Positions 1 to 64,000 of a stretch of DNA of 64,000 nt are shown one piece after another (within the stretch, counting starts at the first letter, position 1; each line of letters begins with the position of its first letter). The DNA comes from Lama guanicoe (lineage: Eukaryota). The notes under the pieces are model-generated. The model was given only the letters and a program-made list of their open reading frames with translations. It ran no database searches and was not told where the DNA came from. Location: the NCBI GenBank assembly GCA_013239625.1, contig MU053559.1, positions 1,304,001 to 1,368,000 on the forward strand, given 5' to 3'. The translations under genes and the position numbers were made by a program.

Positions 1-1332
1 AGGCACATCAGGCACGGAGGCAAGACTTCACAACAGGAGTCCCAGGCACCCACCGGGCTCGTTCCACCAGCCTCCAGGTGCCATTTCATCCTCCCAAGAA
101 CATGCTGGCTGCCCACTATAAGATGGCAGGAGACCAAAAGGCTCAGGGCAGTGAAGGGGCTAACTTGGCACTGAGACAGCTGCCGCCACCCTGGGCTCCT
201 GGCCAACACAGCTTTGGCCCTCACACGGCAACTAGCTCAGCCCTGAGCCCCATCTCTTTTGCACAGCCCGGCCCCTCAATGAGGCGGTTCCCTCCCCAGG
301 GCTCTGGGCTCAAGTTATTCAGAAGTAAAAGGAGCCCTTTCCGAACCTGGGATGGAAGGGCACTTCACCCAACCCTCGGGGCTGCGGTGAGAAGTAAGGA
401 AGGCCTGAGAGCCATGTGACTAGGCCAGGGGTCACCACGAAGGATCCCAGAATCTTCAGGCCCCACCCTCCGAACAGGAATCAGGCAAAGCCAGGCAGTA
501 GCAGCACCTGCCCAACACTAGGTTGCCACCACACCTTTCTTCCACGTATATACTCATGCCAATTTTCTCTTCCTCCTCAAGCCACAAGGAACCAGGATTG
601 CCTGCCCCTGGATGGGTAAGAGTTAGACTCACAACCAGGGGCCCCAGTCGGGAGAGCCAGATTCAAAACCCTCACTAGACTCTGGCCAGAGTCACATACT
701 GGTATCCACAACAGATAGGGACCAAAGTCACAGACTCGAGCCCCGAAAAACTACGGGCCACAGTAAACAAGGGCCATTATCACACACCGGGACCCCCTTC
801 ACAGGATGAGGGTCCGAGCAACAGCTATGAACCCACCCCTCCACCAAAAGAAAAGGCAGTAAGTCTTACAAACGTTCCTTGTACTCCCCCACACACCCAC
901 CTGGTAAGTGGATTAGGGCCAGTCGCTAGAGGACTCTCTATGGATAAGGACCCCTCCCCATGGATAAGGACCAGGGTTAGATACACGCACCCAGGATAGA
1001 GACCCGAGTCCTACAGACGTTCTCCCTCCTCCCCCACCCAAGAATAAGGACCGGAGCCACAGAACACTTCCCCATGGATAGCTAAGTACCAAAGTCACAC
1101 GGAGAGCAGACAGCACATCTCCCATGGATAAAAACCAAAGTCCCAGACACCCGCCCCCCACGGATAAAGTTCGGCGTGGCAGACACAGTAAACCACAGTA
1201 GCCCACTCCCATCCGTTCCTCCCTTCCCCCCCCACCCGCATGCACTTATTCTGTGTCCCAGTCGCGCACGCGCCTCTGCCCTCAAAAGGAGAAAAACAAA
1301 AAAACAACAACAGAAAGACACCCCCTCCCCCC

Positions 1333-1460
1333 NNNNNNNNNNNNNNNNNNNNNNNNNNNNNNNNNNNNNNNNNNNNNNNNNNNNNNNNNNNNNNNNNNNN
1401 NNNNNNNNNNNNNNNNNNNNNNNNNNNNNNNNNNNNNNNNNNNNNNNNNNNNNNNNNNNN
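1333..1460. other. Assembly gap (128 N)
   Basis: Run of N. It probably hides the RBM10 exon 1 donor site. Confidence 0.99.
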
Positions 1461-1720
1461 CCCGGGCTGTAGGGAGGGCTCCCGGACATCACCTCGGCCC
1501 GCCGCCACCTCCTCCAACTCTCCCAGCTCAGCCGGAGCCGGAGCGCGCAACCACTCAGTCCAAGGCCGGAGGCGGAAGGGCGGAGGACTGGGGAGGGGAG
1601 AAGCGCCAGGCGCGCAGCCTTCCCCGATAAACCCACTGCCGCCTACTCCCGGCCGGCCGCGATCACCAGCACAAAATGGCGACGGCGAGCAAGCAGCCGG
1701 CGCTTCGACCACCATCCACC
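1461..1720 (-). other. RBM10: RBM10 first (5'UTR) exon, 3' end lost in the gap; 1-1332 is intron 1
   Basis: Minus strand reads GCCATTTTGTGCTGGTGATCGCGGCC...GCGCTCCGGCTCCGGCTGAGCTGGGAGAGTTGGAGGAGGTGGCGGCGGG, which matches my recollection of the RBM10 5'UTR. Head-to-head position with NDUFB11 matches known mammalian synteny. TSS approximate; no RBM10 coding exon found in the window. Confidence 0.8.
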
Positions 1721-2281
1721 TACTAAGGGAGCGCGCTCTGGCCGGCCCCGTCTATTGGTCGCCGTCCACCGTCGGCCAGCCCTGGCCTGCTCTGATTGGC
1801 AAGTGTATGCCACCTCCCTGCTCCCCATGCGAACGCCTGCAAGTCGGGCGAAGGGGTAGCTATTGGCCAATCCGGGGAGGCCCGCTTTTTAGAAGCTTGG
1901 CTTCCTTCGAAGATGAAAGACCAATGGAAGCTCCGCCCCTTTCGCCAGAAGGCGAGGGAGTTCTCTGTTCGATTGGCTGGGGACTGCATCCACCCAAGTG
2001 TCACCGCTTTCTTCTCATCAAGGAGCTGGGCGGACCTCTCGGTCAGTGGTCAGAGATTCCATACCCTGGCCGAGAGGATAAGAAGGTTGCTCCTGTGAGG
2101 CCATGACAGAGGAAGGAAAGAGGACGCCTCGCGCGTTTGAAAAGAAAATCCCGACTCGGGACCTATTTAGTGCGGCGGGGGCGGAGCGACAATTCTCGCG
2201 CTTGGGCCGACTGCAGCTGCGCAGAGTCACACTTCCGTCCCCGCCCCCCGCCCCCCCCCAGAGGCTGCGGAACGATCTGTC

Positions 2282-2488
2282 ATGGCGGCCGGGGTGTTAG
2301 GTTTGTGCGGTCGCCGCCTTTTGGCAGCGGCAGCAACGCGAGGGCTCCCGGCTGCCCGCGTTCGCTGGGAATCCAGCTCCTCCAGGGCTGTGATCGCCCC
2401 GTCCGCTGTGGCGGGAAAGCGGCCGTCGGAACCGACTTTACGCTGGCAGGAGGACCCAGATCCCGAGGACGAAAATCTGTATGAGAAG
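2282..2488 (+). CDS. NDUFB11: NADH:ubiquinone oxidoreductase subunit B11, coding exon 1 (mitochondrial presequence)
   Basis: [32 protein letters not shown]...[10 protein letters not shown]; 207 nt; donor AAG|GTGAGA at 2488/2489. Confidence 0.98.
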
Positions 2489-2769
2489 GTGAGAGGGAGG
2501 GGAAACGGGACGCCGAAAGGGTCAATCCGGTACCGGCGGACGGGGCGCCGTAGAGGACGTTCTTAGTCGGTTGAGGATTGCGCGGCTGGCGAAATCCTCG
2601 AAGATTTGGGAATTCTGCCTAGACTGTTTTCCACCTTTGCCCCCTGATAACCTTCGGCTCAGGGCCAGAGGCGAGACTGACCTTATTTTGCGGACAGATA
2701 CCAAACTTGAAGTGGGCAGTGCTCAAAACACGTTCAAAGCAATATAGTAAAACAAGAATACTGAATGAT

Positions 2770-3180
2770 GTGGTGCTTGCTCAGTGCCGGTGTTAGAAAC
2801 ACTTTACATACATTAATTCATTTAATCCTCAAAACAACCCTATTTCAAAGTAGGCACTATTAGTATACCCATTCTACAGATGAGGAAACTGAAGCATAAA
2901 GATGTTAAGTGACTTGCTCAAGCTCACATACTGAATGTGTAGCAGAACCAGGTCTGCTGTGCTGTACTGATAGCTGAAACTGAAATGCCTGGGTTGGAAT
3001 ACAGGCACTGACCGTTACTCACATATGTCACCTTGGGCAAGTAACTTAATCTCTCGGTGCCTCATTTTCTTTGTAAGATGGGGAAAGTATTAGGACGCCT
3101 GAAAAATAAAATACTCACGTAGTTATTATGTAAGTCAAAATGCTCAGAACAGCAGGTGGTGCTTAGTAAGTACTCACCAT
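2770..3180. mobile_element. Two MIR SINE fragments in opposite orientation (NDUFB11 intron 1)
   Basis: MIR core cccattctacagatgaggaaactgaagc...gttaagtgacttgctcaag and its reverse ttgggcaagtaacttaatctctcggtgcctcattttc. Confidence 0.75.
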
Positions 3181-3309
3181 TAGAAGGTGTTAATTATTCT
3201 TGCCACTTTCCACCTCGCTGGGATATTGTGCAGCTTGTGAAAAGGGCTGGCACTTACTAGATACTTCATCAATACTAACCTCTGATTGAGGGGCTTGGAG
3301 ATATAGGAT

Positions 3310-3960
3310 GCTTACTCATTTATTCATTCCTTCTTTGTAAATATATACTGAGGGCCTGCTGTGTGCCAGGCAAGGTTCGTGGTGCTAGGGATTTAGCAGT
3401 ATGGAAATCAGATAAAGCCCTTGCTTTCCTAGAGCTTACATGGTAGTGGAGAATACAGAAAATAAACATGTAAAATATTAGGAATCAGTACTACAGAGTA
3501 TGCAATCAATAAGGCAAGATAATGTGATCAGAGGATTTGGGGGATATGCTACTTTGGTAAACTAGTAAGTGCCAGAAAGAAAGTTAAGCGGGATAAGTGG
3601 GTGGAGAGTGACTGGGGGGTAGGGGGTTATTTTATTAGATTGAGCCATAGGAAATTGCCAATATTGAACCATTTTTGACGTATAAAAATGTCAATTTCCT
3701 ATAGTTCCACTTAATAGACAAGGTGACTAGGGAATGCCCCCTAAGGGGAGTGATAATGAAGCCAAAACCTTGAATGAGAAGACAGATCCAGCCACAACTA
3801 GGGTGAAGGGCTTTCCAGGCAGAGGGAACAGAAGTGCAAAGGCCCTGTGGTGGGAAGGAGCTTGACAAGTCCTAAGAATAGAGAGGAATTTCAGGAGGGA
3901 GGGGAGATTGATCCAAGGTGAAACTGGAAACCAGGTAATGCAGGGCCAGCCTAAGGCTTT
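3310..3960. mobile_element. L2 LINE fragments
   Basis: cattcatt...tgtgccaggc...ctagagcttaca and ttccaggcagagggaacag...tgcaaaggccctg are L2 3' hallmarks. Confidence 0.65.
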
Positions 3961-4005
3961 GTCAAGCAGCAGGAAGCCCTCAATGACCTCTTCTCTTTGC
4001 CACAG

Positions 4006-4136
4006 AACCCAGACTTCCACGGTTATGACAAGGACCCCGTTGTGGACCTCTGGAACATGCGGGTCGTCTTCTTCTTCGGCTTCTCCATTGTCTTGGTCCT
4101 TGGCAGCACCTTTTTGGCTTATCTGCCTGACTACAG
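4006..4136 (+). CDS. NDUFB11: NDUFB11 coding exon 2 (transmembrane helix)
   Basis: Acceptor ttctctttgccacag|; [43 protein letters not shown](R); 131 nt; donor CAG|GTGCAT. Confidence 0.98.
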
Positions 4137-4308
4137 GTGCATGGGGTATCCAAGGGAGCGGGGTGGGTAGGGGCAGGGGCAGAGGCAGAGGCAGAGGCGG
4201 AGACTGAAGGAGACTGCCAGGAATCCTGTCCCCATACAGGAATGGGGAGCTAAGATGGGGTTGGTGTCCATTGAGGCTTCCTCACGTCTGCCATGCTGCT
4301 GCCTGCAG

Positions 4309-4435
4309 GATGCGGGACTGGGCCCGCCGGGAAGCTGAGAGGCTTGTAAAATACCGAGAGGCCAACGGCCTCCCCATCATGGAGTCCAACTGCTTCGACC
4401 CCAGCAAGATCCAGCTGTCAGAGGATGAGGACTGA
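4309..4435 (+). CDS. NDUFB11: NDUFB11 coding exon 3
   Basis: Acceptor gcctgcag|; [41 protein letters not shown]. Spliced CDS 207+131+127 = 465 nt = 154 aa plus stop. Confidence 0.98.
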
Positions 4436-4511
4436 CCGGCTGCTGAGAGGAGCTTAAGAAACACCACCTTCTCCACTCCCTGCCTCCAACACTGCCCTCT
4501 CAGAGCACCTA

Positions 4512-4517
4512 ATTAAA
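4512..4517 (+). terminator. NDUFB11: NDUFB11 polyadenylation signal (ATTAAA)
   Basis: ATTAAA 77 nt after the stop, followed by a GT/T-rich downstream element (gtgttgattttgtctttt). Confidence 0.8.
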
Positions 4518-4569
4518 GGGACTGAAAGTGTGACTGGCTGGTGTTGATTTTGTCTTTTCTGGGTATTCT

Positions 4570-4860
4570 GGTTATCCGCCACCCTGTGACAAACAGCCTA
4601 AAACTTAGTGGCTTAAAACGACAATTTAGTATTATCTTTCACGGTCCTGTGGTTGACTTGGTTCAACTAGATGGTCCTTCTCAGGGTCTCAGGTGGTTGC
4701 AGTCAGATGGCGGCTAGGGCTGGAGTCATCTGGAGGCTCACCTGGACTGGACATCCAAGATGGCTCCTTTATTCCCGTATTTGGTACTTGAGTCTTCTAT
4801 GCGGTGTCTCTCTCCAGCAGAATAGCCTGGCCTTTTTAGAGGCTGGCTCAGGACTCCTCT
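4570..4860. mobile_element. MaLR (MLT1-type) LTR fragment
   Basis: aaaacttagtggcttaaaac...atccaagatggctcc, typical MLT1 text. Confidence 0.6.
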
Positions 4861-5179
4861 GGATGGAGGAGTAGGAAGCAATTGATGGCAGCCATCTTCA
4901 GAAAAAAGCTACCACACTGGGACCACCTATGTTGGAAGATGAGCAGGGCGACCAGGGGTTGAAGGTGGTGGGTCAGAGCAGGACTCTTCTATTTCTGAGG
5001 CTGAGTGTTTGCTTCCCTCCCTGCCTTCTTCTCTTGGCTCTGGGGTTTCTGCCTCTGCCTTGTGTCTTGGTGAGTCTGGGTACCTCTCTCTTCCCTTCTG
5101 CCCCAACCTGGGTGGTCTCTTAATTCAAGATGCACATCACTCTGTGTGTGAATGGGTGTCTGTTTCTCTCCCAGGCCCC

Positions 5180-5182
<3 letters not shown>

Positions 5183-5244
<62 letters not shown>
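5183..5244. repeat. (TC)31 microsatellite
   Basis: Perfect dinucleotide run. Confidence 0.97.
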
Positions 5245-5247
<3 letters not shown>

Positions 5248-6407
5248 CTTTGCTGTTTCTTTTTCAAGCAGGAAGTCTCTCCCCACCACCTGCCCTTACC
5301 CCTCCCTGCCACATTCTTTTTCTCTGGGAACAGCCTGTCTCCTTGCATCAGGGGCTCAGTGACCTCAGGCTCTGTCTCTGTCCATCTCTCTGGATCTGGC
5401 AGATGGAGTAGGAGACATACTCTGGCTCTGTCTTTGTTTCTCTCCAGGGAGTCTCTCTTGATCCCTGGTAACTCTGGACATCTGGGCTCCCCTTCACATC
5501 CCAGGCATCTCTGTCCTCTCCCTGGTGGCCCCCTTCCACAGCTCACGCTTTCCCACATCACATGCTCATTGCTACCATCTCTGTGCACGTCCCTGCTTGG
5601 GGCGTCAGAGAGTGCAGGGGCCCCCAGCCACTGGCTACCAGAAGAGCATCTGGCCTGGGGGACCCACCACTGCAGGTGATGTCCCTGTCCCTAGCTACTG
5701 AGTCTCGGGAGGAGCCCTCGTCCACTTGTACATGGTTAAGGTGGGAATGATGTCCATGTGAACCTTTCTGGAAGTGAGCAGTGTCACTCCCTGAGTGCTT
5801 CCTTGTGGGGCCAGTCTCCCAACTCGAGGACAGGCCCCAAAGCCGAGAATACTAATGTGTAAAAGGGAGCACACTCCACCCTCCCGCTGGTGATTCCTGG
5901 GACTGTGGAGTGAAAGGGGCATGTTATCCCAGCCACCAAGCACCTGAGTACACTGGATAATACCCACTATGACAGACGTCAACCTGTTGCAGCCACACCT
6001 ACCATTGGCCCAGAGAACACGTGCCCCCACTGACCCCCACCAGGATGTAAGCTCCATGAGGGCAGGTATTCAGGTACGTCTTCACTTAGAGCAGGGAGTG
6101 GCGCAGGATGTGCTCCAAAAACATGGGTATTGATGCCATCCCCTACGATCAGTTCCCTTCAGACTTACGGCCCTTGAGGATGAGCACTTCCTATGCTCCC
6201 GGCTCCGCCTCCTCATCAAACTCTCAGGCTCTCCAGAAACCTCCATTCTGGTCAAAAAAGAAGTTACACTTAAACCAGTTCCTAAAATCCGCATCCTTGC
6301 CCCCTTTCTTACAGCAACAATACTACCTTCCCTCTCCCTCAATGGGGCCTGGCCACACTGGCCACCTCTTCTTTTCTTAAACAATTGAATTAAAGTGTAT
6401 ATATAGA

Positions 6408-6530
6408 GGGGAGGATATAGCTCAGTTGGTAGAGCGCATACTTAGCATGCACGAGGTCCTGGGTTCAATCCCCAGTACCTCCATTAAGTAAATAAATAAA
6501 TACATCTAATTATCTCCCCTCCTCAAAAAT
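6408..6530 (+). mobile_element. tRNA-Ala-derived SINE (camelid Vic-1 type)
   Basis: GGGGAGGATATAGCTCAGTTGGTAGAGCGCATACTTAGCATGCACGAGGTCCTGGGTTCAATCCCCAGTACCTCC followed by (TAAA)n and a CTAATTA-C-rich tail; A and B boxes present. Confidence 0.9.
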
Positions 6531-6554
6531 ATTTATAAAATAAAATGTATGTAT

Positions 6555-6845
6555 AGATCACAGACATAGAGAACAAACTTATGGTTACAAGGTAGGAAAG
6601 GCGGTGGGAAGGGATAAGTTGGGAGTTTGAGATTTGCAGATACTAACTACTATATATAAAATGGATAAACAACAAGATCCTACTGTATAGCAACAAGGAA
6701 CTGTATTCAATATTTTGTAATAGTCTATAATGAAAAAGAATATGAAAATTAATATATGTATGTATATGTATGACTGAAACATGATGCTGTACACCAGAAA
6801 GACACAATATTGTAAACTGACTATACTTCAATAAAAAAAAAAATA
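6555..6845 (+). mobile_element. 5'-truncated L1 3' end (cetartiodactyl type)
   Basis: cacagacatagagaacaaacttatggttac...ctgtatagcaacaaggaac...tatacttcaataaaaaaaa. Confidence 0.8.
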
Positions 6846-6850
6846 GTAGT

Positions 6851-6975
6851 GGGGAGGGGAGGCTGTAGCTCAGTGGTAGAGTGCATGCCAAGCATGCACT
6901 AGGTCCTGGGTTCAATCCCCAGTGCCTCTATTTAAAAACAAACAAACAAACCAACCTAATTATTCTCCCCCTGAA
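6851..6975 (+). mobile_element. Vic-1-type SINE
   Basis: Same tRNA-like head and tail as the 6408 copy. Confidence 0.88.
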
Positions 6976-7565
6976 ATTTTTTTAAATGGTAAAAAGAAGT
7001 ATGTATAGAAAAGTGTACATAAAGTTTACAAAGCTCATTTACCTTTTGCAGACCAGACACACTCATGTAACCAGCACCCAGGTCGAGAATGAGAACATGA
7101 ACAAATTCCAGAAGCTTCCTTCAGGTCCAGCCCCCACCCCCACCCCAAGGGTACCCACTCTCTGGACCTCTAACAACGTTAGATCTCACGATGTTTGTGA
7201 GATGGATCCAAGTTGTTATGTAACCAGGTGTTTGCCCATCCCCATTGCTGTATTCTCTTCCATCGTTTGAAATAGACTACACTTCATCTATTCCAAGGTG
7301 GATGGGCATTTGGGTAGTTTTCTATTTGGGGCTATTGAGAATAACTCTGTGAACATTCTTGTACACATCTTTTGATGGATATATGCACTCATTTCTCTTG
7401 GGCATATACCTAAGAATGGAATTGCAAGCTCCTGGGGGTAGACGTAGGATCAGCTTTGTAAAGCATGCCAACTCTCCAATCTACACTTCCGCAGTGGTGG
7501 ATGCCACATCCTCACCATCACTGAGCACTCCCATCTTTTTTATTGTAGCCATTCTAGGGAGTGGC
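6975..7565 (-). mobile_element. Old L1M 3' fragment
   Basis: gatgggcatttgggtagtttt...gaacattcttgtaca...atatacctaagaatggaattgc. Confidence 0.65.
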
Positions 7566-7899
7566 TGAACTATTAAGGACCATTTTGGAATGAAGAGTTG
7601 GGAGTTGAGGGCCTACTCTGTGCCAAGCCCGGAAGGTGGGTCAGGACTGACAGATACCAGGATCCTTGTCCTTGAGAACTTCCCAGGGTCAGGGTGGGGG
7701 CCGATGTGGTTGGTCAGAAAACTTAAACTCAATGTTTTCACCTTACTGTTTGGCTCCAAGGATATACGAACCTTGATATTTGGGGCCAATCGTTGCTCCA
7801 GCAACATAACGGATACCAACCTCTTTCATCCTTCAGTCTAACAGAGCACGTGTTATGTGCAAGGCCCCGTCAACAAGGCAGTCATAGTCCCTGGGCAGA

Positions 7900-8390
7900 C
7901 ACTGTCAGTTCCCTGCCCACAGTCCTGAGGCTTTATTTCTCTAGCATATGCTAGCCAACTGCTAATTGCCAGGGTCTGCATCTCTTCGCTGGAGGGCTTC
8001 CTCCCAAGCTGCAGAAGGCTGTTCTGTCCCTGGGCCTGGCAAGCTAGAAGGGCCAGGAAATGTATGCCTCCTGGCAGCAGCCTTCAACCAATGACTGATG
8101 AGAGCTGGGAGATAAGTAAGTACTCCTGCCCCCTCGCTCCTCAGACAGGACATCCCTGACGTATGTGTTCTCCACTGGCCCCCCAGAACTCCTCAGTGGA
8201 GACAAGTCCCAATTGCCCACCATGCTAAGTCACTTAATATCACTCTTCATTGGTTGCCTTCTCTTCTTGGTTTCATGTCCACATGTCCCCACTGCCCTAC
8301 AGGTGCTTCCTGGAATCATGTCCTAGATAAACTACTTGACTTCAGTCCTTGTCTTGGGGTCGACTTCTGGAGGGACCCAAACTAAGAAAG
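7900..8390. mobile_element. ERVL-type LTR (LTR16-like, tentative)
   Basis: gcagccttcaaccaatgactgatg...cttctggagggacccaaactaaga. Confidence 0.5.
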
Positions 8391-9184
8391 ACAGTCTCTG
8401 TCCTTATGGGGTTCACCTCAAGGCCGTGGGTAAGACCAAGGGCAAACAAACATGGAAACCAACAGATGAGATCAATTCTGCCAAAAGGCCAGTGTGGCTG
8501 GAATATTGTGCTTACTAGGATCACTGGAACCTTCCAGGAAAAGAGTGGCTAGAGATGAGATGATAGAAGTGGTCATGGGCCAGATCCGCAGGGCCCCACG
8601 GGCTGTGGTTAGAAGGACTTTAGATTTTACATATTACACAAAGTTGACAAGAAGCTTACTGAAAACTCAGTTTAGCAAAGCCTATCCCAGACACTTCTGG
8701 ACTGTCTCAGGGGATTGCTTACAGTGTTTCTTCTGGATTACCCAGGAAACAAAAACAAAACATCTTACCAGATTCGTGATGACTGTTACTGCGCGACATA
8801 AGCACTGCAGAATCAACTGACAACAGCTAAAACTGTGAACTTTAAAATGTGGTGGGGGAAAACTGATATAAAGATCCAATGCTCTCAGCCAAACACAAAC
8901 CTGCAAGTTTCCATCCTGAAATATTAGGCTTGGTGAAAACTGGCCACAAATAAAGCTCAGAAAAACAGGAGCTATTCATTCAATAAATATTTTTTGAGTG
9001 TCTACTGGGTGCCAGGCACTGTTATAGGCAGTGGGGATATAGCAGAGAACAAAAGATTAAAAACTTCCTGCCCTTGTGGACCTTATATTCTAGCAGAGGG
9101 AGACAGGCAAAAAACAAGGCAATAAGTTACATTATGTTCATATATTGGGAGGTGATAAGTATGCATTAAATTGAAAATAAAGTC

Positions 9185-9545
9185 GGGGGAGGGATAAATT
9201 AGGAATTTGGGATTAATAGATAACACTACTGTATATAAAGTAGATAAAAAACAAGGACCTCCTGTATAGCACAGGGGACTATATTCAACATCTTATGACC
9301 AATAATGGAAAAGAATCTGAAATACAATATATATGTATATGTATGACTGAATCACTTTGCTATACACCTGAAAAATTGTAAATAAACTTACTTCAATAAA
9401 AAATAATAGAGGGAGGGTATAGCTCAGTGGTAGAGCTTGTGCTTAGCATGCACAGGGTCCTGGGTTCAATTCCCAGTAGTCCTAAATAAATGAATGCATG
9501 AACAAATAAATAAACAAATAAATTCTTAACTATCTTCCCCCTCAA
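9185..9545 (+). mobile_element. L1 3' end (9185-9408) with a Vic-1-type SINE (9409-9545) at its poly(A) tail
   Basis: gggataaattaggaatttggg...tacttcaataaaaa, then gagggagggtatagctcagtggtagagc... Confidence 0.85.
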
Positions 9546-10751
9546 AAAATATGAAAAATTTTTAAAATAAATAAAGGCAGCAAGGGGGATTAGAAGTACA
9601 GGATGGGAGAAGATTGTATTTGAATAGGATAGTCAGCGTACGCCTTGTTGAAATGTGATTTTTTTTTTTGAGAAAAAAATGTGAAGAAAGTGAGAGATGA
9701 ACTATAGATGTAAGAACATTTCTGGCAGAGGGAACAACCAGTACAGTCCCTGAAGCAAAAATGTGCCCAAGCTATTCAAGGAGCAGCCTGAGGCCAAAGA
9801 GATATCTGGGGCAAAGCTATGATTACTGAAATATGATACAGATAAGAAAATTGATGTGCAGATCTAATCATCACTGTAAAGATTAACCCGAAAGTGACTT
9901 ATCCCACTGAAAACAATTTCAGAAAAGTGGAAAAGGCCAAAATTGGCTTTGGGTTAACTGTACCACTGTATGGCATTGAGCAAGGAATTATATTGGCTCA
10001 GAATTCACTCTGGGGCAAACTTTCTCAATAGAAATTCATCTGAGTTGGTCTAATTCCGATTTGAAACATTAATATTTGAAGGCAGAGCCAATACATCCCC
10101 AGTCAATAGTATGTGAGTCAGAGGGGTGAGACAGGCAAGGTTGCTTGGAATCAACCATCACTGGAAGGTTTCACTCACTTATCTAGTCATTCATTCATTC
10201 CACAAATATTTGCCAAGTGCCTATTGTGTGGCAGGGGATGCAGCAACAAATAAAACAGGCAAAAATCCCTGCCCTCTTGCAGCTGACTTCTAGTGTAGGA
10301 GACCAATAACAAATGTAAAGAACAAATAACAATTTGGGGTAATAATTCCTGGGTAAATAAGCAAAATGTATACTATAGTGATAAATGTTAAGGAGACAAA
10401 TGAGGCAGGAAAGGGTATAGTGAGTACTTGTGTGTGTAGGTGTAGGTGTGTAAATTTTAGCTAGAATGGCCAGGGAAAAGGTCTCACTGAGATTACATTT
10501 GAGAAAGACCTAAAGGAAGTATATAATTCAAGAGAGAACTTTGAAGCAAGAACCATGATTGCAAGATAGAATGGTTAAGGGCATGGATTCTGGAGCCAGA
10601 CTGCATTGGGTTCAAATCACAGCCCCTCCATACCAAATGTGTGAACTTACCTTCCCATTTTCCAACTCTATCAACTGGGCCTAACAACATTAACTACCTC
10701 CTAAGGATCTTGAGAGGATCAATCTGAGAGTACTTATGACACTGCCTGGCA

Positions 10752-11670
10752 CAGAAGACCTAAACAGACACTTCTCCAGTAAAGACGTACTGATGGCCAA
10801 TAGGCACATGAAAAGATGCTCATAATTGCTAGTCAACAGAGAAATGCACATCAAAACTACAATGAGGTATCATCTCACACCAGTCAGAATGGCCATCATT
10901 AAGAAATCCACATACGATAAATGCTGGGGACAGCGTGGAGAAAAGGGAACCCTCCTACACTGTCACTGGCAATATAGTTTGGTACAGCCACAGTGGAAAA
11001 AGTATGGAGATTCCTTAAAAAACTAAAAATAGTTTTAACATATGATCCAGCAATCCCACTCTTGGCCATATATCTGGAGAAAACTCCAATTCAGAAAGAT
11101 ACATGCACCCCAGTTTCACACCAGCGCTATTTACAATAGCCAAGATATAGAAGCAACCTAAATGTCCATTGACAGATGAATGAACAAAGAAGTTGTGGTA
11201 CATTTATACAATGGAATAGTACTCAGCCATGAAAAGGAATAAAATGATGCCATTTGCAGCAACGTGGATGAACTTAGAGAGAACTTCCCATACTAAGTAA
11301 GGGAAGGCAGACAGAGAAAGACAAACATCATATGGCATCAATTACATGTGGAATCTTAAAATGACACACATGAACTTATTTACAAAACGGAAACAGACTC
11401 ATGAGCATAGAAAACAAACTTATGGTTACCAAAGGGGAAAGAGGTGGGGAGGGATAAATTAGGAGTTTAGGATGAGCAGATAGAAACTACTATATATGAA
11501 ATAGATAAACGAGGTCCTACTGTATAGCACAGGGAACCATATTTAATAGCTTATAATAACCTATAATGAAAAAGAATATGAAAAAGGGTATGTATATACA
11601 TAAAACTGAATCACTGTGCTGTATATCAGAAACTAATACAACATTGTAAATCAACTATAATTAAAAAAAA
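10752..11670 (+). mobile_element. 5'-truncated L1 (ORF2 C-terminus plus 3'UTR)
   Basis: [24 protein letters not shown]...KGTLLHC (L1 ORF2 cysteine-rich C-terminus), then 3'UTR and poly(A). Confidence 0.92.
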
Positions 11671-12412
11671 CCCACTGCCTGCCAAAGATTAGATGTTTGT
11701 AAATATTGGTTGAATGAATGAATCCTCATTAACATTAATGTAGTGACCATGGAAGTTTTTAAATAAGTGCCCTAAAAATGAATTTGTGGTAGCCATGGTT
11801 TGGGAATGTTCAGATTGTGGACTCGGAATGGAAGGTGTGGTTTTGGAATCCTGGCAGTCACTACTGAGAGGTTTGGGGTCTGGTATTCGAAGTTGGGGGT
11901 CCGGTAGACAAGGTTTGAAAAATTACTCAGGCGGGTCAGATACTTTAAGTAGTAGCCATCAGAAAAGCTGCAGGATTCTTGGAGTCAATTGTCTCAAAGG
12001 TAGACAGGGTCTGGGGAACTCTACCAAGGTCAGAATGAGGATTCAGGGGCTCAACTGAAGTTTAGGAAGAGAGTAGCCATTGATGAGTGCCACGAGGTGG
12101 CAATTAGAGGTACCCCCAGCGGGGGGGGGGAGCGGAAATGCTGTAGCCTTGTCTTCTTATTCTCTTTCCAACTCCCTCATCTCCTTCAAGTCTTTGCTAA
12201 ATATCAGCTTCTCAAAGAGGACTCCCCTTATTTAAAAGTACAGTCCTCCTTAGTATTCATTCTCTACATTTTTGTTTTGTTTTGTTTTATTTTGTTTTTC
12301 CATTTTTTCCCTCCACTGCACACACAAACTGCATTAGGTGTGTTGTCCTTGGAATTGAGGTCATGTTACCAGCAGTTAAACAAAAATAAACCGGGTTGTT
12401 ATTTTAATGAAG

Positions 12413-12495
12413 GGGGAGAGAGAGAGAGGAGAGACAGAGAGAGAGAAAGGAGGAAGAGGAGAAAGAGGAGAGGAGAGAGGAAGGGGGGATGGAGG
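12413..12495. repeat. GA-rich low-complexity tract
   Basis: (GA)n/(GGAGA)n mixture. Confidence 0.85.
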
Positions 12496-12859
12496 AAATC
12501 TTCAAAAACCCTAAACCCATCAAGATGAGGCAGGAATGGTGGTTTGGGGCCAGATCACACAGGGCTCTGAATGTCACACTGAGGTTTGGCGTGTGTCTGC
12601 GTGTATTTGGACAAATTCCATCTAAATGAGAAACATTCTCTGCACACAGTTTCCAGCCTCTGCTTCTGCCAAATTCTAAGTCATAACAATCTCTAAGCCA
12701 TTATTTTTCTCACTTACTTTCTCCCTTTACCAGAAAATTCGCCCTACAAATGTGGCCTCTTTGGGGGGAGATTTCATTTTGAAAAACAAAACTAGAGGGG
12801 TCGTTTGGGATCTGACCCCCAAAAAGGCTTTTGATTAATACAATTTAACATTTTTAATT

Positions 12860-13720
12860 TAAAGTCAATTTTGTCTAAGTATAGCTACACCTGCCTTTTT
12901 TTAAATTGATCATTTGCTTGAAATACCTTTTCCTATCCTTTCACCATCAGTCTATATGTGCCATTATGAGTAAAGTGAGTGTCTTGCAGGCAGCATATGG
13001 CTGGGTCTTGTATTTTTTTATTTTATTTTTTATTGAAGTATAATTGATTTACAAGGTTAGTTTCAGGTGCACAGCAAAGCTATTTAGATATATATATATG
13101 TGTGTGTATATATACATATATATACACACACATATATATATATTCAGATTCTTTTCCCTTATAGCTTATTATAAGAATAGCTCCCTGTGCTATACAGTAG
13201 GTTCTTGGGTCTTGTATTTTTTAATCTATTTTATCTATTTTTGATTAGAGCATTTACTCTATGTTTAAGGTAAATATTGATAGGCAAGGATTTACTATTG
13301 CCATTTTGTTCATTGTTCTCTGGCTGTTTCGTTGATCTGTTGTTCCTTGTTTCTTATTCTGCTGTCTTTTTGTGTGTGTTTTGATGCCTCTTGGTATCAG
13401 TATGTTTTGACTTCTTTATCATGTTCTTTTGTGTAATTACTGCAGGTTTTTCCCTTATGGTTACCATGAGGCTCACATTAAAAATTTTAAAATTATAACA
13501 CCCTTTTTTAAGTTGATAACTTCAATAGCATTCCTAAACTTTACACTTTTCCTCACAACGTAGGTTACTGATGTTATAGTTTATATATATAATGTAACCA
13601 ATTTATGTATATAATGTAACCAATAACAGAGTATTGTAGTGATTTTTTTTTACTACGTTTGGCTTTTAACTTGTAAACTAGAGTTGTAAGTGAATTTTGG
13701 AGTGGCACCACCACTACCAA
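12860..13720 (-). mobile_element. Old L1 fragment with a nested younger L1 3' end (13019-13205)
   Basis: Nested insert flanked by a 17-bp duplication TGGGTCTTGTATTTTTT at 13002-13018 and 13206-13222; it contains a (TA/CA) microsatellite. Confidence 0.8.
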
Positions 13721-14849
13721 GTTACAGAATCTTACAGAAAACACAATTACAGAAAGTTTAAATGTATTTTGAAAAAAATCAGACATGCACACATGCAGGT
13801 AAAATTTCCCATACTAGGATTCAACGCTGGCGGTCTCAAGGAAAGCCAATACCTAAGAGCTGGGTGAGAACACCAAAGCAGCCAGACTGAGTTAATCTCT
13901 CAAAGTGTTTTGGACCCACCCCCAGGTTTTCGTTTTTCCAGAATGCGGCTGCGCAGAAACTCTGTTCCACAGCGCTCTTACAGTCTGGGAAACCAACACT
14001 GCCCCCAAGGTCTCCCTTCCACGACAGGGACTGAGCTCCAAAGAGGACACCTTAAAAGGACCAGCAGAGGGAACCTGGGATGGTCTCAGAGCCTCTTTGC
14101 AGGCCCGCCTGGCTCTGTGCCATTAGGTGTCTGGGAAGAGGTGGAGCCAGCCATGACAGATCTGTGGGCCAGTGACAGCCCCTGGGTTAATCAGCTGTTC
14201 ATCACAGCAGCTTTGATACCTTTAGAGGGTGGGCTCTCCATCTGAAAGGGCAGCGGGCGGCCAATCAAGGAGCTCTTGCTCCTGGGGCGCTGGGTGTGCT
14301 AAGCGAGAGGGTGGAGGGCTGATTGACAAGCCAGCCTGACAGTGAGCTCAGGGTCTGGACACGCCGCTCCTCCTCGAGCAGGAGGCGGGAGCGGGGACTT
14401 GATTGATAGCCTTTCCAACCAGTGAGAACGTCTGAACCGCGGGGCCCTTACGTAGCACGCGTCTTTTGGCCGCGGAAGGTTGGGTCTTGCTTTGACTGAC
14501 ACATTTCTCATCCAATAAGCATGTCTTCTTCAGCTGGTGGGGCGGGGCGACTCTTCGTGCAGAAAAGGCAGGGCCTTGTCCTTGACTGACCTTTGTTTTA
14601 CTTAAGGAGGAAACCCAAATTCCACGTGTAGCCCCTCCTTTTCTGTTTTTAAAAAAGCTATGACACTTTAAAAAGTTGGAAAATCACAGCTTTAGAGCCA
14701 TTTAGCTTTCTCATGCTGAACAGAAACGGCGGCCTCACTGCATCTGTGAAAAAAAGAGCAGCCCTTAGAAACGGCGATCTTAGGGGTAGGGGCTGGAAAT
14801 GGATGTGATTCTCAGGAGCAGCTGAACAGCCACTGGCGTAGAATTGGAG

Positions 14850-16390
14850 CTTGATTTGAGTTTTAGGGCTTGAGAGACCGTGATGGAGGAGGTTGTCTGA
14901 TAGAAGGTCTCTCGTGAGAGTGGTGGGAGTTTCCGGGCGCAATGATGGGTGCCCGTGGAAATCAGAAATGGGTGGTTAGTGGCTGCGGTCAGTCTGGGTG
15001 ACCCATGTAGACGCCCATAGTAAGGGCCTGTTCAATGATGAGACCAACTGGGATCAAGCAGTGGTTGGAGCCAACCTGCCTAGTTCACTGCCATTGCCCC
15101 TTGGACATGGCAACACATCCGGCAGCAGAGACTGGGCACAAAGTCAAAGACTCTGTGTTTCTGATGCAGGCTGTTTGCAGCCTGACAGCGGCGCAGCCAA
15201 CAACACAACTTACCATCAGCAGATATGCAGATATCTGATATTGCTGAACATTGAGCAGCTTCCTCAAAAATAGGCTCAAAAGAATTTCAGACTCTACTTC
15301 TCTAACTTCTTCCTGGTCCACACACTTTAGTCAGTTAGCTTGTTCACTGAATGTGGCTGTTACCAGAAAGGGATCATCGCCTACTGGATACTTCCTGGGT
15401 AATGGTCAGCACAAAAGGGGTGGCAGCTCAGCCCAAAAGGGGCCTAGGGGACTTGAACTTCATTCTGGTTCAGTCACCTGGACTCTCTTCTTGGATGGAC
15501 ATGGTCCTAGGTCATAACAGCAATGACGACTTGATTGAGTATGCTGCTTGTCCAATTCCCTTCCACAATGGCCAAGAGAGAAGACAGAAAAAAAATCTCT
15601 GTAAACTTTATAAAAAATGTCTTTTGTCCTCTTGCACGTGACCCTGCATCTAGATGAAAGCTCTGGGTGCAAACAGGAGATGACTGGATAAAAGTGAAGT
15701 TATCATCACTGCAATGGGACACACTGATTTCATGGCCGTGGAAGGAGTGTACTTGGGGAAGAAATACCTTAGACCCTGAGACGTGCGAGATGAGGAGACA
15801 GTGACTGCTCTTTGTCCCCCTAGATTGAGCAGTACAGCCTGGCAAAACCATCGTACTGTTTCCCAGAGTCAAGCAGCAGGTACAGCTGGTCATGTGAACA
15901 TGGCGGGTCCTAAATTATTCGGGTGTGCTCAGTGTCATCAACATCACCTCCCGAACACAGACCTCCCCCTTAACTGTATAAACACATGGGGCCAGCACGA
16001 TCTTGTATAGATCTGACTGATACAAATTCATCTGCTTCCCCCCGGCACCTGAGTGGCCTTGGATTATGCCACTTTTAGCAACGGGGCTACAAGCACTTGA
16101 TGGTACCACCTATGGGACTTAACCAAACCAATGTCATGTGTTCCCAATCAAGTCTGATGACAAATTCTGAACTGAAATCAACCGCGTCCCTTTGGGTTAT
16201 ATGTTTGTATGTCGAGGAAAGACTAGGGAACAGAATGTCTCTCCACTGGGTATAGCGTTTGCTTTTGGACCCTGTCGTTATTGACAGTGACACCAAACAT
16301 CCGAAAATCTGTCTAAACTCCTTCGTGTGGGTTGCAGCATAATAGCCTGGCCTTAGACTACTTCCTGACTGTCTAAGAGTGGGTCCTGAC
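14850..16390 (+). mobile_element. Degenerate ERVL (class III) internal region: RNase H/integrase remnants, possible env remnant
   Basis: ORF 14998 reads THVDAH...NDETNWDQAV...GHGNTSGSRDWAQSQRLCVSDA, resembling ERVL RNase H 'SHVxAH' and the integrase zinc-finger start. VPLGYMFVC near 16186-16212 is env-like. Heavily disrupted. Confidence 0.6.
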
Positions 16391-16748
16391 CACTTATTAC
16401 CTTGGCCATTTCTCAGGGCTGTGTTGACAGCAAGCAACCTTGGAGGATGAGGTAATGTCTCCCTCTGGGACAAAGAGCAGACTGGATTCCCCAAGTTCAG
16501 CTTTTCACGGCTGTGATGTAAACCCACTGTGTGTGTAGCATCCACCAGGGCCCCTCAATGTCACCCCTGTGGGACTTGGAGGACATGGGGCGCCAATATG
16601 GTGTATGTACTGTTTGCTGTGCCGTGAGTAGTCAACGCCTTTGCCTCTGCCCCAGGAATCTTGAGTCTTCTGTCAGCATCTATAAAATTTGCTAGCTTGT
16701 AAGAGGCTACAATCTCAGATCCTTTGCAGAAGAATCTCAACCCCGACA
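16390..16748 (+). mobile_element. ERVL LTR (LTR40-like, tentative), 3' LTR of the preceding element
   Basis: ctctgcccaggaatcttgagtcttctgtcagcatc...agcttgtaagaggctacaatctcagatcc; alignable by eye to the reverse complement of 28722-29174. Confidence 0.6.
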
Positions 16749-17239
16749 GTCAAGGACTGAGGGATTGTTTTGTATACTGTGACAATCCCTAGGATTTGGC
16801 CATTGGCAGTTTTGGAAGGTCAGAGATCAGCTGCTGGTGGTGTCAGGAATGCGGCTCCAGGGGTTTGAGTCCTGAGGTAATTAGCAAGGCTGCTGATTGA
16901 GGATCTCTGCCTGTCAATCGCTGGGAGAGGGGCCTTGGTGCTAGTGTTTATGTGGGTCAGTAACAAGCGACACTCCGAGTGGGGTTTCTTGGACTCCTAA
17001 ATTGGATTCTTTGAGGATCAGTGATTGGAGCTATGTGTCATGTGATGGGTGTTAGGAGCTTTTGGAGGACCCTGTGGAAAACAGAGCTGCTCTTCAGGAA
17101 GATGTGGAATCTTCAGGAAGATATGGAATAGAATTTTTCTTAGGTAATAGTCACCCTTTAGATTCAGACCTATCTGCATCTGGTACTTAGCTCTGCCACT
17201 TGCCAACTGTGTTGGAAAGAACACCCTGTTCTCCCTCTT

Positions 17240-18065
17240 CTGTGTGAAAAAGCCCACCCTCTTCCTCCCCTGTGTCTTCCTTACTTTCCACAGAACACTT
17301 TACTTTGGAGCAAGCAATTCTCTGCAACACCAGCTGAGTGTCCTACAACTTAACTCAATTCTGACACTGTCTACCTGGAGATTGCATCAGATCTTGCAGG
17401 TTAAGGGCTCAGTCTCACCAGATTGCCCCCCACCCACAACCTCAGATGCCAACCACAGGTAGTAGGTCCCCACAATTTCTGTCTGGTTTCGTTACAAATC
17501 AGAGGTTCCTGCGAACCAGCCCTCCTCAAGTTCAATTAATTTGCCAGAGAGGCTCAAAGAACTCAGGGAAATACTTACGTTTACCAGCTTATTAAAAGAC
17601 ATGATAAAGGACAGAGATGAACAGCCAGAAGAAGAGATACACAGGGCGAAGTCTGGCCAGGGAGGGACCCAAGCACAGGAGCTTCTGTCCCTGTGCAGTT
17701 AGGGTGTCTCATCCTCCCTGCGTGGATGTGTTCAGCCACCTGGAAGCTCCCAGAACTACATGCTACTGGGATTTCATGGAGGCTTCCTCACGTAGGCATG
17801 ATCAATGATTAACTCCATTTCCAGCCTTCTCCCCTCTCTGGAGGATGGGGGTTGGGGCTGAAAATTCCAGGCTTCTAACGATGGCTTGGTCTTTCTAGCG
17901 ACCAGCCCCATCCAGGAGCCACTGTGGCCCACCTGGAGTCACCTCATTAGAACAAAAGATGCTTCTAGTACTCCTATCACTTAGAAAATGGCCAGGACTT
18001 GAGGACTTCTGTGCCAGGAGCTGGGGGCAGAGACCAATATATTTGTTTCCTATTAGCTCACACCA
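17240..18065. mobile_element. MER21-like solo LTR
   Basis: caccagctgagtgtcctacaacttaactcaattctgacactgtctacctggag...gttaagggctcagtc. Confidence 0.7.
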
Positions 18066-18312
18066 ACATGGTTTAACTTCGGCCAAACTCCTTATTCCTT
18101 CCGAGACTCAGTTTTCTTATCTGTAAAATAGAGATTATGTATACCACATTAGTATATAAAGTGTAAATTATCTTGGTATTATTGTGGAAGATACTCAACA
18201 CGTCTGTAGTGTAAAACCATACACAATCTGGGGAAATAGAGATAGGAATACACTGGGGTAACCCCTATGGATTCAGGACTCAGAGGATGGGGGCACAGAG
18301 TGGCTTTTTAGA

Positions 18313-18416
18313 AATAATTAGACTTATTTGTTTATTTTTAGAGGAGGTGCTGGGGACTGAACCCAGGACCTTGTGCATGCCAAGCGCGTGCTCTACCACT
18401 GAGCTATACCCTCCCC
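18313..18416 (-). mobile_element. Vic-1-type SINE
   Basis: Reverse complement of the tRNA-Ala-like head (...ctaccactgagctataccctcccc). Confidence 0.88.
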
Positions 18417-19251
18417 ACCCAGGGTGGCTTTTGCTGGAGCAGGTCTATAATAGGATGCAGGGTGCACAGACACACACACTCCCTGTGGTAAAGCTGATCT
18501 CTACGTGCCCTGTCAGGTTTTGCGGTTTGACTCAGTGAAAGGCCAGCATGGACACAGTCCTCATGCATATCTCTTGGTTTTTCAGCCAGGGTAGGTATCT
18601 GGGAAGTTAAATTTTGTTGGAAGGAGGTAGGCTGTGTAGGTTTCCCAGGATGTGCATCGAAATTTCCAGGAGCTGTATTTTAAGTACCCATGAAATTGTC
18701 ACCCTGCAGCCTGAGCGCTTGACCTGAGCCTCACAGACCCGCTTCCCCTGCAATCACTGACTTCCACAGACCACTAATTCTTAAAGCTTTTATTTCTTTT
18801 TCTGGTCTTACTGAACTGGCTAGAAAACTTTGGTACAGTGGCGAAGAGAAATATTGATGGTAGAACCCCCTTTTCCCCCCCATTTAAAAAATATTTCAAT
18901 GTTTCACATTCAGAATGAGTTTTTTGTCGAGACCTTTATCAGGTTAAATAAAGTTCCCATTTCTTCCTGCTTTGCTAAGTTTAAAAAAAATTATAAGTGG
19001 ATGCCAGAACTGGTCAGATGCTTTTTTTTTCTGTCTTTCTTGGCAATCACAAGTTTTCTCCTTTTTCCTGTAAACGTGGTAAATTTACAGTCTTCAATTT
19101 TCCAATAAGAGAAACAACATTGTATTCCAGGGTTTAAACTCAAATTATGATATATTGTCCTTTTTTATATATTGCTAATATTTCATTTAGGATTTTTACA
19201 TCTCTTTTCATAAATGAGATAAACCTGAAAAGAAAAGTTGTTGTTGTCATG

Positions 19252-19710
19252 CTGCAATGTGTTGAATTGTGCCTCCCACCAAATATGTGGAAGTCCTAAC
19301 CCCCAGCACCTCAGAATGTGTCCTTAGGTGGGAATAGGGTCACTGCAGATGGAATTAGTTAGGATGAGGTCATACTGGAGTAGGGTGGGGCCCCTAACCC
19401 AACATGGCTTCTGTCCTGATAAGAGGTCGGCCATGGGAAGACAGGGAGACACAGGGAGAATGCTGTGTGATGACAAAAGCAGAGATTGGAGTGATGCAAC
19501 TGCAAGCCAAGGGACACCAAAGATTGCCAGCAGACTGCCAGGAACTAGGAAGCGGCAAGGAAGGAGTCTCCCCTCCAGTTTCCAGAGGGAGCGCAGCCTT
19601 AATAACACTTTGATTTCAGACTTCCAGCCTCCAGAACTGTGAGATAATACATTTCTGTCATACTGAGCCACCCAGTTTGTGGTATTCTGTTACCCTAGGC
19701 AACAAGTACA
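19252..19710 (+). mobile_element. MaLR MLT1 LTR
   Basis: gttgaattgtgcctccc...gaagtcctaacccccagcacctcagaatgtg...gacttccagcctccagaactgtgagataatacatttctg. Confidence 0.85.
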
Positions 19711-20029
19711 GTATTCTCACAAAACGAATTGGGGATTTTTACCATCTTTTTTTTTTTTCATCCTCTGTATGAGTTTACACAGCATTACATGATTTGTCCC
19801 TTGAATGTTATATAGAACTCGACTGTAAATCTATCTGAGTTTACTGTTTTCTTCGTGGGAAGATAGTTCTTGAATAAGGAATTAACTCAGTCACCTGCTA
19901 TGTATCTCAAGCACTAAAGATACAATGTGAACAAGATAGGCAGAGTCTTTGCCCTCCTGGAGTTCCCACAGACAGGAAAACTATTCTGGAAACATAGTAT
20001 ACTTTCATGTTTCATTGATAATCCCACTG

Positions 20030-23000
20030 GGCAATTAGAGATACATAGTGAAATGATAACCACAGTCAAGCTAATTAACATATCTGTCTACTCACATAGT
20101 TACCTTTTTGTGTATCTGTGTTGAGTCCCTGACATCTACCCTCTTAGCAGAGTCCCAGTATACAATGTAATATTATTAACCACAGTCATGCCATCCATTG
20201 CATCTCTAGAACTTATTCATTCTACAAAACTGCAACTTTCTACCCTTTGACCAACATTTCCCTATTTCCCCCAACTCTCCATCCCTGTTAACCACTGTTA
20301 CTCTGCTTCTATGAATTTGACTTTTTAAGATTTCACACGTAAGTAAGTTCATGCAGTATTTTGCTTTCTGTGTCTTGCTTATTTCACTTCGCTTAATGTC
20401 CTCTATGTTCATCCATGTTGTTGCAAATGGCAGAACCTCTTTTTTAAGGCTGAATAGTATTCCACTGCAATACACCACAATTTCTTTACCCATTCACTTG
20501 TTAACAGACACACTTCCACACCTTGGCTGCTGTGAGTAATGCTGCAATGAACACGGGAGCACAGATATCTCTTCAAGGTACTGATTTCCATTCCTTTGGG
20601 TATATACTCAGAAGAGGAATTGCTGGATCATATGGTAGCTCTATTTTTAGTTTTTTGAGGAACCTCTATACTGTTTTCCATAATGGCTTCACCAAGTTAT
20701 GTTCCCACTGCAGCACACAAGGGTTCTCTTTTCTCCACATCCTCATCAACACTTTTTATCTTCTGTCTTTTTGATAATAGCCATTCTAACAGGTGTGAGG
20801 TGATATCTCATTGTGTTTTTGACTTGCATTTCTCTGGTAACTAGTGATGCTGAGCACCTTTTCATGTACCTGTTGGCCATTTGTGAGTCTTCTTTGGAAA
20901 AATGTCTATTCAAGTCCTTTGCCCTTTAAAATTGGGATAGTCACTGTTTTTGTTTTGTTTTGGTTTTTGCTATTGGGTTGTGGGAGTTCCTTATATTCTT
21001 TGGATACAACACCTTATCAGATATATGCTTTGCAAATATTTTCTTTCATTCCATAGGTTGCCTTTTTATTTTCTGGATGGTTTCTTTTGCTGTGCAGGTG
21101 CTTTTTAGTGTGATGGAGTCCCACTTACTTATTTTTGCTTTTGTGGCTTGTGTTTTTGCTGTCATATCCAGGAAATCACTGTGGAGACCAATGGCAAGGA
21201 GCTTTTCCTTTGTTTTCTTCTAGGAGTTTTATGGTTTGGGGTCTTAAATTTAAGTCTTTAATCCATTTTGAGTTGAGCTTTGTGTATGGTGTAAAGTAAG
21301 GGCCTGATTTCATTCTTTTGCATGGGGATATTCAATTTTCCCAACACGATTTATTGAAGAGACTGTCATTTTCCCATTGCGTATTCTTGGCACCCCTGTT
21401 GAAAATTTGTTAACTGTATATGCTTGGCTTTATTTCTGGGCTCCTCTCTGTGCTATTCCATTGGCCTATGTGCCAGTACCATACTGTTTTGATTACTATA
21501 GACTTGCAATATAATTTGAAATCAGGACATGTGATGCCTCTAATTTTGTTCTTTTTCAAGATTGTTTGACTAATCAGGGTTTTCTGTGGCTCCATACAAA
21601 TTTTAGAATTTTTTTTTATTTTCTTTGAAAAATGCCATTAGAATTTTGATAGGGATTGTGTTGAATCTATATATCACAATATTGACTCATCCAATCCATG
21701 AATATAGGATATCTTTCCATTTATTTATGTCTTCTTTCATGTCTTTCACTTTACATTATAGTTCTCAGTGTACAAATCTTTTACCTCCTTGGTTAAATTT
21801 ATTTCTAAGTATTTTATATTTTTTTGCTGCTATTGTAGATGGGGTTCTTAATATCCCTTTCAGATTGATCATTGTTGGTGTAAAGAAACCCTACTGATAT
21901 TTGTATGTTGATTTTGTATCCTGCAACTCTACTGAATTCGTTTATTGCTTCTAATAGTTTTTTGGTGGTGTCTTTAGGGTTTCCTACAAGTAGGATCGTG
22001 TCATCTGCAAACAGAGATAATTTTACTTCTTCTTCTCTGATTTGGATGCCTTCTATTTCTTTTTCTTGCCTGATTGCTCTTGCTAATATTTCCAATACTG
22101 CGTTGAATAGAGGTGGCGAGAATGGGCATCCTTGCATTGTACTGGATCTTGGAGTAAAAGCTTTCAGATTTCCCCCATTGATTATGATGTTAGCCATGAG
22201 ATTTTCACAAATGAGCTTTACTGTGTTGAGGTAAGTTCCTTCTATACCTATCTTGTCGAGAGTTTTTTAAGAAAATTATTATGAATGAGTGTTAGGCTTT
22301 GTCACATGCTTTTTTCCCTTCTATTAAGATGATCATGTGGTTTTTATCTTTCTTTCTGTTCATGTGGTGTATCACATTGTTTGATTTGCATATGTTAAAT
22401 CAACCTTGCATCCCAGGGATAAATCCCACATGATCATGTTGTATAACACTTATGATATGTTGTTGAATTCAGTTTGATAGTGTTTTATTAAGGATTTTTG
22501 CATCTATGTTCATCAGAGATACTGGCCTGTGGCTTTCTTTTCTTGTGTTGTCTTTGTCTGACTTTGGTATCATGGTGATGCTGGCTTCACAAAATGAGTT
22601 TGAAAGTATTTCCTCTACTTATTTTTTGGAAGAGTTTTTGAAGGATTGGTATTAACTCTTCTTTGATTGGTAGAATTCAACCATGAAGCCATGTGGCCTG
22701 GGGTTTTTTTTGTTGGGAGGTTCCTGATTCAATCTCTTTATTTCTTACTGGCCTGTTCAGGATTTCTGTTTATTCTTGATTCACCCTTGATAGGTTGTAT
22801 GCTTCTAGGAATTTTTCCATTTCTCCTAGGTTATCCAGTTTGTTGGCATATAACTGTTCATAATAGACCCTTATTACTATTTTTATTTCTGAGCCATCCA
22901 TTGTAATGTCTCCTCTTTCATTTCTGACTTTAGGAATCTGAGTCTTCTCTCTTTTTTTCTTAGTCAGTCTAGGTAAGGGCTTGTTGATATTTCCCTCCCA

Positions 23001-23290
23001 AAATACACTTGTGGTTTTGTTGACTTTTCTACTGTTTTCTCATTCTCTGATTTATTTCTACTCTGATCTTTATTATTTTCTTCCTTCTGCTAACTTTGGG
23101 ATTATTTTGTTCTTTTATTTCTAGTTCCTTTTTTTCTCCAGTCCTAGAAACTTGATGTTTATTCAGTCCCTAAACGTGGCTCCAAAGCACCTCATACAAA
23201 TTTTTCTAGTTCCTTGAGGTATAAAGTTAGGTTGTTTAGTTGAGATCTTCTATTTTGATGTAGGTGTTTATCACCATAAATGTCCCCCTT
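20030..23290 (-). mobile_element. L1 LINE, ORF2 remnant with reverse-transcriptase motifs plus 3' end
   Basis: ORF 21814-22197: [48 protein letters not shown]; multiple frameshifts. Confidence 0.95.
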
Positions 23291-25220
23291 AGTCTGCTGT
23301 TGAACCCCTCTACTGAGTTTTTCAATTCACTTATTGTATTCTGCAGCTCTATGGTTTGTTTGGTATTTTAAAATATTTTCTGTCTCTTTGGTGAAATTCC
23401 CACTGTGTACATGCATTGTTCTCCTGACCTTGGCGAACATCTTTAAGACCGTTATTTTGAATCATCTGCCAGGGAAATCACTTATCGTCATTTTAATTGG
23501 GTCAGTTTCTGAAGACATATCTTGTTCTTTTGTTTGAAACACATTTCCCTGTTCACTTTCCTTAACTCCCTCCGTTGGTTTCTGTGTATTAGATAAAGCC
23601 GTTACTTCTCCCAGGCTTGACAGACTTGCCTTCCATAGGAGATTATCCTCACCACCATACAGCCCAGCCAGAGATTCTGAGTGCCTCTCAAACCTTTGTT
23701 CTTGTCCAAACTACTATCTTTAGTGGGCCCTGGGAGATTAGGGTGTACCAAGTCTTGTCAGTGCTCCAAAAGCAGAGAGATGCCCACATGTCTGTTCAGG
23801 CTCCTGGAGGACTACTGATTGCCTGCCCTTTCAGATCCCAGTTGCAGTCTAATTTGAAGCTTGACCTTTGGGCAGCAGTTGGGAAAGTCAGGACATTAGC
23901 TATGCAGTCTGTCTCCTTTCAGAGAGGAACTGGGAGCTGGGTGTTTTTGCCCCCTTGCTCTGTGCTGAACCATGGGGAAAAGCCATCAGGAGTGCTGGTG
24001 CATCCATTTAAAAACAATCCTTTGTTCTCTGTGGTCCTGGGGAACTCAGAAATACTGAGCCCTGTCTGTTCTCAAAGCTAGATGATCTCCGCCTCAATTT
24101 TGAAGATATTTTTGCCATGTATAGTAGGTTATCAGTTTGTTCAATTCACTACTTTAAAGATGTTGCTCCACTGGGTCATTTTTATATTTTCCATGTCTTT
24201 TGTTGAGGTTTCAATCTTTTGGAATACCAGTATAACAATCTTTTTTTTTCTTTTTTGATTCCATTATAATAAGTTTCAGTGTCCTTCTCTGCTAATTCTA
24301 ATATCTGTGTCAAATCTGGGTTGGTTTTGATTGATGATTGTTCTTATGTTTTCCTGCCTTTGTATGACTGGTAAGCATTGATTGGATGCCAGACATTGTG
24401 AATTTTTTCTTGTTGGGTGCTGGATATTTTTGTATTACTATAAATCTTCTTGAACTTTGTTCTGGGATGCAGTTAAGTGTCTTAGCAACATGTCTATCCT
24501 TTCAGGTCTTGCCCTTATGATTCTGCAGTTGTGGTCCTGAGCAGTGCTCAGTCTAGCGCTAAATATTCTCCTGAGACAATTATTCTAATTGAGGCAAGAC
24601 CTTCTTGGGGACTTTACTCAATGCTTTATGAATTAGGTATTTTTTCCTGTCTGCCTAGTGGGAGCAGGTCCTATTCCTGCTCCCGTGTGAGTGCTGGGCA
24701 CTGTTTCCTCGAATCCTTTCACATGCTTCCTTCCGTGGCCCCAGGTGTTTTCCTCACATGCATGCACTGATTAGCACTCTCCTGAATACTCATGGGTACT
24801 CTCTTCAGAGCTCCAGGGTTCTCTTTCTGCATTAGTCAGGGCTCACCAGAGAAACAGAACCAACAGGAATAATCTAGAACAATAGGAAATAATCTAGAAT
24901 AACATTTGACCAAATATCTGGGTACTGCGGACTAGCCAAGTTGACACTTACAATCCACTGTCTCGTTCTCTGCACAACTTTTGCTCTCTGGTACCCTGTT
25001 CTATCGACTCCAGCTGCTTCAATCTCCTAGGAGTCTCAGCTCCAAATCTTCAACTGAAGGAGTCAGTTGGGCTCTGCCTCAGTTCCCCTACCCTGTGCCG
25101 TGGCCTGAACACTTTCTCAAGGCAGTTAACCTGGGAGAACCATAAGTACTCACCTCATTTGTTTGCCATCTCTCAGTTCTTGATTGCCTGCTGTTCGGTG
25201 CTTAACATTGGTTGTTTCAT
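23290..25220 (-). mobile_element. Old L1M 5'/ORF1-region fragments
   Basis: T-rich L1 antisense text (ttgttctgggatgcagttaag, cctgtttctctggtgagccctgactaa MLT-like piece near 24830-24950); family assignment loose. Confidence 0.5.
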
Positions 25221-26135
25221 TAAGCAGAACCGGAATCATACATTCTTCTCCGATATAACCTCTCAATGTGACTTAGAAAAAATCTAGACAAAACCAAGCA
25301 ATCTACTTTCAAGTAACTTGGGCCCTAAAAAAAAAAACAACTTTATTAGATTAAAGTAAATTGAAATGAAACGAAGTACTTCCATAAAAACAAGCTCGGA
25401 ATCACACATTCTTCTCCAGAGTAACTTCTCAACACCAGTTGGAATGAATCTGTTGAAACTAAGCAGTTTAACGTGCAACTAACTTAGTATCACATATTTC
25501 CTGTAAATAAATGTTTTTATGGTGAGTTAAAGCAAATCTAGGTGAAACTGAGAACTTTATTTAAAAACATATTTAGAATCACAAATTTTTTTCAAAAGTT
25601 CTATCTCGTGGCAAGATTAAATGAAGATGGAACTAAGCTGTTATGTATAAATAAGCACAGAATCACATATAATTCTAAAAAAATAACTGCATATAGTGAT
25701 TTCGTGCAACTGAAGTGGAATTAAGCAATCTAAGTGAAAACAAGCTTTGAATCACACATTCTCCTTGGAAGTAATTCCCCAGTGCAAGTCAGAGCAAACT
25801 TAGGGGCAAAGAACCTAGAAGAAGAAAAGAAGTTTTAAAACAAGCTCAGAAACTCATATTCTTTGCCAAGGAAACCAATTCTTGAAAGTTAGAGCAAATT
25901 TAGATTAATCTATGGAGTATAAGTAAAAATATGCCCAGAATCACACATTCTCCTCCAAAGCAGCTTCTTATTGTGAGTTAGAGTAAATTTAGATGAAACC
26001 CAGCAGTATTTATGAGGACAAGCTCAGTGAAAACAACATCAAAATAACACATTCTTATGGCTAATTAGAGAAAATCTTATTATTATAGACAGTATGTGTA
26101 AAAACAAGATCACAATAACACATTTTCCTGCACAG
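25220..26135. repeat. Degenerate ~88-bp tandem repeat, about 10-11 units
   Basis: Anchor AAAACAAGCxCAGAATCACACATTCT recurs at about 25233, 25399, 25487, 25576, 25660, 25749, 25849, 25938, 26042 and 26113. Confidence 0.85.
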
Positions 26136-26144
26136 TCAACATAG

Positions 26145-26675
26145 CATTGGGTTTAGGGATAATGTTAGTGTTAGGGCGATGGTTAGGTTTAGGATCAAGG
26201 TGAGGTGCGGGATCAGGGAAACAGTTAATTTCATGATTAGGATCAAGATCAAGTTCATGGTCAGAGAGTGAGGGTCACTTTTAGAATCACTATCAGGATG
26301 AGTCAAGTTTATTGCCAGGGTCAGGATTAGGGTTAGATGTGGAGTTAGGTCGGGTTCTGGGTGAGGGTCAGTGTTCTGGTTAGGTTTAAGTCAGGGCCAG
26401 GTTCATGGTTAGGGACAGGTTTAGGGTAAAGATCAAGTTTAAGGTTAGGTTAGGGATTAGGGTCAGGATTAGGGTCCTGATCAGGTAATATTTAGGTTAC
26501 AGTTTATAGTTAGCTTTGGGGTTAGGGTTTAGAGTCAGATTTAGAACCAGGTTTAGGGTTTCTGATTAATGTGAGGGTCAAGTTCATGGTCAGAATCAGT
26601 GTTGGGGTTAAGATAAGTTGAGGTCAGTGTTTGATTGTTCGAGGGTCAGGGTTAGGTATGGGTTAGAAAGAGGGC
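26145..26675 (+). repeat. Degenerate telomere-like hexamer tract (interstitial telomeric-like sequence)
   Basis: Exact TTAGGG at 26153, 26171, 26327, 26409, 26421, 26450, 26457, 26469, 26522 and 26553; many TCAGGG/TGAGGG/TTAGGT/TCAGGA variants; no CCCTAA on this strand. Confidence 0.85.
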
Positions 26676-28269
26676 CAGGAAGTTCCTTACTTGAAGTTGG
26701 TTAGTTAGCTGGCTACAACTGGGATTGGGGGGAAGTACATCTCGGGGATTGGGGCCGCCCCAGTTCCACAGCAGTCCACTTCTAAAGGGTCTCTGAATCT
26801 TCTGTGTTGGCCTCCATCGACTTTCCCCACAAACAGTCTCTGTACCCCCTGCACAGGTCCGTGGGGCCTCCCGGTGCTGATCCTGCTCCTCCTTGACCTC
26901 CCCAGGTTAAGAATTGGGGTGAGAAGACAACCAAGACTATGTTAGACAGCTAGCTATTTGCAGGTGGGGGAGCATGTTGTATGGCTTCAGATGGCTCCTG
27001 GTCTGCTGAAATTCCACCTGAAAGGCTTCTTCCTTCACTGCGGGGCCCCTGAAGGGCTCAGGTCATTTCATGTGCTATCTGATTTCTCCTCGCTGATAAT
27101 CATGGCCAGGATGTCACTGGGTTGCAGTAACATGGTTAACCTGTTGCAGTTGGAAGAGTAGTTTGGTCTGGAGGTAGGGACCAGCCCTGAATATCAGGGC
27201 ATTCTTTGAAAAAGTCTCTTCTCCCTGTGCAGAGGCTCCAGGGTTTCCTTGCGCTGGTCTCACTGATTGCAAAGGTAGGAACCCAGGGCGCCTACCCTCT
27301 GTGGAAGCCTTCAAAGGACCAGTGAGCCCGTCCTACTTCTATCTGAGTTCCCTTGCTGAGAACTGATGCTCGGAAGCAACAAGATTGAGGTGGAAGAGTT
27401 AGCCTCCTGAGGTGTGAGAAGCTTGACATGGGGCTTCTCCTAAACCGAGGAGCAGGTCAGTCAACCTTCCAGACTATGGTGTCAGAGAGTGACAATGTCG
27501 GGTGGCCGGCTGGCTGAAGAGGGTAGAGCTTAGATGAGGTTTCAAATAGTCCCTGTTCCATAGGAGGTTCCCCTGAAAGATTTCTGCACCCTTTATACTG
27601 GCCCCTGGGATCGTTCCACGAGATTCCATTGGTTTCTTGCATGATATACTGGGCCACAGATCCCTGGTAGTAATTGAAAGACGTGCTAAATGCAGAGAAG
27701 GGGGCTTCTTGGGGCCTCAGGTCCATCCAGTTCCTGCAGTGCCCCTCCTGAAAGGCCACTGCACCCACCAGGGAGAATCCAAGGGTTGACTTGTGCCATT
27801 TTCATGAATTCTTTCCTCCCCCGCATAAGAGATGAGGCTACTAAGTGGGCTACTAACCCAGGTTCAGGTTGTGTATCTAGCCAACTCTGTTGGGGGAGCA
27901 TGTGTTGGTATTTGAGTTTACCCCTTTTCCCAAGTGGGTGCTACCTAAAAGGCTTATGCACCCTTGGTTTTGGCCCCTGAGATTGTCTCAGGTCAGTTTC
28001 ACTGCTCTCCAATGTCTTCTACCCAAGAAATGAGGCTTCTAGGCACCTGGGTCATTATCTAAAGACCAACTGGCCACAGAAGGTAGGAAGGCCTTGCTCA
28101 GGTCCTCTTATTGTTCCTAGTTTTCCCGGGATCAGTCCTAAAATGGCTCTATGTTCTCTGTAAGACTCCAGGGTCTACCTTTGCCAGTCTCTCCCCTTTC
28201 TTTCCTTCTCTGCATGAGACATGGTATTATGAAATACTTGGTTGAAGTCAGATGGTTAGACAGCTTTGG

Positions 28270-28710
28270 TGGCCACTTGTGAAATTTAGGACTAAACTTC
28301 TGCAGTGAAAATCTCATAACTAAGAATGAGGACTTAGATTCTGGAGCTGAAATTGGGACTTAACATCTGGAGGGGGAGTGGAGATTTGGCCTCTGGAAGG
28401 GAAGCTGGGGAATGTAGTTGATCATGGCACAGGTTGGGAGGCAGAGGTCTTGGCTTGATTTCTGGCTGGAGAGGTCAGGACTTGGCCTCTGTGGGAAGGC
28501 TGGAACCTAGTCTCTGAAGCAAAAAAGTAGGACGTAGGTTCTGGAGCTATTTTTGTGGAGTTAGCCTCTGAAGGGGGAGTTGGGGCAGTGGTAGTTGGCA
28601 GCAGAGGTTGGAAGTTGGTATCTGGCAGGGGGATGACAGGACTTAGTGCTTGGTATGAGAAGCCTAGTGTTAGTGCCTAGCCTGAGGCCCTTGGATTCAG
28701 TGTCAAATGG
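28270..28710 (-). repeat. Degenerate 26-27-bp tandem repeat
   Basis: Minus-strand units begin CCAGA(G/A/T)xxxAAGTCC, e.g. ccagatgttaagtcccaatttcagct, ccagaatctaagtcctcattcttagt, ccagaacctacgtcctacttttttgct. Confidence 0.7.
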
Positions 28711-28720
28711 GTGCAAGTCA

Positions 28721-29174
28721 ATGTCCAGAATTATAAAGGGTCTGAGATTTTTACTCTACTTGCAAGCTAACAAGCTATCCTGTTTCATGGATGCAAGCAG
28801 AAGACATGAGACGCTGGGTTAGAGATAAAGAACTTTACTATTTGCAGCAAAAGCAGTAGCCAGCATCCTAGCATGATGTTTGAACTGATTCTTGAAGGCA
28901 GTAATACAGGTGGACCTAGATGCATGCCTGTGCACATAGTGGGTTATGTTATAGGAGAAGAACACTGAATGTGGGGGATTAATTGCTCCTATAATGAAGA
29001 GCAACAAACCCGCTTTTGGTCTGGAAGGAAATAACTACCTCATTTTTTCAAGGAAGCTTGCTATAAACACAAGTCTGAAAAATAAGCTGTGCAAAGACTG
29101 ACCTTGCATTCTTGGTATATCCAACAAGAAATGTCTAGGTACCCACAGGGATGATGAAAGATTGCCTTTTTGTA
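28721..29174 (-). mobile_element. Solo ERVL LTR (same family as 16390-16748)
   Basis: agggtctgagatttt...cttgcaagctaacaag...gcagaagacatgagac; flanked by AGTCA at 28716-28720 and 29175-29179 (5-bp TSD). Confidence 0.7.
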
Positions 29175-29799
29175 AGTCAGGATGACCAGATGACCTGCTT
29201 TGGGATTTGACAAGAGGTTCTGATTTGGGAGTTGATCTTAAGTCTGGGTTTGTAGGTTAACCAGATGTCTTGATTCACTCTCAAGCAGATGTCTTTTTAG
29301 AAGTTTGGTTGACTAGATGGCCATCTGGTCAATTAGCCAGAAAAGACCCAGATAGTGTAAGGGTTTTAATGTTTGTTATGGCGGAGGCTTCCACTTCCAG
29401 GGAAGAAGGCTAGAGCCTGGGCCCCACTAGGTTGAGTTCCTGGGTCCTGGAGACAGCCATTCTAGGGGCTTCGTATCACCTGAAATTCCAGGAGATTTCC
29501 TCCTCAAAGTCCTCAGGACACTCCACCTTGGCTCCTGCAGCTCCTCAGACATTCCATGACCATCTGATCTACCTTGAATGACCTACCTCCTCAGCCATTC
29601 CAACACTTTCACTATCTGGAAGTGAATGGGTTATGGGGCTAGCCAGCTGTAGTTGGGAGAGGCAGAAGGTGCACTATTTTGTGTATCAGACCATTCCTAG
29701 TCTTCTGAAGGTCTACAATAAAGCTCTCTACATCCTTCTTGGAATGCTGGGGGTCTCCTCACGCCAGCAAGCAGAAGACATGAGACTCTGGGTCTCTGA

Positions 29800-32700
29800 A
29801 CTCCATTGAGAGATGAGGCTGGGAAAGGACCAAGCAGAGATCAGAAAACTAGTGGATGGCAGTAAAGACTAGGGGAGAGGCTGGCTGGGACCTCAGGCCC
29901 ACTGTGCTCCTTGGAGATCCCCAATGAAAAGGCCTTTGCAGGTTGGGTTTGAGCTCAGGCATTCATAAACAATTTTATGGAGTTGCTGTTCCCAGCTCCT
30001 GACCTGCATGTGCATGGCCTGGATCCTGATTAACATACCTAAGACTTTGAGAACTGAGCTAATATTAGACCTCTTTCCTGGTCCCAGACTGACCCTTGGG
30101 TGCTACATGTGTGGGACAGTCCTGAATAACGCTGCAAAATCTGTGAAAACTGATCTGACACTGGAAACATACTCACAGAAGACAGGATGGTACTTACGGA
30201 TTGTCTGCTAAAACAAATATATCAACATTCTCCACAGGATTTAAATAAGACCTAGAGTCTCATAATGTAATATTCAAAGAGTCCAGGATACATTCCAAAA
30301 TTACTCAGCATACAAAGAACAATGAAATGTTCAATTCAAATGGAGAATGACAATCAACAGGTGCCAAGAATGAGATAATGCAGATGTTGGAATTATCTGC
30401 CAAGCACTTTAAGAGAGCTATTATAAAAATGATTGAATGAGCAATCATGAAAATTCTCAAAACAAATATTAAAATGGAAAGTACTAGAACAGAAAAAAAG
30501 ACCATAAAGATTAACCAAATGGAAATTTTAGAACTGAAAAATAAAATAACAACATCAACAAAAATCACTGGATGGACTCAGTAGCAAGTTAGAGATAACA
30601 GAGAAAAGAGCCAGCGAACTTGAAGATAGATCAATAAAAATTATCCAACTGAATAAGAGAGAAAAAATATTGAAAAAAATTAATAGAATTTCAGGAAACT
30701 GTGGGACAACAAAAAGTCTAACAGTCAAGTAATTGGAGCCCCAGAAAGAGGAGCGTGAGGTGGAAAAAATATTTGAAGAAATAATGGCCCCTCAAACTTC
30801 CCAAGTTAGGTAAAAAGCATTAGCAGATTTCTCATCAGAAACCATGAGGGCCAGAACGAAATGCACAACATTCAAAAACTCCTAAAAGGCTAAAAGAAAA
30901 GAACTATCAATTATGAAATTCATATTCAGTGAAAATAGCCTTCAGGAATGAAGGTGAAAGAAAGGCATTCACCTACGAAAAAAAAACTAGGAGAATTCAT
31001 AGACAGCATACCTGCTCTAAAAGAATTGCTCAAGGAAGTTCTTCAGACAGTCAAAAGGACATAGAAAGGAAACTTGGAACATCAGAAATGAAGGAAGAAC
31101 AACAGAAATGGTAAGTATAATAGATTATTCTTCTCTTGAGTTCTTTAACACATGCTTGATAGTGAAAAGCAAAACATTTCATACTGATGACTTTTTAATA
31201 TATATGGATATAGTATATAATGCACCTATAACACGAAGGAGGAAGGATAAAGGCACCTATATGGTGGTAAGTTTTTTAAATTCCAATTAAAGTAGTAAAA
31301 TATTGATTCTAAATAGATTATGAAAAGTTAACTATGTATTTTGTAATCCCCATAATAGTCATAAAATTTAGTGCAAATAAATATTGTCAAAATCACGATA
31401 AATACAAGAATAAGTTCAAACAATCCAGAAGAAGGCAGGGAAGGGCAAACAGGAGCAATAAATGGGGGGAGGGGGGGAGAAGAGAAAGCAAATAATAAAA
31501 TGGCAGATTAAATCCAAACATATCAGAAATTAACCAAGTGAAAATGGTTTAAACACATCAATCAAAACATGAGATTGTCAGAAAATTTAAAAAAATGACC
31601 CAACTTACTCCTGAAACTAAAACAATATTGTAAATCAACTGTACTTCAATAAAAAAGAATGATCTAACTATAGGCTAGCTATAAGAAACATCAAATACAG
31701 TGATATAGGAACTTGAAAAGTAAGAGGATGGAAAAAAAGATATACTATGCAAACATGAACCAAAAGAAACTGGACAAAGTAGACTTTAGAGTAAAGAAAA
31801 TTACCAGGGATAAAAAGAGACATCACATATTAAAGAAGAGTCAATCCACCAAGAAGACACATAACTCTAAAGCACCTAACAACAGAGTTCCAAAATACAC
31901 AAACCCCAACCTGTCAGAACTGAATAGAGAAATAAACAAATCCAAAGTTATAGCTGGAGATTTCAACACTCCTTTCTAATTAACAGAACTAGAAGACAAA
32001 AGCTCAGGAAGAATGAACATAAATACAAAACAGAAACAGACTCATAGACATAGACTACAAACTTGTGGTTGCCAGAGGGGAGGAGGGTAGGAAGGGACAG
32101 ACTGGGAGTTTGAAATTTGTAGATACTGACAGGTATGTATAGAATAGATAAACAAGATTATACTGTATAGCACAGGGAAATATATACAAGATCTTGTGGT
32201 AGCTCACAGCGAAAAAAAATGTGACGATGAATATATATATGTTCAGGTATAACTGAAAATTTGTGCTCTACACTGGAAATTGACACAACAGTGTAAACTG
32301 ACTATAACTCAATAAAAATAAAATTTAAAAAAAAATCAGGAAGGATATAAAATTGAACAACACCATCAACTGCATCTAACTGACTCCTGTAGAATGCTCC
32401 ACTCACAACAGCAGAATAGACATTTTTTTCAAGTGCACATAGAACGCTTAGCAAGACAGACCATAATAGAATTCAACCTGAAGTCAATACCAAAAAGATA
32501 ACAGTAAAATCTCCAATCATTTGGAAATTAAACAACACACTCAAAGGAGAGGTCTCCAAGGAAATTAGAAAGTTTCTTGAACTTAGCAAGAATAAAAAAT
32601 GAAATCAGTCTTTGTGGGCTGCAGAAAAAGCAGTGCTGAGAGGAAAAACTATGGCATTAAATGCTTGTTTTAGAAAAGAAGAAATGTCTCAAATTCATAA

Positions 32701-34690
32701 TCTAAGATTCCAATTTCAGAAGCTAGAAGAGGGAGGGTATAGCTCAGTGAGAGCGCATGCCTAGCAGGCACAAGTTCCTGGGTTCAATCCCCAGTACCCC
32801 CATTAAAAAAGTAAATAAATAAATAAATCTAATTATGCCTCCCACCTCCCCCGCCAAACAAAACAAAAAAGAAGCTAGAAAAAGAGCAATGTAAATCCAA
32901 ATAAAGCAGAAGGAAGAAAATCATGAAGATAAGAGGATAAATCAATGAAATCAAAAGTTGGTTCTTTTAAAAGATCAATACACTGATAAACCTCTGGCAA
33001 GACTGACAAAGAATAAAGAGAAGATGCAAATAACCAGTATCAGGGGATAAAAGGGGGATGTTACTGCAAACCTCACAGACATTATTTAAATACTATGAAC
33101 GACTCTACACAGATAAATTTGACAACTTCTATGGAAATGAGCAGTTCCTTAAAAGTCAGAAACTACCAAACCTCAGCAAGATTAAATAGATAACCTGAGT
33201 AGCCTTAAAATTATTACAGAAAGTTTAAAAGAAATCTCCAGGTCCAAATGACTTCACTGATGAATTTTGCTAAATATGTAAAGAATAAAGAACAATAAAT
33301 TAAAAAAAAAAAGAATAAATAGACCCTATCTTTTCCAGCGAATAGAAGGGACCACTTTCTAACTCATTTTCTGAGGCCAGTATTACCCTGATATCAACAC
33401 CAGACCAAGACAGTAGAAATAAAGAAAACCAGAGACCAGTATCTCTGATGACCATAGATGCAAAAATCCTCAATGAAATTTTAGAAGGTTGAATTCAGTA
33501 ATATATATAAAAAAATATGCCATCACCAAGGCGGGTTTATCCCAGGAATGCAAAAATCTATCATGTTAATGTCTAAAGAAGAAAAGCCATATGGTCATAT
33601 CAACAAATGCAGAAGAAACATTTGATAAAATACATCCAAAAGAATAATAATAATAATTTAAAAACTCTCAGCAAACTAGAGGAGAACTTTCCCAACCTGA
33701 GAAAGGGGATCTGTGAAAAACCCTACAGCTAACATCGTATTTAATGAAGATAGACGGTCTGCTTTCTCCTAAGATTGGGAACAAGGCAATGGTACCTACT
33801 CTTCCTATTCCTATTCAACATACTATTGGCAGTCTTTAGTTCAATAAGGCAAGAAAAAGAAATAAACATGTACATATTGGACAAAATAAAACTGTCTACT
33901 CATAGAAGACATGATTATATATCCAAAGAATCCCAGAGAAGCTATAGAGATACTCTTAAGAGCTAAGAAGTGAGTTTAGCAGTCATCAGGTACAAGGTCA
34001 ACCTACAAACATCAATCATACTTCCATAAATGAGCAACGAACAATTGGAAACAAAAAATATTTTAAATAATAATAACATTTATAATAGCTCCAGAAAATG
34101 AAATACTTGGAGAGAAATCTAACAAAACATGTACAAGATCTGTAGGCTGAAACCTACAAAATGCTGATGAAAGAAATCAAAGAAGACCTAAACAACTGGA
34201 AAGACACACCATGTTCATGGATTGGAAGACTTCAAATGGTAAAACTGCCCATTCCCTCCAGATTGTTCTACAGATTTACAGTAATTCCAATTCAAATTGC
34301 AACCGGATTTTGTTTTTGTAGATACAGTCAAGCTGATTCTAAAATGTATATGGAAGGCCAAAGGGACCACACAGCTATTTTCTGTAAAAGAGCTAAAACA
34401 ATTTTTTTGGGAAAACAAGTTGGAGAAATCACACTATCCAATTTTAAGGCGAATTTATAGTGACAGAAGTCAGACCAGTGGTTTCCTGGGGATGGGGGCA
34501 GGCATACAGAAGGACCAAAGGAAAGGATGACAAAGGGACACAGGGACAGTCTTGAGGGTAATGGATAAATTCATCATCTTACTTGTGCTGTTGGTTTCAT
34601 TAATGTATATATATGTCAGATTATCCAATTAAATACTTTAAATATCTATAGGTCAATTATAACTCAATAAGGCTATTTTTTTTAAAAAAG
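29800..34690 (+). mobile_element. Old fragmented L1M (5' region, ORF1, ORF2 remnants, 3' end) with nested insertions
   Basis: IAGDFNTP (endonuclease) at ORF 31713; MKEIKEDLNNWKDTPCSWIGRL at ORF 34161. A younger L1 3' end is nested at about 32010-32335. Confidence 0.88.
32729..32869 (+). mobile_element. Vic-1-type SINE nested in L1
   Basis: tRNA-like head; TSD AGAAGCTAGAA at 32718-32728 and 32870-32880. Confidence 0.9.
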
Positions 34691-34902
34691 TATTCTTTCC
34701 AAAGTGATACATTACTTTTATATCTATTAGATGGCAGTTGGAACCATGGAGTTCTGCCGAAGTGTAGGATTCTTACCCACCAGCAATATTTTAGTTTGTG
34801 AAATAACCCTATAGGAAGGTATGGTTAGCATAGCAGCATGTTTTATAAGATTATGGTGGAAATAAAAAGGACCAAATCATAATAAGCGTTACCAGACTAC
34901 TA

Positions 34903-34908
34903 TTTATT
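34903..34908 (-). terminator. RGN: Candidate RGN polyadenylation signal (AATAAA); proximal ATTAAA at 35124-35129
   Basis: TTTATT on the plus strand about 340 nt past the RGN stop. Confidence 0.6.
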
Positions 34909-35243
34909 AGCGTCTTGAAGCTTTCGGTATAGGAAGTATGGAATGCGGAATAAAGAACAGACACGGTCCCTTCCCTCTCCCCCAACGGCACCAGCAATTT
35001 GCAAAGAATCAAGAGGCTGGTTGACAGCTGAACAGCTCTTTAAATTTCTATATAATGTGTTACTGAAACCACCTGTCACCCCTTGTTAAAAATGCTCTAC
35101 CTTTTAAAAATTGTAAATAAAAATTTAATCCTGTTAATATCATTGCTCCTTTTTTTTTTTTTTGGTAACTAGACTGAAATTTCAGCTCTAGAATTTTCCT
35201 GTTGTCTTCAGAGTCTTCTCCACTAGGACAGACGGTCTGTCAC

Positions 35244-35294
35244 TCATCCTGCATAAGGATGAGGAGGAATTCCTTTGACCCCCAGGCCAGTTAT
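35244..35294 (-). CDS. RGN: Regucalcin/SMP30 last coding exon
   Basis: Acceptor tttcttttttttaacag|; ITGLGVKGIPPHPYAG*; 51 nt. Total CDS 163+183+216+132+155+51 = 900 nt = 299 aa plus stop. Confidence 0.97.
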   Translation of the reverse strand: MTGLGVKGIPPHPYAG

Positions 35295-35609
35295 CTGTTA
35301 AAAAAAGAAAAAGAGAGAAACTCTGACACATAGTAATTCACAAGTAGTCTCCAAAAGCATTTTTATGATTCACAACAATATATTTAGCCACCCGTTATTC
35401 CTGTTTTATTTCCTATCATAAAAAGGAGTTGCTTGATTAGGTATTTATTCATGGTTCAACCCAATTATTTGCATAGATAATAATCCAACTAGCAACCATT
35501 TACAGCTAACTTGGATTTAAACTTGAATTTATTTCTATCATTTTCCCATCTGTTATGAAAGGGGTTTGAGCTGGATGATTTCTACATTTCTTTTCAGCTC
35601 AAAAGGTCT

Positions 35610-35825
35610 ATCTTTTTTTTCTTGTTTCTTTTTTAATTTCAAGTTTTTGATTTACAACACTATATTAGTTTCTGGTATACAGCACAGTGATTCAGTATAT
35701 ACATATATATTAATATATATATATTTTTCTTTTTCATTACAGGTTACTACAAGCCATTGGATGCAGTTCCCTGTGCTATACAGTAGGACCTTGTTGTTTA
35801 TTCTGTACATAGTGGTTTGTATCAG
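35610..35825 (-). mobile_element. L1 3' end fragment in RGN intron
   Basis: ctggtatacagcacagtgattcag...ttccctgtgctatacagtaggaccttgttg. Confidence 0.8.
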
Positions 35826-36165
35826 CCAGGTCTATCATTATTATCACTGTTCAATTCATTGCCAAAAAAAAGTTAAGAACTTGAAAATATTCTTGTGACA
35901 CCAAAACAATCAATTAATCTTATAAACATATTTCAAACACTGGTTTTCCAAGCCTATTCTACCGATTTATAGAATTTCAACAAACACTGATGAAGCCAAA
36001 AAAAATATTTTTAAGTACTGTACAAAGTAGGCTAGACACATTGTCCTGGACTTCAGATTACTTCAGGTCTAGAAAATTTATAAGATGTTTTTAAATCTAG
36101 CATGATGAGCTTAAAATGCCAAATAGAATTGTGTTTAGGAAGTACAAAGAAGCACTAATCACTCA

Positions 36166-36402
<237 letters not shown>

Positions 36403-36719
36403 CTAGCTCTAGCAAATTTCCAACCCATGCATCATTTCGGGACCCCTTGCGGAGCAATAGGGAGGTTCCAAGGAGATCTGGAGGTCAGAATTCACCGAGG
36501 TATTTCATTTCCCTAACAATTAATTTATTTTGAGCAAAAAGACTTATCTTCTACAGGAAAAAAGTTCCAACCAATAAACTTTGGGCTCTATCTTTGGCAT
36601 TTATTCCCAAAATCATCCAATTGAGACCTTTGAATATATCTCTATATGACTTTATTAGTAATGAAGTTTCTCCAGCCCCTTAAGGTCTGGTATTTTCTAG
36701 ACATAACGGGGATTATTCA

Positions 36720-36914
<195 letters not shown>

Positions 36915-37215
36915 CTACTCAATACTAAGCATCAAACAATAAGCAATCAAGTTGATTATAAATACTGACCACTTCTGCTTATCCACGGTCTGGAATGTGG
37001 GCACTACAGGCAGGATGATTTAGGAGGATTCCTAATTCTAAAAATGTCTAGAAACAGGAGTGGGTAGCCCTCAACAAAGGATTTTTACTGCTGGATTTTG
37101 GGTGGATTCACTCCCTTTAGTTTGGGTACAGACACAGCTGTCTAAGCATTCAGAGAAGGAGACAAAAAAGAAAGGAGAATTCTTTAAAAAAAAAATCAAA
37201 GGATCTTTTTTTTAT

Positions 37216-37305
37216 GGGGGAGGGCATAGCTCAGTGGTACAGCACACGCTTAGCATGCACGAGGTCCTGGGTTCAATTCCCAGCACCTCCATTAAAAAAA
37301 TAAAT
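37216..37305 (+). mobile_element. Vic-1-type SINE
   Basis: gggggagggcatagctcagtggtacagcacacgcttagcatgcacgaggtcctgggttcaattcccagcacctcc. Confidence 0.88.
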
Positions 37306-38401
37306 TTCTTTTTGAGGCTGATCTGAGCCGAAGCCCTGCATGCCCACCTTGGATACACTTCAGTCTGCGGTTAGACCTTGCTATTTTATTTACAAAAATG
37401 CCTACTTTGATTAACTCCAAGATCTAGAAGGCTATGTGAACAGCTCATGCACAAAAACTAGTAAGATGTCTGAGTTCTGTTTCTGCCTGACTAACTGCTC
37501 CAAGATCATCTTGTCAAAATTAATATTAGAAGAGCTCATTTCTGAAAGGTATTCCAAAACCAGCTGGATGACCTTAAAGGGGGAATCATAATAGACAAGA
37601 AATAAACATCAAAATCCAAAGGAAATTTATACTACAAAAGCCAGGTCATTACAGTAACCAGATTGAGGTATGATGGAAAAAAAATGTTAAAACCTCATGT
37701 AAGTAAAATGGGTAAAAACAGTCATGAAAAAGAGCGCTACATATTTCAAAGCAAAACATCTGTGTTGGAATAGTTTGCCTCTGATTAAATCTACATGGAA
37801 GTCTTACGATTTTTTTCCACGTCATTTTTCTGATTGGTTTTGCTCCTGTGGTTTGGCAACTTTCATGAAAGTTTCAAGCACTCCCTTCTAACTTCGTCCC
37901 AATAATTCCTTCCCTCCCAGTTTCTAACCATGGCTCATTCAGAGCCCACTGATGGAGTTGAGCAATCTGTAATTACTTTTTTTTCCTTTTCCATTTGGAA
38001 AGGTTGTTAACTTGTCTTTGAGTACTTGCCTAGAGTTAACTAAATTATGAATAAGAAATATCAACCCTGAAGTCTAATTTTTTATTCTTTTGTCCTGTTC
38101 TGCTGTATATTATTTTGTCTTGAAGCATCTGTTGGTAGAACAGGACCCATTTTAAAGTCAGCCTCTTTATAGTGAGAGTTGCAAGAGAGAGGATTAAGGA
38201 GCTGACCATATTATGCCAATTGTGGTCAAACTGAGTTGTGTTGAGAGCCATGACGTGACAGGTGGCATAGCCTGTGTAATCATTACAATACTGGAATCAT
38301 AACATTGGACAGTTCTCTATTTGACAAATAAGGATTGTTTCACATGGGTTGGGGAGAGGCAACTTACTAGTCACATACATATGAAAAAAAAAATACCAGC
38401 A

Positions 38402-38820
<419 letters not shown>

Positions 38821-39199
38821 TTAGCCACACAGCATCCCAACTACACACTGTATCGTCTTCTTTCGCCAAGGCTCCTTCCCCATGATGAAATCAAGTAAAT
38901 TATTATGTAGTCCCAATCTGGGTCCTATGGGTTTTTCCCCCCCCAAATGACAACTAACCTTGCTTATAATGCAAATTAAAACTACCCTGAGAGGGTCTGG
39001 TTCCAGACATCTGCACCAACCTCATTTTCTCCCATTGAGCACAACTCTTAAGATCTGGGCAAAATGCATGGTGTAGCTTAGCTATTTGAGAACTCGGACA
39101 AGTCGGTGTCAGGCAGCTCAGAGAAGAACACAGAATTTGAAGTATCACCTAACTGGTGGCGAGTTCTCCATTTTTATCCTCCAGTCTGTCCCAGCCTGA

Positions 39200-42060
39200 A
39201 CTCAATCCAGCCTGAAACTTGGAAGTGAGCGCTGTAGTGCAGACAGAGAGCGAGCCAAGAGAAACCCTCTCTATCTGGCTCAAGGAGCAGAAACGCTCCT
39301 GAGGCTCAGGGAGAGAGTGGAAGAAATCCCCTGGTTATTTTCCACTTCTTTTTCTCCAGTTTCTCATGCACCAGTCCCCAGGCAATTCTGCAGCCAGGGT
39401 AGCAAAGGGAGGGAGGGGGCCCGCGACAGGAAACTACAGGAATCAAAACTCTGAGGGAAGGGGACATTCCTCTCTATTCAGTGAAGCTTCAGGGATGAAA
39501 GGGCAGAGTCAGACACTGTTGCTTTCATGTTTTCTTTCTCTTTCTCTCTCTCTCTCTCAACTCCTGCCAGGGAAGTGGGTGGTTTCTTGCTGGAGGAATG
39601 AAAAGGAGAGCTCCAGGAAATTGGAAAGTACTAGAAGATAGTGAAGAGGGACATTGGTCAGAAAGACAACCCTGTAAAGCTGTTTGTGATCTCTTGGGCT
39701 CACTTCTGCTTGTATATGCTTGGATCTGATTATAATTAGCACACCAAAGACTTGGAAAACGTAGCTGATGGATAGAACTTCTTCTAGGTCTCAGACTGAC
39801 CACTGCGTGGCACACACGTGGGACAGATCCTAATGGCACCTAATAGAAAGCAGGTGGGAACTTGTGGTCTGAACCTAAACATACAGATTACTTACTAAAA
39901 CAAATACATCAACGTTCTCCATAGGATTTAAACAAGACTCAGCGTCCCATAATGTAACAGTCAAAATGTTCAGGATACAATCCAAAATCACTTGGCAACA
40001 CAAAGGAGCATGAAAATCTCAACTTGTGCAGGAAAAAGAATCAACACACGCAGACGATGAGACAGCACAGATGTTGGAATTATTTGACAAAGACCAAAGC
40101 AGCTCTGATGAAAATGCTCAAATGAACAATTTGTAAAGTCTTCTTAAAACTCCAAATGGCAGCAAAGAAGTGGAAGATATAAAGAATACCCAAGTGAAAA
40201 TTTTAGAACTGAAAAATAAAATCAATGAAATAAAAAAAACCACTGGATGGACTCAATAGCAGAATAGAGATGACAGAGGATACAGTCAGAGGCTAGATCA
40301 ATAGAAATGATCCAATCTGAACAATGGAGAAAATAGACTAAAAAAAAAAAAAGAACAGAGCATCAGGGACCTGTAGGATAACAATAAAAGGGCTAACAGA
40401 TGTGTCATTGGATTCCTAGAGAAGAGGAGAAAGAATACAGGGCCAAAAAATATTTGAAGAAGTAATGGCTCAAAACTCTCCAAGTTTGGTGGAAAGCACA
40501 AAACTATAGATTTGAGAAGCTGAGTAAATCCCAAACAGGATTAAAAACCCAAAGCAACCTACACCTAGACACATCATAATCAAATCTCTGAAAACTGATG
40601 TTAAATAGAAATCCTCGAGATCAATGAAAGAAAAATGACATATTACATCTAGGAGAATAATGATTTCAATGAGTGTTGATTTTTCATGAGAAACTGTGGC
40701 AGTCAGAAGGAAGTGACCTTTTTAATTTGTTGAAAGAAAAAAAAAGTGTCAACCTAGAATTCTATATTAAGTGAAAATATCCTTCAAAAATGAAGGTGAT
40801 ATAAAGACATTCTCCTATGAAGTAAAACTAAGAGAATTCATAGCCAGCAGACCTGTCCTAAAAGAATTGCTAAAGGAAGGAATAATAGAAAGAGTAAATA
40901 TTTGAGTAAATATCATAGACTATTCTTCCCTTTAGTGCTTTAAAATATTTCTGATGATCGAAAGCAAAAATTACAGTTTCTGAGGGGACAGGGTATAGCT
41001 CAAAGTGATAGAGCACATGCTTAGCGTGCACGAGGTCCTGGGCTCAATCCCCAGTGCCTTCTCTAAAAATAAATAAACAAACAAACAAACAAACCTAATA
41101 CCCCCCACCCCCAATTTTTTTTAAACTAAAAAAATGTTTTTAAATGTTAAAAAAATTACACTTTCTCATTGGGTTTTCAATCTATGTGTATAAAGACAAC
41201 TCTAACATAAATGAGTGATTACCAATTAAAGTGGTAAAATATTGGCTCTAGATAGACTGTGAAAAGTTAACCATACATTTTGCAATCCCTTCAGGAACCC
41301 TTACAAATCTATACAGAGAGATATAGTGAAAAATCACAATAAATAAATTAAAATTGAGTTCTAAATAATGTTCAAATAACCCCCAAAAAAGTCAGGAAAG
41401 GGGAAACAGAGGAACAAAAAATACAGAGGGAGAGAAGAGAAAACAAATAGTAAAATGGTAGATCTAAGTCAAAGCGTATCAATAATTATATTAAGTGTAA
41501 ATAATCTAAACACATCAAGAAAGAGATTGCCAGAATAAATTGTTTTTGAAAATAGAACCATACACTGCCAACAAGAAACTCAGTTCAAATATAATGATAT
41601 AGGTAGCTTAAAAGTAAAAGAATGGAAAAAGATGTATCCTATGCAAATGTTAAAAGAAAACCGCGTAGAGGCTATGTTAATGTCAGACAAAATAAAATAG
41701 ATTTAGAGGGAAGAAAATTACCAGAGGTAAATAGGGGTACTAGATACGGTGAAAATGGTCACTTCACTAAGGAGACATAATAATCCTAAATGTTTATGTG
41801 TTTAACAACAGAGCTTCAAAATATGCAAAGCCAAAGTCAGGACTGAAAGGAGAAACAGACAAATCCATAATTACGGTTGGAGACGTCAGCATCCCTCTCT
41901 CAATAACGGATACAAGTTCGTAGAAAATCAGCAAAGAAATAGCAGAACTGAACACCATCAACCAACTGGATCTAAGTGACACTTATAGAACATCCCATTC
42001 AAAGACAGCAGAAGATACATTCCTCTCAAGTGCCCACGGAATAGTCACTTAGATAGACCT
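39200..42060 (+). mobile_element. Old L1M 5'/ORF1/endonuclease remnant, related to the 29.8-34.7 kb element
   Basis: 39895-40000 aligns by eye with 30205-30310; ggagacgtcagcatccctctctcaata is endonuclease-region text. Confidence 0.8.
40982..41150 (+). mobile_element. Vic-1-type SINE nested in L1
   Basis: tRNA-like head; flanked by AAAAATTACA(G/C)TTTCT direct repeats. Confidence 0.88.
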
Positions 42061-43249
42061 GAGTGTGATCTCAGGGGACAGAACAGATTTTTGACATCCT
42101 GAAGAAACTGGAAAGCTCATTTACTATACTGTGCTCCATTGGAAAGAAGAATGAGTCAGAGGAAAATGGACTGAAACTTGGAAGCCTGAATAGCAAGCAA
42201 GACAGGATAAATCCTCCCTCCCTGTTTTCTGCTATAAGGCAGTTGGGTTTGTTTCATTAATATTCTGGCCCTGTTCACTCCCTTCCCTGCTATCTGCCTT
42301 AAGGAAAAGAGATGCCTGGAATATGAATGTGAATACCCCGCTGCTTGGAAAGGGCTCTTCCATGGTGTGAAGGGACAACCTGGAGCCCTGGTTTATGCAT
42401 CATTATCTCATAGTGAGCCCAGACAGGTGAGGCCTTGGGTGTGGGGACACCTTCAGGGTATTACCCAAGACTGAGAGACGCCACCTAGATGATCAGATGA
42501 CCCCACCATTTTCTGGGCCATGGACAGCGCTCAACGTCTGCTGAAGTCTATGGGCTTGCTCTAGAAAGAGGTTCTCAGATGCTTCTGACAGATGCAAAAT
42601 GATGCCTACAATTTTAAGGGGTCTCAAGAGGGCACAGGTTAAGAACTAGGGACTCCAGGCTAAGAACTCAGGCCTCTGACATTTTAATTTTGTCTTACCA
42701 AGAGCCACAGAGCTGTAAACTTCTAGTCATAAGGGAGAGAGAAAATCAATTTCAACAGGAGGTAGGGTATCCAATCATATTTCTTCATCCCGCATTCATT
42801 ACTGGCAGAATGGCTTCCAACAGATTCTCACCTCTAATCTTTCAACCTGTCCTGGACTATATCTTTGGTTGTTTAAAGTCCAAGCAGGTGGGAATCAATC
42901 CACAGCCAGCTGCCCAGATCTCACCTACCTTCCGTGTTGAAAGTGAATGGAGCCAGGACAGCATGGCTGATGATGTGAGGGGCAGAATGGGGAGGTGGAA
43001 ACAGCAGGGATTTAGAATCCACTTTGGCTAACTACAGGGTTGTTAGGATGGGAGGTAAATGAGAATTCAATGTGAAATGCATTATTTCATTTCAAACTAG
43101 AATTAAAATTCATTTAAAGCTGTATATGTCATTCTGTAGCCATCATAATAAAGATGGCTTCAGGCAAGAATCATCAAGGAATGGAAAACCTAAGGGAGAA
43201 AATTGATGAGGACCAGGATCCTTGCTTGGACTTCAAGTATCTCCCCACA

Positions 43250-43740
43250 TTGCAGCCAGCCTCCTGGATGGCCCCTCATGGTCCCTGCCTCCCAGTATTT
43301 ACACCCTTGTCTAGTCCCCCCTCCATAACTGTATGACCAATGGCACATGGCAAAGTGATGTTATGTCACTTCTGAGATTGGTTATGACTGTAGCTTCCGT
43401 CTTGGGTGTCCTCTCTCTCTCATCACTGGCCCTAGGGGAAGCCATGTCCCAGGCAGCCCTCTGGAGAGGCTCATGTGGTAAGAAATTGAAGCCTCCTGCC
43501 ACCCCCCATGTGAGTAAGCTTGGAAGCAAACCCTCCAGGCCCCTTCAGAAACTCCAGATCCTTCCAAGGCTGTAGCCCCAGCCAACATCTTGACTGCAAC
43601 TTCATGACGTAACCTTGAACTATCCAGCTAAGGCACCTAAATTCTTGACCTTCAGAAACTATGTGAGATAATAAATGTTTGTTATTTTAAGCCACTAAAT
43701 CTCAGGGTAATTTGTTACACAGCAATAGATCACTAACAAA
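43250..43740 (+). mobile_element. MaLR MLT1 LTR
   Basis: gccccagccaacatcttgactgcaac...cagaaactatgtgagataataaatgtttgttattttaagccac...cagcaatagatcactaaca. Confidence 0.82.
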
Positions 43741-44490
43741 CCCCACAAAATGCTTATAAATTGCAATTAAAAATAGTAACAATGGAGTGGAGAAATCCAA
43801 GACCTCAACTGGATGATTAAAACTAACATCACCGACGAGGGACAGATGGTATCCAGATGGGATACCCTGAGAAGGACAGAGCATCACCTATGCGGTGATT
43901 CTAGCCATGAACGTAGAGCATCAATCTAATCACCAGGAAACATGAGACAAACACAAAAACATAAGGAACATGAGGAATATTCTATGAACAAAGAGGGGAG
44001 TTGGGTAGGACTGTATTCTTCAAAAATGGCAATGTCATAAAAAAAACACACAAAGAAATGCTATGTCCTGTTCCAGATGAGAGAAGATTAAAGAGAATGA
44101 CAGCTAAATACAACATATAATCCTAGACTGGATCCTGTACTGGGTAAGGGGGATGCTCTAAAAGACATTACCCAGTGAATTGACACAACTGGGATACAGA
44201 TAGTGCATCAGACACAATGACTGTATAACGTTAAACGTCTTTAAGTTGATTACTGTACGGTGGTCATATAAGAACGTGTCTTTTTTTTTCTTGGGAAAGT
44301 CACACCGAAATATTTTAGAGGTAAAGGCACATGATATATACAGCTTATTTTCAAACAATCATAGAGAAAAATGTTTATAAATATTGAGAGAACAGATGGA
44401 ACGAAATGTTGACAACAGGTGACTCTATGTACAGGATTTGTTTGCTCTGTTCTTACCTTTTTTGCCCCTGTAAATTTGAAATTATTTTCA
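43740..44490 (+). mobile_element. Old L1M 3' end
   Basis: atcctagactggatcctg...gaaatattttagaggtaaagg...tgtaaatttgaaattatttt. Confidence 0.65.
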
Positions 44491-44731
44491 ATTGAAACAG
44501 CAACAACAACACAACCTCTATTTAAAAACTCATTGAAACTACCAAAATACTGTACAAATTTTAGTCTGCTAGAGATAGAAATTGAAAGGAATAGCTATGA
44601 AATTTTTCTCATTGATTTTTTTTTTGGATACAAGTGACTCAAGTAGTTAGTTATAAGAGAAGAACTCAAGACTCATTATGAATAATTCTCTTACCACTGC
44701 AGCTGTGAGACTTTTTTAAGTCCTATTCCGG

Positions 44732-44857
44732 GGGGTGGGGGAGGAGGGCATAGCTCAGTGGGAGAGCGCATGCTTAGCATGCACAAGGTCCTGGGTTCAG
44801 TCCCCAGTACCTCCATTAAAAGTAAATAAATAAATAAACCTAATTACCCCCCACCAA
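44732..44857 (+). mobile_element. Vic-1-type SINE
   Basis: tRNA-like head; TSD AAGTCCTATTC at 44718-44728 and 44858-44868. Confidence 0.9.
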
Positions 44858-44877
44858 AAGTCCTATTCTGGTCTTCA

Positions 44878-45171
<294 letters not shown>

Positions 45172-47023
45172 TCACCTGGCATCTTTAAGGGGATGCAGCT
45201 CTTTTGACGATTGGGAGCGCTCCCTTCTTTCTGTTGAGTAGTGAGGGCTACATCACTGAGTATATTCATTGAGCATGAACTCCATATGCCGTTCTGGGCA
45301 GCAGAGGTTGAAAGATGAAGGAAACCCAATTCCTCTGGAAGCTCCCAGTCTAATGGGAGAAGCAGAGAAGTCAAACCACAGCAGCCACCATACACTGGGG
45401 CAGGCGCCACCGCAAGTTCAGAGGAGAGGTTGCTAATGGGGGTGGGGTGGGAGGGGGAGTGAACCAGAGCCCTAGTCACAGAGCAAGCGATGCTCAGTTT
45501 GCCTGATCTTCAGAAAATTCAGAGACACAAACTGTTTAGTTCCAGCAACTAGATTTTGTGACAGCTCTCTCTCCCTCCAACACAGGACTTGTCTTTTTTT
45601 TTTTTTTAATTAGGACTCATCTTTTTTAAGGGGCTCTCTTTCCTATGTATTGAATTGAAAATTGTTTCTCAAATCCTTTTTGGAAGTAAGCATGATTAAA
45701 AAAATAATAGAAATGTACCTGCAGTGATTAAAAAAATCACTTCATTATACCACATTTAATATATTTAAATTTAAGGTTTTCTGGGTTTAATATTTTTCCA
45801 AGTATAAGAAAACCTCTTATTTTTTAAGTGGAGAGACTGATTACCATGGTGAGGTAATTAGTTCATCAGAATGTGTCTTGAAAACATTCCCTAAGCACCT
45901 ATTCAGTGCAAGATGCTGCGTTCTTTGGGAGCAACTCTTCACTAAAAGCCCTGCACGGAAGTTGACTCAAGCCATTGAATCCCAGGGCAGGTGCAGGACA
46001 CTATTAAGAGGGTAACATTCTCATCAGGGATCCCAACCTGTGGCCTGAGGCTTCTGTTAGCTTTTAAGCTGCTGCTGACGCCACAAGCCCTTTCCATGGT
46101 TTTTTTGTTTTGTTTTTGTTCTGTTTTGTTTTGTTTTTTGCAGAAGAGGGCTAGGAATCTACCCCTAACCTGTGCGTGCTGGGAAAGAGAGACTAGAGAA
46201 GGCGATGGGTCCCTCCTCCCACTCTGACCACAGAGGGTTAGTCACTTCGCCTCTAGCCACAGTCATGTGCCGGGGTTAATTAAAAGCTGTTCTCTCTCAT
46301 TAAAAGAAGAGTTTGATATCATATGATATTTTCATTGCTCTTTCTGGTTTGTTTCACTAGACTGATGATACATCAGAAATTGACACATTGTAACTGACTA
46401 TGCTTCAATTAAAAAAAATGTTTGAAGTCCCCAGTTCTGGGTTGAGAGAGAGAATATCCTAAGGTCACAGGGGTTCCTGGTATCTCTTTCCCATGAATGC
46501 AATAATGAAAATAAACATCTTGATTGCTAGCCAAGCCCCATACCCTTGGGCTATAGAATGTGATAAACCCCTCCTCTGGAAATCCCAGGGTCATAAACAG
46601 AATCACATTCAAATGCACTCGAAATTCCTTCATGCATCTTATCTTGCATAGTGAACAGAAAGTCCTGGTTAATGCTTTATAAGAGCTCTTCTCTGCACAT
46701 TCAAAGAAGGGATACAGCTGTTATTTTTCTGCAAACTAAGGTCTTGGCCTGATCCATGGTAGAGGGCCTTTGCTGTGCCACAAACCAGGTCTCCGACTTT
46801 CAACGCTGTTATTTGAAGGTATTAAGGAAAAATCCTACCATGACTCATCCTCCAAAACAAAATGGAGAATGTTGCCCCAGGACCAGCAGCGAAGAGGATG
46901 GTATTGACCATCCAGAATCTACTCCTGGATCAAAGTAGGGGACACAGAAAAGATGACAAGCCAAGAGTTTTAAAGCATATTCAGTACATTTTACCAAGAA
47001 GGTCCTGGAGGAACGACATATTA

Positions 47024-47482
<459 letters not shown>

Positions 47483-47614
47483 TTAAAATTAGAACTGGAA
47501 AGGCTGGACACTTTCCCCAGATCAGAACAAAATATGTAATGTAACAGGAGGAGACGTATGAGAAAGAAGTAAGAGCGGATAGGCCATAACACAAGAGATC
47601 TTCAGTCAACTTAC

Positions 47615-47718
47615 CAGCACTCTTTTTTTCCCCCAAGCTTTCTTGAAAAAAGAGAGGGAGAGAGAAAGCAACACTCCGAAACCCACACCTTGGCGCTTGT
47701 GACCCTCAGAGAGAGCTG
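47615..47718 (-). other. RGN: Probable RGN non-coding 5' exon
   Basis: Consensus donor CTG|GTAAGT at 47615/47614; TATA-like CATAAA at 47749-47744 about 30 nt upstream of the inferred start. Start is inferred. Confidence 0.65.
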
Positions 47719-47719
47719 G

Positions 47720-47900
47720 CTGTTCAGACAAGGCAAGGCTCCCTTTATGTCAGCATTCTAGCCCCCAGGGCAGGTCAGGGGGCGGGCAGCTCCCTCATTG
47801 GTGGCCCCTCTGGGCGTCTGCAGGGTCACCTTATCCTGCCGCCCTTCCCTATCTGTGGATGTTGTGGGTTGCCTTCTCTGACTGCTCAAAGGCCATAGTT
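47720..47900 (-). promoter_or_regulatory. RGN: Candidate proximal RGN promoter
   Basis: TGCTGACATAAAGGG (MARE/AP-1-like half site plus CATAAA) at 47755-47741; GC box at 47779-47787; DR1/HNF4-like TGCTCAAAGGCCA at 47883-47895. Confidence 0.5.
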
Positions 47901-48599
47901 TCCTGCTCTGCATTTTTCTGAGCTGCATTTTTAGAAATATGCCCACCAGTGGTAATGCACTAAATAGAGCTAACATCCATTTTCAAATTCAGACAGTGGA
48001 AAGGGGGGAGAAAAGGACATTGTAGGGGCATCATTGTAGGAACTGACAGCCCCTCAGCTAGTTCTTGCTGCCTAGGAAGGCACTGGGCCAGTGTGGCAAG
48101 GAGTCTTGAACTCCAGAGGCAGGAACATTCTCTGTTGGTTGTGACTGGGTAACAGGTAGAAGAAAACAAAAACTTACCGGAAAAGAAAAACAGAATCCTT
48201 ACCTAAGAAACCCATGTGGGAGAGGAAACACAGGTAACTTTCAAGAGCCTTCTCTCTTTCCCCAACTCTGCCCTAATGGTGATCAAAATTGCCTGCCTCT
48301 TCATCCTTTTGCCTGACAACTAACTGATTTGAAGTCAGTGGTCCCATGCATGGATGGGTAAATTAATGATAGGGGTAAAAGGGAAAAATAATCTTTGGTT
48401 TAATATTTCCTTCAGTAAACCGCCTTTTTTTTTTTTAAAGAAACTCACAGCTGACATCATCCCCAAATACTGCCTGCTGGCGCCGGAGTATTCGCAATCC
48501 TCACTGGCTGTTAAAAATTGTCAAAGACTCCAAAGATCTTCCTGCTATCAATCTGAGATAAGGCCCAAGGTCACATGCGGGACTTTTGCAATAGCAGTT

Positions 48600-49200
48600 T
48601 TTAATCCCACGCTCCGTCGTGCAAGGCGAGGGTCGGGGGTGGGGAGGGAGGAAAGGGCTGGCAAGTGTCCGTTTTCTGCCCCGGCTTCAGAGAGCACTGC
48701 GAGACGGGGCCGAGGCCCGGAACCGGTGGCCCGGCGGGGACGCAGCGGCAGGTGGCCGCGCTGCGCGGGGATACCGCTGCGGCCGGGGCTCCTGGCACCC
48801 GCCGTTGGCGCGGCTGCGGCCTCGGGTGACTGCGGGGCCCCGGGGAACTGAAGATCGCGCCCGCCCGGTCCCCAGCCCGGGTGGCAGAGAGGGTCGGTCT
48901 CCCTCCAGCCGCGCGGGTTTGGGGAGTTGGCTGTCGCCAGACGGTCCCTCTCCCGGGGAGGGGGTTGGGGGGCGGGCTCAACCCGGACACTCACCAAGCT
49001 GGTGACTCGCAGGCGGCTCGAGGTCAGGTGGCCGAGCAGATGGCCGAGCCGCCCGGGCTGGGGCTGGGGGTGGGGCTGGGGACCGGCACCCCCACGCCTT
49101 CCCCTCCTTCGCGGCTGCAAGAATCCAGCAGAGCCACCCGGGCAGGGCGGTGGGGCAGAGGCTTCGAGCCCAGCGGACCTAAGCCTTGGAGTTTGGACGG
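48600..49200. promoter_or_regulatory. RGN: CpG island upstream of RGN (likely alternative promoter)
   Basis: Dense CpG, very GC-rich, about 1.4-2 kb upstream of the start codon. Confidence 0.8.
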
Positions 49201-49419
49201 ATAGCTAAAGGTTATCTCTGATTTAAACAAAAAACAAAGTTATTAAAATGCCTCACCGAGAGACTGGGTCGAGGGTCCGGTTAAACACAAACAGGTTCAA
49301 AAGGAAAGTTCAAAGCGGTTAAGCAAGTCCTCCCTTTTCCTAATGGAGAAGAGCCTGCTGGCTGGAGGCCAACTCTTGCAAAACGTCTTTGGTGGGGGAA
49401 GAGAAGAGTCTTTATTTGA

Positions 49420-49875
49420 TGCTGAGTGAAGTCAGACAGACTTACAGGTGGAATCTAAAAAATAAAACAAACTAGTGAATGTAACAAAAAAGAAGCAGAC
49501 TCACAGGTATAGAGAACAAACTAGTTACCAGTGGGGAGAGGGAAGCTGGGAGGGGCAAGATAGGGGGAGGGGATTAAGAGGTACAAACTACTATGTATAC
49601 TGTTTTTCTTTTTAAATGGAGTTACTGGGGATTGAACCCAGGACCTCATATATGCTAAGCATGTGCTTTACCGCTGAGCTATACCCACCCTCCATCATCA
49701 AACTACTATGTATAAAATAAATAAGAATCAAGGATATACTGTAAAACACAGGGGATAAAGCCAATATTTTATAGTAACTATAAATGGACTATAACCTTTA
49801 AAAATTATGAATCATGTACACCTGAAAGTTACCTAATATTGTACATCAACTATACCTGTTAAAAATTAATAAATA
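49420..49875 (+). mobile_element. L1 3' end interrupted by a minus-strand Vic-1-type SINE (49600-49698)
   Basis: Perfect 16-bp TSD CAAACTACTATGTATA at 49584-49599 and 49699-49714. Confidence 0.88.
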
Positions 49876-51068
49876 AAGTTCTGTGGAATAAATGATCCTA
49901 AGCCACAACTCAGTTTCACATTCTCCATGGAGAGCCTAAAATGTATGCCTGGCTCTGCCACCTGACCATCCGTACTTTCTCTAAATAACCCCCAAGTTTC
50001 AAACATTGAAAAATAAAATTAAGGGGAGGAGGTAAATAGAATGGTGGTTGCCCCTGGGAGATGGGAGCCAGGGATTAACTGTGAAAGGAAGTTGAGGGAA
50101 TTTTCTGGGGGTGATGGGGCTGTTCTGTATCCTGATGGAAGTCTGAGTTGCACAGGTGTATGTACTGTCAAAAATCATCCAGTGGTACACTTGAGGTTTG
50201 TGCATTTTATTGTATGTATTGACTCCAAGATCAGTATTATCTCATTATTTATATCTCTGAGTCTAGTGCCCCATTCCTTGCCACCTGCACTATCAAATTG
50301 CTCTCAAATTGCAATCGTTGCGGCATTCTAATTGCCTTTAATTCACTAAGGAGGAAGGACCAGAAATCAATACCCAAAGGCGCAAGGCTCTAGGCAGGCA
50401 GGAGATGGTTGGAGCAATCCCAGCTCAGAGTTTGTGGTCAGTACTTAGAATAGCTGGCATTTATGGCCTCAATTATTTTGCATTCACCCTGGGAGGCAGT
50501 TGAGACAACTACTCTCCCATGTCCTCAATTACAGATGGGAAAACACAAGTCTGCAAAATGAGTGGCTTCCCAAAACCACACATCGAGCCGGGAAAAAGCT
50601 GGCAAATAGCCTAGAGTGTCAATAGAAAAATAAGAGCTTGAAGGACATTTTCTTCGGTGAGGCAAAGAGTGAGACTTCGACCTCAGATGTTAAGGTTCTC
50701 TTGTGCACTCTTCCTATTCAGTGGATTCCTCTAATCCCTTAATGTTGATGACTCCTCAGACTATATCTCAGCCCCGATCGCTCCTCTAAACTACAGGCCT
50801 GTAGCTCAAACTCTCTACTTAACAGCATCACTGAGCTGTCGAAAACCAATCCTATTATTCTCACCAACTTCCTGGGCACTCTCCTTTGGTGAATGGGGCT
50901 GGTCCAACCATCCATCAGTTGGATTGTGTAAGAAACGCGGACACCTCACTACACTTTTCTGGTTCCCTACTCAAGTCCAGTGAGTCACCAGATCATAAAT
51001 ACTGTTCCTTTAATGTCATTCCCACTATGTTGGCACTGCCTGAGAAGTTCAGACCTTCCCCATTTCTT

Positions 51069-51517
51069 TTTTTTTTAACACTTTTATTGATTTATAATCA
51101 TTTTACAATGTTGTATCAAATTCCAGTGTAGAGCACAATTTTTCAGTTATATATGAACATGTGTATATTCATTGTCACATTTTTTCACTGTGAGGTACCA
51201 CAAGATCTTGTATATATTTCCCTGTGCTATACAGTATAATCTTNNNNNNNNNNNNNNNNNNNNNNNNNNNNNNNNNNNNNNNNNNNNNNNNNNNNNNNNN
51301 NNNNNNNNNNNNNNNNNNNNNNNNNNNNNNNNNNNNNNNNNNNNNNNNNNNNNNNNNNNNNNNNNNNNNNNNNNNNNNNNNNNNNNNNNNNNNNGTAAAT
51401 AATGCTGCTATGAACATTGGGGTGCAGATGTCATCCTGAAATAGGGTTCCTTCTGGATTTATGCCCAGGAGTGGGATTCCTGGGTCATATGGTAAATCTA
51501 TTTCTAGTCTTTTGAGT
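51069..51517 (-). mobile_element. 5'-truncated L1 spanning an assembly gap
   Basis: TSD CCTTCCCCATTTCTT at 51054-51068 and 51518-51532; left part is the reverse complement of 32160-32335-like text. Confidence 0.88.
51244..51394. other. Assembly gap (151 N)
   Basis: Run of N. Confidence 0.99.
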
Positions 51518-51719
51518 CCTTCCCCATTTCTTGCCTAGATTGTTGTTATCTCCCTGGAGGTCTTATGTCTTTGGATCTGCTGCCAGGATGGCCCACTAGA
51601 CTGTGAGTCCTGTAGGACAGGGGATGCATCTTATTCACCCTCAACTCCCACGTCCCATCACTGTGCTGACAACTTGTAGTTGTTCAACTACATGCCTTTT
51701 TTTGGGGGGGGGTAGGGAG

Positions 51720-52350
51720 GATGTAATTGTATTCTGAAAAAATGTCAGTCTTACAGAAAAGTTGCAAAAATAATAAAGAATTCATGACAACCTATTCACG
51801 CAGATTCCCCAAATGCTAACAGGTTACCACATTTGCTTTCTCATTCATATATACATGAATTTTTTTTAAATCTTAACAATTTGAGAGGTAGTTGTAGACA
51901 TGATGCTCCTTTACCTCTAGATCTTGTGGTGTGCATTTTTTGTAGACAAGGACATTCTCTTCTATAACTACAGCACAGGTATCAAGATCAGGCAGTCAAC
52001 ATCAAGAACAGTACTATCTAGCTGAATTACATCAGTTGTCCCACTAATGTCCTTTATAGTGAAAGGAAAAAAACTATTTTGTTTCCAAATCCAATCCAGG
52101 GTAAAGCACTGTGTTGAGCTGTGTTTTGTCTCCTTTGACCTGGAACAGCTTCTCAGCCTTTCCTTGTTTTAAGACATTGACATTTTAGGGATTCAAAATG
52201 TAGAATGTTCCTTAATTTGGGATTATTTGATTTTTCCTCATGGTTACTTCAGTTCATGCCTTTTTGGCAATACTACAAAAGTGGATGGATGGTGTATCCT
52301 TCTTAACATCGACAGGTAAACGACGTCGACTTGTTAACTTTGATCACAGT
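51720..52350 (-). mobile_element. Old L1MC-like 3' end
   Basis: cttacagaaaagttgcaaaaataat...cagattccccaaatgctaac...acaaggacattctcttctataac. Confidence 0.65.
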
Positions 52351-52839
52351 ATGTGGTTATTGAATTTTTATAAAATACCATCTAATCATACCATGCTTCA
52401 ATGGACCTAAAGGCATTTAGGGCCCTGCAAACTTGCTGGTCATCCCTTCTTGACCTTAGTCATGGTCTAGCTATATACTCTCTCTGCTCCTTGCTTTTGA
52501 ACTTGCTACTTCCTCTGACTAGAACACTTTCCTCTTCCCACCAATCCAACCTCTACCTCTATACTGGGCTAACTCCTATCTAAGATTCACCCTATTGTCC
52601 CCTCCACCAGGAAGCCTTCACTGATGCCCCTGGCTCTGAACTGTCACTTTTACAGCATCCTGTCTTTATGTTTTATTATGATACTCATCACACTGAGAAC
52701 CGTTGGTTTGTCTGTCTCTTCTGCCCCATCAGAGAGTAAGTCCTGGATCTTTTACTATGATATAAATCCCCTCATTCATTCATTTGTTCATCCAATTGCA
52801 AAAATATGGCTTCATTGATTCCTTGCAATGAGGGAGAAC

Positions 52840-55640
52840 ATAGCATGGTGGAATCATGGGATGTCTCAATAAGAAGGTGTTAGAGTCTACTACAGAATTT
52901 GGCCTTGTATTAGGTGATTTGGGGGAGAGTCCAAGAATTGGAGGCTGTCAGGAAGTGGGGTAATATTCTATGATTGGGTATCTTAGTTCTTTTTTTTTTA
53001 ACAGAGGTACTGGGGATTGAACCCAGGACTTCGTGCATGCTAAGCACATCCCCTGCCACTGAGCTATAACCTCCCTCCGGGTATCTTAATTCTCATTTAG
53101 AAGGCGAGAAGGGAGTTACTGACAAAGAAGCAGCACCCATTCATATGAGCTAGGAGAGGGTGATGTTTAGTCATTTTGGGGATTTGGACAATGTTCATCT
53201 GCCTTTTTTTTTTTTTTTGGTTTTATTCCATTAAAAGTCACAGAGTGACCTTGTCTGATGTTGGTGTCTGTGAAAATGTTCATGTTCAACAGGAGAGCAC
53301 CAAGGCCTTACTGTGAGGGTCGGGCCAGCTCCTGGATGTCAGAGGCTGCATTTCTTTCTCACTTCCCCCTTTTGTCCAGGGTCAGATGAGATCAGGCCAC
53401 AGGACATGAATCTCTATATTTTCATCATCACCATTGCTGAGATTTTGCGAGCTGGAGGTGTCTCAGAGACAGTTGCCTGCAGTAGGACTCGGGCAAGTGT
53501 CTCCTCCTCCTTTTGTTGCAGGATGAGGTGTTGAATCCTCTGATGTGACAAGGGCTATGCAGTGGCATTTAAGACTCTGGACAGGATATATTGGCCAAAA
53601 GTACCACTTGTTTCTGGGAAACAAGACGATGATTTATCCTTGTTATAGACCCTGGGCACAGAGGCCCAGATGACCAAACCCACCGCATGGAAACATGGTC
53701 CAGAGTCCAACTGGTCTCTTGTAGAGATTCAGCTGCCTTTTTTCTTTTGGCCTCATCAGAAATTGTTCCACTTGACCTGTAGTATTTATGTAAGTGTAGC
53801 AAGAGGTGTTTGCTAAAGCATAACCCTGCCCCCATCCCCACCCCCACGGCTAGCCAGGGACATCAAGGGGTATGAGATTGCTTGTGACAACCTGCCTAAT
53901 GAATTTAGGCAGTTCTTTTCTGGGCGGGGGGAAGGTCTTCTGGAGTAGAAATTGTGTCATTTATGGCATTTGCTAGGGTCAGAGACAGGTTTGGGACCAC
54001 CTTTTCATCACCGTGGGAACTCAGCCCACACAGACTGCATGAAGAATCAATTATCTTTTCTGGGAGTTATCCAGATTCGGGTGTGCTTGCCTCTTCTTTT
54101 CATGAAAACATGATCCACTGAAAGAGAGGTAGTTTTAAATACCTGAAAATCTCTAACAATTACCCCCAAGATACTGGATAAGCTAGTGGGTGGCAGGTGG
54201 ATGTAAGTCTGATGTCCACATAAGAAATGGTACCCTCATGGAGCGCAGACGCTACTGGGAGTGTAAGTATCATTTTGCATGAGCTAATTATATGTCCCTT
54301 GAAATGGGCAAATAACACGAGCAGAGGTAAATAGTTCCCAGAGGGTCTCTGAAGAGAACCAGTGACTGTAACTAGGCATAGCCCCAATATTAGCTCTCAT
54401 TCCTTACGGGCTAGGTGTTGCTGACAGGGCTGTAATGGCCTTAGCAGAAGCATTTTGTTGATGTTAGGTCAATTTTTATACGACCAAAGTTTGCGATTAA
54501 TGATGTGAGGGAAACTCAAGAACCACAAGGGGCCTATAAGAGGAAATGGAGCTTCTCAAGTGTTTAAAAGAACAATGATTAAATTTTTGTCAGCAAATTA
54601 GTTAAATTCAGAGCAGTAGCTAGGGTCTGAGAAAAACCCATCAGAATGTTTTACTTTTTTCTCAAGTGGCAGAAGATCATAGAGGGTCAAAAGTCACAGG
54701 ATGAAGATAAGGGAGAACATGTGGAGAAGCCTTAAGAGTTGGTTCCTGGGGAGTGTGAAGTACAAAAATAGGCAAGATGGGTGGTGAAAGGATGGAAAAA
54801 GGCCACTGAAGAATCAGAAAATTAACCTGGGGCAGAACCTGTCCACTTCTGCAGTCAGCAGTTTCTGGAGGATTCCTAAGAATCCCGTTTAAAGTGTCCC
54901 AATGGAATGACCATCCTGTAGTCATCAGGACAAAGTGATGTACATCTTTTAAGTCGGGAACCAGGAACTTCAGGATCAGTAGCTTGGCGTTTTATGGCCG
55001 TGTCAGTTGCTAACAGTACCTGATAAGGTCTTTTCCATTGAGGCTCAAGGGCAGTTTTTCTCTGATGCCTTTTCAGGAAACCAAGCCTTCAGGTTTTGAG
55101 ATCAGGCAGAGGCTGCTCAGGTGGGTCTTTTGAAAAATGCAGCTTGTACTCGCCGGTGATAAAGCTGGAGGTATTGTATGAGTCCCTTGTGGTTATTAGT
55201 GATATCAGCTTGTAATAGGGTAGAGTCTGGGGCTGGAAGGACTTTCTAAATCCATGGTGGGGGTGGGTAACCCTTTATTAACCCGGAAGGAGATAACTTG
55301 TGGCTCCTAGAGGGGCCAGGTCTTGCCGCTATCAAGGGCAATGCTTTAGGCCACAGACATTCAAGGGGTTTCTGAGAGCTTTAAAAATTTTGGTTTTAGA
55401 ATTCCATTAGGTCTCTGCGCTTCTCCTGAATTTATGGATAATAAGGACAGTGCCATTCTAGGAGACAAGAATTCAAAAAATTAGGTTCAGTGACCAGTGC
55501 TTTGTATCTGTTTCTCACTTAGAAACTGTCCAGGTATTCAAAGATTATCTATTAATTAACCTAATCATTTATCAAAGGCCTGGAAGTTAGGATCTGGAGA
55601 TTTCAATTTTAGGTGAGATGTTAAATCTTTGTGATTTGTA
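52840..55640 (-). mobile_element. Degenerate ERV1 (gamma-like) provirus remnant: integrase, probable env and LTR
   Basis: Minus strand LEPQWKRPYQVLLATDTAI (about 55049-54993) matches the gamma-type integrase 'PRWKGPYxVLLTTPTA' motif. HCPYYP...QRPNGILKPK...WPKALPLI (about 55452-55330, frameshifted) matches the integrase core. Polypurine tract-like ttccccctttt near 53363 next to LTR-like sequence. Confidence 0.75.
52991..53078 (-). mobile_element. Vic-1-type SINE nested in an LTR
   Basis: TSD GGGTATCTTA(G/A)TTCT at 52976-52990 and 53079-53093. Confidence 0.9.
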
Positions 55641-56729
55641 GCAATTTAAGAATTTCATACAATTAAAATCTTTAAAAAGCCATCTGTTATTATCATTCCA
55701 TTTCATTATTCGTATATTTTTTTGTGAAGTTATGGAAACAATGGTAACTTACTTAACTCATAAAACCAGTGTAGGAAATTAAGAAAGTTTAAATAATTTA
55801 ACCCTGGTTTTGTACAGACCAAACTATCATGCTGACTTAATTTTTAAATGGTAGACTAATTTTTAGACTCTCAGTCATATCAGAAACTCTTCATCTTTTC
55901 TTCTTTTCTCATACTAACATAGCTATTATGTAAATACACTTTTCAGTGTCTGCAAAAAGAAACGTTATTTGACAAAATTTTCTTTTCTTCTTTTAGACAT
56001 TTTTGACAGCTTATCTGGACTAGAAAAAAAGTGCACATATAACAACTGAGTGTTGTTTGATCAGCTAATATTTAAAAGTTTCTTAAGGAGGTAAAAAGAG
56101 GGAGAGGGACAAAAAAAAAAAAAACTAAGAGGGACCCAGCTTCAGACCAACATGAAGCTAATTCTGTTGCTTTTTAAAGGAGAAGGAAGAAGAAGGTATT
56201 GCTACAGAAACCCTGTTTTTGACAAACACAAGAAATAGAAAGAGAGAGAAAAATAGATATATATTGAGATTACAGCTGGATTAGACAATAACTCAGGTCG
56301 CAGACAATTTTGCCAATCTAAATAATTTCAAAGCTACCATTCACTAATACTTAAAATACAGAAATGCAGCTAACATAGTCTCCTACGTTAATTTTTTTTT
56401 CTCTTTTAGACAAAAAGTCTCTTCGTGAGGGTTCTTCCCTCTGCCATGTTCATTTCAAATAGACCCTAGAGAAATTATGCCAGGTAGAGAACATGATAGT
56501 AGGAAAGGATGAAGGAAGCAGGTGTTGAGAAGAGCTGTATTTGCAGATTCAGAAGAAATCCCATGGGAACGTCCATGGGCAGTAAGGATGGTGCTTGTGC
56601 AATCTTTTGTCTCCAGAGCCTGGCTGAAGGCCAACTGTTACCCATCAGAAGCTGAATAAAACCTTCTGACTCCAGGCCAATGAAACGAAGTTCTTAGGGG
56701 ACACAGAAACATAATTGAAAGCAGTCTTT

Positions 56730-59700
56730 TAAAGGTTTGTTTTAATAGCTTTATTGATGTGTAAGAGACATACAATAAACTGACATATATAAAGAGTATA
56801 ATTAGGTTCGTTTTGACACACACACACATGCCTGAAACCATCACCATCATCAAGATAATGAATATACCCACCACTCCCAAAAGTTTCCTCTTCCCCCTTT
56901 TATTATCTCTCCGTCCTGCCTCTCCGTGCTCCTAACTCCCAGGCAACAACTGATCCACTGTTACTCTAGATTCGTTTTCATTTTCTAGATTTTTCTCCAC
57001 ATGGAATTATACACTACGTATTCTGTTTCGTCTGGTTCCTTTTTTTCAGCATAATGATTCTGAGATTCATCTATCTTGCTGTGTGTAGTTCATTCCATTT
57101 TATTACTGAGAGGTATTTCGCTGTGTGTAAACACCACAACTTGTTTATCCATTCAAGCGTTGATGGACACTTGAGCTGTTTCCAGGTTCGGCGATCACAA
57201 ACAAAGCTACTGCGAACATTTGTGTGCCAATCTTTATATGAACGTTTGCTTTCATGTCTCTCAAGTAAATATTGGGAGTAGAATGACTGGATCTCACAGT
57301 AGGTGTATGTTTAACTTTGTAAAAAGCTTCCAAATTGTTGTCCAAAGTGGCTGCGTCATTTTACACTCCAACCACCCACGTATGAGTGTTCCAGTTCACG
57401 TGGTATGGTGAGTCTTCTAGGTTTTAGCCATTCTAATAGGTGTGTGGTGGTATCTCACTGTGATTTTAATTTGCACTTCCCTAATGATTAATGGGGCTGA
57501 GCATCCTTTCATGTGAGCATTTGCCCATTCATTGTCTTCACCAAAGTGCCTGTGGAGAGTCTTTGCTCATTTTTAAATTAGGTTATTTTCTTGTTATTAA
57601 GTTGTGAGGATTCTTGACACATTCTGGGTACCAGTCCTTCATCAGATAAATGATTTGTAAATCTTTTCTCCCAGTCTGTGACTTTTTTCATCCTTGCAAC
57701 AGTGTCTTTCAAAGAGTAGTTTTAATTTTGATGAAGTCCAATACGTCAGTATGTTCTTTTAAGAAAGTGCTTTTGGTATCATGTCTAAGAAATCTTTGCC
57801 TAACTAAGGTCCTAAAGGCTTTCTTTTTTGTTTTTGTCTAGAAGCTTTCTAGTTTTAGGCTTTAGATTTAGGTCTTTGATCCATTTTAAAATTAATTTTA
57901 TATATGGCATGAGATATTGATAGAAGTTGTTTTATTTTTTACATATGGATATCCAGTTGGTTCAGCACACTTTTTGGGGATTACTGAAGACACTCGTCTT
58001 TTCACGTAAATTGCCGTGCACCTTTGTTGAAAATCAGTTGCCCATACGTATATGAGTCTCCTTCTGAATTCATTCAGTTCCACTGAGCTATGTATCTTTA
58101 CACCAATACATTGTTTTGATTACTGTAGCTTTATAAGCTTTACTGTAGTCTTGAAATAAGGTAGTGTCTAAGTTCATTCCTTTTGTAGTCGTTCTGCTTA
58201 TCATAGGTCCTTTGCACTTTCGTGTGAATTTTAAAATCAGTTTATCCATTCACCTGCCACCACCCCCCCCCCCCAAAAAACCCCGGATTGATTGGAATTG
58301 TGTTGAATCTATAGACCAATTTGGGGATAATTGAAATCTTCATTATATTAAGTCTTCTCATCCACGAACATGGGGTATCTCTCCATTTATTTGTCTTCTG
58401 CTATTTCTCTCTGTGATGTTTCATAGATGTCAAAATCCAGGTCTTTCACATCTTTTGTCAGATGTATAGATTTCACATTTTAAACAACAAAACAAAACAA
58501 AACAAAACAAAACAAAACAAAACAATTGTTATTATTAATGTAAAAACTGTGATCAAATGTGATGCCTGGGGGAATAAACATACTTACAAATGATTTTTGA
58601 AACCACTTTCGAATTTAAAAAAATAAAATGGAATTATTTCCACATTAAAAAAAGAGAATTTCCCATTTTTGGTGCTACCATAAATGGTATTATTTTTAAA
58701 ATTTCAACTTCTGATTGTTCCTTGTTAGTATATAAATATAATAGATTTTTGTAAGTTGACCTTTTATCCTGCAGCCTTGCCAGAGTCACTTCTTAATTGG
58801 TTCTGGTAGCTTTTTTGTCAGTTCCGTTTGATTTTCTACATAGATAATCATGCCATCTGAGAATAAAAAAAAAGTAACACTTCTTCCTTTCTAATCAGGA
58901 TGCCTTTCATTTCTTTTTCTTGTCTTATTGCACTAACTAGAAATTCCAGTATAGTGCTGAAGAGAAGTAGGGAGTCCAGACATTCCTGTCTTATTCCTGA
59001 TCTTAGAGGAGAAACACTAAATCTTTCACCATTAAACATGATGTTAATTGTCGGTTTGTCATCAACGTCCTTTATCAGGTTCAGGAAGTTCCCCTCTAGT
59101 CTTAGTTTGCTAAGCATTATTATCAGGAATGAATACTGGAGTTTGTCACATGCTTTTCATATACCTTTGAGATATGACGAATGATATTGATTATTGTTTA
59201 AATGTTAAAACAATCTTGCATTTCCGGGGTAAATTTCACTTGATCGTCGCTATGGACTGAAAGGTTTGTGGGCCCCAGATTCATATGATGCTAAGCCCTA
59301 GGCCACAATGTTTTGGTATTTGGAGGTGAGGCCTTTGGGAGATAATTAGGTTTAGATTAGGCCATGAAGGTTGGAACCTCATGATGGAATTAGTTCCCTT
59401 ATATGAGGAAGAGATCTCCCTTCACCCTCTCCCCCTTCCCATGAGTATGCATCAAGGAAACGCCATGGGACCACACAGTGAGAAGGTAGTTGTCTACAAG
59501 CTAGGAAGTGGGCCCTCATCAGAAGTGGAATCTGAGGGTAACTTGATCTTCAGCTTTCCAGCTTCCAGACTGTGAGAAATAAATTCCTGCTGTTTAAGTC
59601 ACCCAGTCTATAGTTTTTTGTTATAGTAGCCCAAGTGGGCTAAGGTAGTCATGATGTATTATCCTTTTGATACATTGTTGGAATTCAGTTGGCTAAAGTT

Positions 59701-61055
59701 TTAAGAGCTTTTGCATCTACTTTAATGAAGGCTATCAATCTGTAGTTTTCTTATGTCTTTGTCTGGTTTTGGTATTAGGTTAATGCTGGACTCATAGAAT
59801 GAGTTTGAGAACTATTTTCTATTGTTCCATTTTTGGGAAGAGTTGTGTAGAATTGATATTTGTTCCTTAATTGTTAGAATTTACCAGCGGAGTCATTTGG
59901 GCCTGCAATTTTCCTCAGAAGAAAGTTTTTAATGTAAACTCAATGTATTTAATAATAAAGAGCTTTTCAGGTTATCTATTTCTTCTTGAGCGTGCTTTAG
60001 TAGTTTGTGTCTTTTAGAGAATGCATCCATTTTGCCTTTGTTGTTGAATTTACTGGCAGAAGGTTGTTCATAATATTCCTTTTAAAATCTGTAGAATCTG
60101 TAGCAGTATCATTGTCTCATTTCTAATATTGGTACCTTGCCTTTTTCTCTTCTTCTGATCTGTTTCACTAGAGGTTTATTGCTTTTATCTTCTCAAATAC
60201 CCAGCTTTTGGTTTCAATGATTTTTTCCTGTTGTTTTTCTCTTTCACTGATTTCAGCCCTGATCTTTATTATTTCCTTTCCTTCACTTTGGATTTCATTT
60301 CCTTTTTCTTTTTAGAATTTCTTAAGGTGGAAGGTGAGGTCACTGATTTAAAACCCTTCTTTTCTAATAAAGGCATCTGGTCCTATAGAATTTCCCTGAG
60401 GCACTGCTTTAGCAGCATCTCACAAATAATAGGTTTTCTTTTTCATTCAGTTCAAAATATTTTCTAATTTCCTTTTTGAGTTCCTCTTGGATCATGTGTT
60501 ATTTAGAAGTGTGTTTAGTTTCCAATAGTTGGATTTTCCAGAGATGTTTCTGTTGTTGATTTCTAAGTTCATTCCACTGTGGCCAGAGAACATACTTTTT
60601 GAATCCTTTTAAATGTATTAAGACTTGTTTAATGGCCCAGGATATGGTCTATCTTGACAAATGTTCTATTTGCATTTGAAAAAGATGTATTCTGCTGCTG
60701 CGTGGAGTGGTAAATGCCAATTAAATCTAGGTGGTTGAGTTTTGTTCAGATCTTCTATATCCTTCCTGATTTTCTGTGTACTTGTTCTATTAACTATATA
60801 TATATAAACTATAATCGCAGGATTGTCCATTTCTTCTTGCAGTTCTACCAGTTTTTCCTTAATGTATTTTGAAGTTATGTTATTAGGTGCATAAACATTT
60901 GGGACTTTTATGTCCTCCTGATGAACTTGCCCTCGTGTGATACTAGCCATTCAGCTTTCTTTAGGTTAGTGTTAGTATGGTATTTTTTCCCCATCCTCTT
61001 ACTTTTAACTTATTTGTGCCTATATATTTAAAAGTGTGTTTCTTATAGGCAGCAT
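56730..61055 (-). mobile_element. L1 LINE (ORF2 remnant plus 3' end) with nested insertions
   Basis: ORF 58848: LRSGIRQECLDSLLLFSTILEFLVSAIRQEKEMKGI; ORF 60666: HQEDIKVPNVYAPNNITSKYIKEKLVELQEEMD. Confidence 0.92.
59247..59648 (+). mobile_element. MaLR (MST/MLT1A-like) LTR nested in L1
   Basis: gctatggactgaa...gaggcctttgggagataattagg...gactgtgagaaataaattcctgctgtttaagtcacccagtcta. Confidence 0.82.
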
Positions 61056-61623
61056 AGAGTTGTATTCTTTAATCTCCAAGCTCTGCTCAAGTACCTGGGA
61101 TTTTTAAGAATTCTCTAATTCTGCAAGCTACCCACTTCCTTGTAGAAGGCTCTGATAATTAGAGCATTATTTCTCATAATGAGCCCCACCTGTCTTCTAT
61201 CACACCCCCCCCCACCTCCCCAAACCAGGAACATTCAGTGAATAACATTCAGTGAATTATTTCCTCTTCCACAGGACAGTTTTTCAGGCAACAGGGACAT
61301 CCAAACCTATGGAAATTCCTTAGGCGGTGCTAGGTCCAGCCACAGTGGACCAAGCAGACCCATGGAGCATTATCTATGGCTACCTGAGAAGTACCAAAGG
61401 CTAGCTTGGAAAAAGTGTGGGAGGCAGGAAATAGAAAACGAATTTCTGCAGGGAAGGATTTTTATTGATTGAAAAAGTATTTATTTTCTATTTCCAGAAA
61501 GTATTTCAACTAAGACAGAAAGCATAGGACCAGCCGAGAGTGGTCAGACACAGCCCAGGTGCTCCCTTTGGGAAGGAGGAATGCTCCACCAAAAGGATAA
61601 GGAACACTGGCTTGATGCCTAGT

Positions 61624-62120
61624 GTATTAGTTTCCTATTTCTGCTGTAACAAATTACCACAAATTTAGTGGCTTAAAACAATACAAATTTATTCTCCTAT
61701 AGTTTTGGAAGTCAGAAGTCTACAGCCATGGTGTAGGCAGGGCTGGGTTCCTTCTGGAGACTTTAGGGGAGAATTAATTTCTTTGCCTTCTTCAGTTTCT
61801 AGAGGTCATCTGCACTCCTTGGCTCATGGCCCTTCTTAGCATCACTCCAACCTCTTGCTTCCATTATCACGTCTCCTACTACTGATGCTGATCCCCCTGC
61901 CTCCCTCTTTTAAGCACCGTTGTGATTATCTTGATTGGGCTCACCTGGATACCCAAGGCTACCCTCTCCATCTCAGGTCCTTAAACTTAGTCACGTCTGC
62001 AAAGTCCCTTTTGTCATGCAAGGTAACATATTATGAATATTATTAACGTATTCATAGGTTCCAACGATTAGAATGGGGACATCTTTGGAGCGGGGAACTC
62101 GGTTATTCAGCCAACTACAC
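61624..62120 (-). mobile_element. MaLR MLT1 LTR
   Basis: tgtattagtttcctatttctgctgtaacaaattaccacaaatttagtggcttaaaac...gacatctttgg...attcagccaactaca. Confidence 0.85.
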
Positions 62121-64000
62121 TCAGTTACAGGTTAGACTAGCTATGGAGAAGGCAAAGTTCACCGGGTCCTAGGTCCACTGTGAGGCTCATCCAGTTCAGA
62201 TTTGTGAAGATTATCTTGCTCTTTGGATGTGAGCCTCTAAACTGCTTGCCTTCCTATCAGATGACTACTTCTGGCCCAGTCATCTGTCCAGGATGGCAAG
62301 TGGTACAGAACTCATATGATTAAACCCTAACTCAGGTGGCTCTCTTCAGGGAGAAGCTGAGTAGAAACACTTAGAGAAGGGCCTTGGGGCATCAGGCAAA
62401 GTGACCAAGAGTATGAGCTGTAGAGGCAACCGCACAGGTTCTAGTCCTAATCCTGCTGGATAGTAGCTGTGGAGCCTTGAATAACCGTCTTAACCACTCG
62501 GCCTCAGTTTTCACATGTGTCCAATGGAACAGTATCTTCGTATGATTGTCATGAGATGTGAGTATAAAGTAGTTCACATAAAAGGCTTATTTAACAAAGG
62601 GCCTGATGCAGAACAAGGGCTCAATACGTATTGCCATTCTTACTGATTTGAAGGCTTGACTGGTCCTGAACAAGTTTCCTGGCCTGTCCTACCAAAGGTT
62701 TTGGTCTTCGCTGGCTTCCCTAAGAGACCTAAGTAGCTGTCTTGAAACTGACCTTTAGCCTGGTCTTTTCCAATGTAGTTCTCAGTCCATCTTTGAGGAC
62801 TAGGGGACAAGGACACTGGCACAAATTCTGCCCCAAAGATGCAGAATGCCCCGTTTGATCTTGTTCATGGTTATCCCTGTGGGAAAATCTGACTGAAAAG
62901 ACCAATGAGCGGCCACGGTACTGCGTAATAGCCAACAATAGCCTCGTGAACACCAGCATTGGATTCACCCCTATGGCCACCTTTCTGCAGAGCTGGAGGA
63001 GGGAGCAGGGCAGAATTAACCAGAGATCCTGTCTGGGAAGGTAGAAGAGAAAAAGTTAGGATGAAAGGAAGTCTGTTACCAGAACCCTGGTGCACACGCC
63101 AGGATTATCTGAAGCAGGCTCAAGTGTGTAACTTTTCCCCCCTAAGTAGCTGAAAGATCTAAAATGGTAACTAACTGCCCAACTTTAAGGGTCTTTCTTT
63201 TTTGAGGCCGAGGCGATTAATTCAATGAGATTAGAAATTTCAAAATGTAAGCAATTCTTAGCAGAAAGTTTTTTCACCATGTGAAAAATGACTATAAAAT
63301 AATGAGACCCATTTTTATGTGTGATTCATGGAACCAGCTTTCATTACATCATGGCAATACTTTAGAAAGCAATGTTGACCAAAAGGCGGTTCTGCAAATC
63401 ATTTCCAAATTCAGATAACTTGCTGTAATGAGTACAGCTTAATCAGCCCAATTCCATCTTTCCAGCTTGTTTATAACCAGACATTCAGTTAAAATAAATA
63501 AAATGGAGAAGGTGGGGTGTTAAGAGTAGTCAGGTAAGGAGAGGGAAATGTAAAGCTTGGGGCTTTAAAGCTGGAATTCTCATATCCAAACCCACCTTAA
63601 CATGATGAGAAATGACGGATGCTCTGAGAGTTTTATCAAGATGACTAATGTATTTAAGGAGCATCAGGTCAAAGAACTCATCACTTTCTGGACAAGGCAG
63701 GGGGCACTGGGCTGGGGCTTGGCCTCACCTCCATCCCAGCTCATTTCAAGGACAAACTATCCTCAAGGCTTCAGGTCATACAATTTGTTCCAATCCATGA
63801 AGTAAAATTAACTGAATTCACAGAAGCCTCCTTCAACAGTGATGAGCTGAGTATTAAAGAGCTCCCTGTGTAGGAGTGATGGCCTCAGGGTAGGCCTTTA
63901 TTTATTAACTAAACGTTATTTTTTTTAAAAAATCAATGCACAATTGCTGCTTTCCATAAAACTTGAGAATAGCTGAATTAAGGTTGTAAAAATCTAATAA

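Follow-up and report, generated by a model that had tools for sequence, protein, structure and literature searches.

A decayed one-strand TTAGGG-type tract between NDUFB11 and RGN as a candidate fossil chromosome end at the X-conserved/X-added boundary

The boundary of the X-conserved region (XCR) with the X-added region (XAR) has been mapped only to an interval between genes, and the mechanism by which the two were united (centric fusion or chromosome-end joining) rests on cytogenetics. In the available excerpts, PMC3820666 places the XCR/XAR border between RGN (on opossum chromosome 7) and RBM10 (on the opossum X), PMC3472169 likewise supports a boundary at the NDUFB11-RGN interval, and PMC5094562 dates the X-added fusion to 166-105 MYA. 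An elephant centromere lies at the boundary, and a Robertsonian (centric) fusion has been suggested (PMC3820666, PMC5094562; excerpts). The 64,000-nucleotide stretch of DNA analysed here (the window) contains the NDUFB11-RGN interval, 30.6 kb long, and within it a hexamer-periodic tract that an earlier note had proposed to be a fossil telomere left by the fusion. The question is whether this tract is a relic of a chromosome end or a repeat of another origin. No earlier report of such a tract at the boundary was found in the open-licence literature, in which a search also gave no placement of RBM10/NDUFB11 with respect to the end of the marsupial X; the excerpts of PMC8327908, PMC5852568 and PMC5615350 hold nothing on the sequence of the seam, and that of PMC8327908 gives no boundary genes.

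Table 1. Features of the window from NDUFB11 to RGN (positions counted from the first nucleotide of the window)
Feature	Position	Strand	Basis
NDUFB11, X-conserved side of boundary	2228..4520	+	Pfam ESSS, E=1.5e-9, at 2228-2488
Old L1	20000..25210 (limits approximate)	-	RVT_1, E=7.4e-12, at 21817-22266 (-); negative AT skew at 20-25 kb
Degenerate tandem array	25221..26138		11 units, consensus 89 bp, autocorrelation peak at lag 89
Degenerate telomere-type hexamer tract	26145..26675	+	83 units, consensus G[G/T/A]T[T/C]AG
Dead gene-like DNA, ~3.4 kb	26690..30100	-	By eye, SPATA31/FAM205-type last exon
Presumed LTR-type repeat interrupting the dead gene	28722..29125		P0006 and P0008 match 28706-29160 at 35-46%
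Presumed old L1 with later SINE insertions	30200..34700	+	Positive AT skew, L1-like reading frames
RGN, X-added side of boundary	35100..49000	-	Pfam SGL, E=8.3e-17 and 1.1e-6, at 38.5 and 47 kb

The features of the interval are listed in Table 1, and the Pfam domains at its two ends bear out the gene order (NDUFB11, tract, RGN) that the earlier note had given. The 3' end of NDUFB11 was set by inspecting the sequence, and the roughly 20 kb from the gene to the tandem array consist chiefly of old repeats, the last of which is the minus-strand L1; it is presumably the 5' part of this element that adjoins the array. The satellite-like array described on the proximal side of the tract was recovered as 11 units with a mean pairwise identity of 0.57 and an identity to the consensus of 0.51-0.87, abutting the tract on its NDUFB11 side, that is, 5' of the G-strand. 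A 6-bp period is absent from the array, the 64-kb window holds no further copies of it, and no inverted repeats occur in 24.8-27 kb.

The tract itself proved real in every respect that had been claimed for it from inspection. Word counting gave 10 exact TTAGGG, all on the plus strand and spanning 26153-26558, together with 30 hexamers of at most one mismatch in 26145-26675 (mean 7.7 and maximum 17 in 1,000 base shuffles), while the minus strand of this segment has no such hexamer. Autocorrelation maxima of 0.505, 0.468 and 0.458 were obtained at lags 6, 12 and 18, against about 0.2 off phase, and phased segmentation resolved 83 units with a mean identity to the telomere unit of 67% and a longest perfect run of two. 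On both strands of the window, a phased profile trained on the tract itself scored 253 for the tract and 17 for the runner-up stretch, and TTAGGG is depleted in the window as a whole (35 occurrences versus 47 in shuffles); this is the sole such tract in the 64 kb. TRF did not report it as a single array. An assembly artefact is unlikely, since in 18 of the 24 sequencing runs listed 0.79-0.98 of the words sampled from 25200-28700 are present; excluding five possible-source rows and one same-sample row leaves 12 rows from six studies, four of which are without a flagged row. Two rows with small shares (0.06-0.08) were given no weight. The runs containing these words fall under four closely similar organism codes, and none of the matches listed is an RNA run.

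A present telomere-like function is unlikely, because the tract holds one TRF-type half-site only, no (TTAGGG)2 and no canonical G4 motif; on the same grounds a role as a G-quadruplex/shelterin platform was rejected. No current function is evident, and the tract is probably functionless. Its column frequencies are G.71, then G.50/T.26/A.23, T.84, T.44/C.42, A.84 and G.64, with counts of 37:35 in the T/C column, and the change from T to C at this column (35 of 83 units) greatly exceeds that at the adjacent T (5 of 83; Fisher p=6e-9). Known variant units occur among the others (TCAGGG three times, TGAGGG three times and TTGGGG twice), and overall the tract is 33% diverged, with about two mismatches per unit.

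Neutral decay with indels was simulated in 150 runs per starting array, followed by identical realignment. From a pure TTAGGG start, neither the T/C asymmetry nor the excess of G-to-T changes was reached (0/150 in each case), while a 50:50 TTAGGG/TCAGGG start reached the T/C asymmetry in 6/150 and the G-to-T excess in 0/150. The tract is thus not simply decayed pure TTAGGG, and amplified variants such as TCAGGG are needed; the variant units would have been amplified before the array died, and one exact telomerase insertion that did no more than age (the short-ITS model in the excerpt of PMC2246262) is thereby ruled out. A mix of this kind is compatible with the variant-rich proximal part of a telomere or with a subtelomeric block, and equally with a minisatellite. 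A short telomere-like seed, produced by slippage or telomerase-assisted break repair, may have expanded locally in a repeat-prone intergenic region once the fusion had taken place, with variants of its own, in which case its position at the seam would be coincidental. The failure of plain decay in the simulations, the uneven T-to-C changes and the shortness of the longest perfect run all favour such an origin, as does the abundance of interstitial telomeric sequences (ITS), of which a mammalian genome contains hundreds to thousands, mostly attributed to break repair (PMC6410037, excerpt). According to the excerpt of PMC2246262, however, short ITS are inserted exact, and in primates those older than 6 My show about 0.3 mismatch per unit, compared with about two per unit over 530 bp here, and three coincidences (seam position, polarity and the abutting satellite) would be required. 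We regard a local minisatellite as unlikely.

Against the known kinds of ITS, the tract appears to behave like a fusion-site or subtelomeric one, and it belongs neither to the head-to-head or short break-repair types nor to the muntjac type in its strict sense. Short break-repair ITS (PMC2246262, excerpt) resemble it in being one-sided and interstitial with unique DNA on one flank; they comprise at least four units with mismatches below one per unit (0.1-0.4) in an exact insertion, whereas the tract is much longer and more diverged and an exact founding array was rejected. Degenerate and variant blocks of subtelomeres (PMC6410037, PMC2246262; excerpts) likewise carry exact and degenerate units in tandem on one strand, including TCAGGG, TGAGGG and TTGGGG; in contrast to these blocks the tract is now interstitial, and its former terminal position is putative. 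The head-to-head ITS of human 2q13-q14 (PMC6410037, excerpt) is also made of degenerate telomeric repeats, interstitial and linked to a fusion, but the tract has no inverted CCCTAA arm opposite its TTAGGG units, far more decay and its single TRF-type half-site. A further comparison is offered by the one-sided fusion sites of the Indian muntjac, which are reportedly young. As described in the excerpt of PMC2760882, these sites combine single-polarity TTAGGG, beside a tandem satellite and at a synteny break, with variant repeats next to canonical ones, all of which is also found here. The muntjac satellite, however, is that of the partner chromosome's centromere, lies distally and extends over 12-105 kb (PMC2760882, excerpt), whereas here a 0.9-kb array lies 5' of the G-strand, the distal neighbour is gene-like, divergence has reached 33%, and the place of the synteny break is resolved to no better than 30 kb. 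The tract does lie within an interval of broken synteny, as expected of a fusion-site ITS, at a resolution of 30.6 kb only. From the 714-2,920 ITS per human genome given in the excerpt of PMC6410037, the chance of an ITS in an interval of this size is 0.7-2.8%, a rough figure that counts tracts detected by repeat finders; as TRF misses this tract, the true rate may be higher.

The reading that we tentatively favour, while holding it short of probable, is that of a fossil end, most likely of the X-conserved block, joined to a broken end. The 89-bp array would then be a relic subtelomeric satellite, and the tract the variant-rich proximal zone of a telomere, composed of TTAGGG with amplified TCAGGG and GTTTAG-type units and pointing away from NDUFB11. 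End-joining to a broken, non-telomeric end would have made this zone internal and left a one-sided tract abutting a truncated gene, followed by neutral decay to its present functionless state. The depth of that decay is about 0.34-0.49 substitutions per site, a value that depends on rate ratios that we assumed and on tandem arrays, which are poor clocks, and the divergence of the 89-bp array is about equal to that of the tract. At the mammalian rates that we assume, this depth would be consistent with a fusion at 166-105 MYA. The position in the boundary interval, the one-sidedness, the proximal tandem array, the decay depth and the variant units all fit a fossil end, which could, with the same reserve, account jointly for position, polarity, array, variant mix and age. 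The fossil telomere originally proposed is partly supported: position, polarity, proximal array and decay depth fit it, and the column pattern speaks against plain decay of pure TTAGGG. Several observations weigh against a fossil end: the searches gave no orthologue of the tract; the G-to-T excess was reproduced by neither starting array, including the TTAGGG/TCAGGG mix; about 3.4 kb of dead gene-like DNA and an L1 intervene between the tract and RGN; and the published model is centric, with the elephant centromere at this place (PMC3820666, PMC5094562; excerpts).

The absence of an inverted CCCTAA partner, which had been raised as an objection, is confirmed as an observation but is weak as an argument. 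RGN adjoins PLCXD1 in frog (903650 versus 892943), chicken (134230905 versus 134185341) and zebra finch, and PLCXD1 is today the first gene of human Xp (PMC3472169, excerpt). This ancestral adjacency suggests an internal break, and not a telomere, at the RGN end, so that head-to-head telomeres would not be expected and a one-sided tract would be the expected remnant of joining to the X end. The same adjacency implies further rearrangement, and the junction seen today may therefore mark the breakpoint of an inversion instead of the original seam. In supplement 1 of PMC3472169 (excerpt), PLCXD1 is followed by a CHST7-RGN block in frog and by SLC9A7-RGN in chicken and finch, but in human this block occupies the other end of the X-added region; every fusion model has to account for this circular permutation.

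The unique-looking DNA immediately on the RGN side of the tract has the character of a dead gene. One minus-strand frame of 26.7-30.2 kb, with X in place of stops, was used as a phmmer query and matched five proteins, the four checked being ORFs from assembled sequencing runs; neither phmmer nor word searches gave a named protein for the flank, and no Pfam family was detected in 26690-30100. The clusters P0004, P0005 and P0007 match 27.6-30.1 kb, with 45-71% amino-acid identity in the best pieces and shifting frames. Judged by these identities, the flank is old, dead DNA common to other organisms. Distant homologues were found only for 27.6-30.1 kb of the flank and not for the reading frame at the tract junction, and a search of metagenomes for orthologous DNA passed one of 427 candidates, a chance match without DNA similarity. 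The P0007 cluster matches both strands, and the homologous DNA in another organism seemingly carries an inversion. Within the flank, 28329-28379 and 28529-28580 form a 52-bp internal duplication (79%), and a 97-bp stretch at its far end (30029-30123) matches 39735-39831 in an RGN intron at 73%, probably as an old interspersed repeat.

When the minus frames and P0004 were compared by eye with the SPATA31 alignment in supplement file 10 of PMC5338094, a colinear resemblance to family motifs was seen: LSP.F.S.I at ~28.36 kb and LP.RVQ at ~28.17 kb (in P0004), followed by I.S..KS at ~27.09 kb, QHRE.P at ~26.88 kb and, at 26.69 kb, Q.RN. This final motif lies, by eye, about 60 residues upstream of the family's C-terminus, so the gene would end truncated at the edge of the tract. 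Chaining six family motifs along the flank gave no significant result: the minus strand scored 111, a value also attained in 16 of 200 shuffles and in 4 of 64 other stretches, and the plus strand of the flank scored 114. A SPATA31/FAM205-type last exon cut at the tract edge is therefore taken as a likely lead for 26690-30100 and not as a result. An X-linked fossil of SPATA31/FAM205 between RGN and NDUFB11 would be noteworthy by itself.

Two further origins for the tract involve this dead gene. Array, tract and broken testis-type gene may have been imported together as a subtelomeric duplicon, or may have met at its insertion junction, an origin that we consider quite unlikely; the true X seam would then lie, with equally little likelihood, elsewhere in the interval, for example beneath the L1 at 30-35 kb. 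Such an import would explain array, tract and truncated gene together and without a seam, and it would suit a family that is prone to duplication, on chromosome 9 in human and chromosome 13 in mouse (PMC5338094), as well as the degenerate TTAGGG blocks found within subtelomeres (PMC2246262, PMC6410037; excerpts). It is weakened by the age of the flank that its distant homologues indicate, by an identification of the flank as SPATA31 made by eye, and by the lack of any known source locus. The tract may, in the second case, be part of the dead minus-strand gene itself and resemble a telomere only by mimicry, whether it was intronic, belonged to the 3' UTR or encoded a low-complexity tail of the Pro-Asp/Asn type. 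It begins no more than about 15 bp from the last by-eye family match, one donor-like site lies at 26693, its unit is coding-like, and on the minus strand this unit presents the branch-point motif CTRAY 30 times; the mouse Spata31 C-terminal tail also carries a short repeat (PMC5338094). Yet every reading frame through the tract is interrupted by 9-27 stops, the gap lengths are for the most part not divisible by 3, neither an exon nor a domain was found downstream, and the donor-like bases fall on the coding match made by eye. The long exon of SPATA31 is, moreover, the last coding exon of the family (PMC5338094). An origin within the gene is very unlikely on this evidence, and the intronic alternative raised in the earlier note found no positive support.

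The fossil-end reading can be carried one step further, to the position ~26,680 as the exact X-added seam. The ancestral therian X, or its X-conserved block, would then have left its subtelomere in the array and its telomere in the tract, which we think somewhat unlikely, and the autosomal break would have cut, on the RGN side, a SPATA31-like gene, which is held with similar doubt. If true, placental mammals would share, at a fixed coordinate, a relic telomere of the fusion site with an age above 100 million years; it would show how long a telomere fossil can last and would make the question of mechanism directly testable in existing assemblies, the exact-seam reading arguing against a purely centric fusion. 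Otherwise the tract is an ordinary decayed interstitial repeat. It is a real and old tract of a familiar type whose location is uncommonly informative.

Between the dead gene and RGN lies what we take to be an L1 (30200..34700), and the repeat interrupting the dead gene is assigned by us, from its appearance, to the LTR type; the SINEs in the window look camelid to us. The only structured RNA in 25950-36500 is a tRNA-like SINE at 32733-32802. The last coding exon of RGN is presumably 35246-35297, as recognised from its translation. A relic of a lost X copy of PRSSLY was dropped as a candidate, as no protease domain was detected in the 226 of 318 ORFs (at least 45 aa) that were scanned and no convincing trypsin motif was seen; the excerpt of PMC9178871 names no genes neighbouring PRSSLY. 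On the NDUFB11 side, about 15000-16700 shows no Pfam match and presumably represents an old ERVL-type internal fragment, and no gene was found at 14250-14750, an isolated, intergenic CpG-rich patch (GC 0.53, CpG o/e 0.65) with promoter-like boxes. Runs of N occupy 1333-1460 and 51244-51394 of the window.
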